This document shows, one piece after another, positions 1-39,561 of a stretch of DNA of 39,561 nucleotides (position 1 is the first letter of the stretch; each line of letters begins with the position of its first letter). This stretch comes from Candidatus Obscuribacterales bacterium (GTDB lineage: Bacteria > Cyanobacteriota > Vampirovibrionia > Obscuribacterales > Obscuribacteraceae): contig DATNRC010000349.1 in assembly GCA_036703705.1 (NCBI GenBank), positions 1 through 39,561 on the forward strand, given 5' to 3'. The notes under the pieces were generated by a model. That model searched no databases. It had not been told where the DNA came from and saw nothing but the letters and a program-made list of their open reading frames with translations. The position numbers and the translations under genes were made by a program.

Positions 1-1209
1 TGCTATGACGCACGAAGGATCCAGCGTAACAGCACCATTGGCATTTCTCATCGCCTGCTTGTACTTGCCCTGGCACATCTTAACGATCGCCAATCTGTAA
101 CAGCCGTCCGGCGACGGTTCCAGCGACAGAGAGCGTTCTAAGTCCGACTCCGCCCGGGGATAATCGTTCTGCCAGAACCTGATCCAGCCACGTCCCTTAT
201 AAGCCAGGCCGCTGTCCTTATCTAATTCAATTGCTTTCGTGTAATCTTTCGCAGCAAGCTCATATTGTTGCATTCCCGCGTAGCAAATGGCGCGACCCTG
301 AAATGCCATAGCGGTTGAAGTCCATTGTTCGGCAGATGATCCGATGTCGTGTTTCTGCTCTTCTTTTCGAGCATCTATTTCAATGGCGCGCGTGTAATCA
401 GGGATTGCGGCCCTCCAGTTCCGCATGCGCCTCTTGGCGTCGCCGCGCAAAAAGTATGCTTCACGAAGATTCGGCGACATTGCGATTGCCCGCGAGAAGT
501 CCTCCGCTGCTCTAGCAAAGTCTCGTCTGCTCACATGGGCATTGCCGCGCAGCATGCAGGCGGCAACATTCTTTGGATCCAAGTTGATAGCCTCGCTCAG
601 CATCTTGATCGCGCTTGATGGATCGTTCTGTCGCATGGCGCACTGTCCCAGCTGATAGTACGCATGGAACGACGGGCGAATGGAAATCGCTTGTTGATAA
701 TCTTTCTGAGCGCTTTCGCTCTCGCCAATGGCAAAATTGAGGTCACCACGCAGCAGATAAGCACTCACATTCCTGGGCGATGTCTTGAGGCATTGTGTAG
801 CGTCGCTTATTGCATCGCCGGTCTTTCCTTGCCTGTGCAATACTTGCGCGCGCTGAAGATAGAGTTGAGCGCTGGGATGCTTGCGCAGCTGTTCATCAAG
901 TCGCTTTGTAAGTGCTTGCATTCCCGCCTTTGATGCGATCGGCGTTTTGTCTGTGGCAACGGCATTTGTCGCAAAACTCGGGGAGAAGACGCTTCCCGCC
1001 AACGTTATCAGCAGTGTGATTAGTGATGCCTGAGCCCGATTGCGCAGAGCGTGAGCCGGTTCAGTTAGAGCGTGGGGTTCCGTCGGTGCGTGAGCCGGTT
1101 CAGTTAGAGCGTGCGGTTCCGTCGGTGCGTGAGCCGGTTGCGTCACTGTGTGAACCCGTTTTGAGAATGCGTGACGAAGCATTAGTCGTTTGGATGGTAC
1201 TGTCGCCAT
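1..1209 (-). CDS. TPR-repeat protein with N-terminal membrane anchor (3' end lies outside the window)
   Basis: Absent from the ORF track because it has no in-window stop. My translation of the minus strand from ATG 1209..1207 stays open for 403 codons to base 1 (MATVPSKRLMLRH...SLITLLITLAGSVF...). Repeated TPR-like helices: AQKDYQQAISIRP, AIKMLSEAINLDP, AAEDFSRAIAMSP, AIPDYTRAIEID, AAKDYTKAIELD. Plus-strand ORFs 315-1211 are antisense shadows. Confidence 0.8.
   Translation of the reverse strand, partial: MATVPSKRLMLRHAFSKRVHTVTQPAHAPTEPHALTEPAHAPTEPHALTEPAHALRNRAQASLITLLITLAGSVFSPSFATNAVATDKTPIASKAGMQALTKRLDEQLRKHPSAQLYLQRAQVLHRQGKTGDAISDATQCLKTSPRNVSAYLLRGDLNFAIGESESAQKDYQQAISIRPSFHAYYQLGQCAMRQNDPSSAIKMLSEAINLDPKNVAACMLRGNAHVSRRDFARAAEDFSRAIAMSPNLREAYFLRGDAKRRMRNWRAAIPDYTRAIEIDARKEEQKHDIGSSAEQWTSTAMAFQGRAICYAGMQQYELAAKDYTKAIELDKDSGLAYKGRGWIRFWQNDYPRAESDLERSLSLEPSPDGCYRLAIVKMCQGKYKQAMRNANGAVTLDPSCVIA
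1050..1139. repeat. 39-nt tandem repeat, about 2.3 copies, inside the 5' part of the TPR gene
   Basis: cgtgagccggttcagttagagcgtg[g/c]ggttccgtcggtg occurs head to tail at 1050-1088 and 1089-1127, then a partial copy. In frame; encodes a duplicated PAHAPTEPHALTE peptide on the minus strand. Confidence 0.9.
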
Positions 1210-1244
1210 GATGCAAATGTCGGAACGCGTGGATGGTAAGTTGA

Positions 1245-1796
1245 TCACGATGCGGGTGACGGATCATTCACATGATAGTAAATTGAAAAACTGCAACGAC
1301 CCTTGCCGGCATATGCGCCCTGGACGGTGATCAGGCAATAGTGTCCGGATGCGCTTACTGCTGAGATGCTGTGATTTGTAACCTTGTCGATTTTCCACTT
1401 ATACATTTGAAAAGCCGTCCCATACCATTGCGTGATTGCCTGCGGCGTTTCCAGCGCATTGTAGTGAAGGATGTAGCTGCCACCGTTGAGCGCCCCTGGA
1501 AAGGAGATGCCATGCACAAATTGGGCGTTCTTTCCCGGGTAGGACGGCAGCTCGGGAAGAGACAGTTCTTTGTTGAAGTGAACGGCAGCAAATTGATTTG
1601 CGATCGGCCTGCGTGGTTTCAGCTGAGCATATTGATTGGTGGCAGTATCAGCATAAGCCGGACACGCCGAGGCGACAAGAGCTATCGTCAGCGATGGCAT
1701 GGAGAGCACTACCACGGGAAGCACTGCCACTAGGGCCGATGCCACACGACTAATTTGGTGATGAATACCTGCCGCCACCGCTTGCACGCTCCTCAA
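1245..1796 (-). CDS. hypothetical secreted protein
   Basis: 183-aa ORF with a TTG start overlapping the upstream gene by 47 nt. Signal-like N-terminus LVAVLPVVVLSMPSLTIALVASACPAYA then DTA. Alternative ATG start at 1700. No domain recognised. Confidence 0.6.
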   Translation of the reverse strand: MRSVQAVAAGIHHQISRVASALVAVLPVVVLSMPSLTIALVASACPAYADTATNQYAQLKPRRPIANQFAAVHFNKELSLPELPSYPGKNAQFVHGISFPGALNGGSYILHYNALETPQAITQWYGTAFQMYKWKIDKVTNHSISAVSASGHYCLITVQGAYAGKGRCSFSIYYHVNDPSPAS

Positions 1797-3975
1797 AGTT
1801 CAATTCGCCCAATAGATTTTTGTAACCGCTTGCCGGAATCCAGGTGGCGATATCTTCGCCCACGATTGGCTCCGGCTCGCCTGTATACGGTTGATCGTGG
1901 AATCCGGCGTCAGGCGGATTGTCGCCTTCTATGCCTGCTTTGACATTGACAATGTAGCCCGATATCGGGAATGTTTTGCTAGCCGTTCTTACCAGAGACG
2001 ATTTCCGGCCGTCGGGCTCGATTTTTACACTGAGCATCCATTTGCGGTCTGCCCACTTCGATTGCGTTTTCAGCTCGCCTTCCGAAACGATGACCAGATG
2101 TCCCGGCGTATCGCAAAACAGATATTGAGTCTCGCCCAGCCAGATCTTGCTGCTTTTCAAAACTGTTTCCAATTGCGCGGCGGTGATGTTGCGATCGATT
2201 TCTCGGCAGCGTTGCAAGAGACCCTTGAAGTGTTCCTCGCAGCCGCCGACTTGCTCCATCAACTCCCATGGTGTTCCCAATCTTGCAAAATTGCAGTATG
2301 GGAATTCGGCAGTAATTGGATACGCTTGTTCGTAATTGAACAGTTTCATGCCTGAGCTTCCAACGCCGGCGCCGTTGATTGAAAAACACTTCACGCCCCT
2401 TCCTCGTTTTGCCAGGAGATCCGCCTTCAGGTACTCCGCCAGGCAAAATCCTTCCGATGGGTTCGAGCTCGATGGTCCGACGAGGCCGTTTCTTCTGTAG
2501 TTATTCGCCCACTTCGAGAGATTCAGATCATCCACGCATGGACCTTCGAGTGCGTCATCATACATGGTGCTCGTGCACACGGCATCCACTCCGGATATCT
2601 CCATCAATTGCGCGAGCGTCGCATCCCTGTTAGGCGTCGAGCCGTAGCGGAATATATTGAGCGCCCATTTCTTTCGCGGATCTTTGTTTGGATCGCGCCC
2701 GCCATAATTGCTGTCGCCCATTCTGGTGCTTGAGGGATATTGACCTCTGGTGGCGTTGTAGTCGGCCCAGGCTTCGATGGCGCCACCGGGAGCGGTTGTG
2801 CAGGCAAATACAGTGCTGTCCGGATCCATCGGATCAAGCGGCTTGGACACCTCGATCTGGTTTGGCGTGTAGAGCTCATTATTGAACAAGTCGTTGCTGC
2901 CATCGACGGTGACTTCGTCAACGCTCGATCCGTATCTGCCTTTTCCATTGACGATTCTTATGAAACCTTGCGGAATCTGTGCGGAGAATTCTTGATCCAC
3001 AGCCGCACTCAAGGCGCAGCTGCGAGCATGCAGCACGAAGCCGCTGTCGCTGTCCCTGCCTGTTCCGATGCCGCTGAAAGCGTTTGGTGGTGTTGCATTG
3101 TTTTCGTCAGGATTTGTTCCGCTCTTGAATTCGTTGTAATTGATGAGGTGCGGTCTGGCTCCCGGGAAAAGCGGAACGCCCATAACAGCATGGTTTTTCT
3201 TTGCGTCGGTGACGGCTATCGGTACATATCCAGCCAGGAACGGCATGCCGGTCGTCGCTGACTTGCTGCTGCTGAGAACTGAGCTGTCAGAAATGGCTGC
3301 TGATGGAAGGATGGATGGATCGATATAAACGTTGGTGGAACTGCCGGGTCTGAGATATGCGCATTCCAGGGAGTTGAGGCGTTGAACTTTCGTCTTCACG
3401 CCCAGCATCTTCGGCAGGTTTGCGGAAGCCATTTCATCGAACGCCGGATCGAGACCGCCCTTGGTGAGTTCTTCGTTGAGCGCCTTGCCGATACGTGAAG
3501 CATGCAGACAAACCATATTGGCGTGCTTTTCCGCTTCATTGACGCCCAATTCTCTGGCATTTGCCGTCACCAGATAGGCTTGAGCAACAACACGGTTGTA
3601 TGTGAGCAAATCGATTTTGTCGGCAGAGATTCTTCCCAATCCAATGAAGTATTTCGTGTCTTGCACGCCTTGAATGGGGAGGGTCACTGAAAAGCCATTG
3701 AGGGAGTATTTGGCGGCGTTCAACACTGCGGAGTCGGTGATATTGTCGAGCTCGCGACTGCCGCCCATAATGCGTGCAGCAAAGAAGAAGCAAATGCCGA
3801 GCAGCATGATCACCAGCGCGACGATTGCCACAATTCCGGTCATCGCTCCTCGTGTGTTGCGCTGGCGAGCGGTTTCCGTTGCAGTTTCCGTAGAATTGCA
3901 GAATTTGCGCGCTGATATCGACTTGCGAGCAGTTTCCGTTGCGGTTTCCATATATATAGGATCGGGATTGAACAT
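1750..3975 (-). CDS. large membrane-anchored protein with TadE/TadG-like N-terminal segment
   Basis: 741-aa ORF. RGAMTGIVAIVALVIMLLGICFFFAARIMGGSRELDNITDSAVLNAA resembles the TadE/G-like anchor signature (RG, hydrophobic helix, L..A.D.A.LAA). The rest has no domain I recognise. Duplicated TETATETAR peptide at the N-terminus. Start uncertain (ATG 3975, 3951 or 3843). Confidence 0.75.
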   Translation of the reverse strand: MFNPDPIYMETATETARKSISARKFCNSTETATETARQRNTRGAMTGIVAIVALVIMLLGICFFFAARIMGGSRELDNITDSAVLNAAKYSLNGFSVTLPIQGVQDTKYFIGLGRISADKIDLLTYNRVVAQAYLVTANARELGVNEAEKHANMVCLHASRIGKALNEELTKGGLDPAFDEMASANLPKMLGVKTKVQRLNSLECAYLRPGSSTNVYIDPSILPSAAISDSSVLSSSKSATTGMPFLAGYVPIAVTDAKKNHAVMGVPLFPGARPHLINYNEFKSGTNPDENNATPPNAFSGIGTGRDSDSGFVLHARSCALSAAVDQEFSAQIPQGFIRIVNGKGRYGSSVDEVTVDGSNDLFNNELYTPNQIEVSKPLDPMDPDSTVFACTTAPGGAIEAWADYNATRGQYPSSTRMGDSNYGGRDPNKDPRKKWALNIFRYGSTPNRDATLAQLMEISGVDAVCTSTMYDDALEGPCVDDLNLSKWANNYRRNGLVGPSSSNPSEGFCLAEYLKADLLAKRGRGVKCFSINGAGVGSSGMKLFNYEQAYPITAEFPYCNFARLGTPWELMEQVGGCEEHFKGLLQRCREIDRNITAAQLETVLKSSKIWLGETQYLFCDTPGHLVIVSEGELKTQSKWADRKWMLSVKIEPDGRKSSLVRTASKTFPISGYIVNVKAGIEGDNPPDAGFHDQPYTGEPEPIVGEDIATWIPASGYKNLLGELNFEERASGGGRYSSPN

Positions 3976-4225
3976 TGGTTTTTCGAAGGAAAATTGGGAT
4001 GCAAAATCCGAGCGCAGGGCGCCTCTTTCGCGATATGCAAATGCGCGGCGAACCGCCCGCCAACCTTGTGGGCTTACTCTAGAAGGGACTGGTAAATGTT
4101 TGAGGTTATTTCAGTTTATGCCTATGCAACAGGGAAGTAAATACGCGATTTTCACTAAATTGGGGGATTCAATTGTGAAACCTTCATTAACGAGTGGAGC
4201 GCTCCCAGAGTGGAAAACCACATCT

Positions 4226-4243
4226 GCAGGCTCTTTTGCCTGC
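4226..4243 (-). terminator. candidate intrinsic terminator of glpK
   Basis: Immediately after the TAA stop on the minus strand: GCAGGC-AAAAGA-GCCUGC (6-bp stem), followed by a weak U-rich stretch (AGAUGUGGUUUUCC). Confidence 0.35.
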
Positions 4244-5740
4244 TTAATCTTCGATCTGTCCGTTTTTGTCGGCGCAGGCAAACGCGCCCTTCAAGGCCTT
4301 TTGCCAGCCGGCATAATCTTCCTGCCGGCTTTCCTGGGGCGAAATTTTTACGTCCGATGACCACTGCTGGGCGATTTCGTCCAGGCTTTCGAATATCCCC
4401 GCCTTGAGCCCGGACAGAGCGGCCACTCCCCAGGCGGTTGCCTCCACCTGCGAGGCACGTAAAACAGGCACGCCCAGTATGTCCGCCTGGAATTGGAGCA
4501 GGAATCCATTATTGGTGGCACCGCCGTCGACACGCAATTCAGACATGTCGGCCCCGTGGCTGTGCATGTCCTCCGACACGTCACGAATTTGGTACGCCAT
4601 CGACTCCAGCGCGGCGCGGGCCAGATGGGCGCGACCGCTGCCACGCGTGAGCCCGACGATGGTTCCCCGCACATCCGAGTTCCACCACGGCGATCCCAGT
4701 CCGACCAGAGCAGGAACAAAGTAAACCCCCTCGTTTGACTGCAGCGATTTTGCCATTGCCTCGGTTTCGCTGCTGGATTCGATGATTCCCAGGCCGTCGC
4801 GCAGCCACTGCACTGCCGCCCCGGCAATGAAAATAGCGCCTTCGAATGCGTAGGTGACTGGCTGGTCTTCGAGCTTCCAGGCGACTGTCGTTAACAGACC
4901 CCTTGCCTCGCGCTTTTCATGACCTATATTGGCGAGGAGAAAACTGCCCGTTCCGTAGGTGCACTTCGCCATGCCGGTTTCAAAACAACATTGCCCGAAC
5001 AAAGCCGCTTGCTGGTCTCCCATTACGCTCAAAATCGGTGCGGATAAACCAACAAGATCTTCACGCGTGGTTCCGAAATTAGCATCAGATGCCACCACAG
5101 CCGGCATCATAGAGCGGGGAACGTACATCAGCTTCAACAGCTCATCATCCCAGTCGAGTGTTTCTATGTTGAAAAGCATAGTGCGGGAAGCGTTGCTCGG
5201 CTCGGTGAGGTGATTCTTTTCTTTGGTCAAGCTCCAGACGAGCCAGGTGTCGATGGTTCCGAATGCCAATTTGCCGGCGTCTGCAAGATCACGGGCGTTG
5301 CGCACATTGTCGAGAATCCAACGAATCTTGGGACCGGAAAAATAGGCGTCGGGAACCAGCCCGGTTTTGTGGCGGATAACATCAAGGTGCGTGGATTTCA
5401 ACTCCTCCGCCATGTCTTGCGTGCGCCTGCACTGCCAGACGATTGCCGGATAGAGGGGCTTGCCTGTTTCGCGGTCCCAGACAACTGTTGTTTCACGCTG
5501 GTTGGTGATGCCTACGGCAGCGATTTCGTCAGCCTCTACTCCCGCATTCTTAACTGCCTCCTTCACGCATTGCACCTGGACGCGAACGATTTCCAGGGGG
5601 TCATGCTCCACCCAACCCGGCTTGGGAAAGTTTTGCGTGAACTCCTTCTGCCCCAGCCCGACAACCTTACCGTTCTTGTCAAAAACAATTGCGCGACAAC
5701 TCGTTGTGCCCTGATCGATGCTCACCATGTAGCGCTTCAT
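4244..5740 (-). CDS. glpK: glycerol kinase
   Basis: 498 aa, full length. MVSIDQGTTSCRAIVFD (FGGY kinase N-terminal motif), PGWVEHDP, GVPVLRASQVEATAWGVA. Typical GlpK throughout. Confidence 0.97.
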   Translation of the reverse strand: MKRYMVSIDQGTTSCRAIVFDKNGKVVGLGQKEFTQNFPKPGWVEHDPLEIVRVQVQCVKEAVKNAGVEADEIAAVGITNQRETTVVWDRETGKPLYPAIVWQCRRTQDMAEELKSTHLDVIRHKTGLVPDAYFSGPKIRWILDNVRNARDLADAGKLAFGTIDTWLVWSLTKEKNHLTEPSNASRTMLFNIETLDWDDELLKLMYVPRSMMPAVVASDANFGTTREDLVGLSAPILSVMGDQQAALFGQCCFETGMAKCTYGTGSFLLANIGHEKREARGLLTTVAWKLEDQPVTYAFEGAIFIAGAAVQWLRDGLGIIESSSETEAMAKSLQSNEGVYFVPALVGLGSPWWNSDVRGTIVGLTRGSGRAHLARAALESMAYQIRDVSEDMHSHGADMSELRVDGGATNNGFLLQFQADILGVPVLRASQVEATAWGVAALSGLKAGIFESLDEIAQQWSSDVKISPQESRQEDYAGWQKALKGAFACADKNGQIED

Positions 5741-5879
5741 AACTGTTAAACCCCTTTCAATGGTTAAGCTGGTTTGTGGCGTAGTGGGACTGGCTTTCCG
5801 GTTTTCGAACGGGGATCATAGCGGAATTTCCGCCAATTTGAATTAGAATAGAAATGGTCGTGAGAATAGGGGATTGCTT

Positions 5880-6185
5880 ATGTCTATTACTTCCGACGAA
5901 CCTATCAGTTTTTGTTGTGCAGTGTGCGGCAAACCAGTAAGTGCTCCTCTTGTGCCTCTACCCGACGTCGGCGGCAGCAAGGGACACAGTTGTTTGGGCT
6001 GCGGGCACACGGTGTGTTCGCAACATTTCAGCAAATCCCGCAACCGCTGCGTGCGTTGTACGGCGGGCAGAGATGATTGGTGTTCTACTCCCAAGCTGCC
6101 CGAAGTGCCGAAGCTTCCGGAGCCAAAATTGCCGAAAATTCCCCAGCCGAAACTGCCGAGGCTTCCGAAACTGCCTCCGCTGTGA
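5880..6185 (+). CDS. small zinc-ribbon-like protein with C-terminal (P)KLP repeats
   Basis: ATG 5880 preceded by AGGGGA. Cys pairs CAVCG, CLGCG and CVRC, then PKLPEVPKLPEPKLPKIPQPKLPRLPKLPPL. An equally long antisense ORF (5843-6286) exists, so the strand call is tentative. Confidence 0.5.
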   Translation: MSITSDEPISFCCAVCGKPVSAPLVPLPDVGGSKGHSCLGCGHTVCSQHFSKSRNRCVRCTAGRDDWCSTPKLPEVPKLPEPKLPKIPQPKLPRLPKLPPL

Positions 6186-6323
6186 GTTGCGATTCGCGGG
6201 TTGGCACCATATGCAGTGGCGGACGATCGTGCCAAGCACAATTGAGGCGCCGGATTGCTCTTGCCTGTGTGGCGGATGATGTGCACTTGGATGCAGACAC
6301 TAGTGCAGCCATGCCTGCGTCCT

Positions 6324-6427
6324 ATTTGGTGATGCGGCGGTCTGAGCGGGATGCGCTCGTCTCGATTTGGTGATGCGGCGGTCTGAGTGGGATGCGCTCG
6401 TCTCGATTTGGTGATGCGGCGGTCTAG
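6324..6427. repeat. 41-nt intergenic tandem repeat, about 2.5 copies
   Basis: atttggtgatgcggcggtctgag[c/t]gggatgcgctcgtctcg starts at 6324, 6365 and 6406 (last copy partial). Confidence 0.9.
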
Positions 6428-6461
6428 GATAACGATGCGCGCAGATGGCTGTGCTCGCTTC

Positions 6462-6824
6462 CTACGGAGCTTGCATCCAGAGGCAATGTGCGGGCGCCAT
6501 TAAGAGGGGACCAGCATTGACGCTTAATCGATTGTTGGCCGGAGTGTTTATGGTTTCGAAGTCGAATATCTCCACCGCCGCGGGCAGTTTCTTGTCCAGA
6601 TCTTCGTCTCTAATTGCGTTGACTTTCACAAACTTGCTGAGGTCTTCCTTGCTTGGCTGTGGCAACGGCGCGAACACTTTGTCGAGCAATTTGCCGATCT
6701 CTTGATTGTCCCTTGCATCAAGCTCCAGAGGCTGCTCCTTCTCGGCGACCTTGTCCGACTCGAGAAATCCAACGCCTGACGCCAGGTTCGCCAGATGGTT
6801 TGAAAGCTCCATAAGCGTGAACAT
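6462..6824 (-). CDS. hypothetical acidic protein
   Basis: 120-aa ORF. ATG 6824 with GGAG about 9 nt upstream. No recognisable domain. Confidence 0.6.
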   Translation of the reverse strand: MFTLMELSNHLANLASGVGFLESDKVAEKEQPLELDARDNQEIGKLLDKVFAPLPQPSKEDLSKFVKVNAIRDEDLDKKLPAAVEIFDFETINTPANNRLSVNAGPLLMAPAHCLWMQAP

Positions 6825-6879
6825 TTAAGCAACTCCTATACCCATGGCTGACATAGCAGCCGTTTCAACCGCGATAAGG

Positions 6880-7270
6880 ACTCAACGGACACCGGCCAGC
6901 TATTAGAGGAAGATGTGCCAGAGTTAAGCTGCGGTTTACATGACGTAACAATAGCGCCAAAGACCCACCAGCGGGCGCTTGTATTGGCGCGTTGGGGCGC
7001 CTCTCCGGGAAAGACAGCCGGCGAGATCGGCTTCCGCCCGTTATTAGTGGACAGTTTTGGCGCCGGTCCGATGGCGCACAGCTGACGCGATCGGTGTCCA
7101 TCCGTTATTAGTCGACAATTTCGGCATCGCTCCGGGGGAGCACAGCTAGCGAGATCGGCTTCCGCCCATTATGAGTCGACAATTTGGGCGCCACTCTGGC
7201 GGAGGGAGAGCCAGCAAGATCGGCTTCCGCTCAGCCAATCGACAAAGTTCTGTGGTGCCCCGAGGAAGGA
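6880..7270. repeat. degenerate ~64-bp tandem array (4 clear plus about 2 decayed units)
   Basis: The GATCGG anchor recurs at 7025, 7089, 7153 and 7218 (period 64, 64, 65). Units share gatcggcttccgccc-ttattagt[c/g]gacaatttgggcgcc. Weaker copies are visible near 6900 (ctattagagga) and 6975. The overlapping ORF 6865-7101 looks spurious. Confidence 0.85.
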
Positions 7271-7288
7271 CAGCATAGAAGTGTTCGT

Positions 7289-8044
7289 CTAGCCTCTCAG
7301 ACATAACAGAGCGGCTGCTTCAATTCCTCGCGCCATATGCTCCACAGCGCTGTATCCGTTGAGTGACGGGGCTCGGCGTCTCCCTTGCGCTCCCGCGCGG
7401 AGGGTCCTTAAATATGTTCTGGGTAATGGAATGTGGACGAACAGCACAGGAGCGTCGGAGCCAACCTGAAGCTGGTGAAACAGCGCGCGATAGTAAATCT
7501 CATTACAAATGAACGTACCGGCATGATTGGAGATGTCGCAGGGAAAGCCTTTTCGATTGAGAGCCGCTTTCAATACAGCAAGGGGCGCGATAGTTCTCAG
7601 GGCATCGGGTCCGCGACGTTCGATCTTCACATCGTCGAATTGATGCCCGCCATTGTCCTTCACTCGATAATCTCTGATGTTGAGAGCGAATCGCTCCAGC
7701 GACAGTTTTGTCCGCGTGTGGGCAAGTCCTGTCATGATTATCGTCGAGTAGTCGCCATTGGCTGAGTTTAGCCGCCGCCTGAGCTTCGACCAGGCTTTGT
7801 TGCAGCATGTGGGCAACACCAGCGTCTCAATGATCACGCTATCTTTGCCCTTTTCTGTTAGGGTTTCGGACAGGGTGCCTACCAACAGCTCGCTGGGATT
7901 GCTGCGGTGCTTATCAAAGGCATCAAAGCCTGTTATCAGGATGCGCTTCGGTCTCTTTGGCAACTCTTTGTCCTTGGTATTCGAGGTACTTCCGAGGTAC
8001 TTTGTGTGGATGTCAGTGGTACTTACATTGTGCCCCAGCGCCAT
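7289..8044 (-). CDS. pcp: pyroglutamyl-peptidase I (peptidase C15)
   Basis: KRILITGFDAFD, LSLERFALN (Glu), NHAGTFICNEIYY (Cys), VLFVHIP (His). The 372-aa track ORF extends over the tRNA-Leu gene on the other strand, so the start is moved to ATG 8044. Confidence 0.85.
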   Translation of the reverse strand: MALGHNVSTTDIHTKYLGSTSNTKDKELPKRPKRILITGFDAFDKHRSNPSELLVGTLSETLTEKGKDSVIIETLVLPTCCNKAWSKLRRRLNSANGDYSTIIMTGLAHTRTKLSLERFALNIRDYRVKDNGGHQFDDVKIERRGPDALRTIAPLAVLKAALNRKGFPCDISNHAGTFICNEIYYRALFHQLQVGSDAPVLFVHIPLPRTYLRTLRAGAQGRRRAPSLNGYSAVEHMARGIEAAALLCLRG

Positions 8045-8074
8045 TCCTCTTAGTGTAAAATGTATTCCACCCAT

Positions 8075-8162
8075 GCCGAAGTGGCGAAATGGCAGACGCA
8101 GCTGACTCAAAATCAGCCGGGGCTTAAACCCCGTGTCGGTTCGACTCCGACCTTCGGCACCA
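8075..8162 (+). tRNA. tRNA-Leu (anticodon CAA), CCA encoded
   Basis: Acceptor GCCGAAG/CTTCGGC. Anticodon stem-loop GCTGA-CTCAAAA-TCAGC. Long variable arm CGGGG-CTTAAA-CCCCG. T arm GTCGG-TTCGACT-CCGAC. Discriminator A plus CCA. Confidence 0.95.
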
Positions 8163-8205
8163 ATTTTTCGAGATTCCGGGTTCGGAATTATGGGGTAGGA
8201 AAAGT

Positions 8206-8230
8206 GGTCACGTGTGACATATGTGTGACC
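8206..8230 (+). other. hairpin just downstream of tRNA-Leu
   Basis: GGTCAC-GTGTGACATATGT-GTGACC: 6-bp stem, loop containing the ACATATGT palindrome. Function unknown (processing or termination signal?). Confidence 0.3.
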
Positions 8231-8348
8231 GCTGGACCGACCGCGTGAACGCAGACAAAGTAAACGGCGCGCCACCAGATATGGTGAGCTTGGAAGAAGA
8301 CGTGAGTACAACCACACCCCACTCAGTACAGTAGATATCCTCGATGTT

Positions 8349-8654
8349 TTGAATATCGAAGAAGACGTATCGCTTGAGGTTAAGGAGGCGCTAGGCAGAG
8401 ATGGCAAAGGCGAGTTTCCGAGAAGCGCCTTGGAAAGTTATTCCGCAATGGCGAACACCTATGGCGGTGTAATCCTTTTGGGTATTCGAGAAAAGCCAAA
8501 GGGAGTGTTTCATGCCGTGGGATTATCAAACCCTTCCGCTGTGCTCAAGCAGATGTGGGACTTACTGCATTCAAAACAGGCAGTTAGCATAAACCTGCTC
8601 AGGGAGGACATGGCTTCTGTTGTTAGCCTTATGCGCCTGTTCTACACTTGGTGA
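8349..8654 (+). pseudogene. truncated AlbA_2/Schlafen-type (divergent AAA) DNA-binding domain fragment
   Basis: EDVSLEVKEALGRDGKGEFPRSALESYSAMANTYGGVILLGIREK matches the N-terminal AlbA_2 pattern (E..LEFK, AfAN..GG.i.lG). That domain normally heads proteins of ~450-550 aa. Here the frame ends after 101 codons and no ATPase or HTH part follows. Confidence 0.5.
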
Positions 8655-8969
8655 GCAAGCCGAAAGTGCTAATGCTAAGAGAAGTATCGTCGAGCTCCTG
8701 ATGAACAAAGACTGCGGTATCAACCCAAGCGACCTCCAGAGTCCGTCATCTTAAATCCCATTCTAACTTGGAGGGCATTGGAAAATCACGTTTTGTGGCA
8801 ATTGCGAAAACGGAAATCTGCAACATTAATACGTGACCACAGATGTGGAGGCGAATCCGACACTGTTGAGCGTTCCGAGTATGAGACAATCACTGCGACG
8901 GATCATGCGAGGAAGTCATGGGGCTCTGTAGATTTTCCGTCCTTGATGGATGCCCAGTTCAAATGATTT

Positions 8970-10835
8970 GTGAGGAGAACGTCGATGCGATTGCCTTTGC
9001 GAGTGGTAGTGCCGGCGGTGCTATGCGCTCTGACCATTGTATGTCCAGTGCAAGCGGCCAAAGAGACGCCATATGAGAAGATGATGGCCGGAATTGCGGC
9101 GAGCGCAGGAAAGAAGAGCGAGCGCGATCGGCTCTGGGAGATCTTCAAACTGGACTGGCGCCATCAGATGGACGAATATCCTGAATGGGCAACGAGTGTC
9201 GGGGAGCCTGGCAGGAATGGACGTTGGACTGACGACTCAATGGAATCGATTAAAAGGCGAAAGCGGGAGTTGGATGCTCCTTTGAAAGCTCTCAAAAGCA
9301 TTGATCGCTCCCAATTGGACGAGCAAGACAGGCTGAATTACGACATCTTCAAATACAGTCTTGATGTGGCCGTCGAAGGAAGACGCTTTCCTGGAGAGCT
9401 CCTGCCGGTGTGCCAATTGGAGGGCGTGCAGCAAACGGCGGCCCTTACCCTGGTACAAAATCCGAATGCAACTGTGCGCGATTATGAAGACATACTCTCG
9501 CGATTGCGTGGCATACCGGTAGTGATCGAGCAGACACTGGCTCTTATGAACGAAGGGTTGAAGAAAAACATCACGCCGCCAAGAATCACATTGCGCGACG
9601 TGCCCAGGCAGATCAAAAGCCAGATTGTGGAATACCCGGAAAAGAGCCCACTGTTCGAGCCCTTCAAAAACTTTCCCGCAACTATTTCATCCGCCGAGCA
9701 AGCAAGACTACGCGCCGCTGCCGTGAGCACAATTCGCGACTCCGTCGTGCCGTCCTATAAGAAGATGCTCGACTTCTTCGTCAGCCAGTACGAGCCAAAG
9801 TGCCGCGATTCGATAAGCCTCGCAGATTTGCCCGAGGGCAAGCAATGGTATGCGCACAAAGTGAAATCGAGCACCACATTGAATCTAACCCCTGAGGAAA
9901 TTCACGAGATAGGATTGTCGGAAGTTAAAAGAATACGCTCTGAGATGGAAGCGCTTGCGGCCAAAAGCGGCTTTCAGGGCTCCTTTCAGGAATTCCTGCA
10001 GTATTTGCGAACGGACAAGAGATTCTTCTACGATAATGCCGACGATCTCCTCATAGGCTATCGCGACATCGCCAAGCGAATTGATCCGGAGTTGATCAAG
10101 CAATTCGGCAAACTGCCCAGGCTGCAGTATGGTATTGAGCCCGTGCCGGCTTTTTCCGAAAAGGCGCAGCCGACTGCATACTATCGTTCGGGCAACTTGA
10201 ATCCCGGGCGAGCGGGAGTGTTCTTCGCCAACACTTACGATTTGAAGTCGCGACCAAAATGGGAGATGGAGCCACTTACGCTGCACGAAGCCGTGCCCGG
10301 TCATCACCTGCAGATTTCTCTGGCTCAGGAGATGGAATCGCTTCCGGATTTTCGCAAGCACGGGGGCTTTACCGCTTATGTTGAAGGCTGGGGACTCTAC
10401 GCCGAAAGTCTGGGCAGTGAGCTGGGAATGTACAAGGATACGTATTCAAAATTTGGACAGCTCAGTTTCGACATGTGGCGTTCAATCCGTCTTGTGCTCG
10501 ACACCGGCATACATGCGAAGGGCTGGACGCGGCAGCAGGCAATTGATTTCTTCAAGGAGAACTCCAGCAAGCCTATTCATGACATAGAGGTGGAGGTCGA
10601 CCGCTACATCGTTTGGCCGGGACAGGCGCTAGCCTATAAGCTTGGACAGCTAAGGATCAAAGAGTTGAAGCAAAAGGCAAGAGCTGAGCTGGGCGACAAA
10701 TTCGATGTGCGTGCTTTTCACGATCATGTGCTGGGCATGGGAGCGGTTCCTCTAAGCGTGCTTAGCGAACAGACTCAGGAGTGGATAGACAAATCTCGCA
10801 AGTTGGCAGCCAGCAATAGATATGTTTCGAACTAA
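8970..10835 (+). CDS. DUF885 family protein (metallopeptidase-like), secreted
   Basis: 621 aa. Signal peptide MRLPLRVVVPAVLCALTIVCPVQA. HEAVPGHHLQ motif and overall layout typical of DUF885. Confidence 0.9.
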   Translation: MRRTSMRLPLRVVVPAVLCALTIVCPVQAAKETPYEKMMAGIAASAGKKSERDRLWEIFKLDWRHQMDEYPEWATSVGEPGRNGRWTDDSMESIKRRKRELDAPLKALKSIDRSQLDEQDRLNYDIFKYSLDVAVEGRRFPGELLPVCQLEGVQQTAALTLVQNPNATVRDYEDILSRLRGIPVVIEQTLALMNEGLKKNITPPRITLRDVPRQIKSQIVEYPEKSPLFEPFKNFPATISSAEQARLRAAAVSTIRDSVVPSYKKMLDFFVSQYEPKCRDSISLADLPEGKQWYAHKVKSSTTLNLTPEEIHEIGLSEVKRIRSEMEALAAKSGFQGSFQEFLQYLRTDKRFFYDNADDLLIGYRDIAKRIDPELIKQFGKLPRLQYGIEPVPAFSEKAQPTAYYRSGNLNPGRAGVFFANTYDLKSRPKWEMEPLTLHEAVPGHHLQISLAQEMESLPDFRKHGGFTAYVEGWGLYAESLGSELGMYKDTYSKFGQLSFDMWRSIRLVLDTGIHAKGWTRQQAIDFFKENSSKPIHDIEVEVDRYIVWPGQALAYKLGQLRIKELKQKARAELGDKFDVRAFHDHVLGMGAVPLSVLSEQTQEWIDKSRKLAASNRYVSN

Positions 10836-10968
10836 CTAAGGTCGAGCGAAAGACTTCTTTTTAGGTACTTGCAATGGCGAGCTGAATTTGAAGGAAAGAC
10901 GTCGCGCCATTGACGTCGGAAAGACTGAAGCGTCTTATCTCACCACATTTGGAAACGCACCTGCCGGC

Positions 10969-11970
10969 TTATTTCCAGAATGCCAGTGTTGGTTGGCGAT
11001 AAATCTGCCTGAAGATTGGGCTTATGCCGTACCAAATGGGAGGCGTGGTCTGGGCGACGCGATCATTTGCTTCGACCATTGCAAAAGCCACTGGATATTT
11101 GCGATCTCGCGACAAGGAGTCGTTGCGCCCCTGCGATTCTGCTTCGCCATAAGCCCGGAAGCGAGAAATTTTCGCTGTGGACGCGTCTATTTCCATGTTG
11201 CCGGAGATTGTTCCGTCCATCATTCCAGCACCATGCTCGGCAAAACGATTGCACTGCGATACGAAACGCCCCGTAAAGGCATATTTGCGGATGTTGCCGC
11301 TGTTGCTCAATAATCTCACTTTGAAATCTGCTGTCTTTACATGTTTCTCGTCCCACGGCTGCATAATGTTGCCGACATGGTTGAGCAGTTGAAACCGCAC
11401 CATTCGTGCTGTAAGTGAACGTGGCATTTCTACATTGACGTTCGGGCTGTGTGCGTCGGAAATGATTTGTTTCACCTCATCCGCAAATATCCACATGTGA
11501 TCCCTGCCGATGCTGCGTTCTGATAGTGAAGAGTTTTGCCCTATCGGTGCAATGCGGCTGTATATGCGGACAACGGAGGTGCCTGCTTCTGGTTGGAGCG
11601 GACCGCTGCGGGCTATTTCATCCTGGGTTATGCGCACCGCTGCCGGTGCAGATCGGTGAAACTCCTGCACAGCTCTGTCGAGTTCTCTCAAGAAATCATC
11701 CGCCTCATACGCCAGACCTATCTTGTACATGAATACCTGTCCGTCTGCACTCATGACGTAAAAGCCTTGAGTTGTCTTGAACTGTTCCCAGAAGTTCGGC
11801 TGCTGTGTCTTAATAGCATTTTTGGCGCGTTCTTCAAACCACTGAGAAGCTGGCGATTCGTGCGCCCCATAACGGCTTGGTTGAAGCAATTCAACAGCGC
11901 CATTTACCGGAATGAACTCGCGGAGAATGTAGGAAATTATCTTTGGATCGTTCATGAGCACACGGCTCAA
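10969..11970 (-). CDS. C-terminal part of a thioredoxin-fold protein (downstream of an in-frame TGA)
   Basis: Same frame as ORF 11983-12909, separated only by TGA 11985..11983 and four codons. Track start is a TTG with no SD. Begins inside a predicted Trx-fold helix (LSRVLMNDPKIISYILREFIPV). Confidence 0.7.
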   Translation of the reverse strand: MSRVLMNDPKIISYILREFIPVNGAVELLQPSRYGAHESPASQWFEERAKNAIKTQQPNFWEQFKTTQGFYVMSADGQVFMYKIGLAYEADDFLRELDRAVQEFHRSAPAAVRITQDEIARSGPLQPEAGTSVVRIYSRIAPIGQNSSLSERSIGRDHMWIFADEVKQIISDAHSPNVNVEMPRSLTARMVRFQLLNHVGNIMQPWDEKHVKTADFKVRLLSNSGNIRKYAFTGRFVSQCNRFAEHGAGMMDGTISGNMEIDASTAKISRFRAYGEAESQGRNDSLSRDRKYPVAFAMVEANDRVAQTTPPIWYGISPIFRQIYRQPTLAFWK

Positions 11971-11982
11971 GTGTCCATTGCC

Positions 11983-12858
11983 TCAAGTCGCTCCCAACAC
12001 ATTGCCATCCATACTCCAGACGAAAAGCGGCTTGTGTTGTTGTTGCGCTCGCGCTCGGGCTGCGGTCAAATTGCACTCCCATGGGACCTGCAGCCAACGC
12101 TCCTCTTCTTTTCTCGGCAATACGGCCTCGATCTTTTGTTCCAACGGCAGCGCAGGGTTTGGCCGAGCAGTTACGTAGAGCGGACAGGATCCGATGTTTC
12201 CGCAGGCAGCGACATCTGCAGCGTCTTTCCTGGGCGCTGTCCTTGCCTCGGGAAGAGCGCTCACCGCATACGATACCATTTGTTGGGGCAGTTCGATGCT
12301 GCTGAGCGTTTGTGCCCATGCCATCATGTTAGGTTGTTGTGGTATCAGCAGTTGGGTAAATGCAAAATTGTAAATCCTCTTTTCGGCAGGAATCAAAACT
12401 TGCTGTTGACGTACCGGATATCCCTGATATGTAAGCTTGAGCTGCCGTGAAAGCGCCGGAATGTTCTTGTGCCGCCCTATGAGTACGTATTCCCTGCTCA
12501 GCTCTTTGAACCCGGGAAGTTTGGAGAGAAAATATCGATCAACGATATTGAGCCAGTCTGTCAATCGAAGATTCAATTCATTGTCGGAGGCGGAAAGGGA
12601 AATGTCGCAGGCGGCCCTCTCCGACGAGACCTTGACGAGAGTATCTTTGTCGGGATGCTTTTCGACTTTCCATCCTTTTGGATAAGAGAAGCTTACCCCT
12701 GTGGAATGGACATAAGTCTCGGTTGGCTCCGAATCGGAAGCGCTCACGTTGTCCGGCGAAGACGGCGGGGATGCTGCATTGGCGCATAGCCCTCCTGACA
12801 GAAACCCGGCGACTGCAAGAGCGGTTACAAGAAGTGAGTTTTGCTTTGCGAACTTCAT
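11983..12858 (-). CDS. N-terminal part of a secreted thioredoxin-fold protein (ends at in-frame TGA)
   Basis: Start moved to ATG 12858: MKFAKQNSLLVTALAVAGFLSGGLCANA signal peptide. C-terminus WECNLTAARARAQQQHKPLFVWSMDGNVLGAT-stop matches the Thioredoxin_7-like pattern W..L..A...A....KP(l/f)(l/f)v up to the position of the redox Cys. Confidence 0.7.
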   Translation of the reverse strand: MKFAKQNSLLVTALAVAGFLSGGLCANAASPPSSPDNVSASDSEPTETYVHSTGVSFSYPKGWKVEKHPDKDTLVKVSSERAACDISLSASDNELNLRLTDWLNIVDRYFLSKLPGFKELSREYVLIGRHKNIPALSRQLKLTYQGYPVRQQQVLIPAEKRIYNFAFTQLLIPQQPNMMAWAQTLSSIELPQQMVSYAVSALPEARTAPRKDAADVAACGNIGSCPLYVTARPNPALPLEQKIEAVLPRKEEERWLQVPWECNLTAARARAQQQHKPLFVWSMDGNVLGAT

Positions 12859-13162
12859 TTGCACAATCCAATTTTTCACAATCAAAGACAGTGGATGACA
12901 AGAATACAAGGAATCGCTTTGGTCAGCAACTCCATGTGCTGGTCCCGGTCATAGTACGGTGACCCGCCTGGAGATAAGTTCCGACTTCGGATTCGCCGTG
13001 AAGTGTTGACACTGCCGGTAGTTCGCAGGGTTGCGATGAGTTTCCAATCGCCGATTGAGGTGGTGATGAGCGAGGTGTTTCGCTTGTCCGGCTTATCTGG
13101 CGTTGATGTATCAGCATCAGTTCGCGTGCTGCTGATTCCTCGGTTTGCTGATTGTTTGTTGG

Positions 13163-13708
13163 TTAGCCCGCTGATGCCTCAGTTGTTGGGTGCGCTTCCA
13201 TCTTGTTTGCTCTGTCTGGGACGATTACCTCTTTGAGCTCTACCGATGTGATGCGCACTCCCCACCTTCGCGTTCGCTTGCTCAGCTCAGTTTTCACATT
13301 GCAGTTCAGCTCGCCTCTTCCCAGGATGAAATCTTGCAAGCTGTGCATGCTGATCACATCGTGAAGCACGGCTTGTGAATTCTCAATGGTCGCTCGAATG
13401 GGATCGTCGACTTTGAGCACGGCTCTCACCGGATCGACTATTTGAAATGTGCACAATGCCGACAACTTGACCTTTTGATTGTCTGCTGTTGTGCAATCTA
13501 TCGTTGGAATCGGGGAGGCTATGATGCGCGTGTCGACAACAACTTCTCGATCGATTATGGGCAAAACCATTTGTACTCCCGGACCTTTGGAGCAATGTAC
13601 TCTCCCTAAGCGAAAGACAACCAGCCGATTGTATTCGCGGACGAATTTCACTCCTGACAGGAGCACCATGATCGACAAAAAAAGAATGCCACCACAAATT
13701 TCGAGCAC
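13163..13708 (-). CDS. SPFH/band 7 (stomatin-like) domain protein
   Basis: N-terminal TM helix, then VREYNRLVVFRLGRV..GPGVQMVLPIIDREVVVDTRI, typical of the SPFH family. Confidence 0.88.
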   Translation of the reverse strand: MLEICGGILFLSIMVLLSGVKFVREYNRLVVFRLGRVHCSKGPGVQMVLPIIDREVVVDTRIIASPIPTIDCTTADNQKVKLSALCTFQIVDPVRAVLKVDDPIRATIENSQAVLHDVISMHSLQDFILGRGELNCNVKTELSKRTRRWGVRITSVELKEVIVPDRANKMEAHPTTEASAG

Positions 13709-13785
13709 GGTACATCCTCCCGCTTCTTCTTGCCATGTTAGATTGGGCGAAAGCAGCCGTGAGGACCATAAACTCCAGATCAGCC

Positions 13786-14337
13786 TCAGGGATTTCCCTG
13801 ATCCTCAACTTCCGATGATGAAATGCGGCTCATGTTTTGTGCGGCTCGGACAGCGATGGCGAGGTCGGGCGTCTGGTGCCCGAGTAGTGGCGCAGCAAAT
13901 CCTCCAGAACTCCTGTTTTGTTCTGTTTGCTGACGGTCGCATTGCTTTCGAGATAGGCAGAGAAGGAATCGAACAGCAGCAAGGGGCTGTCGACACGCGT
14001 CTTTGATGCTCCGGATGTCCCTGAAGGCGGCAACATCTCGCGGAATTTGTCGATCGTTTGGGCGCGGTGCGCGGTCTAAGCTCTTTTCCCACTCCGCGAC
14101 AACCGAACGAGCAGCTTTTTGAATCGCCAGGGGATTGTGCAAGGTGAATGTGTCACCATTGGCAGTGCGAAGCAATTCTTGTCCCAGATGAGAAAGAGCT
14201 GCTTGAGCCCTGCTGGCGATATCGTCATTACCGGAGGATGCAACCCGATCGGCGCCCGATTTTGAATATTCGCCCGCTGCTGTGCTATCGGCTTCCGGCA
14301 AAGCTGACACGCAACCTCCCCGTGAACATTCGTTCAC
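13786..14337 (-). CDS. hypothetical protein, probably frameshifted near 14080
   Basis: The first ~90 codons look protein-like. After ..AEWEKSL the frame becomes R/Q/C-rich, while the overlapping frame (13830-14075) reads TAHRAQTIDKFREMLPPSG...LLLFDSFSAYLESNATVSKQNKTGVLEDLLRHY. Confidence 0.4.
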   Translation of the reverse strand: MNECSRGGCVSALPEADSTAAGEYSKSGADRVASSGNDDIASRAQAALSHLGQELLRTANGDTFTLHNPLAIQKAARSVVAEWEKSLDRAPRPNDRQIPRDVAAFRDIRSIKDACRQPLAAVRFLLCLSRKQCDRQQTEQNRSSGGFAAPLLGHQTPDLAIAVRAAQNMSRISSSEVEDQGNP

Positions 14338-14597
14338 AAGAATTGGAGACTATGCAGCGGGGTGAGCCGTCTAGCGTCCTAAGTTGATTACTTCGAAGGT
14401 GGGGTCCTCACATTGTATTGCTTATAGCTCCGTTGTCAACGGGACGGCTGAGCTGCTGTTGTGTGAAGTCTCGCATGGTTGTCGCTTGGATTAAAGAGGC
14501 CGGTGGTATATGAAAGGTGTTCCGGCGCCGAACACTGACTTTAAATGGCAAAGTGCTCTCAATCGATGTGCTAGTCCATTCGCCACAGGGACGTAAA

Positions 14598-15650
14598 ATG
14601 CCACCTGCATCAAAGCCAGCCAATAAGCTTGTTGCCTTTATTATTGCCGTTCTTTTTCCCTGGAGTGGCTTCTTGCTTGCTGGCTGCACGGAGCAAAAGA
14701 GCACCCTCGAGAGTGCGAAGCAATCGCTTGCGCTCGGGAAAGCACACTGGAAAGAGGCCAAACTCCAGTTCGCCTCCGCATTGGCAAGTGCCAAAAAGAA
14801 GAATGACTCTCTAACGGCGGCCCGGATTCACATCTCTTTGGGAAAAATCGCCCTTTTTGAGTCCGATTACGTAAAAGCGTTCAATGATTTCAGCGAAGCG
14901 CTGAAGTTATTGAAAGACAGGCAGAATGATTTCCGAGAAGATTACCTCGGTGCGCTTGTAGGTGCTGCCGAAGCGCAAACGTTGCGAGGTCTGTTTCGCC
15001 AAGCGCGAGCTGCATTGACTGAGGCAAGAGGGCTTGCCGATAAGTGGAAACCACAGGCGGAGATTCTGGGAGACATAGAGCTTGCTGATGCTAGGCTTGC
15101 GGCAAAAGCTGACAACAAGCGCGAGAATGCTGCCTCGTTTTATGAGAAGGCGTTGCAAGCATACGAAAAATCGTCCACCATGGACGCCGAGAAAAAAACG
15201 GAGGCTTGGCTTGAAAGCGCGCACTTTTACTCCAGCATCCCATGGAAGAGGCAGGCGTGCATACAGGCAGAAGGGGCAATCAAATCCGCATCGGGCATCG
15301 TTGACGAAGCTGCGCGGACGGAGCTTGTCCGGCAGGCTAACGACATCATTCAGTTGAATCCTACGGTGAGCAGCCAGAGCAATCAAGCTCCATCAGTACC
15401 AGCAAACGCGCCCATTCAAGTTACGCCTTCGATTCCCGCTGTTCCTCCGCAGAGCGCTGCTGTCTCGCACCCCACATCCATCGATGTGACGACGTTGCAA
15501 GAGGAGGCAGAGTTGCGGAGACAGCAGTTGGAGCAGATAAGGCGCGCGCAAGAGTATACAAGAGAGATGGGACGTATTCAGGACGCAAACTTCAAGCGCG
15601 TGACGGAAGAACTTCGCCGGCAGAGTTATCCTGCGGGACAGAGTCCGTAG
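14598..15650 (+). CDS. TPR-like lipoprotein with P/Q-rich C-terminus
   Basis: Start moved to ATG 14598 (AGGGA SD). MPPASKPANKLVAFIIAVLFPWSGFLLAGC has an LAGC lipobox. Helical TPR-like repeats follow (AARIHISLGKIALFESDYVKAFNDFSEALKL). Confidence 0.8.
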   Translation: MPPASKPANKLVAFIIAVLFPWSGFLLAGCTEQKSTLESAKQSLALGKAHWKEAKLQFASALASAKKKNDSLTAARIHISLGKIALFESDYVKAFNDFSEALKLLKDRQNDFREDYLGALVGAAEAQTLRGLFRQARAALTEARGLADKWKPQAEILGDIELADARLAAKADNKRENAASFYEKALQAYEKSSTMDAEKKTEAWLESAHFYSSIPWKRQACIQAEGAIKSASGIVDEAARTELVRQANDIIQLNPTVSSQSNQAPSVPANAPIQVTPSIPAVPPQSAAVSHPTSIDVTTLQEEAELRRQQLEQIRRAQEYTREMGRIQDANFKRVTEELRRQSYPAGQSP

Positions 15651-15763
15651 ATGTAGATCTAGATCCGCTTAGAAGGATTTTTCGCTCCGCGACGAGTAAA
15701 TGAAACGAAAACACAGTGTCCGCCCAGCTCTCCATTCACAGCGAGCCTCAATCCGGTGACAAG

Positions 15764-16696
15764 TCACTCGTCCCTGGGATCTAAGATTCCGTCTTCTCTG
15801 TACTCGAGAATCTGTTTGCGTAACTGCAGCAGAGTGCCGTCAACTGGATCCAGTCCTGATTTGTTGCTCAAGGGAAGCTGCTCTTTGATGATGCGCATTC
15901 TTTCTTGCAATTCATATACTGTGCTTTCCAGTCGCTTTGCGCTTTCTCGTCGGACGACATTTGCTGAGACGCCTGTCGTGAGCAGCCCAACCATGACGAG
16001 GTAATAGGCGTTCCAGTCGGATGGCCAAATGGCATTCAAGATTGCCCAGAGAGGAAAAGCGCCTACCGACCAATAGGAAACAGCCCTCAGGCGCTCCTTG
16101 CTCGCTGCTTTCTTGCTGTTACACAAGAGTCCTGCTGATAAGGCGAGGAACATTGCTGACATGGCAAGCAGCGTGCTCTGGTAAGAAGCCGTCATCACCC
16201 AGGCATAGGCAACGAACGCAAAACAAGCAACGGCTATCAAAAGAACAGGATACAGTCCAAACTCCTGCTTGAGGTCTTTGCCATGCTTTGCAAGCACAAA
16301 TGCCAATCCAGCACACCAGGCAAAAATAGCGATGTAGGTCATAGTCAAAACTGCTGGCAACAACTTGGTTCCAAACGGAACGTACAGCTTCAGCACCACA
16401 TACGCTACCAAGAGCACGCCGGCGAGAATCAAATAAGTCTTCCAATTCAACTTTACGAGATTGCGCAACCACACAGGGGATGCAAGCGTGTCGGACAGCG
16501 ATGCCAGCCAGACGAAAACATACACGTTGAGCGTAATCACTGCCGCGCTCAAATAGATTTGGCATTCCCAGCTTTGCGCAGGCAAGACATTGGGAAGATA
16601 GAAAGCGAGCGCAAAAAGCGGTCCCAGGGCGAGCGCAGACCACTTTCGTATCTTGCGACGAACGGTGAAGATTGATTTTTCCGCAACAAAAGCCAC
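15764..16696 (-). CDS. polytopic membrane protein, unknown function
   Basis: 310 aa with about 8 hydrophobic helices and a charged C-terminal tail (RRESAKRLESTVYELQERMRIIKEQL). Confidence 0.8.
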   Translation of the reverse strand: MAFVAEKSIFTVRRKIRKWSALALGPLFALAFYLPNVLPAQSWECQIYLSAAVITLNVYVFVWLASLSDTLASPVWLRNLVKLNWKTYLILAGVLLVAYVVLKLYVPFGTKLLPAVLTMTYIAIFAWCAGLAFVLAKHGKDLKQEFGLYPVLLIAVACFAFVAYAWVMTASYQSTLLAMSAMFLALSAGLLCNSKKAASKERLRAVSYWSVGAFPLWAILNAIWPSDWNAYYLVMVGLLTTGVSANVVRRESAKRLESTVYELQERMRIIKEQLPLSNKSGLDPVDGTLLQLRKQILEYREDGILDPRDE

Positions 16697-16780
16697 TTTT
16701 CGTCCTGCCTATCGTCTGATGTTTTGCCACTTACTGTAGTTGATGGGATCCATGAATGACGAGGACGAGCCTCGAATGAG

Positions 16781-17218
16781 TTAGTCGCGCAGCAGGGGAA
16801 GCGTGCCAAACAGAGTGTCGACGAATGATTTGACGTAATCCTTCCCTCGGCTGGCATCAAGCTGAGACGTTCCGTTTCTAATCTCAATTGCCATCCGTTG
16901 AGCGGTGTCGAATGCTTGCCCGGCGATGGCCATGTCACCAAAGCCGCCTATCAACTCCATTCCAACCACGCCGGACGGGTTTTGAGAAGTCGCCGCTCGG
17001 GCATCTTGCAGCATGACGAAATCCAGCGACGACGATTGAATACTTAGCGAAATGTCCTTAGATTGCGTTGCTTCACGCAAGGCAAGACCTGCTGACCGGG
17101 ACCATGAAGCGGGTGTGAAACTTTCACCAGCGGGTGTCGTTTGTGCTTCTAATGCCTGGTTTTTGGTAGTGCTGCCCACGAATATTTCTCGCCGGATAAT
17201 GAACATCGATGGGTTCAC
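16781..17218 (-). CDS. hypothetical protein
   Basis: 145-aa ORF between the kinase and the membrane protein, same strand. No recognisable domain. Confidence 0.55.
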   Translation of the reverse strand: MNPSMFIIRREIFVGSTTKNQALEAQTTPAGESFTPASWSRSAGLALREATQSKDISLSIQSSSLDFVMLQDARAATSQNPSGVVGMELIGGFGDMAIAGQAFDTAQRMAIEIRNGTSQLDASRGKDYVKSFVDTLFGTLPLLRD

Positions 17219-17264
17219 TACCTATATACCCAATTGTGGCTGAAATCCACGTCCCGAGCCTGTC

Positions 17265-19613
17265 TTACTCCCAGTGTCGGAGAATCTTTTTCAATTCCTT
17301 TGCGAATTTGCCGAACCGGCCGCCGTGCTCCTTGCCTTCTGGCTTCCCGAATTGCACGTCGCACTTAGGCAAGGCGGCCTTCAAGGCATTCTGCTCATCC
17401 ATGGTCCAGCCATCCGAGCATAAAATGAGCGTTCTCAACTGGGTCATTTTCTCGAGGGTTGGACGCGATCCTGAGCCTCGAGGGGTACTTGTAAGATGAA
17501 GACGGGTCAAATTCTTCAATTTCGTGAGATGCGACAAGCCCCTATCTGTTACTTTTGGATTGTGTCCAAGATGTATGTCCACCAGCGACTGTTTTTGGCT
17601 TATGCGCTCGAGTCCTGCGTCATCCAACCCTGTGCCTTCAACAGAAATATGGGTGAGCTGTTTCATTCTCGCAAGTGCTTCGCAGATACCTGGAGTGATC
17701 GGAATCAGGTCGATATTTATGGCCGTCAGTCGGGGCAGTTTCGAAAGATAAGCTATACCGTGCTCAGTGATCTTTGGATTGTTGCGGATGTTCAAATTGT
17801 CCAGGGATGCGATTCGCGAGATGTGCTGGGCACTGGAGTCGTCTAGATCGGTATCTTCGAGAGAGAGAACGGACAGAGGCGCCTTTGCGAGCTTCGGAAG
17901 TACCAGATTGATTTCCGGTATGGCATCGGCTCTGAAGTGAATCATTTTCTCGAAATTAAGTTTGGCGAGGCCCTTTCCGGTGACGCGTGTGTTTGAAACC
18001 ATGAGCACTTTCAACGGACTGTGATCTATCAAATAACTGAGCCCCACGTCTGATGTCTTAGAATCCTGGACGTTAAGATAAGTCAGGCGGTCGAAATTGC
18101 GCACAAATGCCAAAGTCTCGTCTGATACTCGACTGATATCTGCCTGCTCTACGGCTTCCAGATAATCCTTCACCCTGTAGATGATGGTGACGGCGCGTAC
18201 CTCATCTTGCCTGAAACGATTTAGTTCACGAAGATGAGATTGGCAAAAGAGCGAGTCAAGAAATAGGCAGACTGGGATGTCTAGCTCTCTTCTTCCCACG
18301 GCGTCGACCGCTTTGTCAGGATCCGATGGCTCGGATCCGACGCGGAAGATTGATTTGCGAGCGACGTCCAATGGAAATACAAACTGGCGCCGTCTGCCCG
18401 CACCATCACCTTCCTTTGTCGAGAAGTATGAACGCTCGAAATTATACGTATCCGGCTTAGTAGTGATACTTTCGACAGGCGGAAGAACTGCCGGCGCTGG
18501 TTGAGATCCCTTGCCCACGAAGTAACCTGCAGTGGCGCCGAGTAACAAGAAGCCGATTGCACCGACGATCATGAAAGCGATGTTCGTCCGCCTTTCGGCG
18601 ACGGCGAGCGCGACTTGCTGTGCATCAATCTGAATGGTCTCCGGCTCGCGCTGCAACATCATGAGATCGTTGGCGAGCTCGAGAAAACTCTGATATCGTG
18701 CATCAGGATTTTTCTCCAGGCAGCGGCGAACGATTTTCTCCAGGGTTTCCGGGTACTCTCTTCCGAGCGACGCTTCTTTCAGACTTTGCGGCTGTTCTGA
18801 TTGGTGACGCATCATTGTCGCGAGCGCTGTCTCACCCGCAAATGGTGGTGCACCAGTCAGTGCCTCGAACATCACACAGCCAAATGAGTATATGTCCGAG
18901 CGGTGATCGACTTTCATGCCGGTGCACTGCTCGGGGCTCATGTAAAGCGGTGTTCCGAAGACCTCACCAGTCCTTGTAAGCGCTTCGCCACCCTCGCCCT
19001 CGATCATTTTCGCAATGCCAAAATCGACTACTTTGGCTGTGTATTCGCTGGTCACAGAATCAGTTTTCGTAAGAATAATGTTGCTCGGCTTTAGATCTCG
19101 ATGCACAACTCCCTGCTGGTGAGCGAAGGCCAGGCCAAAACATATCGGCGGGAACAAGCGCAACGCATCCTCGACGGAGATCGTTCCAATTTGTTTGAGA
19201 TATTGTGTAAGCGTCTTGCCCTCTACCAGATCCATGACGAAATATGGCAGTTGATTTTCAATCAATCCAAATTCGTGGGCCTTGACTAAATTTCGATGGT
19301 CTAGTTTGCTCGCTGCTCGTGCTTCTTTCTGGAATCGGCGTATTGCAATCTCCGGCAATTGGACCGTGGTGAGAATCTTGAGAGCGAATTGCTTTTTTAG
19401 AAAGATTTGCTCGACTTTGTAGACGGTGCCCATCCCCCCGTGCCCGATCAGGGACAAAACTTTATATCGATCGCCGATTATGTAACCTTCCGGAAGGGCT
19501 GCGTGCCTGGCAAGGAGCGAGATGAACGATCCCTGTGGCGAGCTTTCATCCGAAAGTTCGCCATTGTCGCCGCAGAGCCCAGTCTTCTCACGTTCGCGAT
19601 CGTCGGCCGGCAT
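17265..19613 (-). CDS. Ser/Thr protein kinase with TM segment and C-terminal leucine-rich repeats
   Basis: IGHGGMGTVYKV, FALKIL, HRDLKPSNIIL, DFGIAK, GTPLYMSPEQ. TM helix IAFMIVGAIGFLLLGATAGYFVG. C-terminal ~24-aa LRR units (L..L.L....ITD.GL..L). Confidence 0.95.
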   Translation of the reverse strand: MPADDREREKTGLCGDNGELSDESSPQGSFISLLARHAALPEGYIIGDRYKVLSLIGHGGMGTVYKVEQIFLKKQFALKILTTVQLPEIAIRRFQKEARAASKLDHRNLVKAHEFGLIENQLPYFVMDLVEGKTLTQYLKQIGTISVEDALRLFPPICFGLAFAHQQGVVHRDLKPSNIILTKTDSVTSEYTAKVVDFGIAKMIEGEGGEALTRTGEVFGTPLYMSPEQCTGMKVDHRSDIYSFGCVMFEALTGAPPFAGETALATMMRHQSEQPQSLKEASLGREYPETLEKIVRRCLEKNPDARYQSFLELANDLMMLQREPETIQIDAQQVALAVAERRTNIAFMIVGAIGFLLLGATAGYFVGKGSQPAPAVLPPVESITTKPDTYNFERSYFSTKEGDGAGRRRQFVFPLDVARKSIFRVGSEPSDPDKAVDAVGRRELDIPVCLFLDSLFCQSHLRELNRFRQDEVRAVTIIYRVKDYLEAVEQADISRVSDETLAFVRNFDRLTYLNVQDSKTSDVGLSYLIDHSPLKVLMVSNTRVTGKGLAKLNFEKMIHFRADAIPEINLVLPKLAKAPLSVLSLEDTDLDDSSAQHISRIASLDNLNIRNNPKITEHGIAYLSKLPRLTAINIDLIPITPGICEALARMKQLTHISVEGTGLDDAGLERISQKQSLVDIHLGHNPKVTDRGLSHLTKLKNLTRLHLTSTPRGSGSRPTLEKMTQLRTLILCSDGWTMDEQNALKAALPKCDVQFGKPEGKEHGGRFGKFAKELKKILRHWE

Positions 19614-19863
19614 CGATCGGTGTCCTTGGAATTACGCCCTTGTCATTTGCCATCTTAACCCATTCATTGTCCGGCGCGGGGAGCAAGCTTCTTGCTGCTT
19701 TCTCCCGAGCCCTCTGCCTTCCCGGCGGCTCCCGGTTCGGATGGGCATCTGTCTGTCCGATAAAAAGGCGTTTGGATCACATTCCCCTCCCGTTTGAAAA
19801 GCGCGCTTTTGCTAGGATATAGAGCGGCACAGAGTGGTACATTGCGGGCAAACGGGAGGCAGT

Positions 19864-20508
19864 ATGGACTTCGCTGAAGTCAAAAGGCGTTTGAAAGGAC
19901 TGGATACGGCATGCATTTGCGACGCGCGGAAGACTGTTAGAGTATTTGATCCGGCAATACGGCCACTTTCAAGTGGATTGAAACTTATAGGCAAGGCGCG
20001 AACAGTTCGCTGCCGCAACGATTTTCTGACTGTCGTTCAAGCCCTTGGCGAGGCTGGGGAGGACGATGTTCTTGTCATTGACGGACAAGGCGGCGAAAAG
20101 GCTCTGGCTGGCGAACTGTTTTGCACGGAAGCCATCCGCCGCGGGTTGGCTGGAATAGTCATCGACGGTGCTTGCCGAGATTCTCGCACGCTGCGGCAGT
20201 TGGCATTGCCCATTTACGCACGGGCAATATTACCTGCGGCCGGTACGGCAATCCAGATTTGCGAGCAGCAAATCGCTATTACATGCGGTGGCGTCACAGT
20301 AGAGCCAGGCGACATCGTATTTGGTGACGATGACGGACTTATAGTGACGACGATGAAAGAGCTCGAAGAGACATTGCCGATTGCTGAAGAAATTCAACGC
20401 AAGGAAACAGTGGTCTTAGAGCGCCTGAACGAAGGCGAGTCATTGTTCGAAATGCTCAATTTGCTTGAGCACACCGCAAATGTATCGAGCAAGATTGACA
20501 GCAAATGA
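19864..20508 (+). CDS. RraA family protein (RNase E regulator / HMG aldolase-like)
   Basis: Start moved to ATG 19864 (GGGAGG SD). DTACICDA, GKARTVRC, LAGELFCTEAIRRGLAGIVIDGACRD. Confidence 0.85.
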   Translation: MDFAEVKRRLKGLDTACICDARKTVRVFDPAIRPLSSGLKLIGKARTVRCRNDFLTVVQALGEAGEDDVLVIDGQGGEKALAGELFCTEAIRRGLAGIVIDGACRDSRTLRQLALPIYARAILPAAGTAIQICEQQIAITCGGVTVEPGDIVFGDDDGLIVTTMKELEETLPIAEEIQRKETVVLERLNEGESLFEMLNLLEHTANVSSKIDSK

Positions 20509-20632
20509 CAATTCCAGCTGTGACGCAACGCAAATAGGGTGACGCACAAATGCGCAATACTGGCAAGCGTGCAGAAAATGCACAGTGACTGCAAAAACGC
20601 GCAGAAGGGCGGAGTGAGTTGCAAATAAGTGC

Positions 20633-20659
20633 AAAACGCGCCGCCCCTTCGCTGGCGCG
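20633..20659 (-). terminator. intrinsic terminator of the cupin gene
   Basis: Minus strand just after the stop: CGCGCC-AGCGAAGGGGC-GGCGCG followed by UUUU. Confidence 0.6.
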
Positions 20660-20666
20660 CGCAGCG

Positions 20667-21137
20667 TTATTGCGGCCAGGTGACCGGCTCCTCGCTTCTT
20701 ATTCCATCTTCGAACGTGTCTGCATTCAAAGAATGCTCTTTGGCCTGGACGCAAATGAAGTAAAGGTCTTCATTCGCATTGCTTCTCAGGGTCCGACTGC
20801 CTGATGTAGAGATTCGCACCATTGAGCCTTCCTCCACGTCGAATATCTGCTTGTCAATCTGCATTTGCCCGCGGCCCTTGATGAAGATGTAGCACTCCTC
20901 GTTTTCTCGATGCTGGTGATAAAACGGTACTGCCGCGCCGGCCGGCAATTTGTTCACCGATATTTGCATGCTGTTCAGACCCAGCAATTCTCGAATGAAT
21001 AATTTGCCCCTGACAGTGCGGTTGAGTGCCGGCACCTCGAGCTTATAAGAATGCAGATCTGCAAGCGGTCCCATGTGAATCACTGTGAAATTTTGACCTT
21101 GCAGCGGTTTTACATCTGCTTGTTGTTGAACTGGCAT
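20667..21137 (-). CDS. cupin domain protein
   Basis: Start moved to ATG 21137 (GAGGAGG SD). VPFYHQHRENEECYIFIKGRGQMQID is the cupin motif. Confidence 0.85.
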   Translation of the reverse strand: MPVQQQADVKPLQGQNFTVIHMGPLADLHSYKLEVPALNRTVRGKLFIRELLGLNSMQISVNKLPAGAAVPFYHQHRENEECYIFIKGRGQMQIDKQIFDVEEGSMVRISTSGSRTLRSNANEDLYFICVQAKEHSLNADTFEDGIRSEEPVTWPQ

Positions 21138-21262
21138 AACGACCTCCTCAGTTGTGGCATGGGTTTTGAACCGGGCGCCAATGCCGGCCCGATTCAGCGA
21201 AGAACGATTGAATTTCAAAAGGCAGTTGCCCTCCCCTCACAAAGGGGGCTCGGGCAATAATG

Positions 21263-21325
21263 TACTGACTGGTATATAATAGAATGATGATCGAGATTGG
21301 TCAAGGAGTTGTGTACCGAACAGTA
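21263..21325. promoter_or_regulatory. candidate TetR operator pair in the divergent cupin/TetR intergenic region
   Basis: TACTGACTGGTA (21263-21274) and TACCGAACAGTA (21314-21325) are inverted copies of each other (9/12). Each is semi-palindromic (TAC....GTA). A TATAAT hexamer overlaps the first site. Confidence 0.3.
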
Positions 21326-21332
21326 AAGAAAT

Positions 21333-21920
21333 ATGGCAAAAGGCAGACCACGGGAATTTGATACCGAAGAGGCGCTGGACAAGGCGATAATTGTCTTTTG
21401 GCGGAAGGGTTATCGCGGCACGTCATTAGATGATTTGACTGAAGCGATGGAGATCAACCGCCCCAGCTTATATGCTGCCTTTGTCGATAAAGAAAGGCTC
21501 TTTCTTTCCGCAATAGATAGGTACAGATCGAAATTTCTAGCTCCACCGACAAAGAAGCTCATCAATGCCTCGAGCCTGCGCGAAGGTCTGCCCGAATTTC
21601 TCAAGGGGATGGGAGCAGTGATTTTGAATGATGAGACGCCGCCTGGATGCATGATTGCTTGTTTGCTCAGTGAAGAATGCTGCGACTCGGCGGCGATAAA
21701 AGGGAAGCTGCTGGATTCGATTGCTCTGGCCGATTCAACCTTTCAGCCGATTTTCGAGAAGCACAAAGCGGAGCTGGCCCCCGGAATCGACCCTGCTACC
21801 GCGGCCCGTTTGTTGACCACTGCGCTTCATGGCATGGCAATTCGCGCCCGAGCGGGCGGAGGCAAGCGCGACCTGGTGCGCATTTCTTCCGGGCTGGTGC
21901 GCGCTCTTCTTTGCGGCTAA
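21333..21920 (+). CDS. TetR/AcrR family transcriptional regulator
   Basis: N-terminal HTH: GYRGTSLDDLTEAMEINRPSLYAAFVDKERLF. 195 aa. Confidence 0.93.
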   Translation: MAKGRPREFDTEEALDKAIIVFWRKGYRGTSLDDLTEAMEINRPSLYAAFVDKERLFLSAIDRYRSKFLAPPTKKLINASSLREGLPEFLKGMGAVILNDETPPGCMIACLLSEECCDSAAIKGKLLDSIALADSTFQPIFEKHKAELAPGIDPATAARLLTTALHGMAIRARAGGGKRDLVRISSGLVRALLCG

Positions 21921-22129
21921 GCGAGCGCGAAGTGACTTTGGCTGTTTTCCTGATTTAATGTTGGACTACGTAATTCTCCCACTGACATCGTAAAAATACG
22001 GTGGTTAAATTGGCGCACAACTAAAGCCCCTCTTCTCCCCTACCCTTCTCTACATAAATCCCTTTACTATGCCGAGATTTGCTCTCGCGCTGGTGTAGTT
22101 CGCTCGCCAGGCGCGGGAAAGGACGGCCT

Positions 22130-24244
22130 ATGTCGCTAACGAAAGATTGCGGCGATGCTGCCGCTTCTGATTCTGCGTCCACGCGCAGTCTCACTAAAGA
22201 GGACGTGCTCTCATATCACAAAGAAGCGAACAGCCTTCTTTGTAAAAACCAAGAGGACGAAAAGACCAAACAGCTGCTTCCAGGACTGATTCTGGAAGAC
22301 AGCGAGAAGCAGCCGGCCGGAGCGCCCGCGGATAATGCCACCTCCCTTGGTGCAGAGGTTCTTGTGGACAAGACGCAGCAGTTTGGCTCTGCTCTTAAAG
22401 ACCGGATTGTGCCTGACCCAGAGCTGGGAACCAGAGCAGTCGCAGCTTTGAATGAAATCGCAGATAATCCCAGTTTGCTGCGGCGCATCTCCCAGGACGG
22501 CGTGTCAATTTCGCGCAAAGATTTGCAGACCGCATTGGTGCTGGATTCCCGGGTAAGAGCAAAGGACGGCCCGGCACCATACGGTCCCGATCATCTTCTA
22601 ACTGACAATGAAACAAAAGCTGTTAAGTATTTGCACGATAATTGGAGCAACATAGTCGGGCGCGAAGGACGGAGTATTGATGTCAAACAATTCAGTTCTG
22701 ACTTACTAAACCGCAATAGCGATTATTCAGTGGTTGAAGCGATCAAAAACGTCGCTAAAGGCGCTCCAATAGATGATGTCGCCTCTGCTGTCAAAAATCT
22801 GGATCCAGCGACAAAAGCCAGACTGTCTGATCTCGTCGCTCAGAACGTAAAGGAGACGTCAAGCAACAAGGAGCAGGAGTCGGTTTATTCTGACCGCATC
22901 AACAAGCTCGATCCCAGCCAAGTCAAAGAAGTCAGCGACGAGCTTTTCGATCGCATAGATAAGGACAAAGATGGGCATCTGAGCAAAAGCGAGCTGGGAC
23001 AAGCAATGGAAGACCAGCAGTTTACCGGACAGGAAGCACAGGTCGTCGCTGCCCTCCACAAAAACCGAGAGGCTCTGGAAGAGTTGAGTGACGACGAATG
23101 GTTCGATGAAAACGACGGCATTACCAGGAAAGATCTGCAAAAATTTGACGAGATGGAGGCTGATAGAAGCAAGCGCACGGATGCCGTCTATGACGGGGAA
23201 GATTGGACCGACAAGCGTTTCAAATCCTTTGATAAGAACGGCGACGGACTCTTGTCTTCGGATGAGGTGGACAACGCTTTGAAGCAAAAGGACGGTTTGA
23301 CCGATCAAGACAAGCGGATACTTGCGCACCTCAAGGAAAAGTACAACGAGATCAAGAACGAATCTAACGACCAGATTTTTGCTGAATCTTCTATCAGCCA
23401 GAAGGACATCAAAGAATACACCGCGAAGTGGATGAGAGACGGAGACGTAGCCAAGCTGGTAGGCGACGTGGACTGGAATATGTACAGAACCAGTCAAAAT
23501 CAAGTCGACGGTTACAGCAAAGAACTGTTTGCCAATAAAGAAGATCCAGTCAAGAGTGTCACCCCAGATGCCATCAAACAGGGAACCATAGGAGATTGCT
23601 ATCTCGAGTCTTCGCTGGCAGCGGTGGCCAATCAAGATCCCGAGTCGATTGTCAAAATGATCAAGGACAATGGGGATGGCACCTACACGGTGACATTCCC
23701 GGGCGATCCCAAACATCCGGTCACCGTGAAGGCACCAACTGAGGCCGAAATGGGACTCTACAATTACGGCAGCAAGGACGGAGCCTGGGCCTGCGTAATG
23801 GAGAAGGCCTATGGCAAATATCTGCAGCAGTACAAAGGACACGGCGGCGCCACTCCAGCCGAGGGAGCCGATGGTGGTGGATACGCTGAAGATCCGCTCG
23901 AGCTTCTGACGGCAAAAAACTACAGCCGTAAAGACATTAGCGATATGTCACAAAAGCAATTAGTCAAAGAGCTGACAGATGCTTTTGCGGAAGGCAACGA
24001 AGAACCAATAGAGGCCAGCGTCTCCGGCGACAAGGGGAAGGGCAAGGGAGGGACAAGCGTTGATGGCTTCCCAACTCATCACTCATATACTGTCGTCGGC
24101 TTCAAGCCTGATGGCAATGGTGGTGGCACAGTCATCATCCGCAATCCTTGGGGCGGCGCAGATGGCACTACAAGTGGTACCATTGAAATGCCGTTAGATA
24201 AATTCGTAAGGAATTTCTCGGAACTCACCTATTTCAAAGACTGA
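22130..24244 (+). CDS. calpain-like cysteine protease (peptidase C2) with N-terminal EF-hand modules
   Basis: Catalytic blocks QGTIGDCYLESSLAAVA (Cys), THHSYTVVGF (His), IIRNPWG (Asn). Canonical EF loops DKDKDGHLSKSE and DKNGDGLLSSDE. Start taken at ATG 22130. Confidence 0.88.
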   Translation: MSLTKDCGDAAASDSASTRSLTKEDVLSYHKEANSLLCKNQEDEKTKQLLPGLILEDSEKQPAGAPADNATSLGAEVLVDKTQQFGSALKDRIVPDPELGTRAVAALNEIADNPSLLRRISQDGVSISRKDLQTALVLDSRVRAKDGPAPYGPDHLLTDNETKAVKYLHDNWSNIVGREGRSIDVKQFSSDLLNRNSDYSVVEAIKNVAKGAPIDDVASAVKNLDPATKARLSDLVAQNVKETSSNKEQESVYSDRINKLDPSQVKEVSDELFDRIDKDKDGHLSKSELGQAMEDQQFTGQEAQVVAALHKNREALEELSDDEWFDENDGITRKDLQKFDEMEADRSKRTDAVYDGEDWTDKRFKSFDKNGDGLLSSDEVDNALKQKDGLTDQDKRILAHLKEKYNEIKNESNDQIFAESSISQKDIKEYTAKWMRDGDVAKLVGDVDWNMYRTSQNQVDGYSKELFANKEDPVKSVTPDAIKQGTIGDCYLESSLAAVANQDPESIVKMIKDNGDGTYTVTFPGDPKHPVTVKAPTEAEMGLYNYGSKDGAWACVMEKAYGKYLQQYKGHGGATPAEGADGGGYAEDPLELLTAKNYSRKDISDMSQKQLVKELTDAFAEGNEEPIEASVSGDKGKGKGGTSVDGFPTHHSYTVVGFKPDGNGGGTVIIRNPWGGADGTTSGTIEMPLDKFVRNFSELTYFKD

Positions 24245-24262
24245 CACACACCGGAGAAAACG

Positions 24263-25216
24263 ATGGAATATATCAGGCCACAGCAAGCAGAAGTGCGACA
24301 GGAGCAGGACGTTTCGGATGTGTTCAGAGCTCAATTGAATGACTTCGCTTACACGGACAAAGCAAACAAGCATTCGACACTGAGCATAGAGATTCTGAAA
24401 CGGCAGGAAGCGCCAGGCACCGCACCTGGTACTGCGGAAGCAGCGCGATTGTTCAATGATGCGCTTACCAGTCGCATTGAGCGCCTGCCCGCTGAGGAGA
24501 AGGACGCATTCCCTTCCCTTGTCACTGCAACGGCTGCCTCAATTGACACTTTGCTTGCCGCGCGAGATCCGGTGCGCAGCATGGTCAAAAACAATAATGT
24601 GCGCGGAGCCGAGCAGCAGCAATTGGGCGTCATCAAGCAAAGCGATCAGATCCCTGCAAAGGCGCTCCTTCTCGGTGTAAGGGCTGTGAAAGATGCGCTC
24701 AATGAGACTGATGATGAAGATGTTCGCGCCCGGCTGAAAGAAAAGCAAACGGCTCTGCAGCAAACTCTCGCGCTGCCATTTACAGAACGATTTCGCCTGG
24801 CCGCGATGCAGTTGAGCCAGCGCAAATTAGAAGACGCGGAGAAGACGCTTGAAGAAGCACTGAAGGTGAAGCTTCCGCCCCATGTTCTGGAGAACGAATC
24901 GATACGGAATTTGATTGGTTACGCGCTTGCAGAACGCAGGCATCTGGAAACAACTCGCTCCATCCCTAAGTTCACGCGCGAAAGGTTTTCCAGCGTGGCA
25001 GGCAGCGATGGCTATATGAGCCAAGAAGAGCTGTCGTCAGCACTGGCGAAATCTCAGTTCAATGAGCTCGAAAAGAGAATTATCGCCTTCATGATCAAAG
25101 AATACGACAAACTTATCGACATGAAGAACGACGGCTTCTTTCGCAATGCTAAAGGCATATCGAAAAGAGATCTTGAGCAATATTGGGAGAGCACTCGACC
25201 CGGTGAATTTCGCTAG
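24263..25216 (+). CDS. helical protein with C-terminal EF-hand-like module paralogous to those of the adjacent calpain
   Basis: FSSVAGSDGYMSQEELSSAL...KRIIAFMIKEYDKLIDMKNDGFFRNAKGISKRDLEQYW parallels the calpain segment FKSFDKNGDGLLSSDEVDNAL...KRILAHLKEKYNEIKNESNDQIFAESSISQKDIKEYTAKW. Confidence 0.8.
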   Translation: MEYIRPQQAEVRQEQDVSDVFRAQLNDFAYTDKANKHSTLSIEILKRQEAPGTAPGTAEAARLFNDALTSRIERLPAEEKDAFPSLVTATAASIDTLLAARDPVRSMVKNNNVRGAEQQQLGVIKQSDQIPAKALLLGVRAVKDALNETDDEDVRARLKEKQTALQQTLALPFTERFRLAAMQLSQRKLEDAEKTLEEALKVKLPPHVLENESIRNLIGYALAERRHLETTRSIPKFTRERFSSVAGSDGYMSQEELSSALAKSQFNELEKRIIAFMIKEYDKLIDMKNDGFFRNAKGISKRDLEQYWESTRPGEFR

Positions 25217-25477
25217 CTGCGCATAGAAGGCTGCAGCAGCCGTATGGCCTCTGGTCCGCAGGCTCCAGTTCTGACACAGAGCCTTAAGTAGCCTTGTGCC
25301 AGGCCCGGTGGCGTCAGGAACGGCTGCACCGAACAGCAGCTGCAGCGACCAGCAGCTGCACTGGCCAATGGACGACGGCTTACAAGAGTACCCCTTTGGG
25401 ATGATGTCATTCGCCTGAGCATAGGTGCTACAATCCTTCAAAACATTTCAGGTGATTTCTCCCAGGAGCTAAAGACT

Positions 25478-26578
25478 ATGGCCGTGCGGCGTAATTTGAG
25501 CATTGGATTCCTGTCGGTTTGTGTGGCTGGTTCTGTTTTTCTGTTTGCGCCTTCCACGAGCACAGCTCAGGGCGCGATGCCGAATGTTTCTATGGTGACC
25601 TTACAGGTGGTTCCCGGACCGCAAGGACAGGACTGCGTGGTGACGCCGAAAGGCATGGTGGTTCCGTTGCCTGGAGCGGGTGTTGACGGCAATACCGTTC
25701 AGATCTTCATGGGCGCCCAAGGTGGATATTGGTACATCGACAAGAATGGTCAGCCGGTTGATTTGACTGCTGCCGTCAAACAGTTTCAATCCGCGACTGC
25801 AAAAGCTTCGGAGGTGCCGCAGTACGCACCCGTGCCCAGCCAAACCACATCTTCAGGTGCCGCTGCAGCGACTGCCGCTGCTGCTGGATTGGGAGCCATG
25901 GCTGGTGCTGCTATGACGAATGCGTATTACAACAACGTTCCCTACGGAACGCCGATGTATTATCCGCGAACAGGCAACCCATATTATGTGAATGCGAGCG
26001 GCAATGCCGTATATGTGCAACCGAACAACTCAGTCAACTACAGCACTTACAATGCTGTGCATGCAGAGAATCTCCAGAAGCAGGAAGACTGGTATTCCAG
26101 TCACAAAAACAAAAACACAGATCAATTCAAGAAGTGGAAGAAGAACAGCGATGACAACCCATTCGTAGCCGCCAATAGCGCTCGCTTCGCTGGTGATGGT
26201 GATGCGGACGGCCAAAGAAGATTCGGGAGGCGAGGCGGCGGAGATGCCTTAGGCAGCGATGGCGGGGGGAGATTCGGAAGGCGAGGCGGCGGAGATGCCT
26301 CAGGCAGCGATGGCGGAGGGAGATTCGGAAGGCGAGGCGGCGGAGATGCCTCAAGCAGGGATGGCGGGGGGAGATTCGGAAGGCGAGGCGGCGAAGATGC
26401 CTCAAGCAGCGATGGCGGAGGCAGGCTGGGACGCCGAGGTGGGGAGGATGGTGATAAGGCCGGCGGCAGACTGGGTGGTCGCCGGAATACCGGCGGCGGC
26501 GCACTTCAACAGGCTGGAGACGGCGCTGGCTTGCGGGATGGGGGTGACTCGCCTCGCGGAGGCTTAAGGCGCCGATAG
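25478..26578 (+). CDS. secreted protein with C-terminal RGG/GD tandem repeats
   Basis: Signal peptide MAVRRNLSIGFLSVCVAGSVFLFAPSTSTAQG. C-terminal RFGRRGGGDA.GSDGGG repeated. Confidence 0.85.
   Translation: MAVRRNLSIGFLSVCVAGSVFLFAPSTSTAQGAMPNVSMVTLQVVPGPQGQDCVVTPKGMVVPLPGAGVDGNTVQIFMGAQGGYWYIDKNGQPVDLTAAVKQFQSATAKASEVPQYAPVPSQTTSSGAAAATAAAAGLGAMAGAAMTNAYYNNVPYGTPMYYPRTGNPYYVNASGNAVYVQPNNSVNYSTYNAVHAENLQKQEDWYSSHKNKNTDQFKKWKKNSDDNPFVAANSARFAGDGDADGQRRFGRRGGGDALGSDGGGRFGRRGGGDASGSDGGGRFGRRGGGDASSRDGGGRFGRRGGEDASSSDGGGRLGRRGGEDGDKAGGRLGGRRNTGGGALQQAGDGAGLRDGGDSPRGGLRRR
26219..26480. repeat. 51-nt in-frame tandem repeat, 4 good copies plus degenerate ones
   Basis: agattcgg[g/a]aggcgaggcggcg[g/a]agatgcct.aggcagcgatggcgg.gg starts at 26219, 26270, 26321 and 26372. 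Confidence 0.9.
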
Positions 26579-26620
26579 AAATTCGCAAATCTTTCACATT
26601 AGCGTGCTAAAAATTGCCGT

Positions 26621-27718
26621 ATGAGCCTGTCGACGATTGCGGTGTTATTCAGCGGCGACAATTCTGCAGTGGCCGTCTACTTGCTGCTGATATTGGCGTG
26701 TTTGGTTGCCGTTTTCCTGATATTGAGGAATAGGCCGCAAGATGCGCGCCGCTACCTCTTTGCTGAGGTGATATATGGAACCGTAGCTGGAGCATTGCCT
26801 TTTGCGCTTGCGCACGACTTCTTCGAAATCATTCAATTGCTTGCGTACGGGTGCTTCCTGGGTGGAGTAGCCTTTCTCATCATTTGCGGCTGCCTGGCAC
26901 GGAAGAAGCTCAAAATGATGGCAAGCATGTTTTTTGCCATCGCATGGGTGGTCTCTGTGGTTGGCATTGATGCATTTCTTCTGGAGCCTACAGCCCTCGA
27001 ACTAACTCATTTCACCATCAAGAATGACAAACTGTCCAAGCCCTTGAAAATCGCTGTTGCGGCGGACTTGCAAACGGACAATATTGGCGCCTACGAGCGA
27101 GGCGCCCTAAAGAAGATCATGGATGAAAAACCAGACCTGATTCTTCTTGCCGGGGACTATCTGCAAGTCTGGTCATATGATGAACTGAACGACCAAACCA
27201 AGAAGCTGAAGCAAGCATTGAAGGACACCGGATTTGGTGCGCCATTGGGCGTATATGCGGTTATGGGAAACGTTGAAGATGCATCATGGCCGACGCTTTT
27301 CAGTGATCTGAAAGGTAAATGCTTCGAGAAGACCGAGTCGATTGCTGTAGGCGAAGTTACGCTCACCGGACTTGGATTCAACGATTCTTTTAACGATCAG
27401 CTCAAGATTGCGCCCAGTCGGAGAATGCATATTGTGTTTGGACATGGTCCGGATTTCAGCCTGAGCAGGTTCGACGCCGATCTTTTGATTGCCGGGCACA
27501 CTCATGGTGGACAAGTGCAAATACCAGGAATAGGACCGATTTTTACCTTTTCAAAGGTGCCAAGGGCATGGGCCCAAGGCGGCCTTATCCAAATGGATGA
27601 TGGACGTACGCTCATTATCTCCAGGGGCATCGGATTGGAAAGGCACCATGCTCCACGGCTGCGCTTTCTCTGTCGTCCTCAGATCGTAATTGTTGATGTA
27701 CTGCCTGACAAGAAATGA
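26621..27718 (+). CDS. membrane-anchored metallophosphoesterase
   Basis: N-terminal TM helices, then calcineurin-like motifs: KIAVAADLQTD, LAGDY, MGNVED, GHTHGGQ. Confidence 0.9.
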   Translation: MSLSTIAVLFSGDNSAVAVYLLLILACLVAVFLILRNRPQDARRYLFAEVIYGTVAGALPFALAHDFFEIIQLLAYGCFLGGVAFLIICGCLARKKLKMMASMFFAIAWVVSVVGIDAFLLEPTALELTHFTIKNDKLSKPLKIAVAADLQTDNIGAYERGALKKIMDEKPDLILLAGDYLQVWSYDELNDQTKKLKQALKDTGFGAPLGVYAVMGNVEDASWPTLFSDLKGKCFEKTESIAVGEVTLTGLGFNDSFNDQLKIAPSRRMHIVFGHGPDFSLSRFDADLLIAGHTHGGQVQIPGIGPIFTFSKVPRAWAQGGLIQMDDGRTLIISRGIGLERHHAPRLRFLCRPQIVIVDVLPDKK

Positions 27719-27719
27719 T

Positions 27720-28265
27720 TCAGCTCGACAATCGGCGCGCGAGAATTGCATAAGTCAGCCCGTTCCATTCAAACTCATCGACAGCCTTCATGCCCACCTT
27801 CTTGTGTGCCGCGAGCGATCTGCTGTTGACCTGAGATACGAGAGTCGCGGCCAGCCTGTAGCCTTTCGGAACAAGGTCGGGCAGATAGGCGTACAGTTTT
27901 TCGAAAATCCCCTGTCCTCTGCTTGGAGCTGCAATACAGACCGGTCCGCAAATACAGACAATACTTGTGTCAATCGTGCTGCCTTCAAATTGGACCTACT
28001 TCAATTTCTCGACCATTGTTCCAGACAACGAAAAGCGGCGATTGAATTCAGCTGAGGTCACGCAGAGAAATCCAAGCACTGAGCCATTTCCAGCTGCCAC
28101 AATGGTGCCAATGTCCTTATCGATCTCTTCCAGCTGCTCTGCGTTGAAGTAAGCTGATAGAAAACCGTCTTGCTTTTGCTCGGCTGTCAAATTGGAAGAC
28201 AGATTTTCAATTTCCAGAGTAACTATTTTCTCGAAATCACTCTCAGTCGCTCTTCGTATAATCAT
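27720..28265 (-). pseudogene. GNAT family N-acetyltransferase interrupted by one in-frame TAG (27995..27993)
   Basis: ORF 27996-28265 ends ..SGTMVEKLK-TAG. The same frame continues VQFEGSTIDTSIVCICGPVCIAAPSRGQGIFEKLYAYLPDLVPKGYRLAATLVSQVNSRSLAAHKKVGMKAVDEFEWNGLTYAILARRLSS to TGA at 27720. The R/Q-x-x-G-x-G/A acetyl-CoA motif (SRGQGI) lies after the stop. Confidence 0.75.
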
Positions 28266-28328
28266 GCAGATTGAAAACTGTTTTGTTTCGATGTGTCCAA
28301 TATCAGTAACAATACCATGACCATGGTG

Positions 28329-28370
28329 AATGCCAATGCCAATGCCAATGGGAATGCCGATGCCAATGCG
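28329..28370. repeat. imperfect hexanucleotide array (AATGCC)7
   Basis: AATGCC AATGCC AATGCC AATGGG AATGCC GATGCC AATGCG, lying 64-105 nt upstream of the GNAT start. Confidence 0.9.
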
Positions 28371-28528
28371 ACCAGAACTCGCTCAGGCTGAGTATCGAAT
28401 TAAGCCGAGAGGTGAGAATTGTGACCCGGGCAGGAACTCTTGTTGGCAGTTGCACGTCTTTCCGCAGCCGGAGGGAAGCCTCTGACCACCTGGCAGCAAC
28501 ATTGAAAAGCGGCGTGCACGGGGAGGTA

Positions 28529-28744
28529 ATGTTGATGAATTGGGACTGGCAGCCGATACCAGACGTCATTTCATACGATGCTTTGCTTAACGAGCTGAGA
28601 CGCCGGCCGAATGTTCGTTCTTCGGATGACGAGCAAGCTTATCTCTTTGAGCTGATTTATGACCTGATGCTTTTGGATAAGCGAGTAAAGACTCAGGCCG
28701 TAAATTCGTACTGGGTCAACAATACGAGCTACGACACCGAGTGA
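28529..28744 (+). CDS. small hypothetical protein (71 aa), convergent with the retron RT
   Basis: ATG 28529 preceded by GGGGAGG at optimal spacing. MLMNWDWQPIPDVISYDALLNELRRRPNVRSSDDEQAYLFELIYDLMLLDKRVKTQAVNSYWVNNTSYDTE. The upstream part of track ORF 28412-28744 is R/S-rich and unlikely to be coding. Confidence 0.5.
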   Translation: MLMNWDWQPIPDVISYDALLNELRRRPNVRSSDDEQAYLFELIYDLMLLDKRVKTQAVNSYWVNNTSYDTE

Positions 28745-28762
28745 GCGGCACACCGATGCACT

Positions 28763-29734
28763 CTATTGCCAAGCTTCCTGCAGCTTCGCGAGCATTGCTT
28801 TGTATTTGGGAAGCGATGGATCGTCAGGCCGCACCATCTCTAGGAAGGAGATCTGACCCTGGAGTTGTTGTGCTTTGTCTCGATACTGCTCAGGTTCTAG
28901 TGAGGCTCGGTGCAGAGCCGCCCGCAAATTACGGCGGCGTGTCCGAGACAGATTGGGGAATTGGTTTACTACCAGACCCGTGACCATTTGCCTGCCGAGT
29001 TTTGTTACCAGTCGCACTTTGCGATTGTTGAGCCTGAAACCTTCGCTTTCGATGATAGATGTGATCTTAGCTTTGACTTCCTTGTGGCTGCCATATCCCG
29101 AAACCGAAATGTCATCACAATATCTGGTGCAGGTCCAGCCGCTCGACGCGCACAAATTGTGGAGCTTGTGATCGAGCGGGCGGCAAATGAGATTTGCCAG
29201 CAGCGGTGAGCTAGGCGCTCCCTGAGGCAAGGTGCCCCTGCACGTTGTGAGCCTGGACAAGGCTTTGGCGATAGCTGGACTGTAGCCCAATCCAATGAAG
29301 ACGTTTAGGACTCGCGCTTCGTCAATGGTGCCGAAAAAGTTTTCGATATCGACATTGAGAACGAAATCTTTGTTCGCGTGCGGAGACGCATTGTCAACGA
29401 TCGAACAGCCGCGTTTGTAACCTGTGGCAATGAAATGAAACGGCACCGCACTCAAAATGTTTTTGGAGATCCAGCGTTGCACAGCTTTCAAATTCTTATT
29501 TGGCGCTGTGATCAAACGGGAGCCGCCGCTTTTCTTTTGCAGGAAAAATCGTCTGTAAAAACGCTCTGTATGAAGTGCATAACGCCAGAGCTCAATTTCG
29601 GGAATGCCAGTCTCTAAAGCTAATTCGCCCAGGCTGTTGAAAGGCAAGTCGTTTACTCCTCGGAGCGGCATTTCTGCCATTGAACCAATCAAAGAGAGCG
29701 GAATTGCAGACGTGCTGCAGGGCAGCACATGCAA
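28763..29734 (-). CDS. ret: retron-type reverse transcriptase
   Basis: KKSGGSRLITAP, GCSIVDNASPHANKDFVLNVDIENFF (NAxxH), LPQGAPSSPLLANLICRPLD, TRYCDDISVSG (YxDD), RQMVTGLVVN (VTG). About 320 aa with no maturase or endonuclease domains. TTG 29734 has GGAG 7 nt upstream. Alternative ATG starts at 29680 and 29671. Confidence 0.9.
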   Translation of the reverse strand: MHVLPCSTSAIPLSLIGSMAEMPLRGVNDLPFNSLGELALETGIPEIELWRYALHTERFYRRFFLQKKSGGSRLITAPNKNLKAVQRWISKNILSAVPFHFIATGYKRGCSIVDNASPHANKDFVLNVDIENFFGTIDEARVLNVFIGLGYSPAIAKALSRLTTCRGTLPQGAPSSPLLANLICRPLDHKLHNLCASSGWTCTRYCDDISVSGYGSHKEVKAKITSIIESEGFRLNNRKVRLVTKLGRQMVTGLVVNQFPNLSRTRRRNLRAALHRASLEPEQYRDKAQQLQGQISFLEMVRPDDPSLPKYKAMLAKLQEAWQ

Positions 29735-29903
29735 ATCCGGGCTCCAGGTGAAACCTTGAATTAGGATTGACGAAGCATCAATCTAAACCGCGCAAGCGGT
29801 CCAGAAATGCCACCTACCCGAGTAGTGAGCTGCATCTCCTATGAGCAGCTGAAGGCACATTTAAAAGCACGCGGAAGTGAAAGTCAATCGATTTTGCATG
29901 CCT
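29725..29903 (-). ncRNA. candidate retron msr-msd non-coding RNA
   Basis: Inverted-repeat arms at 29890-29901 and 29727-29737 (CATGCAAA/TTTGCATG perfect, ~11 bp with one bulge and a G-U), 152 nt apart. They enclose four hairpins: 29828-29850, 29811-29827, 29785-29802 and 29765-29783. Lies directly 5' of the RT on the same strand. Confidence 0.45.
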
Positions 29904-29962
29904 TAGAGAAATATTGGACACTGGCTATCCATCAGCTATCCCGTGGAGGCAAACCATATCTG

Positions 29963-32191
29963 CTATGTATTGCGTCTTGTAAGCAGCGCATGCAAATCAT
30001 GTTTGTTGACCAGTATGTCTTTCCAGAGATCGCCTCTTTGGGCCAGTCTTTGCGGCATAACGGATAGCGTAAGATCGGACGGTCGTATATTCGATAGCTC
30101 ATTCCATGAGAGCGGGGCAGAAACCGGCGCACCAGGAAATGCACGAGGAGTATATACAGCTGCCATTGTCTTACCCGTGCCGTTGGATGAGCAGTCGACA
30201 TATACTTTGCCTGCGCGTCTGGATATATCGAACTCTATGGTTGCTTTGTCTGGATGATGTCCTGTGATTAGTTGCGCCGTCGTTTGCGCAAGGGTGCGCG
30301 TTGTGAGGAAGTCCACCTCTCGATCGCGCTTGACGGGAACAAAGATATGCAATCCGTTTCGTCCGGAAGTCTTCAAATACGATTGCAATCCAGCAGCCGC
30401 CAGACTCTCTCTGAGGATGGACGCCACGTCGCACACCCTCTTAAAGGCATCCATGTCAATAACATCAGGAACTTTCTTGCCCGACTGCGGGTGATAGTCG
30501 AGATCCACTATTAAGAAGTCCGGGAGGTCCAACATCCCTTCGACGTCGTCGATGGTGCCGGCGGGAGGATCGGGATATTCTGCCAGGCGCGATGAACAAA
30601 CGTGAAACTCGAGCACGCTGTGCTGAGCGAGAAACATAAGAGTAGCAAGGTTGTTGCACAGCAAATATTCACTGCGCGCCTCGCCGCTCTCTATGATTTG
30701 TGTCTCCACAAAATCTGGCAGTGCTGCATTCCAATTCTTCTGGAAGAAACTTTTACCCTTTATTCCGTCAGGATATCGGATGACCGTCAGCGGGCGACCG
30801 TACCAGTGTGGTAGCAAATATGGTGCAATCTTGCATAGATGACGCAGATAATCTCTTTTTGTAAGGGCTGGAAATTCTTCGGTTTCGGGCCAAAATTCTT
30901 TATCCAGGTGAGAAAGAGGGATCTGCTCATTTTCGACGAATAACTCCAGCTTCTTCTCATTGCCGCTCAGCTGCCCGATCACCTTTTCATAAACGCTCGC
31001 ACCATCTCCTTCTAATCTGTCCTGAGGACGATCGAGTCCGGAGGTATTTCGTGTTGGGATGGGGGTGGCGTCACGGCTGCTGCTCTCGGCTACCCGAGAC
31101 ACCGTTTCTGGTGCTGCAGCGTATGTGGTGCCACTGATAAGGGCTTTCTGCGAATCAGGATGCAATACTTCGGCGGGTTCTTTGTCCTCGCGAAAGCGCA
31201 TAAAAACTGGAGTACGAAGATGGCCGTCTTTTGTGAGGTCCATGTATTTGACTTCGACTATCACTTCCGGTTTTACCCAAATTACATCCTTCTTGTCTTC
31301 CGGGCGCGATACGAACGGACAAGCCTTTGTCTTGAGAGGCTCAATCTTGTTGAGCGTTTCCTTTAAGAGTCGCTGGTCAAATCCGGTTCCTACACTGCCG
31401 CAATAGACCATGCGGCCCGCTGTGTCGTTGTAGCCGAGCAAAAGCGAACCGAACGTCGAGTTTCGCGAGCCCTGACCGAGCGTATAGCCGCCGATGATAA
31501 ACTCTGCAGTTTGCTGGGCTTTCACTTTCAGCCATGACGGTGAGCGCTTTCCACACTCATACATGGAATCGACCCGTTTAGCGACAATGCCCTCGAAGCC
31601 GTTGTCGACACATACTTCGTAGGCAAGCGCAGGGTCAACGTCGAAGAAGGAAAGCAAACGAACCGTTTCCGACGGAATGATTGCTTGCTCCAGCACTTTC
31701 TTGCGCTCAAGAAGCCGGACATTGGTTAGATCAAAACCATCGAAATATGCGACATCAAACACATAGTATTGAACGGGTACCAGTTTGTCGGCGCGCGCAA
31801 TGTCAGCTTGCTTTGTCAGATTCATGCGTTGCTGCAACTGCTGAAATGACGGCCGTCCCTGGGCATCAACAGCGATTATTTCGCCATCCAAAACGGCATC
31901 ACATTTGACGAGTCGGGAAAGTTCGCTGGCAATAGAAGGATATTGGGAAGTCAGGTTCAATGCCCTGCGCGACAACAATGAGACTGTGCCGTCACGTATA
32001 ACTGCAATGCAACGAATGCCATCGAGTTTCGGCTCGAAAACCCATCCTGCGTGCCGGATTGTTCCCCGTGGGAGACTTGCCAGCATGGGACTGACAGTTT
32101 TTGGAGGCGGTCTGCGGTGAGCACCACCGACGGTGCCCAATTCCAATCGTTGTTCTCTTGTTTTGCCGCGGGTTGCTCGCCCTTTAGCCAA
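29963..32191 (-). CDS. ligD: ATP-dependent DNA ligase LigD (ligase + primase-polymerase domains)
   Basis: Adenylation motif FEPKLDGIRC, DGEIIAVD. OB region FIIGGYT..FGSLLLGY. C-terminal Pol block RYPDGIKGKSFFQKN, LIVDLDY, SGRNGLHIFVPV, VYVDCSSNG. No phosphoesterase domain evident. Confidence 0.95.
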   Translation of the reverse strand: MAKGRATRGKTREQRLELGTVGGAHRRPPPKTVSPMLASLPRGTIRHAGWVFEPKLDGIRCIAVIRDGTVSLLSRRALNLTSQYPSIASELSRLVKCDAVLDGEIIAVDAQGRPSFQQLQQRMNLTKQADIARADKLVPVQYYVFDVAYFDGFDLTNVRLLERKKVLEQAIIPSETVRLLSFFDVDPALAYEVCVDNGFEGIVAKRVDSMYECGKRSPSWLKVKAQQTAEFIIGGYTLGQGSRNSTFGSLLLGYNDTAGRMVYCGSVGTGFDQRLLKETLNKIEPLKTKACPFVSRPEDKKDVIWVKPEVIVEVKYMDLTKDGHLRTPVFMRFREDKEPAEVLHPDSQKALISGTTYAAAPETVSRVAESSSRDATPIPTRNTSGLDRPQDRLEGDGASVYEKVIGQLSGNEKKLELFVENEQIPLSHLDKEFWPETEEFPALTKRDYLRHLCKIAPYLLPHWYGRPLTVIRYPDGIKGKSFFQKNWNAALPDFVETQIIESGEARSEYLLCNNLATLMFLAQHSVLEFHVCSSRLAEYPDPPAGTIDDVEGMLDLPDFLIVDLDYHPQSGKKVPDVIDMDAFKRVCDVASILRESLAAAGLQSYLKTSGRNGLHIFVPVKRDREVDFLTTRTLAQTTAQLITGHHPDKATIEFDISRRAGKVYVDCSSNGTGKTMAAVYTPRAFPGAPVSAPLSWNELSNIRPSDLTLSVMPQRLAQRGDLWKDILVNKHDLHALLTRRNT

Positions 32192-32199
32192 CTGTCAGC

Positions 32200-33048
32200 T
32201 CACCCCACTGCGGCTTTCTTCTTGCCTTTTGACGCTGGGGCGGTTGCAGCCGACTCTCTCGTCTTTTCTCTGGATTTTTTTGCTTTTACGTTTTCCATGC
32301 TTGCCTGCAATGCTTCCATCAAATCGATCACCTTGCCCGTCTGAATTGGGGGAGCCTCGGCAATTTCCCGTCCTTCCAGCTTGGCCTCGATTATTTTCAG
32401 AACTGCCTCGCGATAGTTATCAGTATAATCGCTCGGCTGGAATTCTTGCGTCATCAAGTCAATCAGGCTGCCGGCCATGGCTAATTCTTTGTCTGTGATG
32501 TTGACGTCGGGAAGCGCTTTTCTCTTCTCCACGCGTATTTCATCCGGGTAGAAGAGCGTGCTCATCATCAAGGTGCCATCAAGAGGACGCAAGGCGCACA
32601 GGCGTTCTTTGCTGCGAATGGCGACCTTGGCAATTGCCGTCATTCCTTTGTCCTGCAAAGCGCGCATAAAAAGCGCGAAGGGCTTTCGGGCTGCCTCATC
32701 AGGCTCGATGAAATAACTCTTTTCATAGAAAACAGGATCAATCTCAGACTGCTGTATGAAGCTGGTTATCTCGATGCAATCTTTGTTTGGCAATGGGAGC
32801 TTTTCCAGGTCATCCTTGCTCACAATCACATACTGCCCTTTGGCGTATTCATAACCCTTCTCAATTTCCTCGCTCTCAATCTTTCGATCGCAAACGGGAC
32901 ACGTTTTGATCTCCTTGATGCGGCTCTTGCAGTCCTTGTGAAGCTGGTTGAAAGAGATATCTTTATTCTCAGTAGCTGTGTACAGCTTTACTGGAATGCT
33001 GACCATTCCAAACGTGATGATGCCTGTCCAAATTGCTCGCGGTGCCAT
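32200..33048 (-). CDS. ku: Ku protein (NHEJ DNA end-binding)
   Basis: Start moved to ATG 33048 (GGAGGAG SD). MAPRAIWTGIITFGMVSIPVKLYTA is the typical bacterial Ku N-terminus. Basic C-terminal tail. 8 nt upstream of ligD. Confidence 0.95.
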   Translation of the reverse strand: MAPRAIWTGIITFGMVSIPVKLYTATENKDISFNQLHKDCKSRIKEIKTCPVCDRKIESEEIEKGYEYAKGQYVIVSKDDLEKLPLPNKDCIEITSFIQQSEIDPVFYEKSYFIEPDEAARKPFALFMRALQDKGMTAIAKVAIRSKERLCALRPLDGTLMMSTLFYPDEIRVEKRKALPDVNITDKELAMAGSLIDLMTQEFQPSDYTDNYREAVLKIIEAKLEGREIAEAPPIQTGKVIDLMEALQASMENVKAKKSREKTRESAATAPASKGKKKAAVG

Positions 33049-33224
33049 GATGCGCTCCTCCGCCGGGGCAAGGTGTTTGTATGAACGGCCAGTCTGTGGC
33101 GAATCATATTCTTCCCGATCTATATACATTTTCCATCGCATAGATATGTATGGTATTTGGCTTGATGGCTTAGATTGCCTGAGCGCGTGGAAAAAGTTGA
33201 GCAAAACCGGGGATTCTATCACTT

Positions 33225-34214
33225 ATGCCTCTCTCCCTTCGAGCAATTACAATCTCAAATGGTGCGGTGCAGTTGCGCCTTCCTTCTGATTGGCGCGAAA
33301 GCGATCGGTCTGATAAAGGTGTCCGCTACGATGCACCCGGCAAAAAACAATGGCTCAAAATCAACATCTTTGGGCCCGAAAAAGTAGCGTCCGCAAAGGA
33401 GCTTGAAGACTGGGTGCGGAAGAAGACATTGACCGCCCGCATCGTCCAAAAGATGGCGAACGACGCATTCCTATTCGATGCCGGAACAGCTCCGGATGAG
33501 ATTAACGCCGTGGCGATGACGAGAACCTATCTCATCGTCGCTGCTTTTCTGCCGAAAGAAAAGCTTGGCATGGCTTATCACTTCCTCTATTACGAGGACG
33601 TGAAACTGGCCAATGATTCGGAGGCGGTAGAAGCCAGAAAGGCGATTGACAGGGAGATTCGCACCTGCCGCGTTGAGCCGATTGCGCTTTCCCGGGCCGC
33701 TTCTATGAAATCAGGAAGCCCTGCAGCTGCTGCGCTAGCGCCGGTTGCGATGGTAATTGGATTGGGCGTGCTCGGTTATGGCGGGTATTGGCTGTATGAC
33801 TCCTTAACGCGAGTCCCCACCTGGGAGGAATCAACAGCGCGAGCGCAGCAAGCCATAGCTGCGGGCAATATGGCTGACGCAGAGAAGACAATGCGCGAGG
33901 CGCTCACTCGCGCGGAGGATAAGAACGATCAGCCACTCATTGCCCAGGGATCGCTGATGCTCGGCGATATCTATTCCAAGCAGGGAAAATTTGATAAGGC
34001 GCTGCCCATGTACGAAGTAGCCTTGCAGATTCAGGAAGACTCGCTCGGACGGTCAAACAAAACTGTGACGGCGACAGCTATGAAATTTGCCGATACACTG
34101 CGCAAAGTCGGGGACGGCAATCGCGCCGATCAAGTCTTGAAGTTGTATCAATCGACTATGGCGTCTGCGGCAAAGACGCAAAACGCGAAGAAATCGAAGC
34201 AAGCCCGCAAATGA
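33225..34214 (+). CDS. hypothetical membrane protein with C-terminal TPR-like repeats
   Basis: 329 aa. TM helix AAALAPVAMVIGLGVLGYGGYWLY. TPR-like GKFDKALPMYEVALQIQE. Confidence 0.75.
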   Translation: MPLSLRAITISNGAVQLRLPSDWRESDRSDKGVRYDAPGKKQWLKINIFGPEKVASAKELEDWVRKKTLTARIVQKMANDAFLFDAGTAPDEINAVAMTRTYLIVAAFLPKEKLGMAYHFLYYEDVKLANDSEAVEARKAIDREIRTCRVEPIALSRAASMKSGSPAAAALAPVAMVIGLGVLGYGGYWLYDSLTRVPTWEESTARAQQAIAAGNMADAEKTMREALTRAEDKNDQPLIAQGSLMLGDIYSKQGKFDKALPMYEVALQIQEDSLGRSNKTVTATAMKFADTLRKVGDGNRADQVLKLYQSTMASAAKTQNAKKSKQARK

Positions 34215-34330
34215 TTCAGCCGGTGGCGAAGTTCAGCTCGTGGCGAAGTATCTCCCGACGATGTAAGCTGAAAATGGGGCAGGAACCACGCCCGATTTGA
34301 CGCGTCAAATAGCCGGGGAAGACGACTACT

Positions 34331-35176
34331 ATGCTGCTTCAAATTAGACACGGACCGAAAGTTGGCCCAGAGCATCATGCCCAGCCAGATGATGGCCGGC
34401 ACGACATCGTGCTCTTGCACGGAATGGGCGCCAACGGCGATTTGTGGAAGCCGCAGGTCGTGTTTTTAGAACAATTGGGCCACAGATGTTTTGTCATTGA
34501 TTTGCGCGGACATGGAATTACTGATGAGCCTGGTCATGAAGCCGATCTCGATACGCACATCGACGACGTGATTGAAACGATCGAGAAGATATCCGTGCGG
34601 CTTCCAGCAGTATTCATAGGCCATTCCCTCGGTGCTTTAATACTGCTGCATATGGCACAGAAGCGTCCGGACGCAGTGCACAAAATCTTCGCGGTAGGGG
34701 CGCCTATGCGCGTTTTACCACCAATCAAAAACGGTTTCGAGCTCCTGCTCAAACACATTCATCCCAATCTGAAGGACACGTGGCTTCACCCCCTGCTGCC
34801 CTGGCGTCAGCGCACACTTCTCAGCACCCCAGAGCACACCCTTAAACAAATCGTGAACAGTGTCGCTGACATCGATCTGGTCAGCGCGCCTTTGAAACTG
34901 TCGTGCACAGTGCATTTTGCTGCGGGGAGGCTCGATCCGATAGCACCGTGCATGTATCTCGAGCAGGTGCATAAGATGTTGCCCAATTCTACGTTGGACA
35001 TTTGGGAGTGGGGCGGTCACAGCTTTTTCATGGGTTCTCGCGAGCAAAGCTTTAACACGTGGCTCTCTAAGTATTTGAGTGCGGCTCACGACAGATTGAG
35101 TGCGGCTCACGACGGATTGAGTGCGGCTCACGACGGATTGAGCGAGCGCGAAATTGCCAATACTACGACCGCGTGA
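34331..35176 (+). CDS. alpha/beta hydrolase
   Basis: HGMGANGDLW, nucleophile elbow IGHSLGAL (GxSxG). C-terminal LSAAHD(R/G) x3. Confidence 0.9.
   Translation: MLLQIRHGPKVGPEHHAQPDDGRHDIVLLHGMGANGDLWKPQVVFLEQLGHRCFVIDLRGHGITDEPGHEADLDTHIDDVIETIEKISVRLPAVFIGHSLGALILLHMAQKRPDAVHKIFAVGAPMRVLPPIKNGFELLLKHIHPNLKDTWLHPLLPWRQRTLLSTPEHTLKQIVNSVADIDLVSAPLKLSCTVHFAAGRLDPIAPCMYLEQVHKMLPNSTLDIWEWGGHSFFMGSREQSFNTWLSKYLSAAHDRLSAAHDGLSAAHDGLSEREIANTTTA
35085..35153. repeat. 21-nt in-frame tandem repeat, 3.3 copies
   Basis: ttgagtgcggctcacgac[a/g]ga at 35085, 35106 and 35127, then partial. Confidence 0.9.
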
Positions 35177-35190
35177 GTCGCACGATTCTA

Positions 35191-36984
35191 CTACTGAGCT
35201 GGACCCTGGGGCGCCACAGGATATGAAACAGGCGCAGGATACATTTGTGGTGTTGGATACGGTTGCACCCCGGGTTGCTGCGCCGGATGACCGGGCGGTG
35301 TTTGCAAAACATACGGCTGAGCCGGGTACATGCCCTGCCGGTTAATAGACTGTGGCTGTGCATAAGGCGCTGTATGGGGATGGCTTTGCGGAAAGCCAGG
35401 CTGTTGTGCATACTGTTGAGATGGATAAGCTTGTTGCGGAAATGGCTGAGCTGGATAAGGTAGCTGATGCTGGCCAGTATATTGCTGAGTTGAGAAACCC
35501 TGGACTGCTGACGCGGGCACCATATTAGGTGGCGGCACGGAATATTGCTGCTGCATGTGGGTGTTCGGGTATTGCTGGGGAGCCTGGTTTGCGTAATATT
35601 GCTGAGGCGCTTGGCTTGTGGGATATTGTTGCGACGCTTGGCTTGTGCAATATTGCTGGGGAGCCTGGTTTGCGTAATATTGCTGAGGTGCTTGGCTTGT
35701 GGGATATTGTTGCGACGTTTGTGCCTGCGGATATTGCTGAGCGGACGAATACTGATGAGCTTGTTGGGAACGCGGCGAATCTGGCGGCTGTGACTGATGC
35801 ACGTGAGACTGACCCAGCGGGGGCGCAAATGCCTCTGATGGCATCTGCCGGCCGAGTTGGCTAGCTTCTGTGCTGTGCAAACCTTCCTCCGCCGTCACGG
35901 GTGAGATAACCGGATACTGGTAGTACAATCGGGCGATTGTCGATTTGTCTCTTTTGGTCAAAGCATTCATTTGCCGCGCGGAACGTCCAAAGTACATGAT
36001 GTCGTTGACATTTCGCGAATGCCCGCTTATGCCCATGGCATGCCCCACTTCGTGGATGCACGTTCCCTTCACTTCTTCTTCATCGACTACGCCTTTGCCG
36101 TACCATGATGCGACAGTGCCAATCAAAATCTCAGCGCTGACGATTTTAGGTACGGGTTCATCTGACACTTCGCTCTGCAAGCGCGTAATACCGGCTTCGC
36201 CGCGTTCCCTGTTGTTTTCCATGATTGTTACCGGATCGCTCGTCCAGCGCACGCGCAGGTCAGCTTCAGAAGGATTTTCCACGAGCTTGTATCCCAACTT
36301 CCCACCCGAAGCCTTGTTCCAGGTGTCGAGTGCCTCAACAATGTATTGGCTGAACGAAGGCCTGTAGCCTTTCACTCCCCGACCGTCTTCAATGTGCACT
36401 TTGAGGGGAAATCGTTCTTGGGGCCAATGTCTCAAATCTTTCTCAGCGAGCAGATCATCCAGATAGTCAGGCGCATTGGGATCGTATTTTGCCATTTTCT
36501 CCTTGTCTGCTTGCAAATCGAGAAGCAGGTGTTCAGCTGATTTCCTCGCCCCAGCTGTTGGTGATTGGAGAAAACGATTTAGCCATGCGATCGCCTCATC
36601 AAATTTCCCTTGATCTTTGTAGCAAAGCGCAATTAGATATGGCAGATCTTTGCGACTTGGATCATAACGCAGTGCCAGTTCTGCTTCATAAACGGATTTC
36701 TCCGGATTGCCCAGATTGCGGTAGCAGTGCGCCAAGTAGCTGTGAATAATCCCGGAGTATGAACTACGATCGTACATCGCGGCACGTTCCATCAGCGCTT
36801 TCGCCTGTAAGTGCTTCTCACTGTCCATCAGCACTTTAGCTTGCGTCACCATCTGAAAGAGCATGTGCTCGGTTTGGTAGTCTCTTATCGGCCTTTGTCT
36901 GGCGTCAGCAGACGCGCATGAACTTACTGCCACTACCAGCAGTGACAATGTGAGGACTGAAAATGTGCGAAATATTGAACGCAT
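35191..36984 (-). CDS. TPR-containing metzincin-type zinc metalloprotease lipoprotein with Q/P/Y-rich tail
   Basis: Start moved to ATG 36984 (GGAGAG SD). MRSIFRTFSVLTLSLLVVAVSSC is lipobox-like. TPR region, then HEVGHAMGISGHS = HExxHxxGxxH. Last ~190 aa are Q/P/Y-rich. Confidence 0.85.
   Translation of the reverse strand: MRSIFRTFSVLTLSLLVVAVSSCASADARQRPIRDYQTEHMLFQMVTQAKVLMDSEKHLQAKALMERAAMYDRSSYSGIIHSYLAHCYRNLGNPEKSVYEAELALRYDPSRKDLPYLIALCYKDQGKFDEAIAWLNRFLQSPTAGARKSAEHLLLDLQADKEKMAKYDPNAPDYLDDLLAEKDLRHWPQERFPLKVHIEDGRGVKGYRPSFSQYIVEALDTWNKASGGKLGYKLVENPSEADLRVRWTSDPVTIMENNRERGEAGITRLQSEVSDEPVPKIVSAEILIGTVASWYGKGVVDEEEVKGTCIHEVGHAMGISGHSRNVNDIMYFGRSARQMNALTKRDKSTIARLYYQYPVISPVTAEEGLHSTEASQLGRQMPSEAFAPPLGQSHVHQSQPPDSPRSQQAHQYSSAQQYPQAQTSQQYPTSQAPQQYYANQAPQQYCTSQASQQYPTSQAPQQYYANQAPQQYPNTHMQQQYSVPPPNMVPASAVQGFSTQQYTGQHQLPYPAQPFPQQAYPSQQYAQQPGFPQSHPHTAPYAQPQSINRQGMYPAQPYVLQTPPGHPAQQPGVQPYPTPQMYPAPVSYPVAPQGPAQ
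35571..35733. repeat. 81-nt in-frame tandem repeat, 2 copies, in the Q/P-rich tail
   Basis: attgctggggagcctggtttgcgtaatattgctgagg.gcttggcttgtgggatattgttgcgacg recurs at 35571 and 35652. Encodes QQYPTSQAPQQYYANQAPQQY. Confidence 0.85.
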
Positions 36985-37099
36985 AATCTCTCCACTGATT
37001 ATTCCACCACGACATATTAGATAAACTTTGATAATTGCCTGGCGCCTCTCTTGGGCAAGAATGTGATACTCATATTGCAAGCTATTTCCAGGAGGATTC

Positions 37100-37996
37100 A
37101 TGCCTGACCTGCCAAAATCCGCAGCAAAGTGGATCGCTGTCGAATTCGAGACCGGCGCGCAAAATGAAGATTTGGCGAGCTGGCTCATTGTTCAATGCGG
37201 CGCAACCGGGTGTGAAGTTACTCCTTCAGAGAATGCTGCGAAGGTTAAAATCTCTGCTTCGTTTGATAAAACAGAGTTCTCGAAGGATGAGCTTGTGAAG
37301 TTGCGGGGAGCCTTCGAGGAATACGGGCTTGGTGAGTGCCTTCATTCATTGCGCATACAGGCGCGCGATACTGAGGATTGGCTCAGTAAGTGGAAGGAAG
37401 GGTTTGAGCCTTCTGATGTGAGCGACAGAATCACGATCTGCCCGTCATGGTGGAAACAACGTGAGCATGAACTGCCTGCAGGCAGAATGCTTCTATTCAT
37501 TGAGCCCGGCATGGCGTTTGGCACAGGATTGCATGCCACAACGCAATATTGTCTTTCCTGTATCGAAAAATTCCCTATAGGCCCGGATGTCTTGGACGTC
37601 GGCACGGGAAGCGGCATTCTTGCCATTGCCGCATGTCTCTTCAATCCAAGCGCGTCCATAACAGCAATCGATATCGATCCAGCCTCCATCGAGAATGCTC
37701 AGCTTAACTTTGAATTGAATGGTGTTGCGAATCGCGTTCATTTGCTCTTGGGTGAAATCGATAAGGTGCGCCATAAGCAATTCGACACGATTTTTTCGAA
37801 CATGACTTGTGAGGACATCATTGCGTTGTTGCCCGATTATGTACAAATGATTAAGAGTGGCGGCAGAATTGTTTGCGCCGGCATACTAAGCGAGAAGCTG
37901 GAGATGCTTCTTTCTGCCGTCGCTCCAACCAGACTGACAGTCGCTGATCAAGCGCTTACGGACATGTGGGCGGGGATTACTCTGGGCGCGCCCTAA
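37100..37996 (+). CDS. prmA: ribosomal protein L11 methyltransferase
   Basis: IEPGMAFGTGLHATT, LDVGTGSGILAIAA (SAM motif I). Typical PrmA length and layout. Confidence 0.9.
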   Translation: MPDLPKSAAKWIAVEFETGAQNEDLASWLIVQCGATGCEVTPSENAAKVKISASFDKTEFSKDELVKLRGAFEEYGLGECLHSLRIQARDTEDWLSKWKEGFEPSDVSDRITICPSWWKQREHELPAGRMLLFIEPGMAFGTGLHATTQYCLSCIEKFPIGPDVLDVGTGSGILAIAACLFNPSASITAIDIDPASIENAQLNFELNGVANRVHLLLGEIDKVRHKQFDTIFSNMTCEDIIALLPDYVQMIKSGGRIVCAGILSEKLEMLLSAVAPTRLTVADQALTDMWAGITLGAP

Positions 37997-38122
37997 GCGA
38001 ATATCCGGGGCTGGAGGGCGATTCGGGAAACTGATATAATTGGAAGTTGAGCTGTTTTTGTGTTGCAAGACAGCATGTGAAACCTGAAAATTGCACATCG
38101 TTTTGAGCCTGGTCCCTTACAT

Positions 38123-38519
38123 GGGGGCGTTTAGATTCGACAGGGTTGTTGGGTCGCAGGCTGCAGGTCGAGGTCGCTTGGATCCTCGTAAAAAGCTGAG
38201 CAAAAAAACAAACGCCAATAACGTAATTAGCGTTGACTTCACCGCAAAGCGCGCTCTGCGCGCTGCCTAGTCTAGCTTAGGCTGCGGTACTCGCTAGATT
38301 CCTGACTACCCGAAACTAGTGGGTCAACCAAGGTAGTTGCAACCGGGCAAAGTTAGCGGTTGATAGCCCGGTCTAAGAAATAACCGCGACCCCGGGTGGC
38401 AGTTCAGGCCATCTCCAGCGGGTCGTGCAAACGACAACTGGAGGAATGCTGAACTAAACTTGTAGATGCTTGTCTCTCGACTTCTTTGGACGCGAGTGCG
38501 ATTCTCGCCGCCTCCACCA
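38123..38519 (+). ncRNA. ssrA: tmRNA (SsrA), one-piece
   Basis: 5' GGGGGCGUUUAGAUUCGACAGGG. 3' GGACGCGAGUGCGAUUCUCGCCGCCUCCACCA. Acceptor GGGGGCG/CGCCUCC has G3-U. Tag ORF GCC AAT AAC...GCT GCC TAG (38214-38270) encodes ANNVISVDFTAKRALRAA. Confidence 0.93.
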
Positions 38520-38695
38520 TTTACTTTTCAAACAGGGCTCAAAGCATCATTGGTGCACGCTTTTGGGCATTCTCAATAAGGAGGATGTGCGCAAGTGTGG
38601 CCCCTTTTGTGGCCCGTCACGATCATTTTCTCAGCCGAAATCACCGGGTTTCCGCTCGGATTTTTGGGTGACGTTGTTTGTTGCCGCCATCTAAA

Positions 38696-39307
38696 ATGAC
38701 TTCTATGAACACAAGCCTTCGATTTTTTGCGTTTGCCACAGCAGGTCTCATGCTTTCCTCGCTGTCCGTGTTGGCGACGCCGTCTAAAACGCCTTTGAGC
38801 ACGCACTGGGAACTGGTTGCGCAATCAGACCTGATAGGTCGAGGCAAATTGGTCGTTCCTGTGACCGAGCTGAAAAAAAGTATCCGCTCCAAAAAATATG
38901 ACTACATGAAGCTGAAGATAAACATCACAGAAACGGCTAAGGGGCAGGTTCCCAAAGAACCACTTACCGTTCGCTACTTTACGCAGCCTGCCGATTATTC
39001 TCCCTCAGCTAGTTCGTTGGAGGCGAACGCGGGAAAAGACGTGATCGTCTTTTTGCTTCATGTCGATCGAGCTGAAGAGCCCGGATACTATTTTGCTGGT
39101 CATTCTGTCGATGCTGTGCGTCCCTGTAATTCAGCCGATCTTGCGGCAATACGGAGTGAAGTCAAAAATCAAAAAGAGATTGCTCAAGACTTTGGGAGGC
39201 TTCCGATTGGTAAGTCGACCGGGGCAGACGAACGAGTGAAGAAGTTATTTGATCGCCTTACCAAAAAGGAATCTCAGAAAGCTGCTTGGGAAGACCTTCT
39301 GAAGTAA
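38696..39307 (+). CDS. hypothetical secreted protein
   Basis: Start moved to ATG 38696. MTSMNTSLRFFAFATAGLMLSSLSVLATPS is a signal peptide. No recognised domain. Confidence 0.7.
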   Translation: MTSMNTSLRFFAFATAGLMLSSLSVLATPSKTPLSTHWELVAQSDLIGRGKLVVPVTELKKSIRSKKYDYMKLKINITETAKGQVPKEPLTVRYFTQPADYSPSASSLEANAGKDVIVFLLHVDRAEEPGYYFAGHSVDAVRPCNSADLAAIRSEVKNQKEIAQDFGRLPIGKSTGADERVKKLFDRLTKKESQKAAWEDLLK

Positions 39308-39339
39308 CGCGTAAAGATGTTCCCTCCATTGTTCGAGTC

Positions 39340-39561
39340 ATGGACAACGACCGGCCGCTTGCTCAAGCCTATGCATATGTGCCGAATCCGCCGAATTTCT
39401 TTGAAGCAATAGCGCAATACGGGCCGCCAAGAATAGTTGAGGCCGCTGCAATTCTGCTGAATCACATCACGGGTACATCTTTCCGGTTTGTGCATAATGG
39501 CGGTTCTGAGAGCGAACGAGTTGCCGAAGTAAATGGTTGGCGCGTCTGGTCCTACTACAAT
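39340..39561 (+). CDS. hypothetical protein, 3'-partial (runs off window); possibly a frameshifted continuation of 38696-39307
   Basis: Not in the ORF track. This frame is open from 39253 to the window end: ...EVTRKDVPSIVRVMDNDRPLAQAYAYVPNPPNFFEAIAQYGPPRIVEAAAILLNHITGTSFRFVHNGGSESERVAEVNGWRVWSYYN. First ATG at 39340. Confidence 0.4.
   Translation, partial: MDNDRPLAQAYAYVPNPPNFFEAIAQYGPPRIVEAAAILLNHITGTSFRFVHNGGSESERVAEVNGWRVWSYYN

Follow-up and report, generated by a model that had tools for sequence, protein, structure and literature searches.

Organization of the locus

The window, i.e. the whole stretch of 39,561 nucleotides analysed here (Candidatus Obscuribacterales bacterium, contig DATNRC010000349.1), carries on its minus strand, in this order, ku, ligD, a retron non-coding RNA (ncRNA), a reverse transcriptase (RT) gene, and a GNAT-like ORF. 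This layout had been proposed in an earlier sequence-only reading, and every feature proved to lie where that reading had placed it. The features, with positions counted in the window, are as follows:

32200-33048, minus strand: ku, 282 aa from the conserved start MAPRAIW at 33048 (ORF open back to 33222)
29963-32191, minus strand: ligD, ATP-dependent ligase with OB, linker, and primase-polymerase (two-domain form)
29901-29914, minus strand: conserved upstream element ATATTTCTCTAAGG (consensus ..ATTCTCTAA), a possible operator
29858-29887, minus strand: promoter-like element, TTGACT, 18-nt spacer, TAAATG (17-nt spacer if the -10 hexamer is TTAAAT)
29664-29814, minus strand: retron ncRNA (msr-msd), 151 nt, from folding and covariation
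29802-29814, minus strand: a1 arm of the ncRNA
29801, minus strand: candidate branching G, end of a1
29787-29800, minus strand: msr hairpin 1
29765-29783, minus strand: msr hairpin 2
29677-29764, minus strand: msd region, with a hairpin at 29699-29740
29664-29676, minus strand: a2 arm of the ncRNA, overlapping the RT ATG
28763-29671, minus strand: retron RT, 302 aa from the ATG at 29671 (ORF open from 29734)
28529-28744, plus strand: convergent 71-aa ORF
27720-28265, minus strand: GNAT-like ORF with an in-frame TAG at 27996-27998

Ku was recognized by Pfam Ku (4.2e-53) and NCBIfam Ku_bact (2.2e-90) and shares 65–75% identity with Ku at other ku-ligD-RT loci. A gap of 8 nt separates ku from ligD. 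LigD matched Pfam DNA_ligase_A_M, DNA_ligase_A_C, and LigD_Prim-Pol as well as NCBIfam NHEJ_ligase_prk (463 bits; cutoff 373), and the sequence shows a KxDG motif (as EPKLDG) and, in the Pol domain, the DxD. The Pfam domain search revealed no phosphoesterase (PE) domain in this LigD; an additional LigD_N (PE) domain is present in the outgroup LigD of locus L088. Both Ku and LigD resemble ordinary NHEJ proteins and possess no retron-specific domain.

The retron cassette

The RT belongs to the retron clade, its catalytic motifs are intact, and it is under purifying selection. Its score with NCBIfam retron_St85_RT (245.5 bits) is just over the cutoff of 235, and PADLOC retron RT models matched it at 1e-84 to 1e-56, with RT_XIII, RT_II-A, and RT_III-A at 1e-84 to 1e-77. 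The motifs NAxxH (NASPH), VTG, and YxDD (YCDD) are readable in the sequence, and the catalytic residues are invariant among 33 homologs. In close pairs, dN/dS values of the RT (0.03–0.25) are similar to those of LigD (0.04–0.14). The earliest possible RT start (TTG at 29734) is separated from the ligD stop by 228 nt. Translation most likely begins at one of two ATG codons, at 29671 (MPLRGVN) or at 29680, both located inside or beside the a2 arm, so that the ligD-RT spacer would measure approximately 282–291 nt.

The candidate ncRNA noticed earlier in this spacer is real and could be delimited to positions 29664-29814. Its minimum free energy is -72.8 kcal/mol (z = -6.1), and none of 200 shuffled sequences folded equally well. 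Over 18 loci, pairing holds in 85% of cells, versus 30–53% when the partners are slid. Compensatory changes were detected in 14 of the 26 pairs, including 10 of 13 in a1/a2, and RNAalifold independently recovered the same three helices. The msr hairpin motif occurs once in the window, with 0 occurrences expected by chance. No Rfam family matched the ncRNA. It displays the retron plan, namely a1/a2 arms, a G ending a1, two conserved msr hairpins, and a variable msd hairpin, and is under purifying selection.

The promoter-like element reads TTGACnTT..TTAGATc in relatives. The block is kept in most ligD-RT spacer alignments and in a paralogous set of loci, here termed group B; L008/L009 retain the TTGAC core only. 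Since a generic sigma-70 scan of the window did not flag this element, its role as a promoter is regarded as putative. The conserved upstream element precedes the -35-like hexamer in most ku-ligD-RT loci, is unrecognizable in L008/L009, and has a related counterpart in group B.

Recurrence of the ku-ligD-ncRNA-RT block

Comparison of the neighbourhoods of RT homologs showed that the adjacency to ku-ligD recurs, while that to the GNAT-like gene and the 71-aa ORF does not. The co-directional ku-ligD-ncRNA-RT block was found in at least eight deep lineages, almost all of them Obscuribacterales MAGs (the window, L004, L008/9, L015, L017/18/20, L026/27, L165, L166, and probably also the P0024 contig). 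Most lineages share only 41–51% identity in RT and 43–51% in LigD, which indicates that the linkage is old; L015 is closer to the L017 group (LigD identity 0.60). Neighbour-joining trees of Ku, LigD, and RT agree in recovering the same lineages. In the RT tree, the ku-ligD-linked enzymes branch as a basal grade; its internal branches are short, and a clearly supported clade is not seen. All other flanking genes change between the deep lineages, and no other gene cluster stays beside the block in the 16-kb loci. In L015, a DUF900 gene is inserted in the ligD-RT spacer and the cassette is retained. No plasmid or phage location was found among close RT relatives, which fits vertical, chromosomal inheritance.

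The linkage is not obligatory. In the comparison of relatives with and without the RT, ku-ligD was present in L085, which has no retron, and intact in L086, where the ncRNA is kept and the RT is frameshifted and truncated, with loss of the catalytic domain. The RT of L025 groups with the ku-ligD-linked RTs and has its own ncRNA, but is located away from ku-ligD. An intact RT was found at none of the 80 other LigD loci examined, L086 alone having a decayed remnant. No RT was present at the remaining 78 LigD loci, which are more distant and come from metagenomes; the association is thus confined to one order.

The slot upstream of the promoter-ncRNA-RT cassette is occupied in sister clades by an NDT/RcaT-like toxin or a HerA-like ATPase. 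L001, L003, and L028, the closest RT relatives outside the Obscuribacterales, contain an NDT_II-A gene, which also matches PF28093 STM3845, followed by the ncRNA and the RT, i.e. in the slot of ligD. The order in group B is HerA/mad8-like ATPase, ncRNA, and RT. The promoter and msr motifs are common to these sister clades and the window-type cassette. The group B cassette stays beside gcvPB, and four such loci have no candidate effector; the cassette can therefore persist without an adjacent partner. Group B is shallow (RT 62–86% and gcvPB 78–90% identical). Retron cassettes are known to swap effector modules (Mestre 2020, PMC7736814).

Search for an effector

The retron RT profile, the ncRNA, and a blank effector search bear out the initial description of this locus as a retron without a recognizable effector. 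No PADLOC model for a canonical retron effector matched the 16 other proteins, save generic kinase-domain hits. These proteins comprised the ORFs of at least 150 aa between approximately 17.3 and 39.3 kb, except for three shadow ORFs nested in larger ORFs and a 298-aa prmA-like ORF (37100-37996), together with two shorter ORFs adjoining the RT, the GNAT-like gene and a 110-aa ORF. The kinase-domain hits came from a Ser/Thr kinase at a distance of 9 kb.

The sequence-only reading had also offered the GNAT-like gene as an effector or toxin. Its family assignment holds as a weak resemblance, below the Pfam threshold (Acetyltransf_1: E 0.033, 14.9 bits, cutoff 20.7; NCBIfam ArsN1b: 3e-4), and its distance from the RT, given as 498 nt, is actually 497 nt. 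That this gene, by itself or jointly with the 71-aa ORF, is a retron effector or toxin inactivated here by the TAG is hardly credible. GNAT toxins are known from TA systems, and the gene follows the RT in the same orientation, but this is proximity only and the convergent ORF separates the two. Homologs of the GNAT-like gene and the 71-aa ORF were found by tblastn at none of the other RT loci, including those with ku-ligD. All seven homologs of the GNAT-like gene are full-length and uninterrupted, and RT, Ku, and LigD are absent from the two homolog contexts that were read. The TAG stands where the closest homolog has Gln and is thus a simple nonsense lesion or read error. The GNAT-like gene is best regarded as a bystander.

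Possible coupling to end joining

The locus can be read as a three-part module in which ku, ligD, and a complete retron cassette (own promoter, msr-msd ncRNA, and RT) are functionally coupled in NHEJ. In our judgement, this specific proposal stands about evenly balanced, and functional coupling of any kind between the retron and NHEJ is somewhat probable. A link to NHEJ had been among the initial suggestions; coupling is favoured by the recurrence of the block, the agreeing trees, and the purifying selection on the RT, whereas the read-through from ligD then invoked is unneeded, since the cassette comes with a conserved promoter-like element and need not share a transcript with ligD. No description of a ku-ligD-linked retron was found in the papers searched, and the persistence of the retron beside ku-ligD suggests that retrons and break repair are linked in a way not yet described. 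The linkage is observed and the mechanism inferred; the argument for coupling is one from conserved gene order.

By reverse transcription of the msd, the RT would produce a small hairpin msDNA whose branch point is the G at 29801, and the RT-msDNA complex would work with Ku and/or LigD, as other retron complexes do with the product of an adjacent gene. Given that Ku attaches to DNA ends and that LigD elongates and ligates such ends, msDNA serving as a DNA-end-like ligand or substrate would be the most likely contact. Taken by itself, the claim that msDNA is a Ku/LigD ligand is rather doubtful. Such contact might adjust NHEJ, or it might allow the retron either to report on end joining or to make use of it during phage attack.

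Could Ku-LigD instead be the toxic effector of an abortive-infection retron, inhibited by RT-msDNA and freed when a phage perturbs the msDNA? Retron-Sen2 reportedly works by such toxin release, and Ku-LigD sits where the sister clade has its NDT/RcaT-like toxin. This is nevertheless improbable: Ku-LigD is a widespread, non-toxic repair pair, and its inheritance is vertical and chromosomal, not island-like. Also, a freed toxin would be lethal or counter-selected, yet L086 and L085 keep ku-ligD intact; the survival of the pair in L086 after RT loss indicates that this is not a toxin-antitoxin pair. A pseudogenized, orphan remnant, as the sequence-only reading had considered, would explain the missing effector, and decay is indeed seen in one relative (L086). 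For the window copy, decay is contradicted by the intact RT ORF with all catalytic motifs, the low dN/dS, and the compensatory changes that maintain the ncRNA helices, and we consider it highly implausible.

Neutral insertion next to housekeeping genes, the other part of that suggestion, is disfavoured but deserves more weight. A self-sufficient ncRNA-RT cassette may have been inserted after ku-ligD in an ancestor, have simply been passed on in that place, and have a role unrelated to NHEJ, its effector being absent or encoded in trans; this is possible, although less than probable. The cassette brings along a conserved promoter-like element of its own, the same family follows gcvPB in group B, sometimes with no candidate effector nearby, the RT and not ku-ligD was lost (L086, L085) or relocated (L025), and Ku and LigD lack special features. 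Against this, the ligD-RT adjacency survives in at least eight lineages in which all others in the 16-kb loci were lost, and it outlasted a gene insertion into the spacer. Group B is much shallower than the ku-ligD-RT lineages and, therefore, its synteny is not a fair counter-example. Finally, all characterized retron types rely on a partner encoded by a neighbouring gene (Mestre 2020, PMC7736814).

Comparison with known systems

The locus shares with the canonical NHEJ operons of Mycobacterium, Pseudomonas, and Bacillus the adjacent, co-directional genes for Ku and a multidomain LigD, with intact ligase and PrimPol domains. It differs in that LigD consists of Lig and Pol only, without phosphoesterase, and in having a retron cassette as a conserved third element. 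Retron-Eco6/Ec48, which is said to guard RecBCD, offers a precedent, in concept, for the connection of a retron with DNA-end-processing machinery. Ec48, however, has a 2TM toxin as its output and is itself not encoded beside recBCD, whereas here end-processing genes are the only conserved neighbours.

Retron-Sen2/St85 (type II-A: msr-msd, RcaT NDT-like toxin, RT) is similar in its RT, given that the window enzyme passes the retron_St85_RT cutoff and matches PADLOC RT_II-A at 6e-79, and in the ncRNA plan of a1/a2 arms, msr hairpins, and msd hairpin; L001, L003, and L028 have the NDT_II-A/STM3845 gene in the slot of ligD. In contrast to that system, the window locus has no NDT toxin and its upstream partner is ku-ligD, the retron is inherited vertically on the chromosome, and RT loss is tolerated with the partner intact (L086), contrary to toxin-antitoxin logic. 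NHEJ was reported to restrict a mycobacteriophage via error-prone joining of cos ends (PMC12848934). The M. smegmatis system has no RT or msDNA, and its link to the present locus is one that we propose. Since Ku-LigD can restrict phage, a defence-related output of a Ku-LigD-linked retron is plausible.

Gene organization of the ku-ligD-RT locus

The gene layout described in the sequence-only reading was borne out by the ORF map and translations, with minor corrections only. The genes and spacers are as follows.

Coding features of the locus
32200-33222, minus strand: ku ORF (conserved start, MAPRAIW, at 33048); Ku_bact, 302.7 bits (cutoff 150)
8 nt: spacer between ku and ligD
29963-32191, minus strand: ligD; NHEJ_ligase_prk, 463.3 (cutoff 373.2); LigD_Prim-Pol, 6.6e-72
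28763-29734, minus strand: reverse transcriptase (RT) ORF, beyond the ligD-RT spacer
28529-28744, plus strand: 71-aa ORF, convergent to RT
27720-28265, minus strand: GNAT-like frame of 181 codons, interrupted by a TAG at 27996-27998

The Pfam domains identified in LigD of the window are ligase, OB, and LigD_Prim-Pol. The locus thus encodes what defines bacterial non-homologous end joining (NHEJ), namely a Ku protein of the homodimer type and a LigD combining an ATP-dependent ligase domain with a primase-polymerase domain, and both are, judged by profile, ordinary NHEJ proteins. Many LigD proteins, though not all, possess a 3'-phosphoesterase domain. No LigD_N match corresponding to this domain was found in LigD of the window or of the related locus L085, while it was present (6e-44) in the nearest outgroup LigD tested (L088, 2606-5395). 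The Obscuribacterales LigD consists of ligase and polymerase domains only.

Reverse transcriptase

The RT was matched by the PADLOC retron RT models at 1e-84 to 1e-56 and by NCBIfam retron_St85_RT with a score of 245.5 (cutoff 235). Its translation displays the motifs NAxxH (NASPH), VTG, and YxDD (YCDD). By these profiles and motifs, it is a retron-clade enzyme. The closest relatives are RTs of ~300 aa, which share 42-56% identity with the window RT and, in a one-genome-per-species collection, originate almost exclusively from MAGs of Candidatus Obscuribacterales. The survey of plasmids and phages for a mobile-element origin revealed no RT relative above 41% identity. The dN/dS values of RT (0.03-0.25) indicate purifying selection; those of LigD are 0.04-0.14.

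Genomic contexts of related RTs

Searches with tblastn and ORF clustering of the relatives' loci separated three RT contexts. Group A, with the order ku-ligD-spacer-RT, includes the window and loci L004, L008/L009, L015, L017/L018/L020, and L026/L027; L165 and L166 were found by look-up. Contig P0024, in which an end-truncated gene of 758 aa upstream of RT may be ligD, probably belongs here too. Group B, located after gcvPB in Obscuribacteraceae, is paralogous and less deeply diverged (RTs 62-86% identical). In some of these loci, a 695-aa HerA/mad8-like P-loop ATPase and a 250-aa protein are encoded directly upstream (L005, 5495-7582; L013, 6077-6832), while both are absent in four others (L010, L011, L014, and L022). 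The ATPase matched nSTAND3 below threshold and the 250-aa protein belongs to no family; the two could represent an undescribed retron effector pair. Group R comprises loci from outside the Obscuribacterales (Hydrogenedentes, Fimbriimonadia, and a metagenome), in which a PF28093/STM3845 gene, PADLOC NDT_II-A, is positioned directly upstream.

Non-coding RNA and promoter-like element

The non-coding RNA (ncRNA) was delimited from the invariant blocks in an alignment of ligD-RT spacers from ten related loci. The first of these is promoter-like, TTGACnTT..TTAGATc. The second is ..CTCTG-G-ACCGC-loop-GCGGT, followed by GGTTGATGnTTCGTCAACC. Close to the RT start, ..TAGCAGAGnnGC.. is the reverse complement of the stretch immediately preceding GGACCGC. 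The following elements were assigned.

Elements of the ncRNA
29802-29814, minus strand: a1 arm
29801, minus strand: candidate branching G, at the 3' end of a1
29787-29800, minus strand: msr hairpin 1
29765-29783, minus strand: msr hairpin 2
29699-29740, minus strand: hairpin of the msd region
29664-29676, minus strand: a2 arm, including the RT ATG at 29671

Folding of a 161-nt stretch gave -72.8 kcal/mol (z = -6.1), and none of 200 shuffled sequences folded as well. In an alignment of 18 loci, 85% of cells were paired, as compared to 30-53% after sliding the 3' partners by 1-3 columns. Compensatory changes occurred in 14 of the 26 pairs, including 10 of the 13 a1/a2 pairs; the msd hairpin cannot be aligned between lineages, and these figures therefore exclude it. 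RNAalifold, which was not told the helices, recovered the same three. The motif of msr hairpin 2 occurs once in the window, with a chance expectation of 0. The arrangement is that of a retron ncRNA: a1/a2 inverted repeats enclosing msr and msd, with a G at the end of a1. A search of 27000-34000 against Rfam 15, with E values up to 10, yielded no msr family and only one spurious match, to a snoRNA; since retron ncRNAs are diverse, this does not count against a retron. Covariation and folding together indicate that the ncRNA is real and can be delimited; it constitutes a new family.

In the window, L026, L027, and L166, the RT start codon is part of the a2 arm, so the a1/a2 stem could occlude translation initiation there; in the other lineages RT starts 60-110 nt further downstream.

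A generic promoter and terminator scan of 28200-30100 found no terminator after ligD or after RT. The conserved promoter-like block of the window was not flagged either, because its -10 element is TAAATG. This block and msr hairpin 2 are common to groups A and B, and a hairpin related to the latter was detected in L003/L023 of group R but in none of the other group R loci. The unit is therefore promoter-ncRNA-RT, a compact cassette of ~1.2-1.25 kb whose upstream slot holds a different partner in each clade. Another conserved element, ATATAyC..N..(A/G)ATTCTCTAA (in group B, TGTGAATGCGCTAA), precedes the -35-like hexamer by 20-70 nt in both groups, being found at 29901-29914 on the minus strand of the window and at equivalent positions in L004-L027. 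This element may be an operator.

Search for an effector

Sixteen non-RT proteins were examined: those encoded by ORFs of at least 150 aa between ~17.3 and 39.3 kb, the GNAT-like gene, and the 110-aa ORF beside RT. Three shadow ORFs within longer ORFs and a 298-aa prmA-like ORF (37100-37996) were left out. PADLOC matched none of the 16 to an effector model, except for a Ser/Thr kinase-LRR protein 9 kb away, which matches the PD-T4-6 models via its generic kinase domain only. Combined PADLOC and Pfam searches of 17 window proteins revealed no NDT match and no hidden effector, and tblastn with RcaT-like proteins gave no match in any ku-ligD-RT locus. None of the catalogued effector modules (ATPase with HNH or Toprim, NDT, PRTase, 2TM, protease, TIR, cold-shock, DUF3800, HEPN, SWIM, etc.) was present at the locus. 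The initial description of a retron with no recognisable effector was thus upheld by the RT profiles and by the PADLOC results for the 16 other proteins.

Two neighbours of RT were considered as partners and rejected. The proposal that the GNAT-like gene is the effector or toxin failed on both sides: tblastn found no homolog in related RT loci, and the two homolog contexts inspected (L168 and L169) contained no RT, Ku, or LigD. The family is small and rare, comprising seven full-length, uninterrupted homologs of 179-191 aa (36-59% identical), all of which keep an RGQG motif. The position of the window TAG is occupied by Gln in the closest homolog, which fits either one CAG-to-TAG mutation or an error in the read. 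RT and ligD both terminate with this codon, so TAG is taken as a normal stop here. The protein scored 14.9 bits against Pfam Acetyltransf_1 (E 0.033, cutoff 20.7), the match spanning the TAG, and its C-terminal half matched ArsN1b at 3e-4. The 71/110-aa convergent ORF belongs to no family (a FliT match with E 0.049 is noise), and homologs of it were found in none of the related RT loci.

Four neighbouring proteins are unusual: the kinase with LRRs that matches the PD-T4-6 models (17265-19613, minus strand); a calpain-like protease with EF-hand (22079-24244, plus strand); a protein containing repeated GGGRFGRRGGGDASxSDGG units (25478-26578, plus strand); and a TPR and matrixin protein whose long repeat tail is rich in Q, P, and Y (35191-37188, minus strand).

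Conservation of the linkage to ku and ligD

Most pairs of group A lineages share only 0.41-0.51 identity in RT, 0.43-0.51 in LigD, and 0.62-0.72 in Ku; L015 is nearer to the L017/L018/L020 lineage (LigD, 0.60; Ku, 0.77). The same lineages were recovered in neighbour-joining (NJ) trees of Ku, LigD, and RT. At that divergence, no other gene cluster in the group A loci retains its place on either side of the block, and flanks are common only to the close sets L008/L009, L017/L018/L020, and L026/L027. A DUF900 hydrolase gene is inserted between ligD and the cassette in L015, the cassette still being adjacent beyond the insert. The comparison of RT neighbourhoods called for by the sequence-only reading thus shows ku-ligD recurring across group A while other flanks differ. 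The linkage of RT to ku-ligD dates far back, has been passed on mainly by vertical descent, and is maintained by selection.

The linkage has exceptions. Among 80 LigD loci surveyed in JGI metagenomes, 78 are more distant and none of these has an RT beside LigD; the only RT in the entire set is a decayed copy in L086. This locus and L085 fall within the group A Ku/LigD clade. L085 has ku-ligD without a retron. L086 (7029-8700) retains the promoter block and an intact-looking ncRNA, while its RT is reduced to the first ~100 codons, frameshifted, and cut off beside a TumE/HVO_A0114 toxin-antitoxin pair; it represents a natural RT-loss variant. Relatives with and without RT had been proposed as a check, and ku-ligD does persist without a working RT in these two. 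In L025 (7776-8879), an RT that groups with group A in the NJ tree is located, with its ncRNA, beside prmA instead of ku-ligD; the same MAG also has a group B retron (L022). The cassette, as judged from L025, can relocate. The group A RTs do not make up a clearly supported clade in the NJ tree but emerge as a basal grade whose internal branches are short. These three exceptions make the retron an accessory, dispensable partner of ku-ligD, and the distribution of loci implies that Ku-LigD is not 'addictive' as a retron toxin would be.

Possible function

A complete retron under selection is present, with ku and ligD as its sole conserved neighbours, and these occupy the slot filled by effector genes in sister clades. 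We therefore lean, with modest confidence, towards some functional coupling of the retron with the NHEJ genes, the second possibility raised in the sequence-only reading. The main rival, an autonomous cassette whose position beside ku-ligD is a historical accident, is a real though lesser possibility. It fits with the cassette owning a promoter-like element, with the group B copies that exist without an effector, and with the tolerated losses of RT or the whole retron; it does not explain why the ligD-RT adjacency alone was retained where all others decayed. Ku-LigD is unlikely to be the toxin of a toxin-antitoxin system, given that ku-ligD is retained in both L086 and L085, which lack a working RT.

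RT would make a small hairpin msDNA and, if the coupling is functional, Ku and/or LigD would be engaged by the RT-msDNA complex. DNA ends are bound by Ku and are extended and ligated by LigD, so in the simplest contact msDNA would resemble a DNA end and serve Ku-LigD as ligand or substrate; that this is the specific step is doubtful on the present comparisons. One outcome would be regulation of NHEJ via titration or recruitment of Ku. The other would be defence, with multicopy DNA ends biasing error-prone joining; mycobacterial Ku-LigD was reported to restrict a phage, whose cos ends it joins in an error-prone manner (PMC12848934, 2026). A stronger version, in which Ku-LigD physically binds msDNA or uses it as a substrate and the retron output is DNA end-joining instead of a toxin, we consider rather improbable. 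LigD would then join multicopy hairpin msDNA to chromosomal breaks or to the ends of linear phage genomes entering the cell, so that double-strand breaks would be patched or phage termini capped or corrupted (cf. PMC12848934). Alternatively, msDNA would titrate Ku and so gate NHEJ. Either way, the retron would be non-abortive and repair-coupled. We regard the gene order as firmly established and the mechanism as a candidate.

Functional coupling would connect retron msDNA with double-strand-break repair in nature for the first time, and would provide a vertically inherited and apparently non-suicidal use of a retron and a natural precedent for combining retron-made DNA with end-joining enzymes, of relevance to genome-editing tools. 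Otherwise, the cassette would have persisted for very long under purifying selection without an adjacent effector, and the view of retrons as always tripartite would be challenged. The locus comparison also yields a second candidate effector pair, the HerA-like ATPase and 250-aa protein of the paralogous clade.

Comparison with known retrons

To our knowledge, all characterised retrons are three-part systems in which the third part is a toxin-like effector. By its RT sequence and ncRNA plan, the window locus falls into the St85/Sen2-related (type II-A-like) retron lineage. Type II-A is defined by an NDT-like (RcaT/STM3845) effector (Mestre 2020, PMC7736814), which the window locus lacks; the classical arrangement, with the NDT gene upstream of the cassette, is that of group R. 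The effector modules of retron types I-XIII have been catalogued, and the locus carries none of them. The swapping of partners in the slot agrees with the picture of retrons as modular systems, whose listed partners include no ligase or NHEJ protein (Mestre 2020, PMC7736814). Ligase and NHEJ are unmentioned both there and in the 2026 SPIRE retron survey, and the full-text literature search returned no paper joining a native retron to Ku or LigD. What is new here, on the evidence of conserved gene order, is a retron whose conserved partner is a two-gene NHEJ repair pair.

Follow-up and report, generated by a model that had tools for sequence, protein, structure and literature searches.

A probable St85/Ec86-like retron without a classical effector, next to a Ku-LigD paralogue pair in the Obscuribacteraceae

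The window, 39,561 nt of a contig from a Candidatus Obscuribacterales bacterium (DATNRC010000349.1), very probably carries a genuine, selectively maintained St85/Ec86-like retron with no classical effector, the third member of a Ku/LigD (no phosphoesterase)/retron cassette conserved in the Obscuribacteraceae; we put the probability of this reading at roughly 0.85. The constancy of the Ku-LigD neighbour in about 20 related genomes hints, as far as gene order can, at a so far undescribed connection of retrons with DNA repair. The first-pass annotation had noted neither the lack of an effector nor this tie to ku-ligD. The features are listed in Table 1.

Table 1. Features of the retron and its neighbours in the window, in order of transcription
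Feature	Position	Strand	Basis or remark
Ku paralogue A	32200..33048	(-)	282 aa; ATG 33048 after GGAGGAG
LigD paralogue A	29963..32191	(-)	ATP-dependent ligase and primase-polymerase, without a 3'-phosphoesterase domain
TTCTCTAAG box	29902..29910	(-)	5' of the -35-like element; in most cassette loci, once in the window
Promoter-like block: TTGACT (29887-29882), 17 nt, TTAAAT (29864-29859)	29859..29887	(-)	putative promoter
ncRNA (msr-msd)	about 29819-29660	(-)	directly 5' of the RT
a1 arm GGUGGCAUUUCUG	29802..29814	(-)	inverted-repeat list, arm search, covariation
Candidate branching G	29801	(-)	proposed from its position, the first base past the a1 stem
msr hairpin 1, ACCGC-UUGC-GCGGU	29787..29800	(-)	31 loci: stem invariant, loop variable
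msr hairpin 2, GAUUGAUG-CUU-CGUCAAUC	29765..29783	(-)	near-invariant in 31 loci
msd template region, 88 nt	29677..29764	(-)	RNA fold
a2 arm CAGAAAUGCCGCU	29664..29676	(-)	3' end of the msd RNA, pairs with a1; covariation and fold
Shine-Dalgarno GAGGAG	29656..29661	(-)	8 nt 5' of the TTG start; direct sequence reading
Retron RT gene	28763..29647	(-)	294 aa, TTG start; stop codon within the coordinates

The reverse transcriptase

The ORF contains the NAxxH, LPQGAPSSP, YCDD and VTG motifs of a retron reverse transcriptase (RT), as the first-pass annotation had quoted them (SIVDNASPHANKDFVLNVDIENFF, LPQGAPSSPLLANLICRPLD, YCDD and RQMVTGLVVN), and the likeness to Ec86 that it pointed out was correct, with LPQGAPSSPKLANLICSKLD appearing in the alignment to the Ec86 RT structure 7v9u. 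The 323-aa ORF that it described is over-extended, however; the first 29 codons cover the msd and a2, and the true start is the TTG at 29647 after GAGGAG, in keeping with the 294-aa product of the gene caller (P0001). At either length (294-323 aa), Pfam RVT_1 is the sole domain (1.3e-20), and the reported lack of a maturase or endonuclease extension holds.

Several profile searches place the protein among retron RTs. The PADLOC models RT_XIII, RT_II-A and RT_III-A match at 1e-84 to 1e-77, with bit scores that lie close together (282 in two pieces, 264 over the full length, and 260, respectively). The RT scores 246 bits with the NCBIfam model retron_St85_RT (NF038233), which has a cut-off of 235, its database homologues are named retron St85, and the closest solved structure is the Ec86 RT (7v9u, E 3.2e-47, residues 4-270); the Ec86-like retron class first suggested for it is borne out. 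Retron RTs are defined by region X (NAxxH) and region Y (VTG) (PMC7736814), and both are present, region X as NASPH, in alignment with the same Ec86 motifs. The catalytic YxDD box reads YCDD, and its columns are invariant in 24 homologues. In our own RT tree, the window RT groups with RTs that are accompanied by an NDT effector gene.

A generic RVT_1 domain would also suit the RT of a group II intron, a DGR or an Abi/UG/DRT system, and the class of the RT had been named as a point to check. The protein scores as a retron RT and falls far below the cut-offs of the other models, with 57 bits against 300 for group II intron RTs, 41 against 390 for Drt2 and 36 against 200 for Drt3a. Together with the Ec86 match, these scores lead us to reject such an origin, whose likelihood is negligible; it is further opposed by the absence of a maturase or endonuclease domain, by an Rfam scan of 27500-30500 (E up to 10) that found no intron or other RNA family, and by the retron-type RNA upstream of the RT.

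Pairwise dN/dS values for cassette RTs are 0.10 (L014/L017), 0.22 (L014/L015) and 0.03 (L019/L021, where dS is saturated), and judged by these codon comparisons the cassette RT is under purifying selection. No second copy of the RT was found in its own genome.

Architecture and conservation of the ncRNA

A structured RNA is kept 5' of orthologous RTs, which agrees with the earlier placement of a candidate msr-msd on the RT strand and immediately upstream of the gene. Its a1 and a2 arms share a perfect 10-nt core (29802-29811 and 29667-29676) that becomes 13 bp once G-U pairs are counted, a stronger repeat than the one first proposed and overlooked by the first-pass annotation; the ncRNA fold has a z-score of -5.8. 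Within the msd, RNA folding gives an imperfect stem-loop of 21 bp (29745-29693), and the DNA complementary to the msd folds at -18.5 kcal/mol (z -3.7). Orthologue msds are likewise dominated by a single hairpin (z between -4.2 and +0.2), and in some of them the stem is no stabler than shuffles.

When 12 orthologous loci are aligned, pairing holds in 93.9% of pair cells, compared with 31-52% when the partners are slid, and compensatory changes occur at 10 pairs, a number equalled by none of 500 shuffles. The a1/a2 helix is 90.8% paired in these loci, with both sides changed in seven of its 10 pairs. A covariance model, R1, has 31 loci as its only matches in 962 kb, and the resulting alignment is 95.5% paired; the compensatory changes in msr hairpin 2 are G-C to A-U and U-A to C-G. 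G29801 is part of a near-invariant UCUGGAC block, and its conservation in A2 is 90% or more. Covariation across the aligned loci shows the predicted RNA fold of an a1/a2 duplex, two msr hairpins and one msd stem-loop. The RNA is single-copy, with no second copy in its own genome, and a search of that genome found no genomic target of the msd.

The first-pass annotation had proposed another geometry: a1 at 29890-29901, a2 at 29727-29737, G29889 as the branch point, and an msd that would be atypical in consisting of several short hairpins. The perfect 8-bp inverted repeat at its centre (29728-29735 and 29893-29900; I5) does exist, but its length is at chance level: by our own estimate about 1.2 perfect 8-mer repeats are expected in 400 nt, and the same 400-nt stretch has nine inverted repeats of at least 7 nt. 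The repeat does not supply the a1/a2 arms, as in 11 orthologous loci the counterpart of the 5' arm forms only 4-6 nt of pairing with the msd, whereas the arms at 29814-29802 and 29676-29664 covary strongly. Moreover, the proposed 5' arm sits between the TTCTCTAAG box and TTGACT, and hence upstream of the likely transcription start and of a conserved -35/-10-like block, and what was taken for the 3' arm belongs to the msd stem as its 5' half. We therefore consider this geometry highly improbable, and the candidate branching G moves to 29801. The UUGC-loop hairpin (29800-29787) and the 7-bp hairpin (29712-29728) are real, the latter being the tip of the msd stem-loop, but with the corrected arms the four short hairpins give way to an ordinary single stem-loop.

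We can outline how the retron may operate. Transcription probably begins at the TTGACT-17-TTAAAT block, which is conserved with the same spacing in other cassette loci; a promoter and terminator consensus scanner made no call at the retron. The RNA folds through the a1/a2 duplex (29814-29802 with 29676-29664), the two msr hairpins and the msd stem-loop, and the RT is translated from its TTG codon just past a2. By analogy with Ec86, the RT is predicted to bind the msr hairpins and to prime on the 2'-OH of G29801, and copying of the msd from 29677 to 29764 would, by homology, yield an msDNA no longer than about 88 nt with an imperfect 21-bp hairpin.

The Ku-LigD-retron cassette

The genes upstream of the retron are well-supported members of their families. 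LigD-A matches Pfam DNA_ligase_A_M, DNA_ligase_A_C and LigD_Prim-Pol with no LigD_N, scores 463 bits with TIGR02776 (cut-off 373), and has visible ligase KxDG and polymerase DxD motifs; Ku-A matches Pfam Ku at 2.8e-53 and TIGR02772 with 304 bits (cut-off 150). The same genome codes for a second, canonical pair, Ku-B and a PE-Lig-Pol LigD-B with LigD_N, and this pair is never found with a retron.

No known effector lies beside the retron, as judged by PADLOC and by the neighbouring genes. NDT_II-A is absent from the locus and from the whole genome (87% complete), and neither the proteins of types I-XIII nor any other known retron partner was found in that assembly. Two neighbouring candidates were rejected, and neither is conserved in other cassette loci: a convergent downstream ORF of 71/110 aa has no homologue among 5.8 billion proteins, and a downstream GNAT gene is interrupted by an in-frame TAG. 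In L001 (Myxococcales), L023 (Melainabacteria) and L028 (Fimbriimonadia), the order is NDT-ncRNA-RT, the upstream gene matching NDT_II-A at 1e-21 to 1e-32, and the slot taken by LigD here is that of the NDT gene in these nearest effector-bearing relatives.

The Ku-LigD-RT order recurs at 11 genome loci, in the two nearest metagenome relatives and on one further contig. Within the Obscuribacteraceae, 26 of 107 genomes have Ku-A, and in 16 of the 26 the RT follows downstream at 3.3-5 kb, on the same strand. Traces of a retron are present in six others, as a decaying RNA relic in four, an RT pseudogene in one, and in one an RNA truncated by the contig end; four genomes, three of them with LigD-A, have no trace. 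In one genus, the RT is lost or decayed while Ku-LigD is intact in five of eight species. Neither Ku nor LigD was found at non-Obscuribacterales loci among 80 genome-contig loci, LigD occurs at one of 80 metagenome loci, on a short contig, and no RTs of the clade of the window RT were found in other orders of the class. With the association confined to one family, shared descent is possible. The cassette has no mobile-element signature in the form of bounding repeats or a GC shift.

The outer flanks of these A-type cassettes share homologues in two of 91 locus pairs upstream and 10 of 91 downstream, compared with 54 of 66 and 35 of 55 for the paralogous B-type retron loci used as a control, so the cassette has stayed intact despite unrelated surroundings. 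This would fit a functional module in which Ku-A and LigD-A work with the retron in the toxin's place and the msDNA hairpin is an end-mimic ligand, a reading that we consider plausible but less likely than not. The hairpin, with one open duplex end, would mimic a DNA end for Ku-A/LigD-A. In one version, the msDNA would keep the two proteins held or poised, and the complex would be upset by phage DNA ends, by a phage nuclease or by an anti-Ku protein; in another, the msDNA would act on end joining directly, as a modulator. The position of LigD in the NDT slot argues for such a partnership, as do the status of Ku-A/LigD-A as an extra, phosphoesterase-less pair beside a canonical one, the equal divergence of RT and LigD (mean pairwise identity 52% for RT and 50.5% for LigD; Pearson r 0.90), and the selection on RT and RNA although a toxin is absent. 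However, the parts are separable, four of the Ku-A genomes show no retron trace, the retron has its own promoter-like block, and the association is unseen outside one family; we also found no natural retron-LigD or retron-NHEJ link in the literature searched.

The separability of the parts also bears on a simpler explanation, to which we give an even chance: that an orphan retron inserted ancestrally 3' of ligD and is a mere neighbour, its adjacency inherited, acting alone or with a partner encoded elsewhere and lost in some lineages. The independent RT losses with Ku-LigD retained speak for it, as does the A-type retron at L024/G041, which has no Ku in a genome that is 95% complete. The B-type retrons likewise keep to a fixed position, after gcvPB, and at four of the genome-contig loci no candidate effector adjoins them, which also weighs against a link to Ku-LigD. 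Each genus has its own RT clade, a pattern consistent with vertical descent, and orphan retrons are already known (PMC7736814). In the RT tree, the Ku-LigD-linked RTs form a deep unresolved grade with the B and NDT clades inside. What mere adjacency leaves unexplained is the survival of the LigD-retron junction when almost every comparison shows the outer junctions on both sides replaced; nor does it account for what selects a retron without an effector, and the 87%-complete genome yielded no NDT or other known partner that might act from elsewhere.

The current understanding is that retrons are tripartite abortive-infection systems, the RT-msDNA complex restraining a toxin. Here, an intact RT and a covarying RNA have been kept over family-level divergence with the toxin absent, attached to a dedicated pair of Ku-LigD paralogues. 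If the pair does serve as the output, this would be the first retron to have a DNA end-joining machine in place of a toxin, and the msDNA would regulate, poise or guard Ku-LigD, for instance against the DNA ends or anti-Ku proteins of phages. If the adjacency is not functional, the loci would still provide a clean example of orphan retrons that have lasted long at fixed chromosomal junctions, and the role of orphan retrons, a question left by Mestre et al., could be put to the test with an RNA and RT that are small and well defined. A functional link would join retrons to double-strand-break repair through a natural msDNA-NHEJ interface, of interest both for phage-defence biology and for retron-based genome editing.

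Comparison with known systems

The Ec86 RNA is laid out as a1, a branching G, two msr hairpins, one msd stem-loop, a2 and the RT start, and the window ncRNA follows the same plan, with G29801 as the candidate for the branching G and with a shorter and imperfect msd stem. The RT of Retron-Eco1 (Ec86, type II-A; 7v9u, 7xjg, 8qbk) likewise has NAxxH, LPQGAPSSP and VTG, but YADD where the window RT has YCDD, and the two proteins are only about 35-40% identical. Ec86 carries an NDT effector; here there is none, adjacent or genome-wide, and ku-ligD lies upstream instead.

Sen2 is a toxin-antitoxin pair with an NDT-like toxin, RcaT. The window RT exceeds the curated cut-off of this St85/Sen2 family (NF038233), but no RcaT-type toxin accompanies it. 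The NDT-bearing L001, L023 and L028 are in the same RT clade, with homologous msr hairpins and a1/a2 (R1 matches L001 at 37 bits) and the same order of upstream gene, ncRNA and RT; they differ in the upstream gene, which is NDT_II-A in these loci and LigD, preceded by Ku, in the window.

Retron Ec48 is reported to guard RecBCD (Millman et al. 2020). Ec48 gives a conceptual precedent for a retron tied to DNA-end-processing machinery, although it has its own membrane effector and is not encoded beside recBCD, whereas the link described here is genomic only. The orphan retrons of Mestre et al. 2020 (PMC7736814) are similar in consisting of an RT and an ncRNA without the associated proteins of types I-XIII, but the window retron differs in having a conserved, specific pair of neighbours and a long history at its junction. 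A word search of that paper for 'ligase' found no occurrence.

As in the bacterial NHEJ Ku-LigD operon, the Ku and LigD encoded here pass the equivalog models TIGR02772 and TIGR02776. LigD-A differs from three-domain LigD (phosphoesterase, ligase and polymerase) in lacking LigD_N, and a two-domain Lig-Pol LigD is known in Bacillus subtilis YkoU. What sets this NHEJ operon apart is its place as an additional pair, lacking the phosphoesterase, in a genome that also has a canonical PE-Lig-Pol system, and the retron that follows it in most genomes with the pair.

Retron reverse transcriptase and its RNA

The protein motifs from which the first-pass annotation had proposed an Ec86-like retron reverse transcriptase (RT) all lie in the minus-strand open reading frame 28763-29734, and RVT_1 is its sole domain, consistent with the claim that it carries no extension; the coding region had been drawn too long, however, as there is a TTG at 29647 with GAGGAG 8 nt before it, and the 294-aa product from this start matches an entry in the protein collection. 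In PADLOC, retron RTs take all the top places (RT_XIII, 2.6e-84; RT_II-A, 5.6e-79, full length; RT_III-A, 6.5e-78), and the NCBIfam retron St85 family model scores 246 bits, passing its cut-off of 235. Other RT classes fall far under their cut-offs (group II intron RT, 57/300 bits; Drt2, 41/390; Drt3a, 36/200), and these scores place the enzyme with retrons rather than with group II introns or Drt systems. Judged from its sequence, the window RT is a retron RT. Its nearest solved structure is Ec86 RT (7v9u, E 3.2e-47), with which NAxxH, LPQGAPSSP and VTG coincide in alignment, and the catalytic box YCDD is unchanged across 24 homologues. These homologues, mostly from Candidatus Obscuribacterales, share at most 54-56% identity, and dN/dS values of 0.03-0.22 indicate purifying selection. 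It is the single RT of this family in the window's genome.

The stretches between LigD and the RT were compared across 12 related loci; they have in common a promoter-like block (TTGAC, ~17 nt, then TTAAAT or TAGATA) that probably serves as a promoter, a segment UCUG-G-ACCGC-loop-GCGGU, and the block GGUUGAUGnUUCGUCAACC. The 9-16 nt preceding the invariant UCUG can pair with a CAGA-initial segment just before the RT start, and these inverted-repeat arms, a1 and a2, vary in sequence between loci while complementarity is kept: GGUGGCAUUUCUG and CAGAAAUGCCGCU in the window, UGGAUAUCUCUG and CAGAGAUAUCCA in locus L016, and AGAAGAGUACGUUCUG and CAGAACGUACUCUUCU in L005. Pairing holds for 93.9% of cells in the 12-locus MAFFT alignment and falls to 31-52% with partners slid by 1-3 columns; both sides change in 10 of the 26 pairs, and 0 of 500 shuffles attain the observed values. 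A covariance model built from this alignment finds one match upstream of the RT in every intact locus of the lineage, plus relic copies, with 31 matches in 962 kb, nothing elsewhere, and a 31-match alignment that is 95.5% paired; the window's own genome has one copy. For the window RNA (29819-29660) the predicted folding energy is -71.3 kcal/mol (z -5.8), and DNA complementary to the msd, the template part, is predicted to form a hairpin of -18.5 kcal/mol (z -3.7). Fold and alignment demonstrate a retron RNA structure of a1/a2, two hairpins and one msd stem-loop, and selection acts on both RT and RNA. From its position and conservation, G29801, the first base past a1, is the candidate branch point.

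Features of the retron locus and its surroundings in the window
Feature	Position	Strand	Basis or remark
Ku	33048-32200	minus	upstream of retron, same strand
LigD	32191-29963	minus	upstream of retron, same strand
TTCTCTAAG box	29902-29910	minus	~15 nt upstream of -35-like element; kept in most cassette loci
-35-like TTGACT	29887-29882	minus	conserved block
a1	29814-29802	minus	fold + alignment
Hairpin 1	29800-29787	minus	fold + alignment
Hairpin 2	29783-29765	minus	fold + alignment
msd stem	29745-29693	minus	fold
a2	29676-29664	minus	fold + alignment
Orphan ORF, 71 aa	28529-28744	plus	convergent on RT stop
GNAT-like acetyltransferase gene	27717-28265	minus	in-frame TAG 27993-27995; otherwise open, 182 codons
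tmRNA gene	38014-38519	plus	tag ANNVISVDFTAKRALRAA
tRNA-Leu(CAA) gene	8075-8162	plus	

These arms replace those suggested earlier. The 8-bp repeat 29893-29900/29728-29735 exists, but as a1/a2 it is at chance level and not conserved: nine inverted repeats of at least 7 nt occur in the 401-nt stretch, including a stronger, perfect 10-nt one (29802-29811/29667-29676), and we estimate that ~1 perfect 8-nt repeat is expected by chance. The proposed 5' arm (29890-29901) falls in the gap that separates the TTCTCTAAG box from the -35-like element, and thus upstream of the likely RNA start; the equivalent segment in 11 orthologous loci matches the msd by 4-6 complementary bases, and the proposed 3' arm coincides with the 5' strand of the msd stem. 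Two hairpins survive, the UUGC-loop one as hairpin 1 and the 7-bp one as the tip of the msd stem, and once the arms are corrected the msd becomes a single stem-loop of the ordinary kind, not an atypical one.

The Ku-LigD-retron cassette

Ku and LigD lie directly before the retron in 11 genome-contig loci and one short JGI contig, as well as in the two nearest metagenome relatives, whose outer neighbours differ (DnaK/DnaJ and DnaB versus FtsH and thioredoxin); in a metagenome relative (L089, 7990-10905, minus strand) the DnaB helicase gene adjoining the cassette has an intein with a LAGLIDADG domain. Across 14 cassette loci, outer flanks share a homologue in 2 of 91 pairs upstream and 10 of 91 downstream, against 54/66 and 35/55 pairs for the paralogous B-type retrons, a less diverged control set that makes the comparison indicative, not exact. 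RT and LigD are equally diverged (mean identity 52% and 50.5%, r 0.90). This integrity amid unrelated flanks argues that the retron works with Ku-LigD, as do the dedicated paralogue pair and selection on a retron lacking any toxin: the linked LigD has no phosphoesterase domain, and the genome's second Ku, Ku-B (L088, contig C18, 4151-7994, minus strand; 46% identical to the window's Ku), has no retron after it and is paired with a 941-aa, three-domain PE-Lig-Pol LigD. Ku-B was never found with a retron.

A survey of 107 genomes of the order, covering one family, found Ku-A (61% or higher identity to the window's Ku) in 26; in 16 of these an RT follows on the same strand, 3.3-5 kb downstream. 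The RNA is cut by a contig end in one (G067); in another (G044) it is intact beside a fragmented RT, frameshifted and truncated; in four (G042, G049, G048 and G045) the RT has been deleted, leaving a weak RNA relic (28-36 bits) with a degraded hairpin 2 but a recognisable promoter-like block, a1/a2 and hairpin 1. Relics after LigD-A lie in L082 (~5252-5430), L083 (~5442-5620), L087 (~5353-5537), L091 (4062-4245) and L086 (3702-4292). Five species of one genus have lost the RT but keep an intact Ku-LigD, which speaks against a functional link, as do four Ku-A genomes with no retron trace (three with LigD-A), an A-type retron (the kind in the cassette), L024, in a 95%-complete genome without Ku, the retron's own promoter-like block, B-type retrons without an effector, and an association limited to one family. 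We regard a working link as plausible but less likely than not, and rate an orphan retron uncoupled from Ku-LigD somewhat higher, at a probability of roughly one in two.

Two loci vary the arrangement. L013 (4229-5476; G018) has a 415-aa ORF without a PADLOC match between LigD and a retron that retains its promoter-like block. L085 (4007-13637; G068), from a genus whose Ku-A/LigD-A lacks an A-type retron, has a PD-T4-6-like Ser/Thr kinase after LigD and, 8.7 kb downstream, a third retron-like RT class (~38% identical) found in many family genomes.

The effector slot and known retrons

PADLOC models matched none of the window's neighbouring genes, and NDT_II-A, the type II-A effector family, was not found in its genome, which is 87% complete and, like all genomes here, metagenome-assembled. 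We rejected the downstream ORFs as effectors: the orphan ORF has no homologue among 5.8 billion proteins, the GNAT gene is stop-interrupted, and neither is kept in related loci.

In the RT tree, Ku-LigD-linked, B-type and three other-lineage RTs form one clade (support 84/96), within which the linked RTs are a deep unresolved grade and the B-type RTs are monophyletic (100/100). The three other-lineage loci (L001, L023 and L028) carry an NDT_II-A gene directly before a homologous RNA, so LigD occupies the effector slot of the nearest classical relatives, an analogy that favours the functional link. In eight B-type loci this slot is taken by a 700-aa P-loop NTPase (mad8, nSTAND3-like matches), and another four have it empty. 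B-type retrons (L002, L003, L006-L012, L018, L020 and L022, around 5700-6900) occur in ~22 Obscuribacteraceae genomes at one fixed position behind gcvPB, with genes resembling RNase D and GlcF upstream; in eight genome-contig loci the NTPase separates gcvPB from the RNA. A- and B-type retrons coexist in several genomes.

Full-text literature searches turned up no case in nature of a retron associated with LigD or NHEJ; orphan retrons do appear in Mestre et al. (PMC7736814), and the word 'ligase' is absent from that paper, where 'Ku' is too short to search. The window has neither the known adjacent effector of the tripartite defence definition nor the NDT of type II-A. The element has every retron property that sequence can test. 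By analogy with Ec86, the RT would bind the msr hairpins, prime on the 2'-OH of G29801 and copy from 29677 towards 29764, giving an msDNA of at most ~88 nt.
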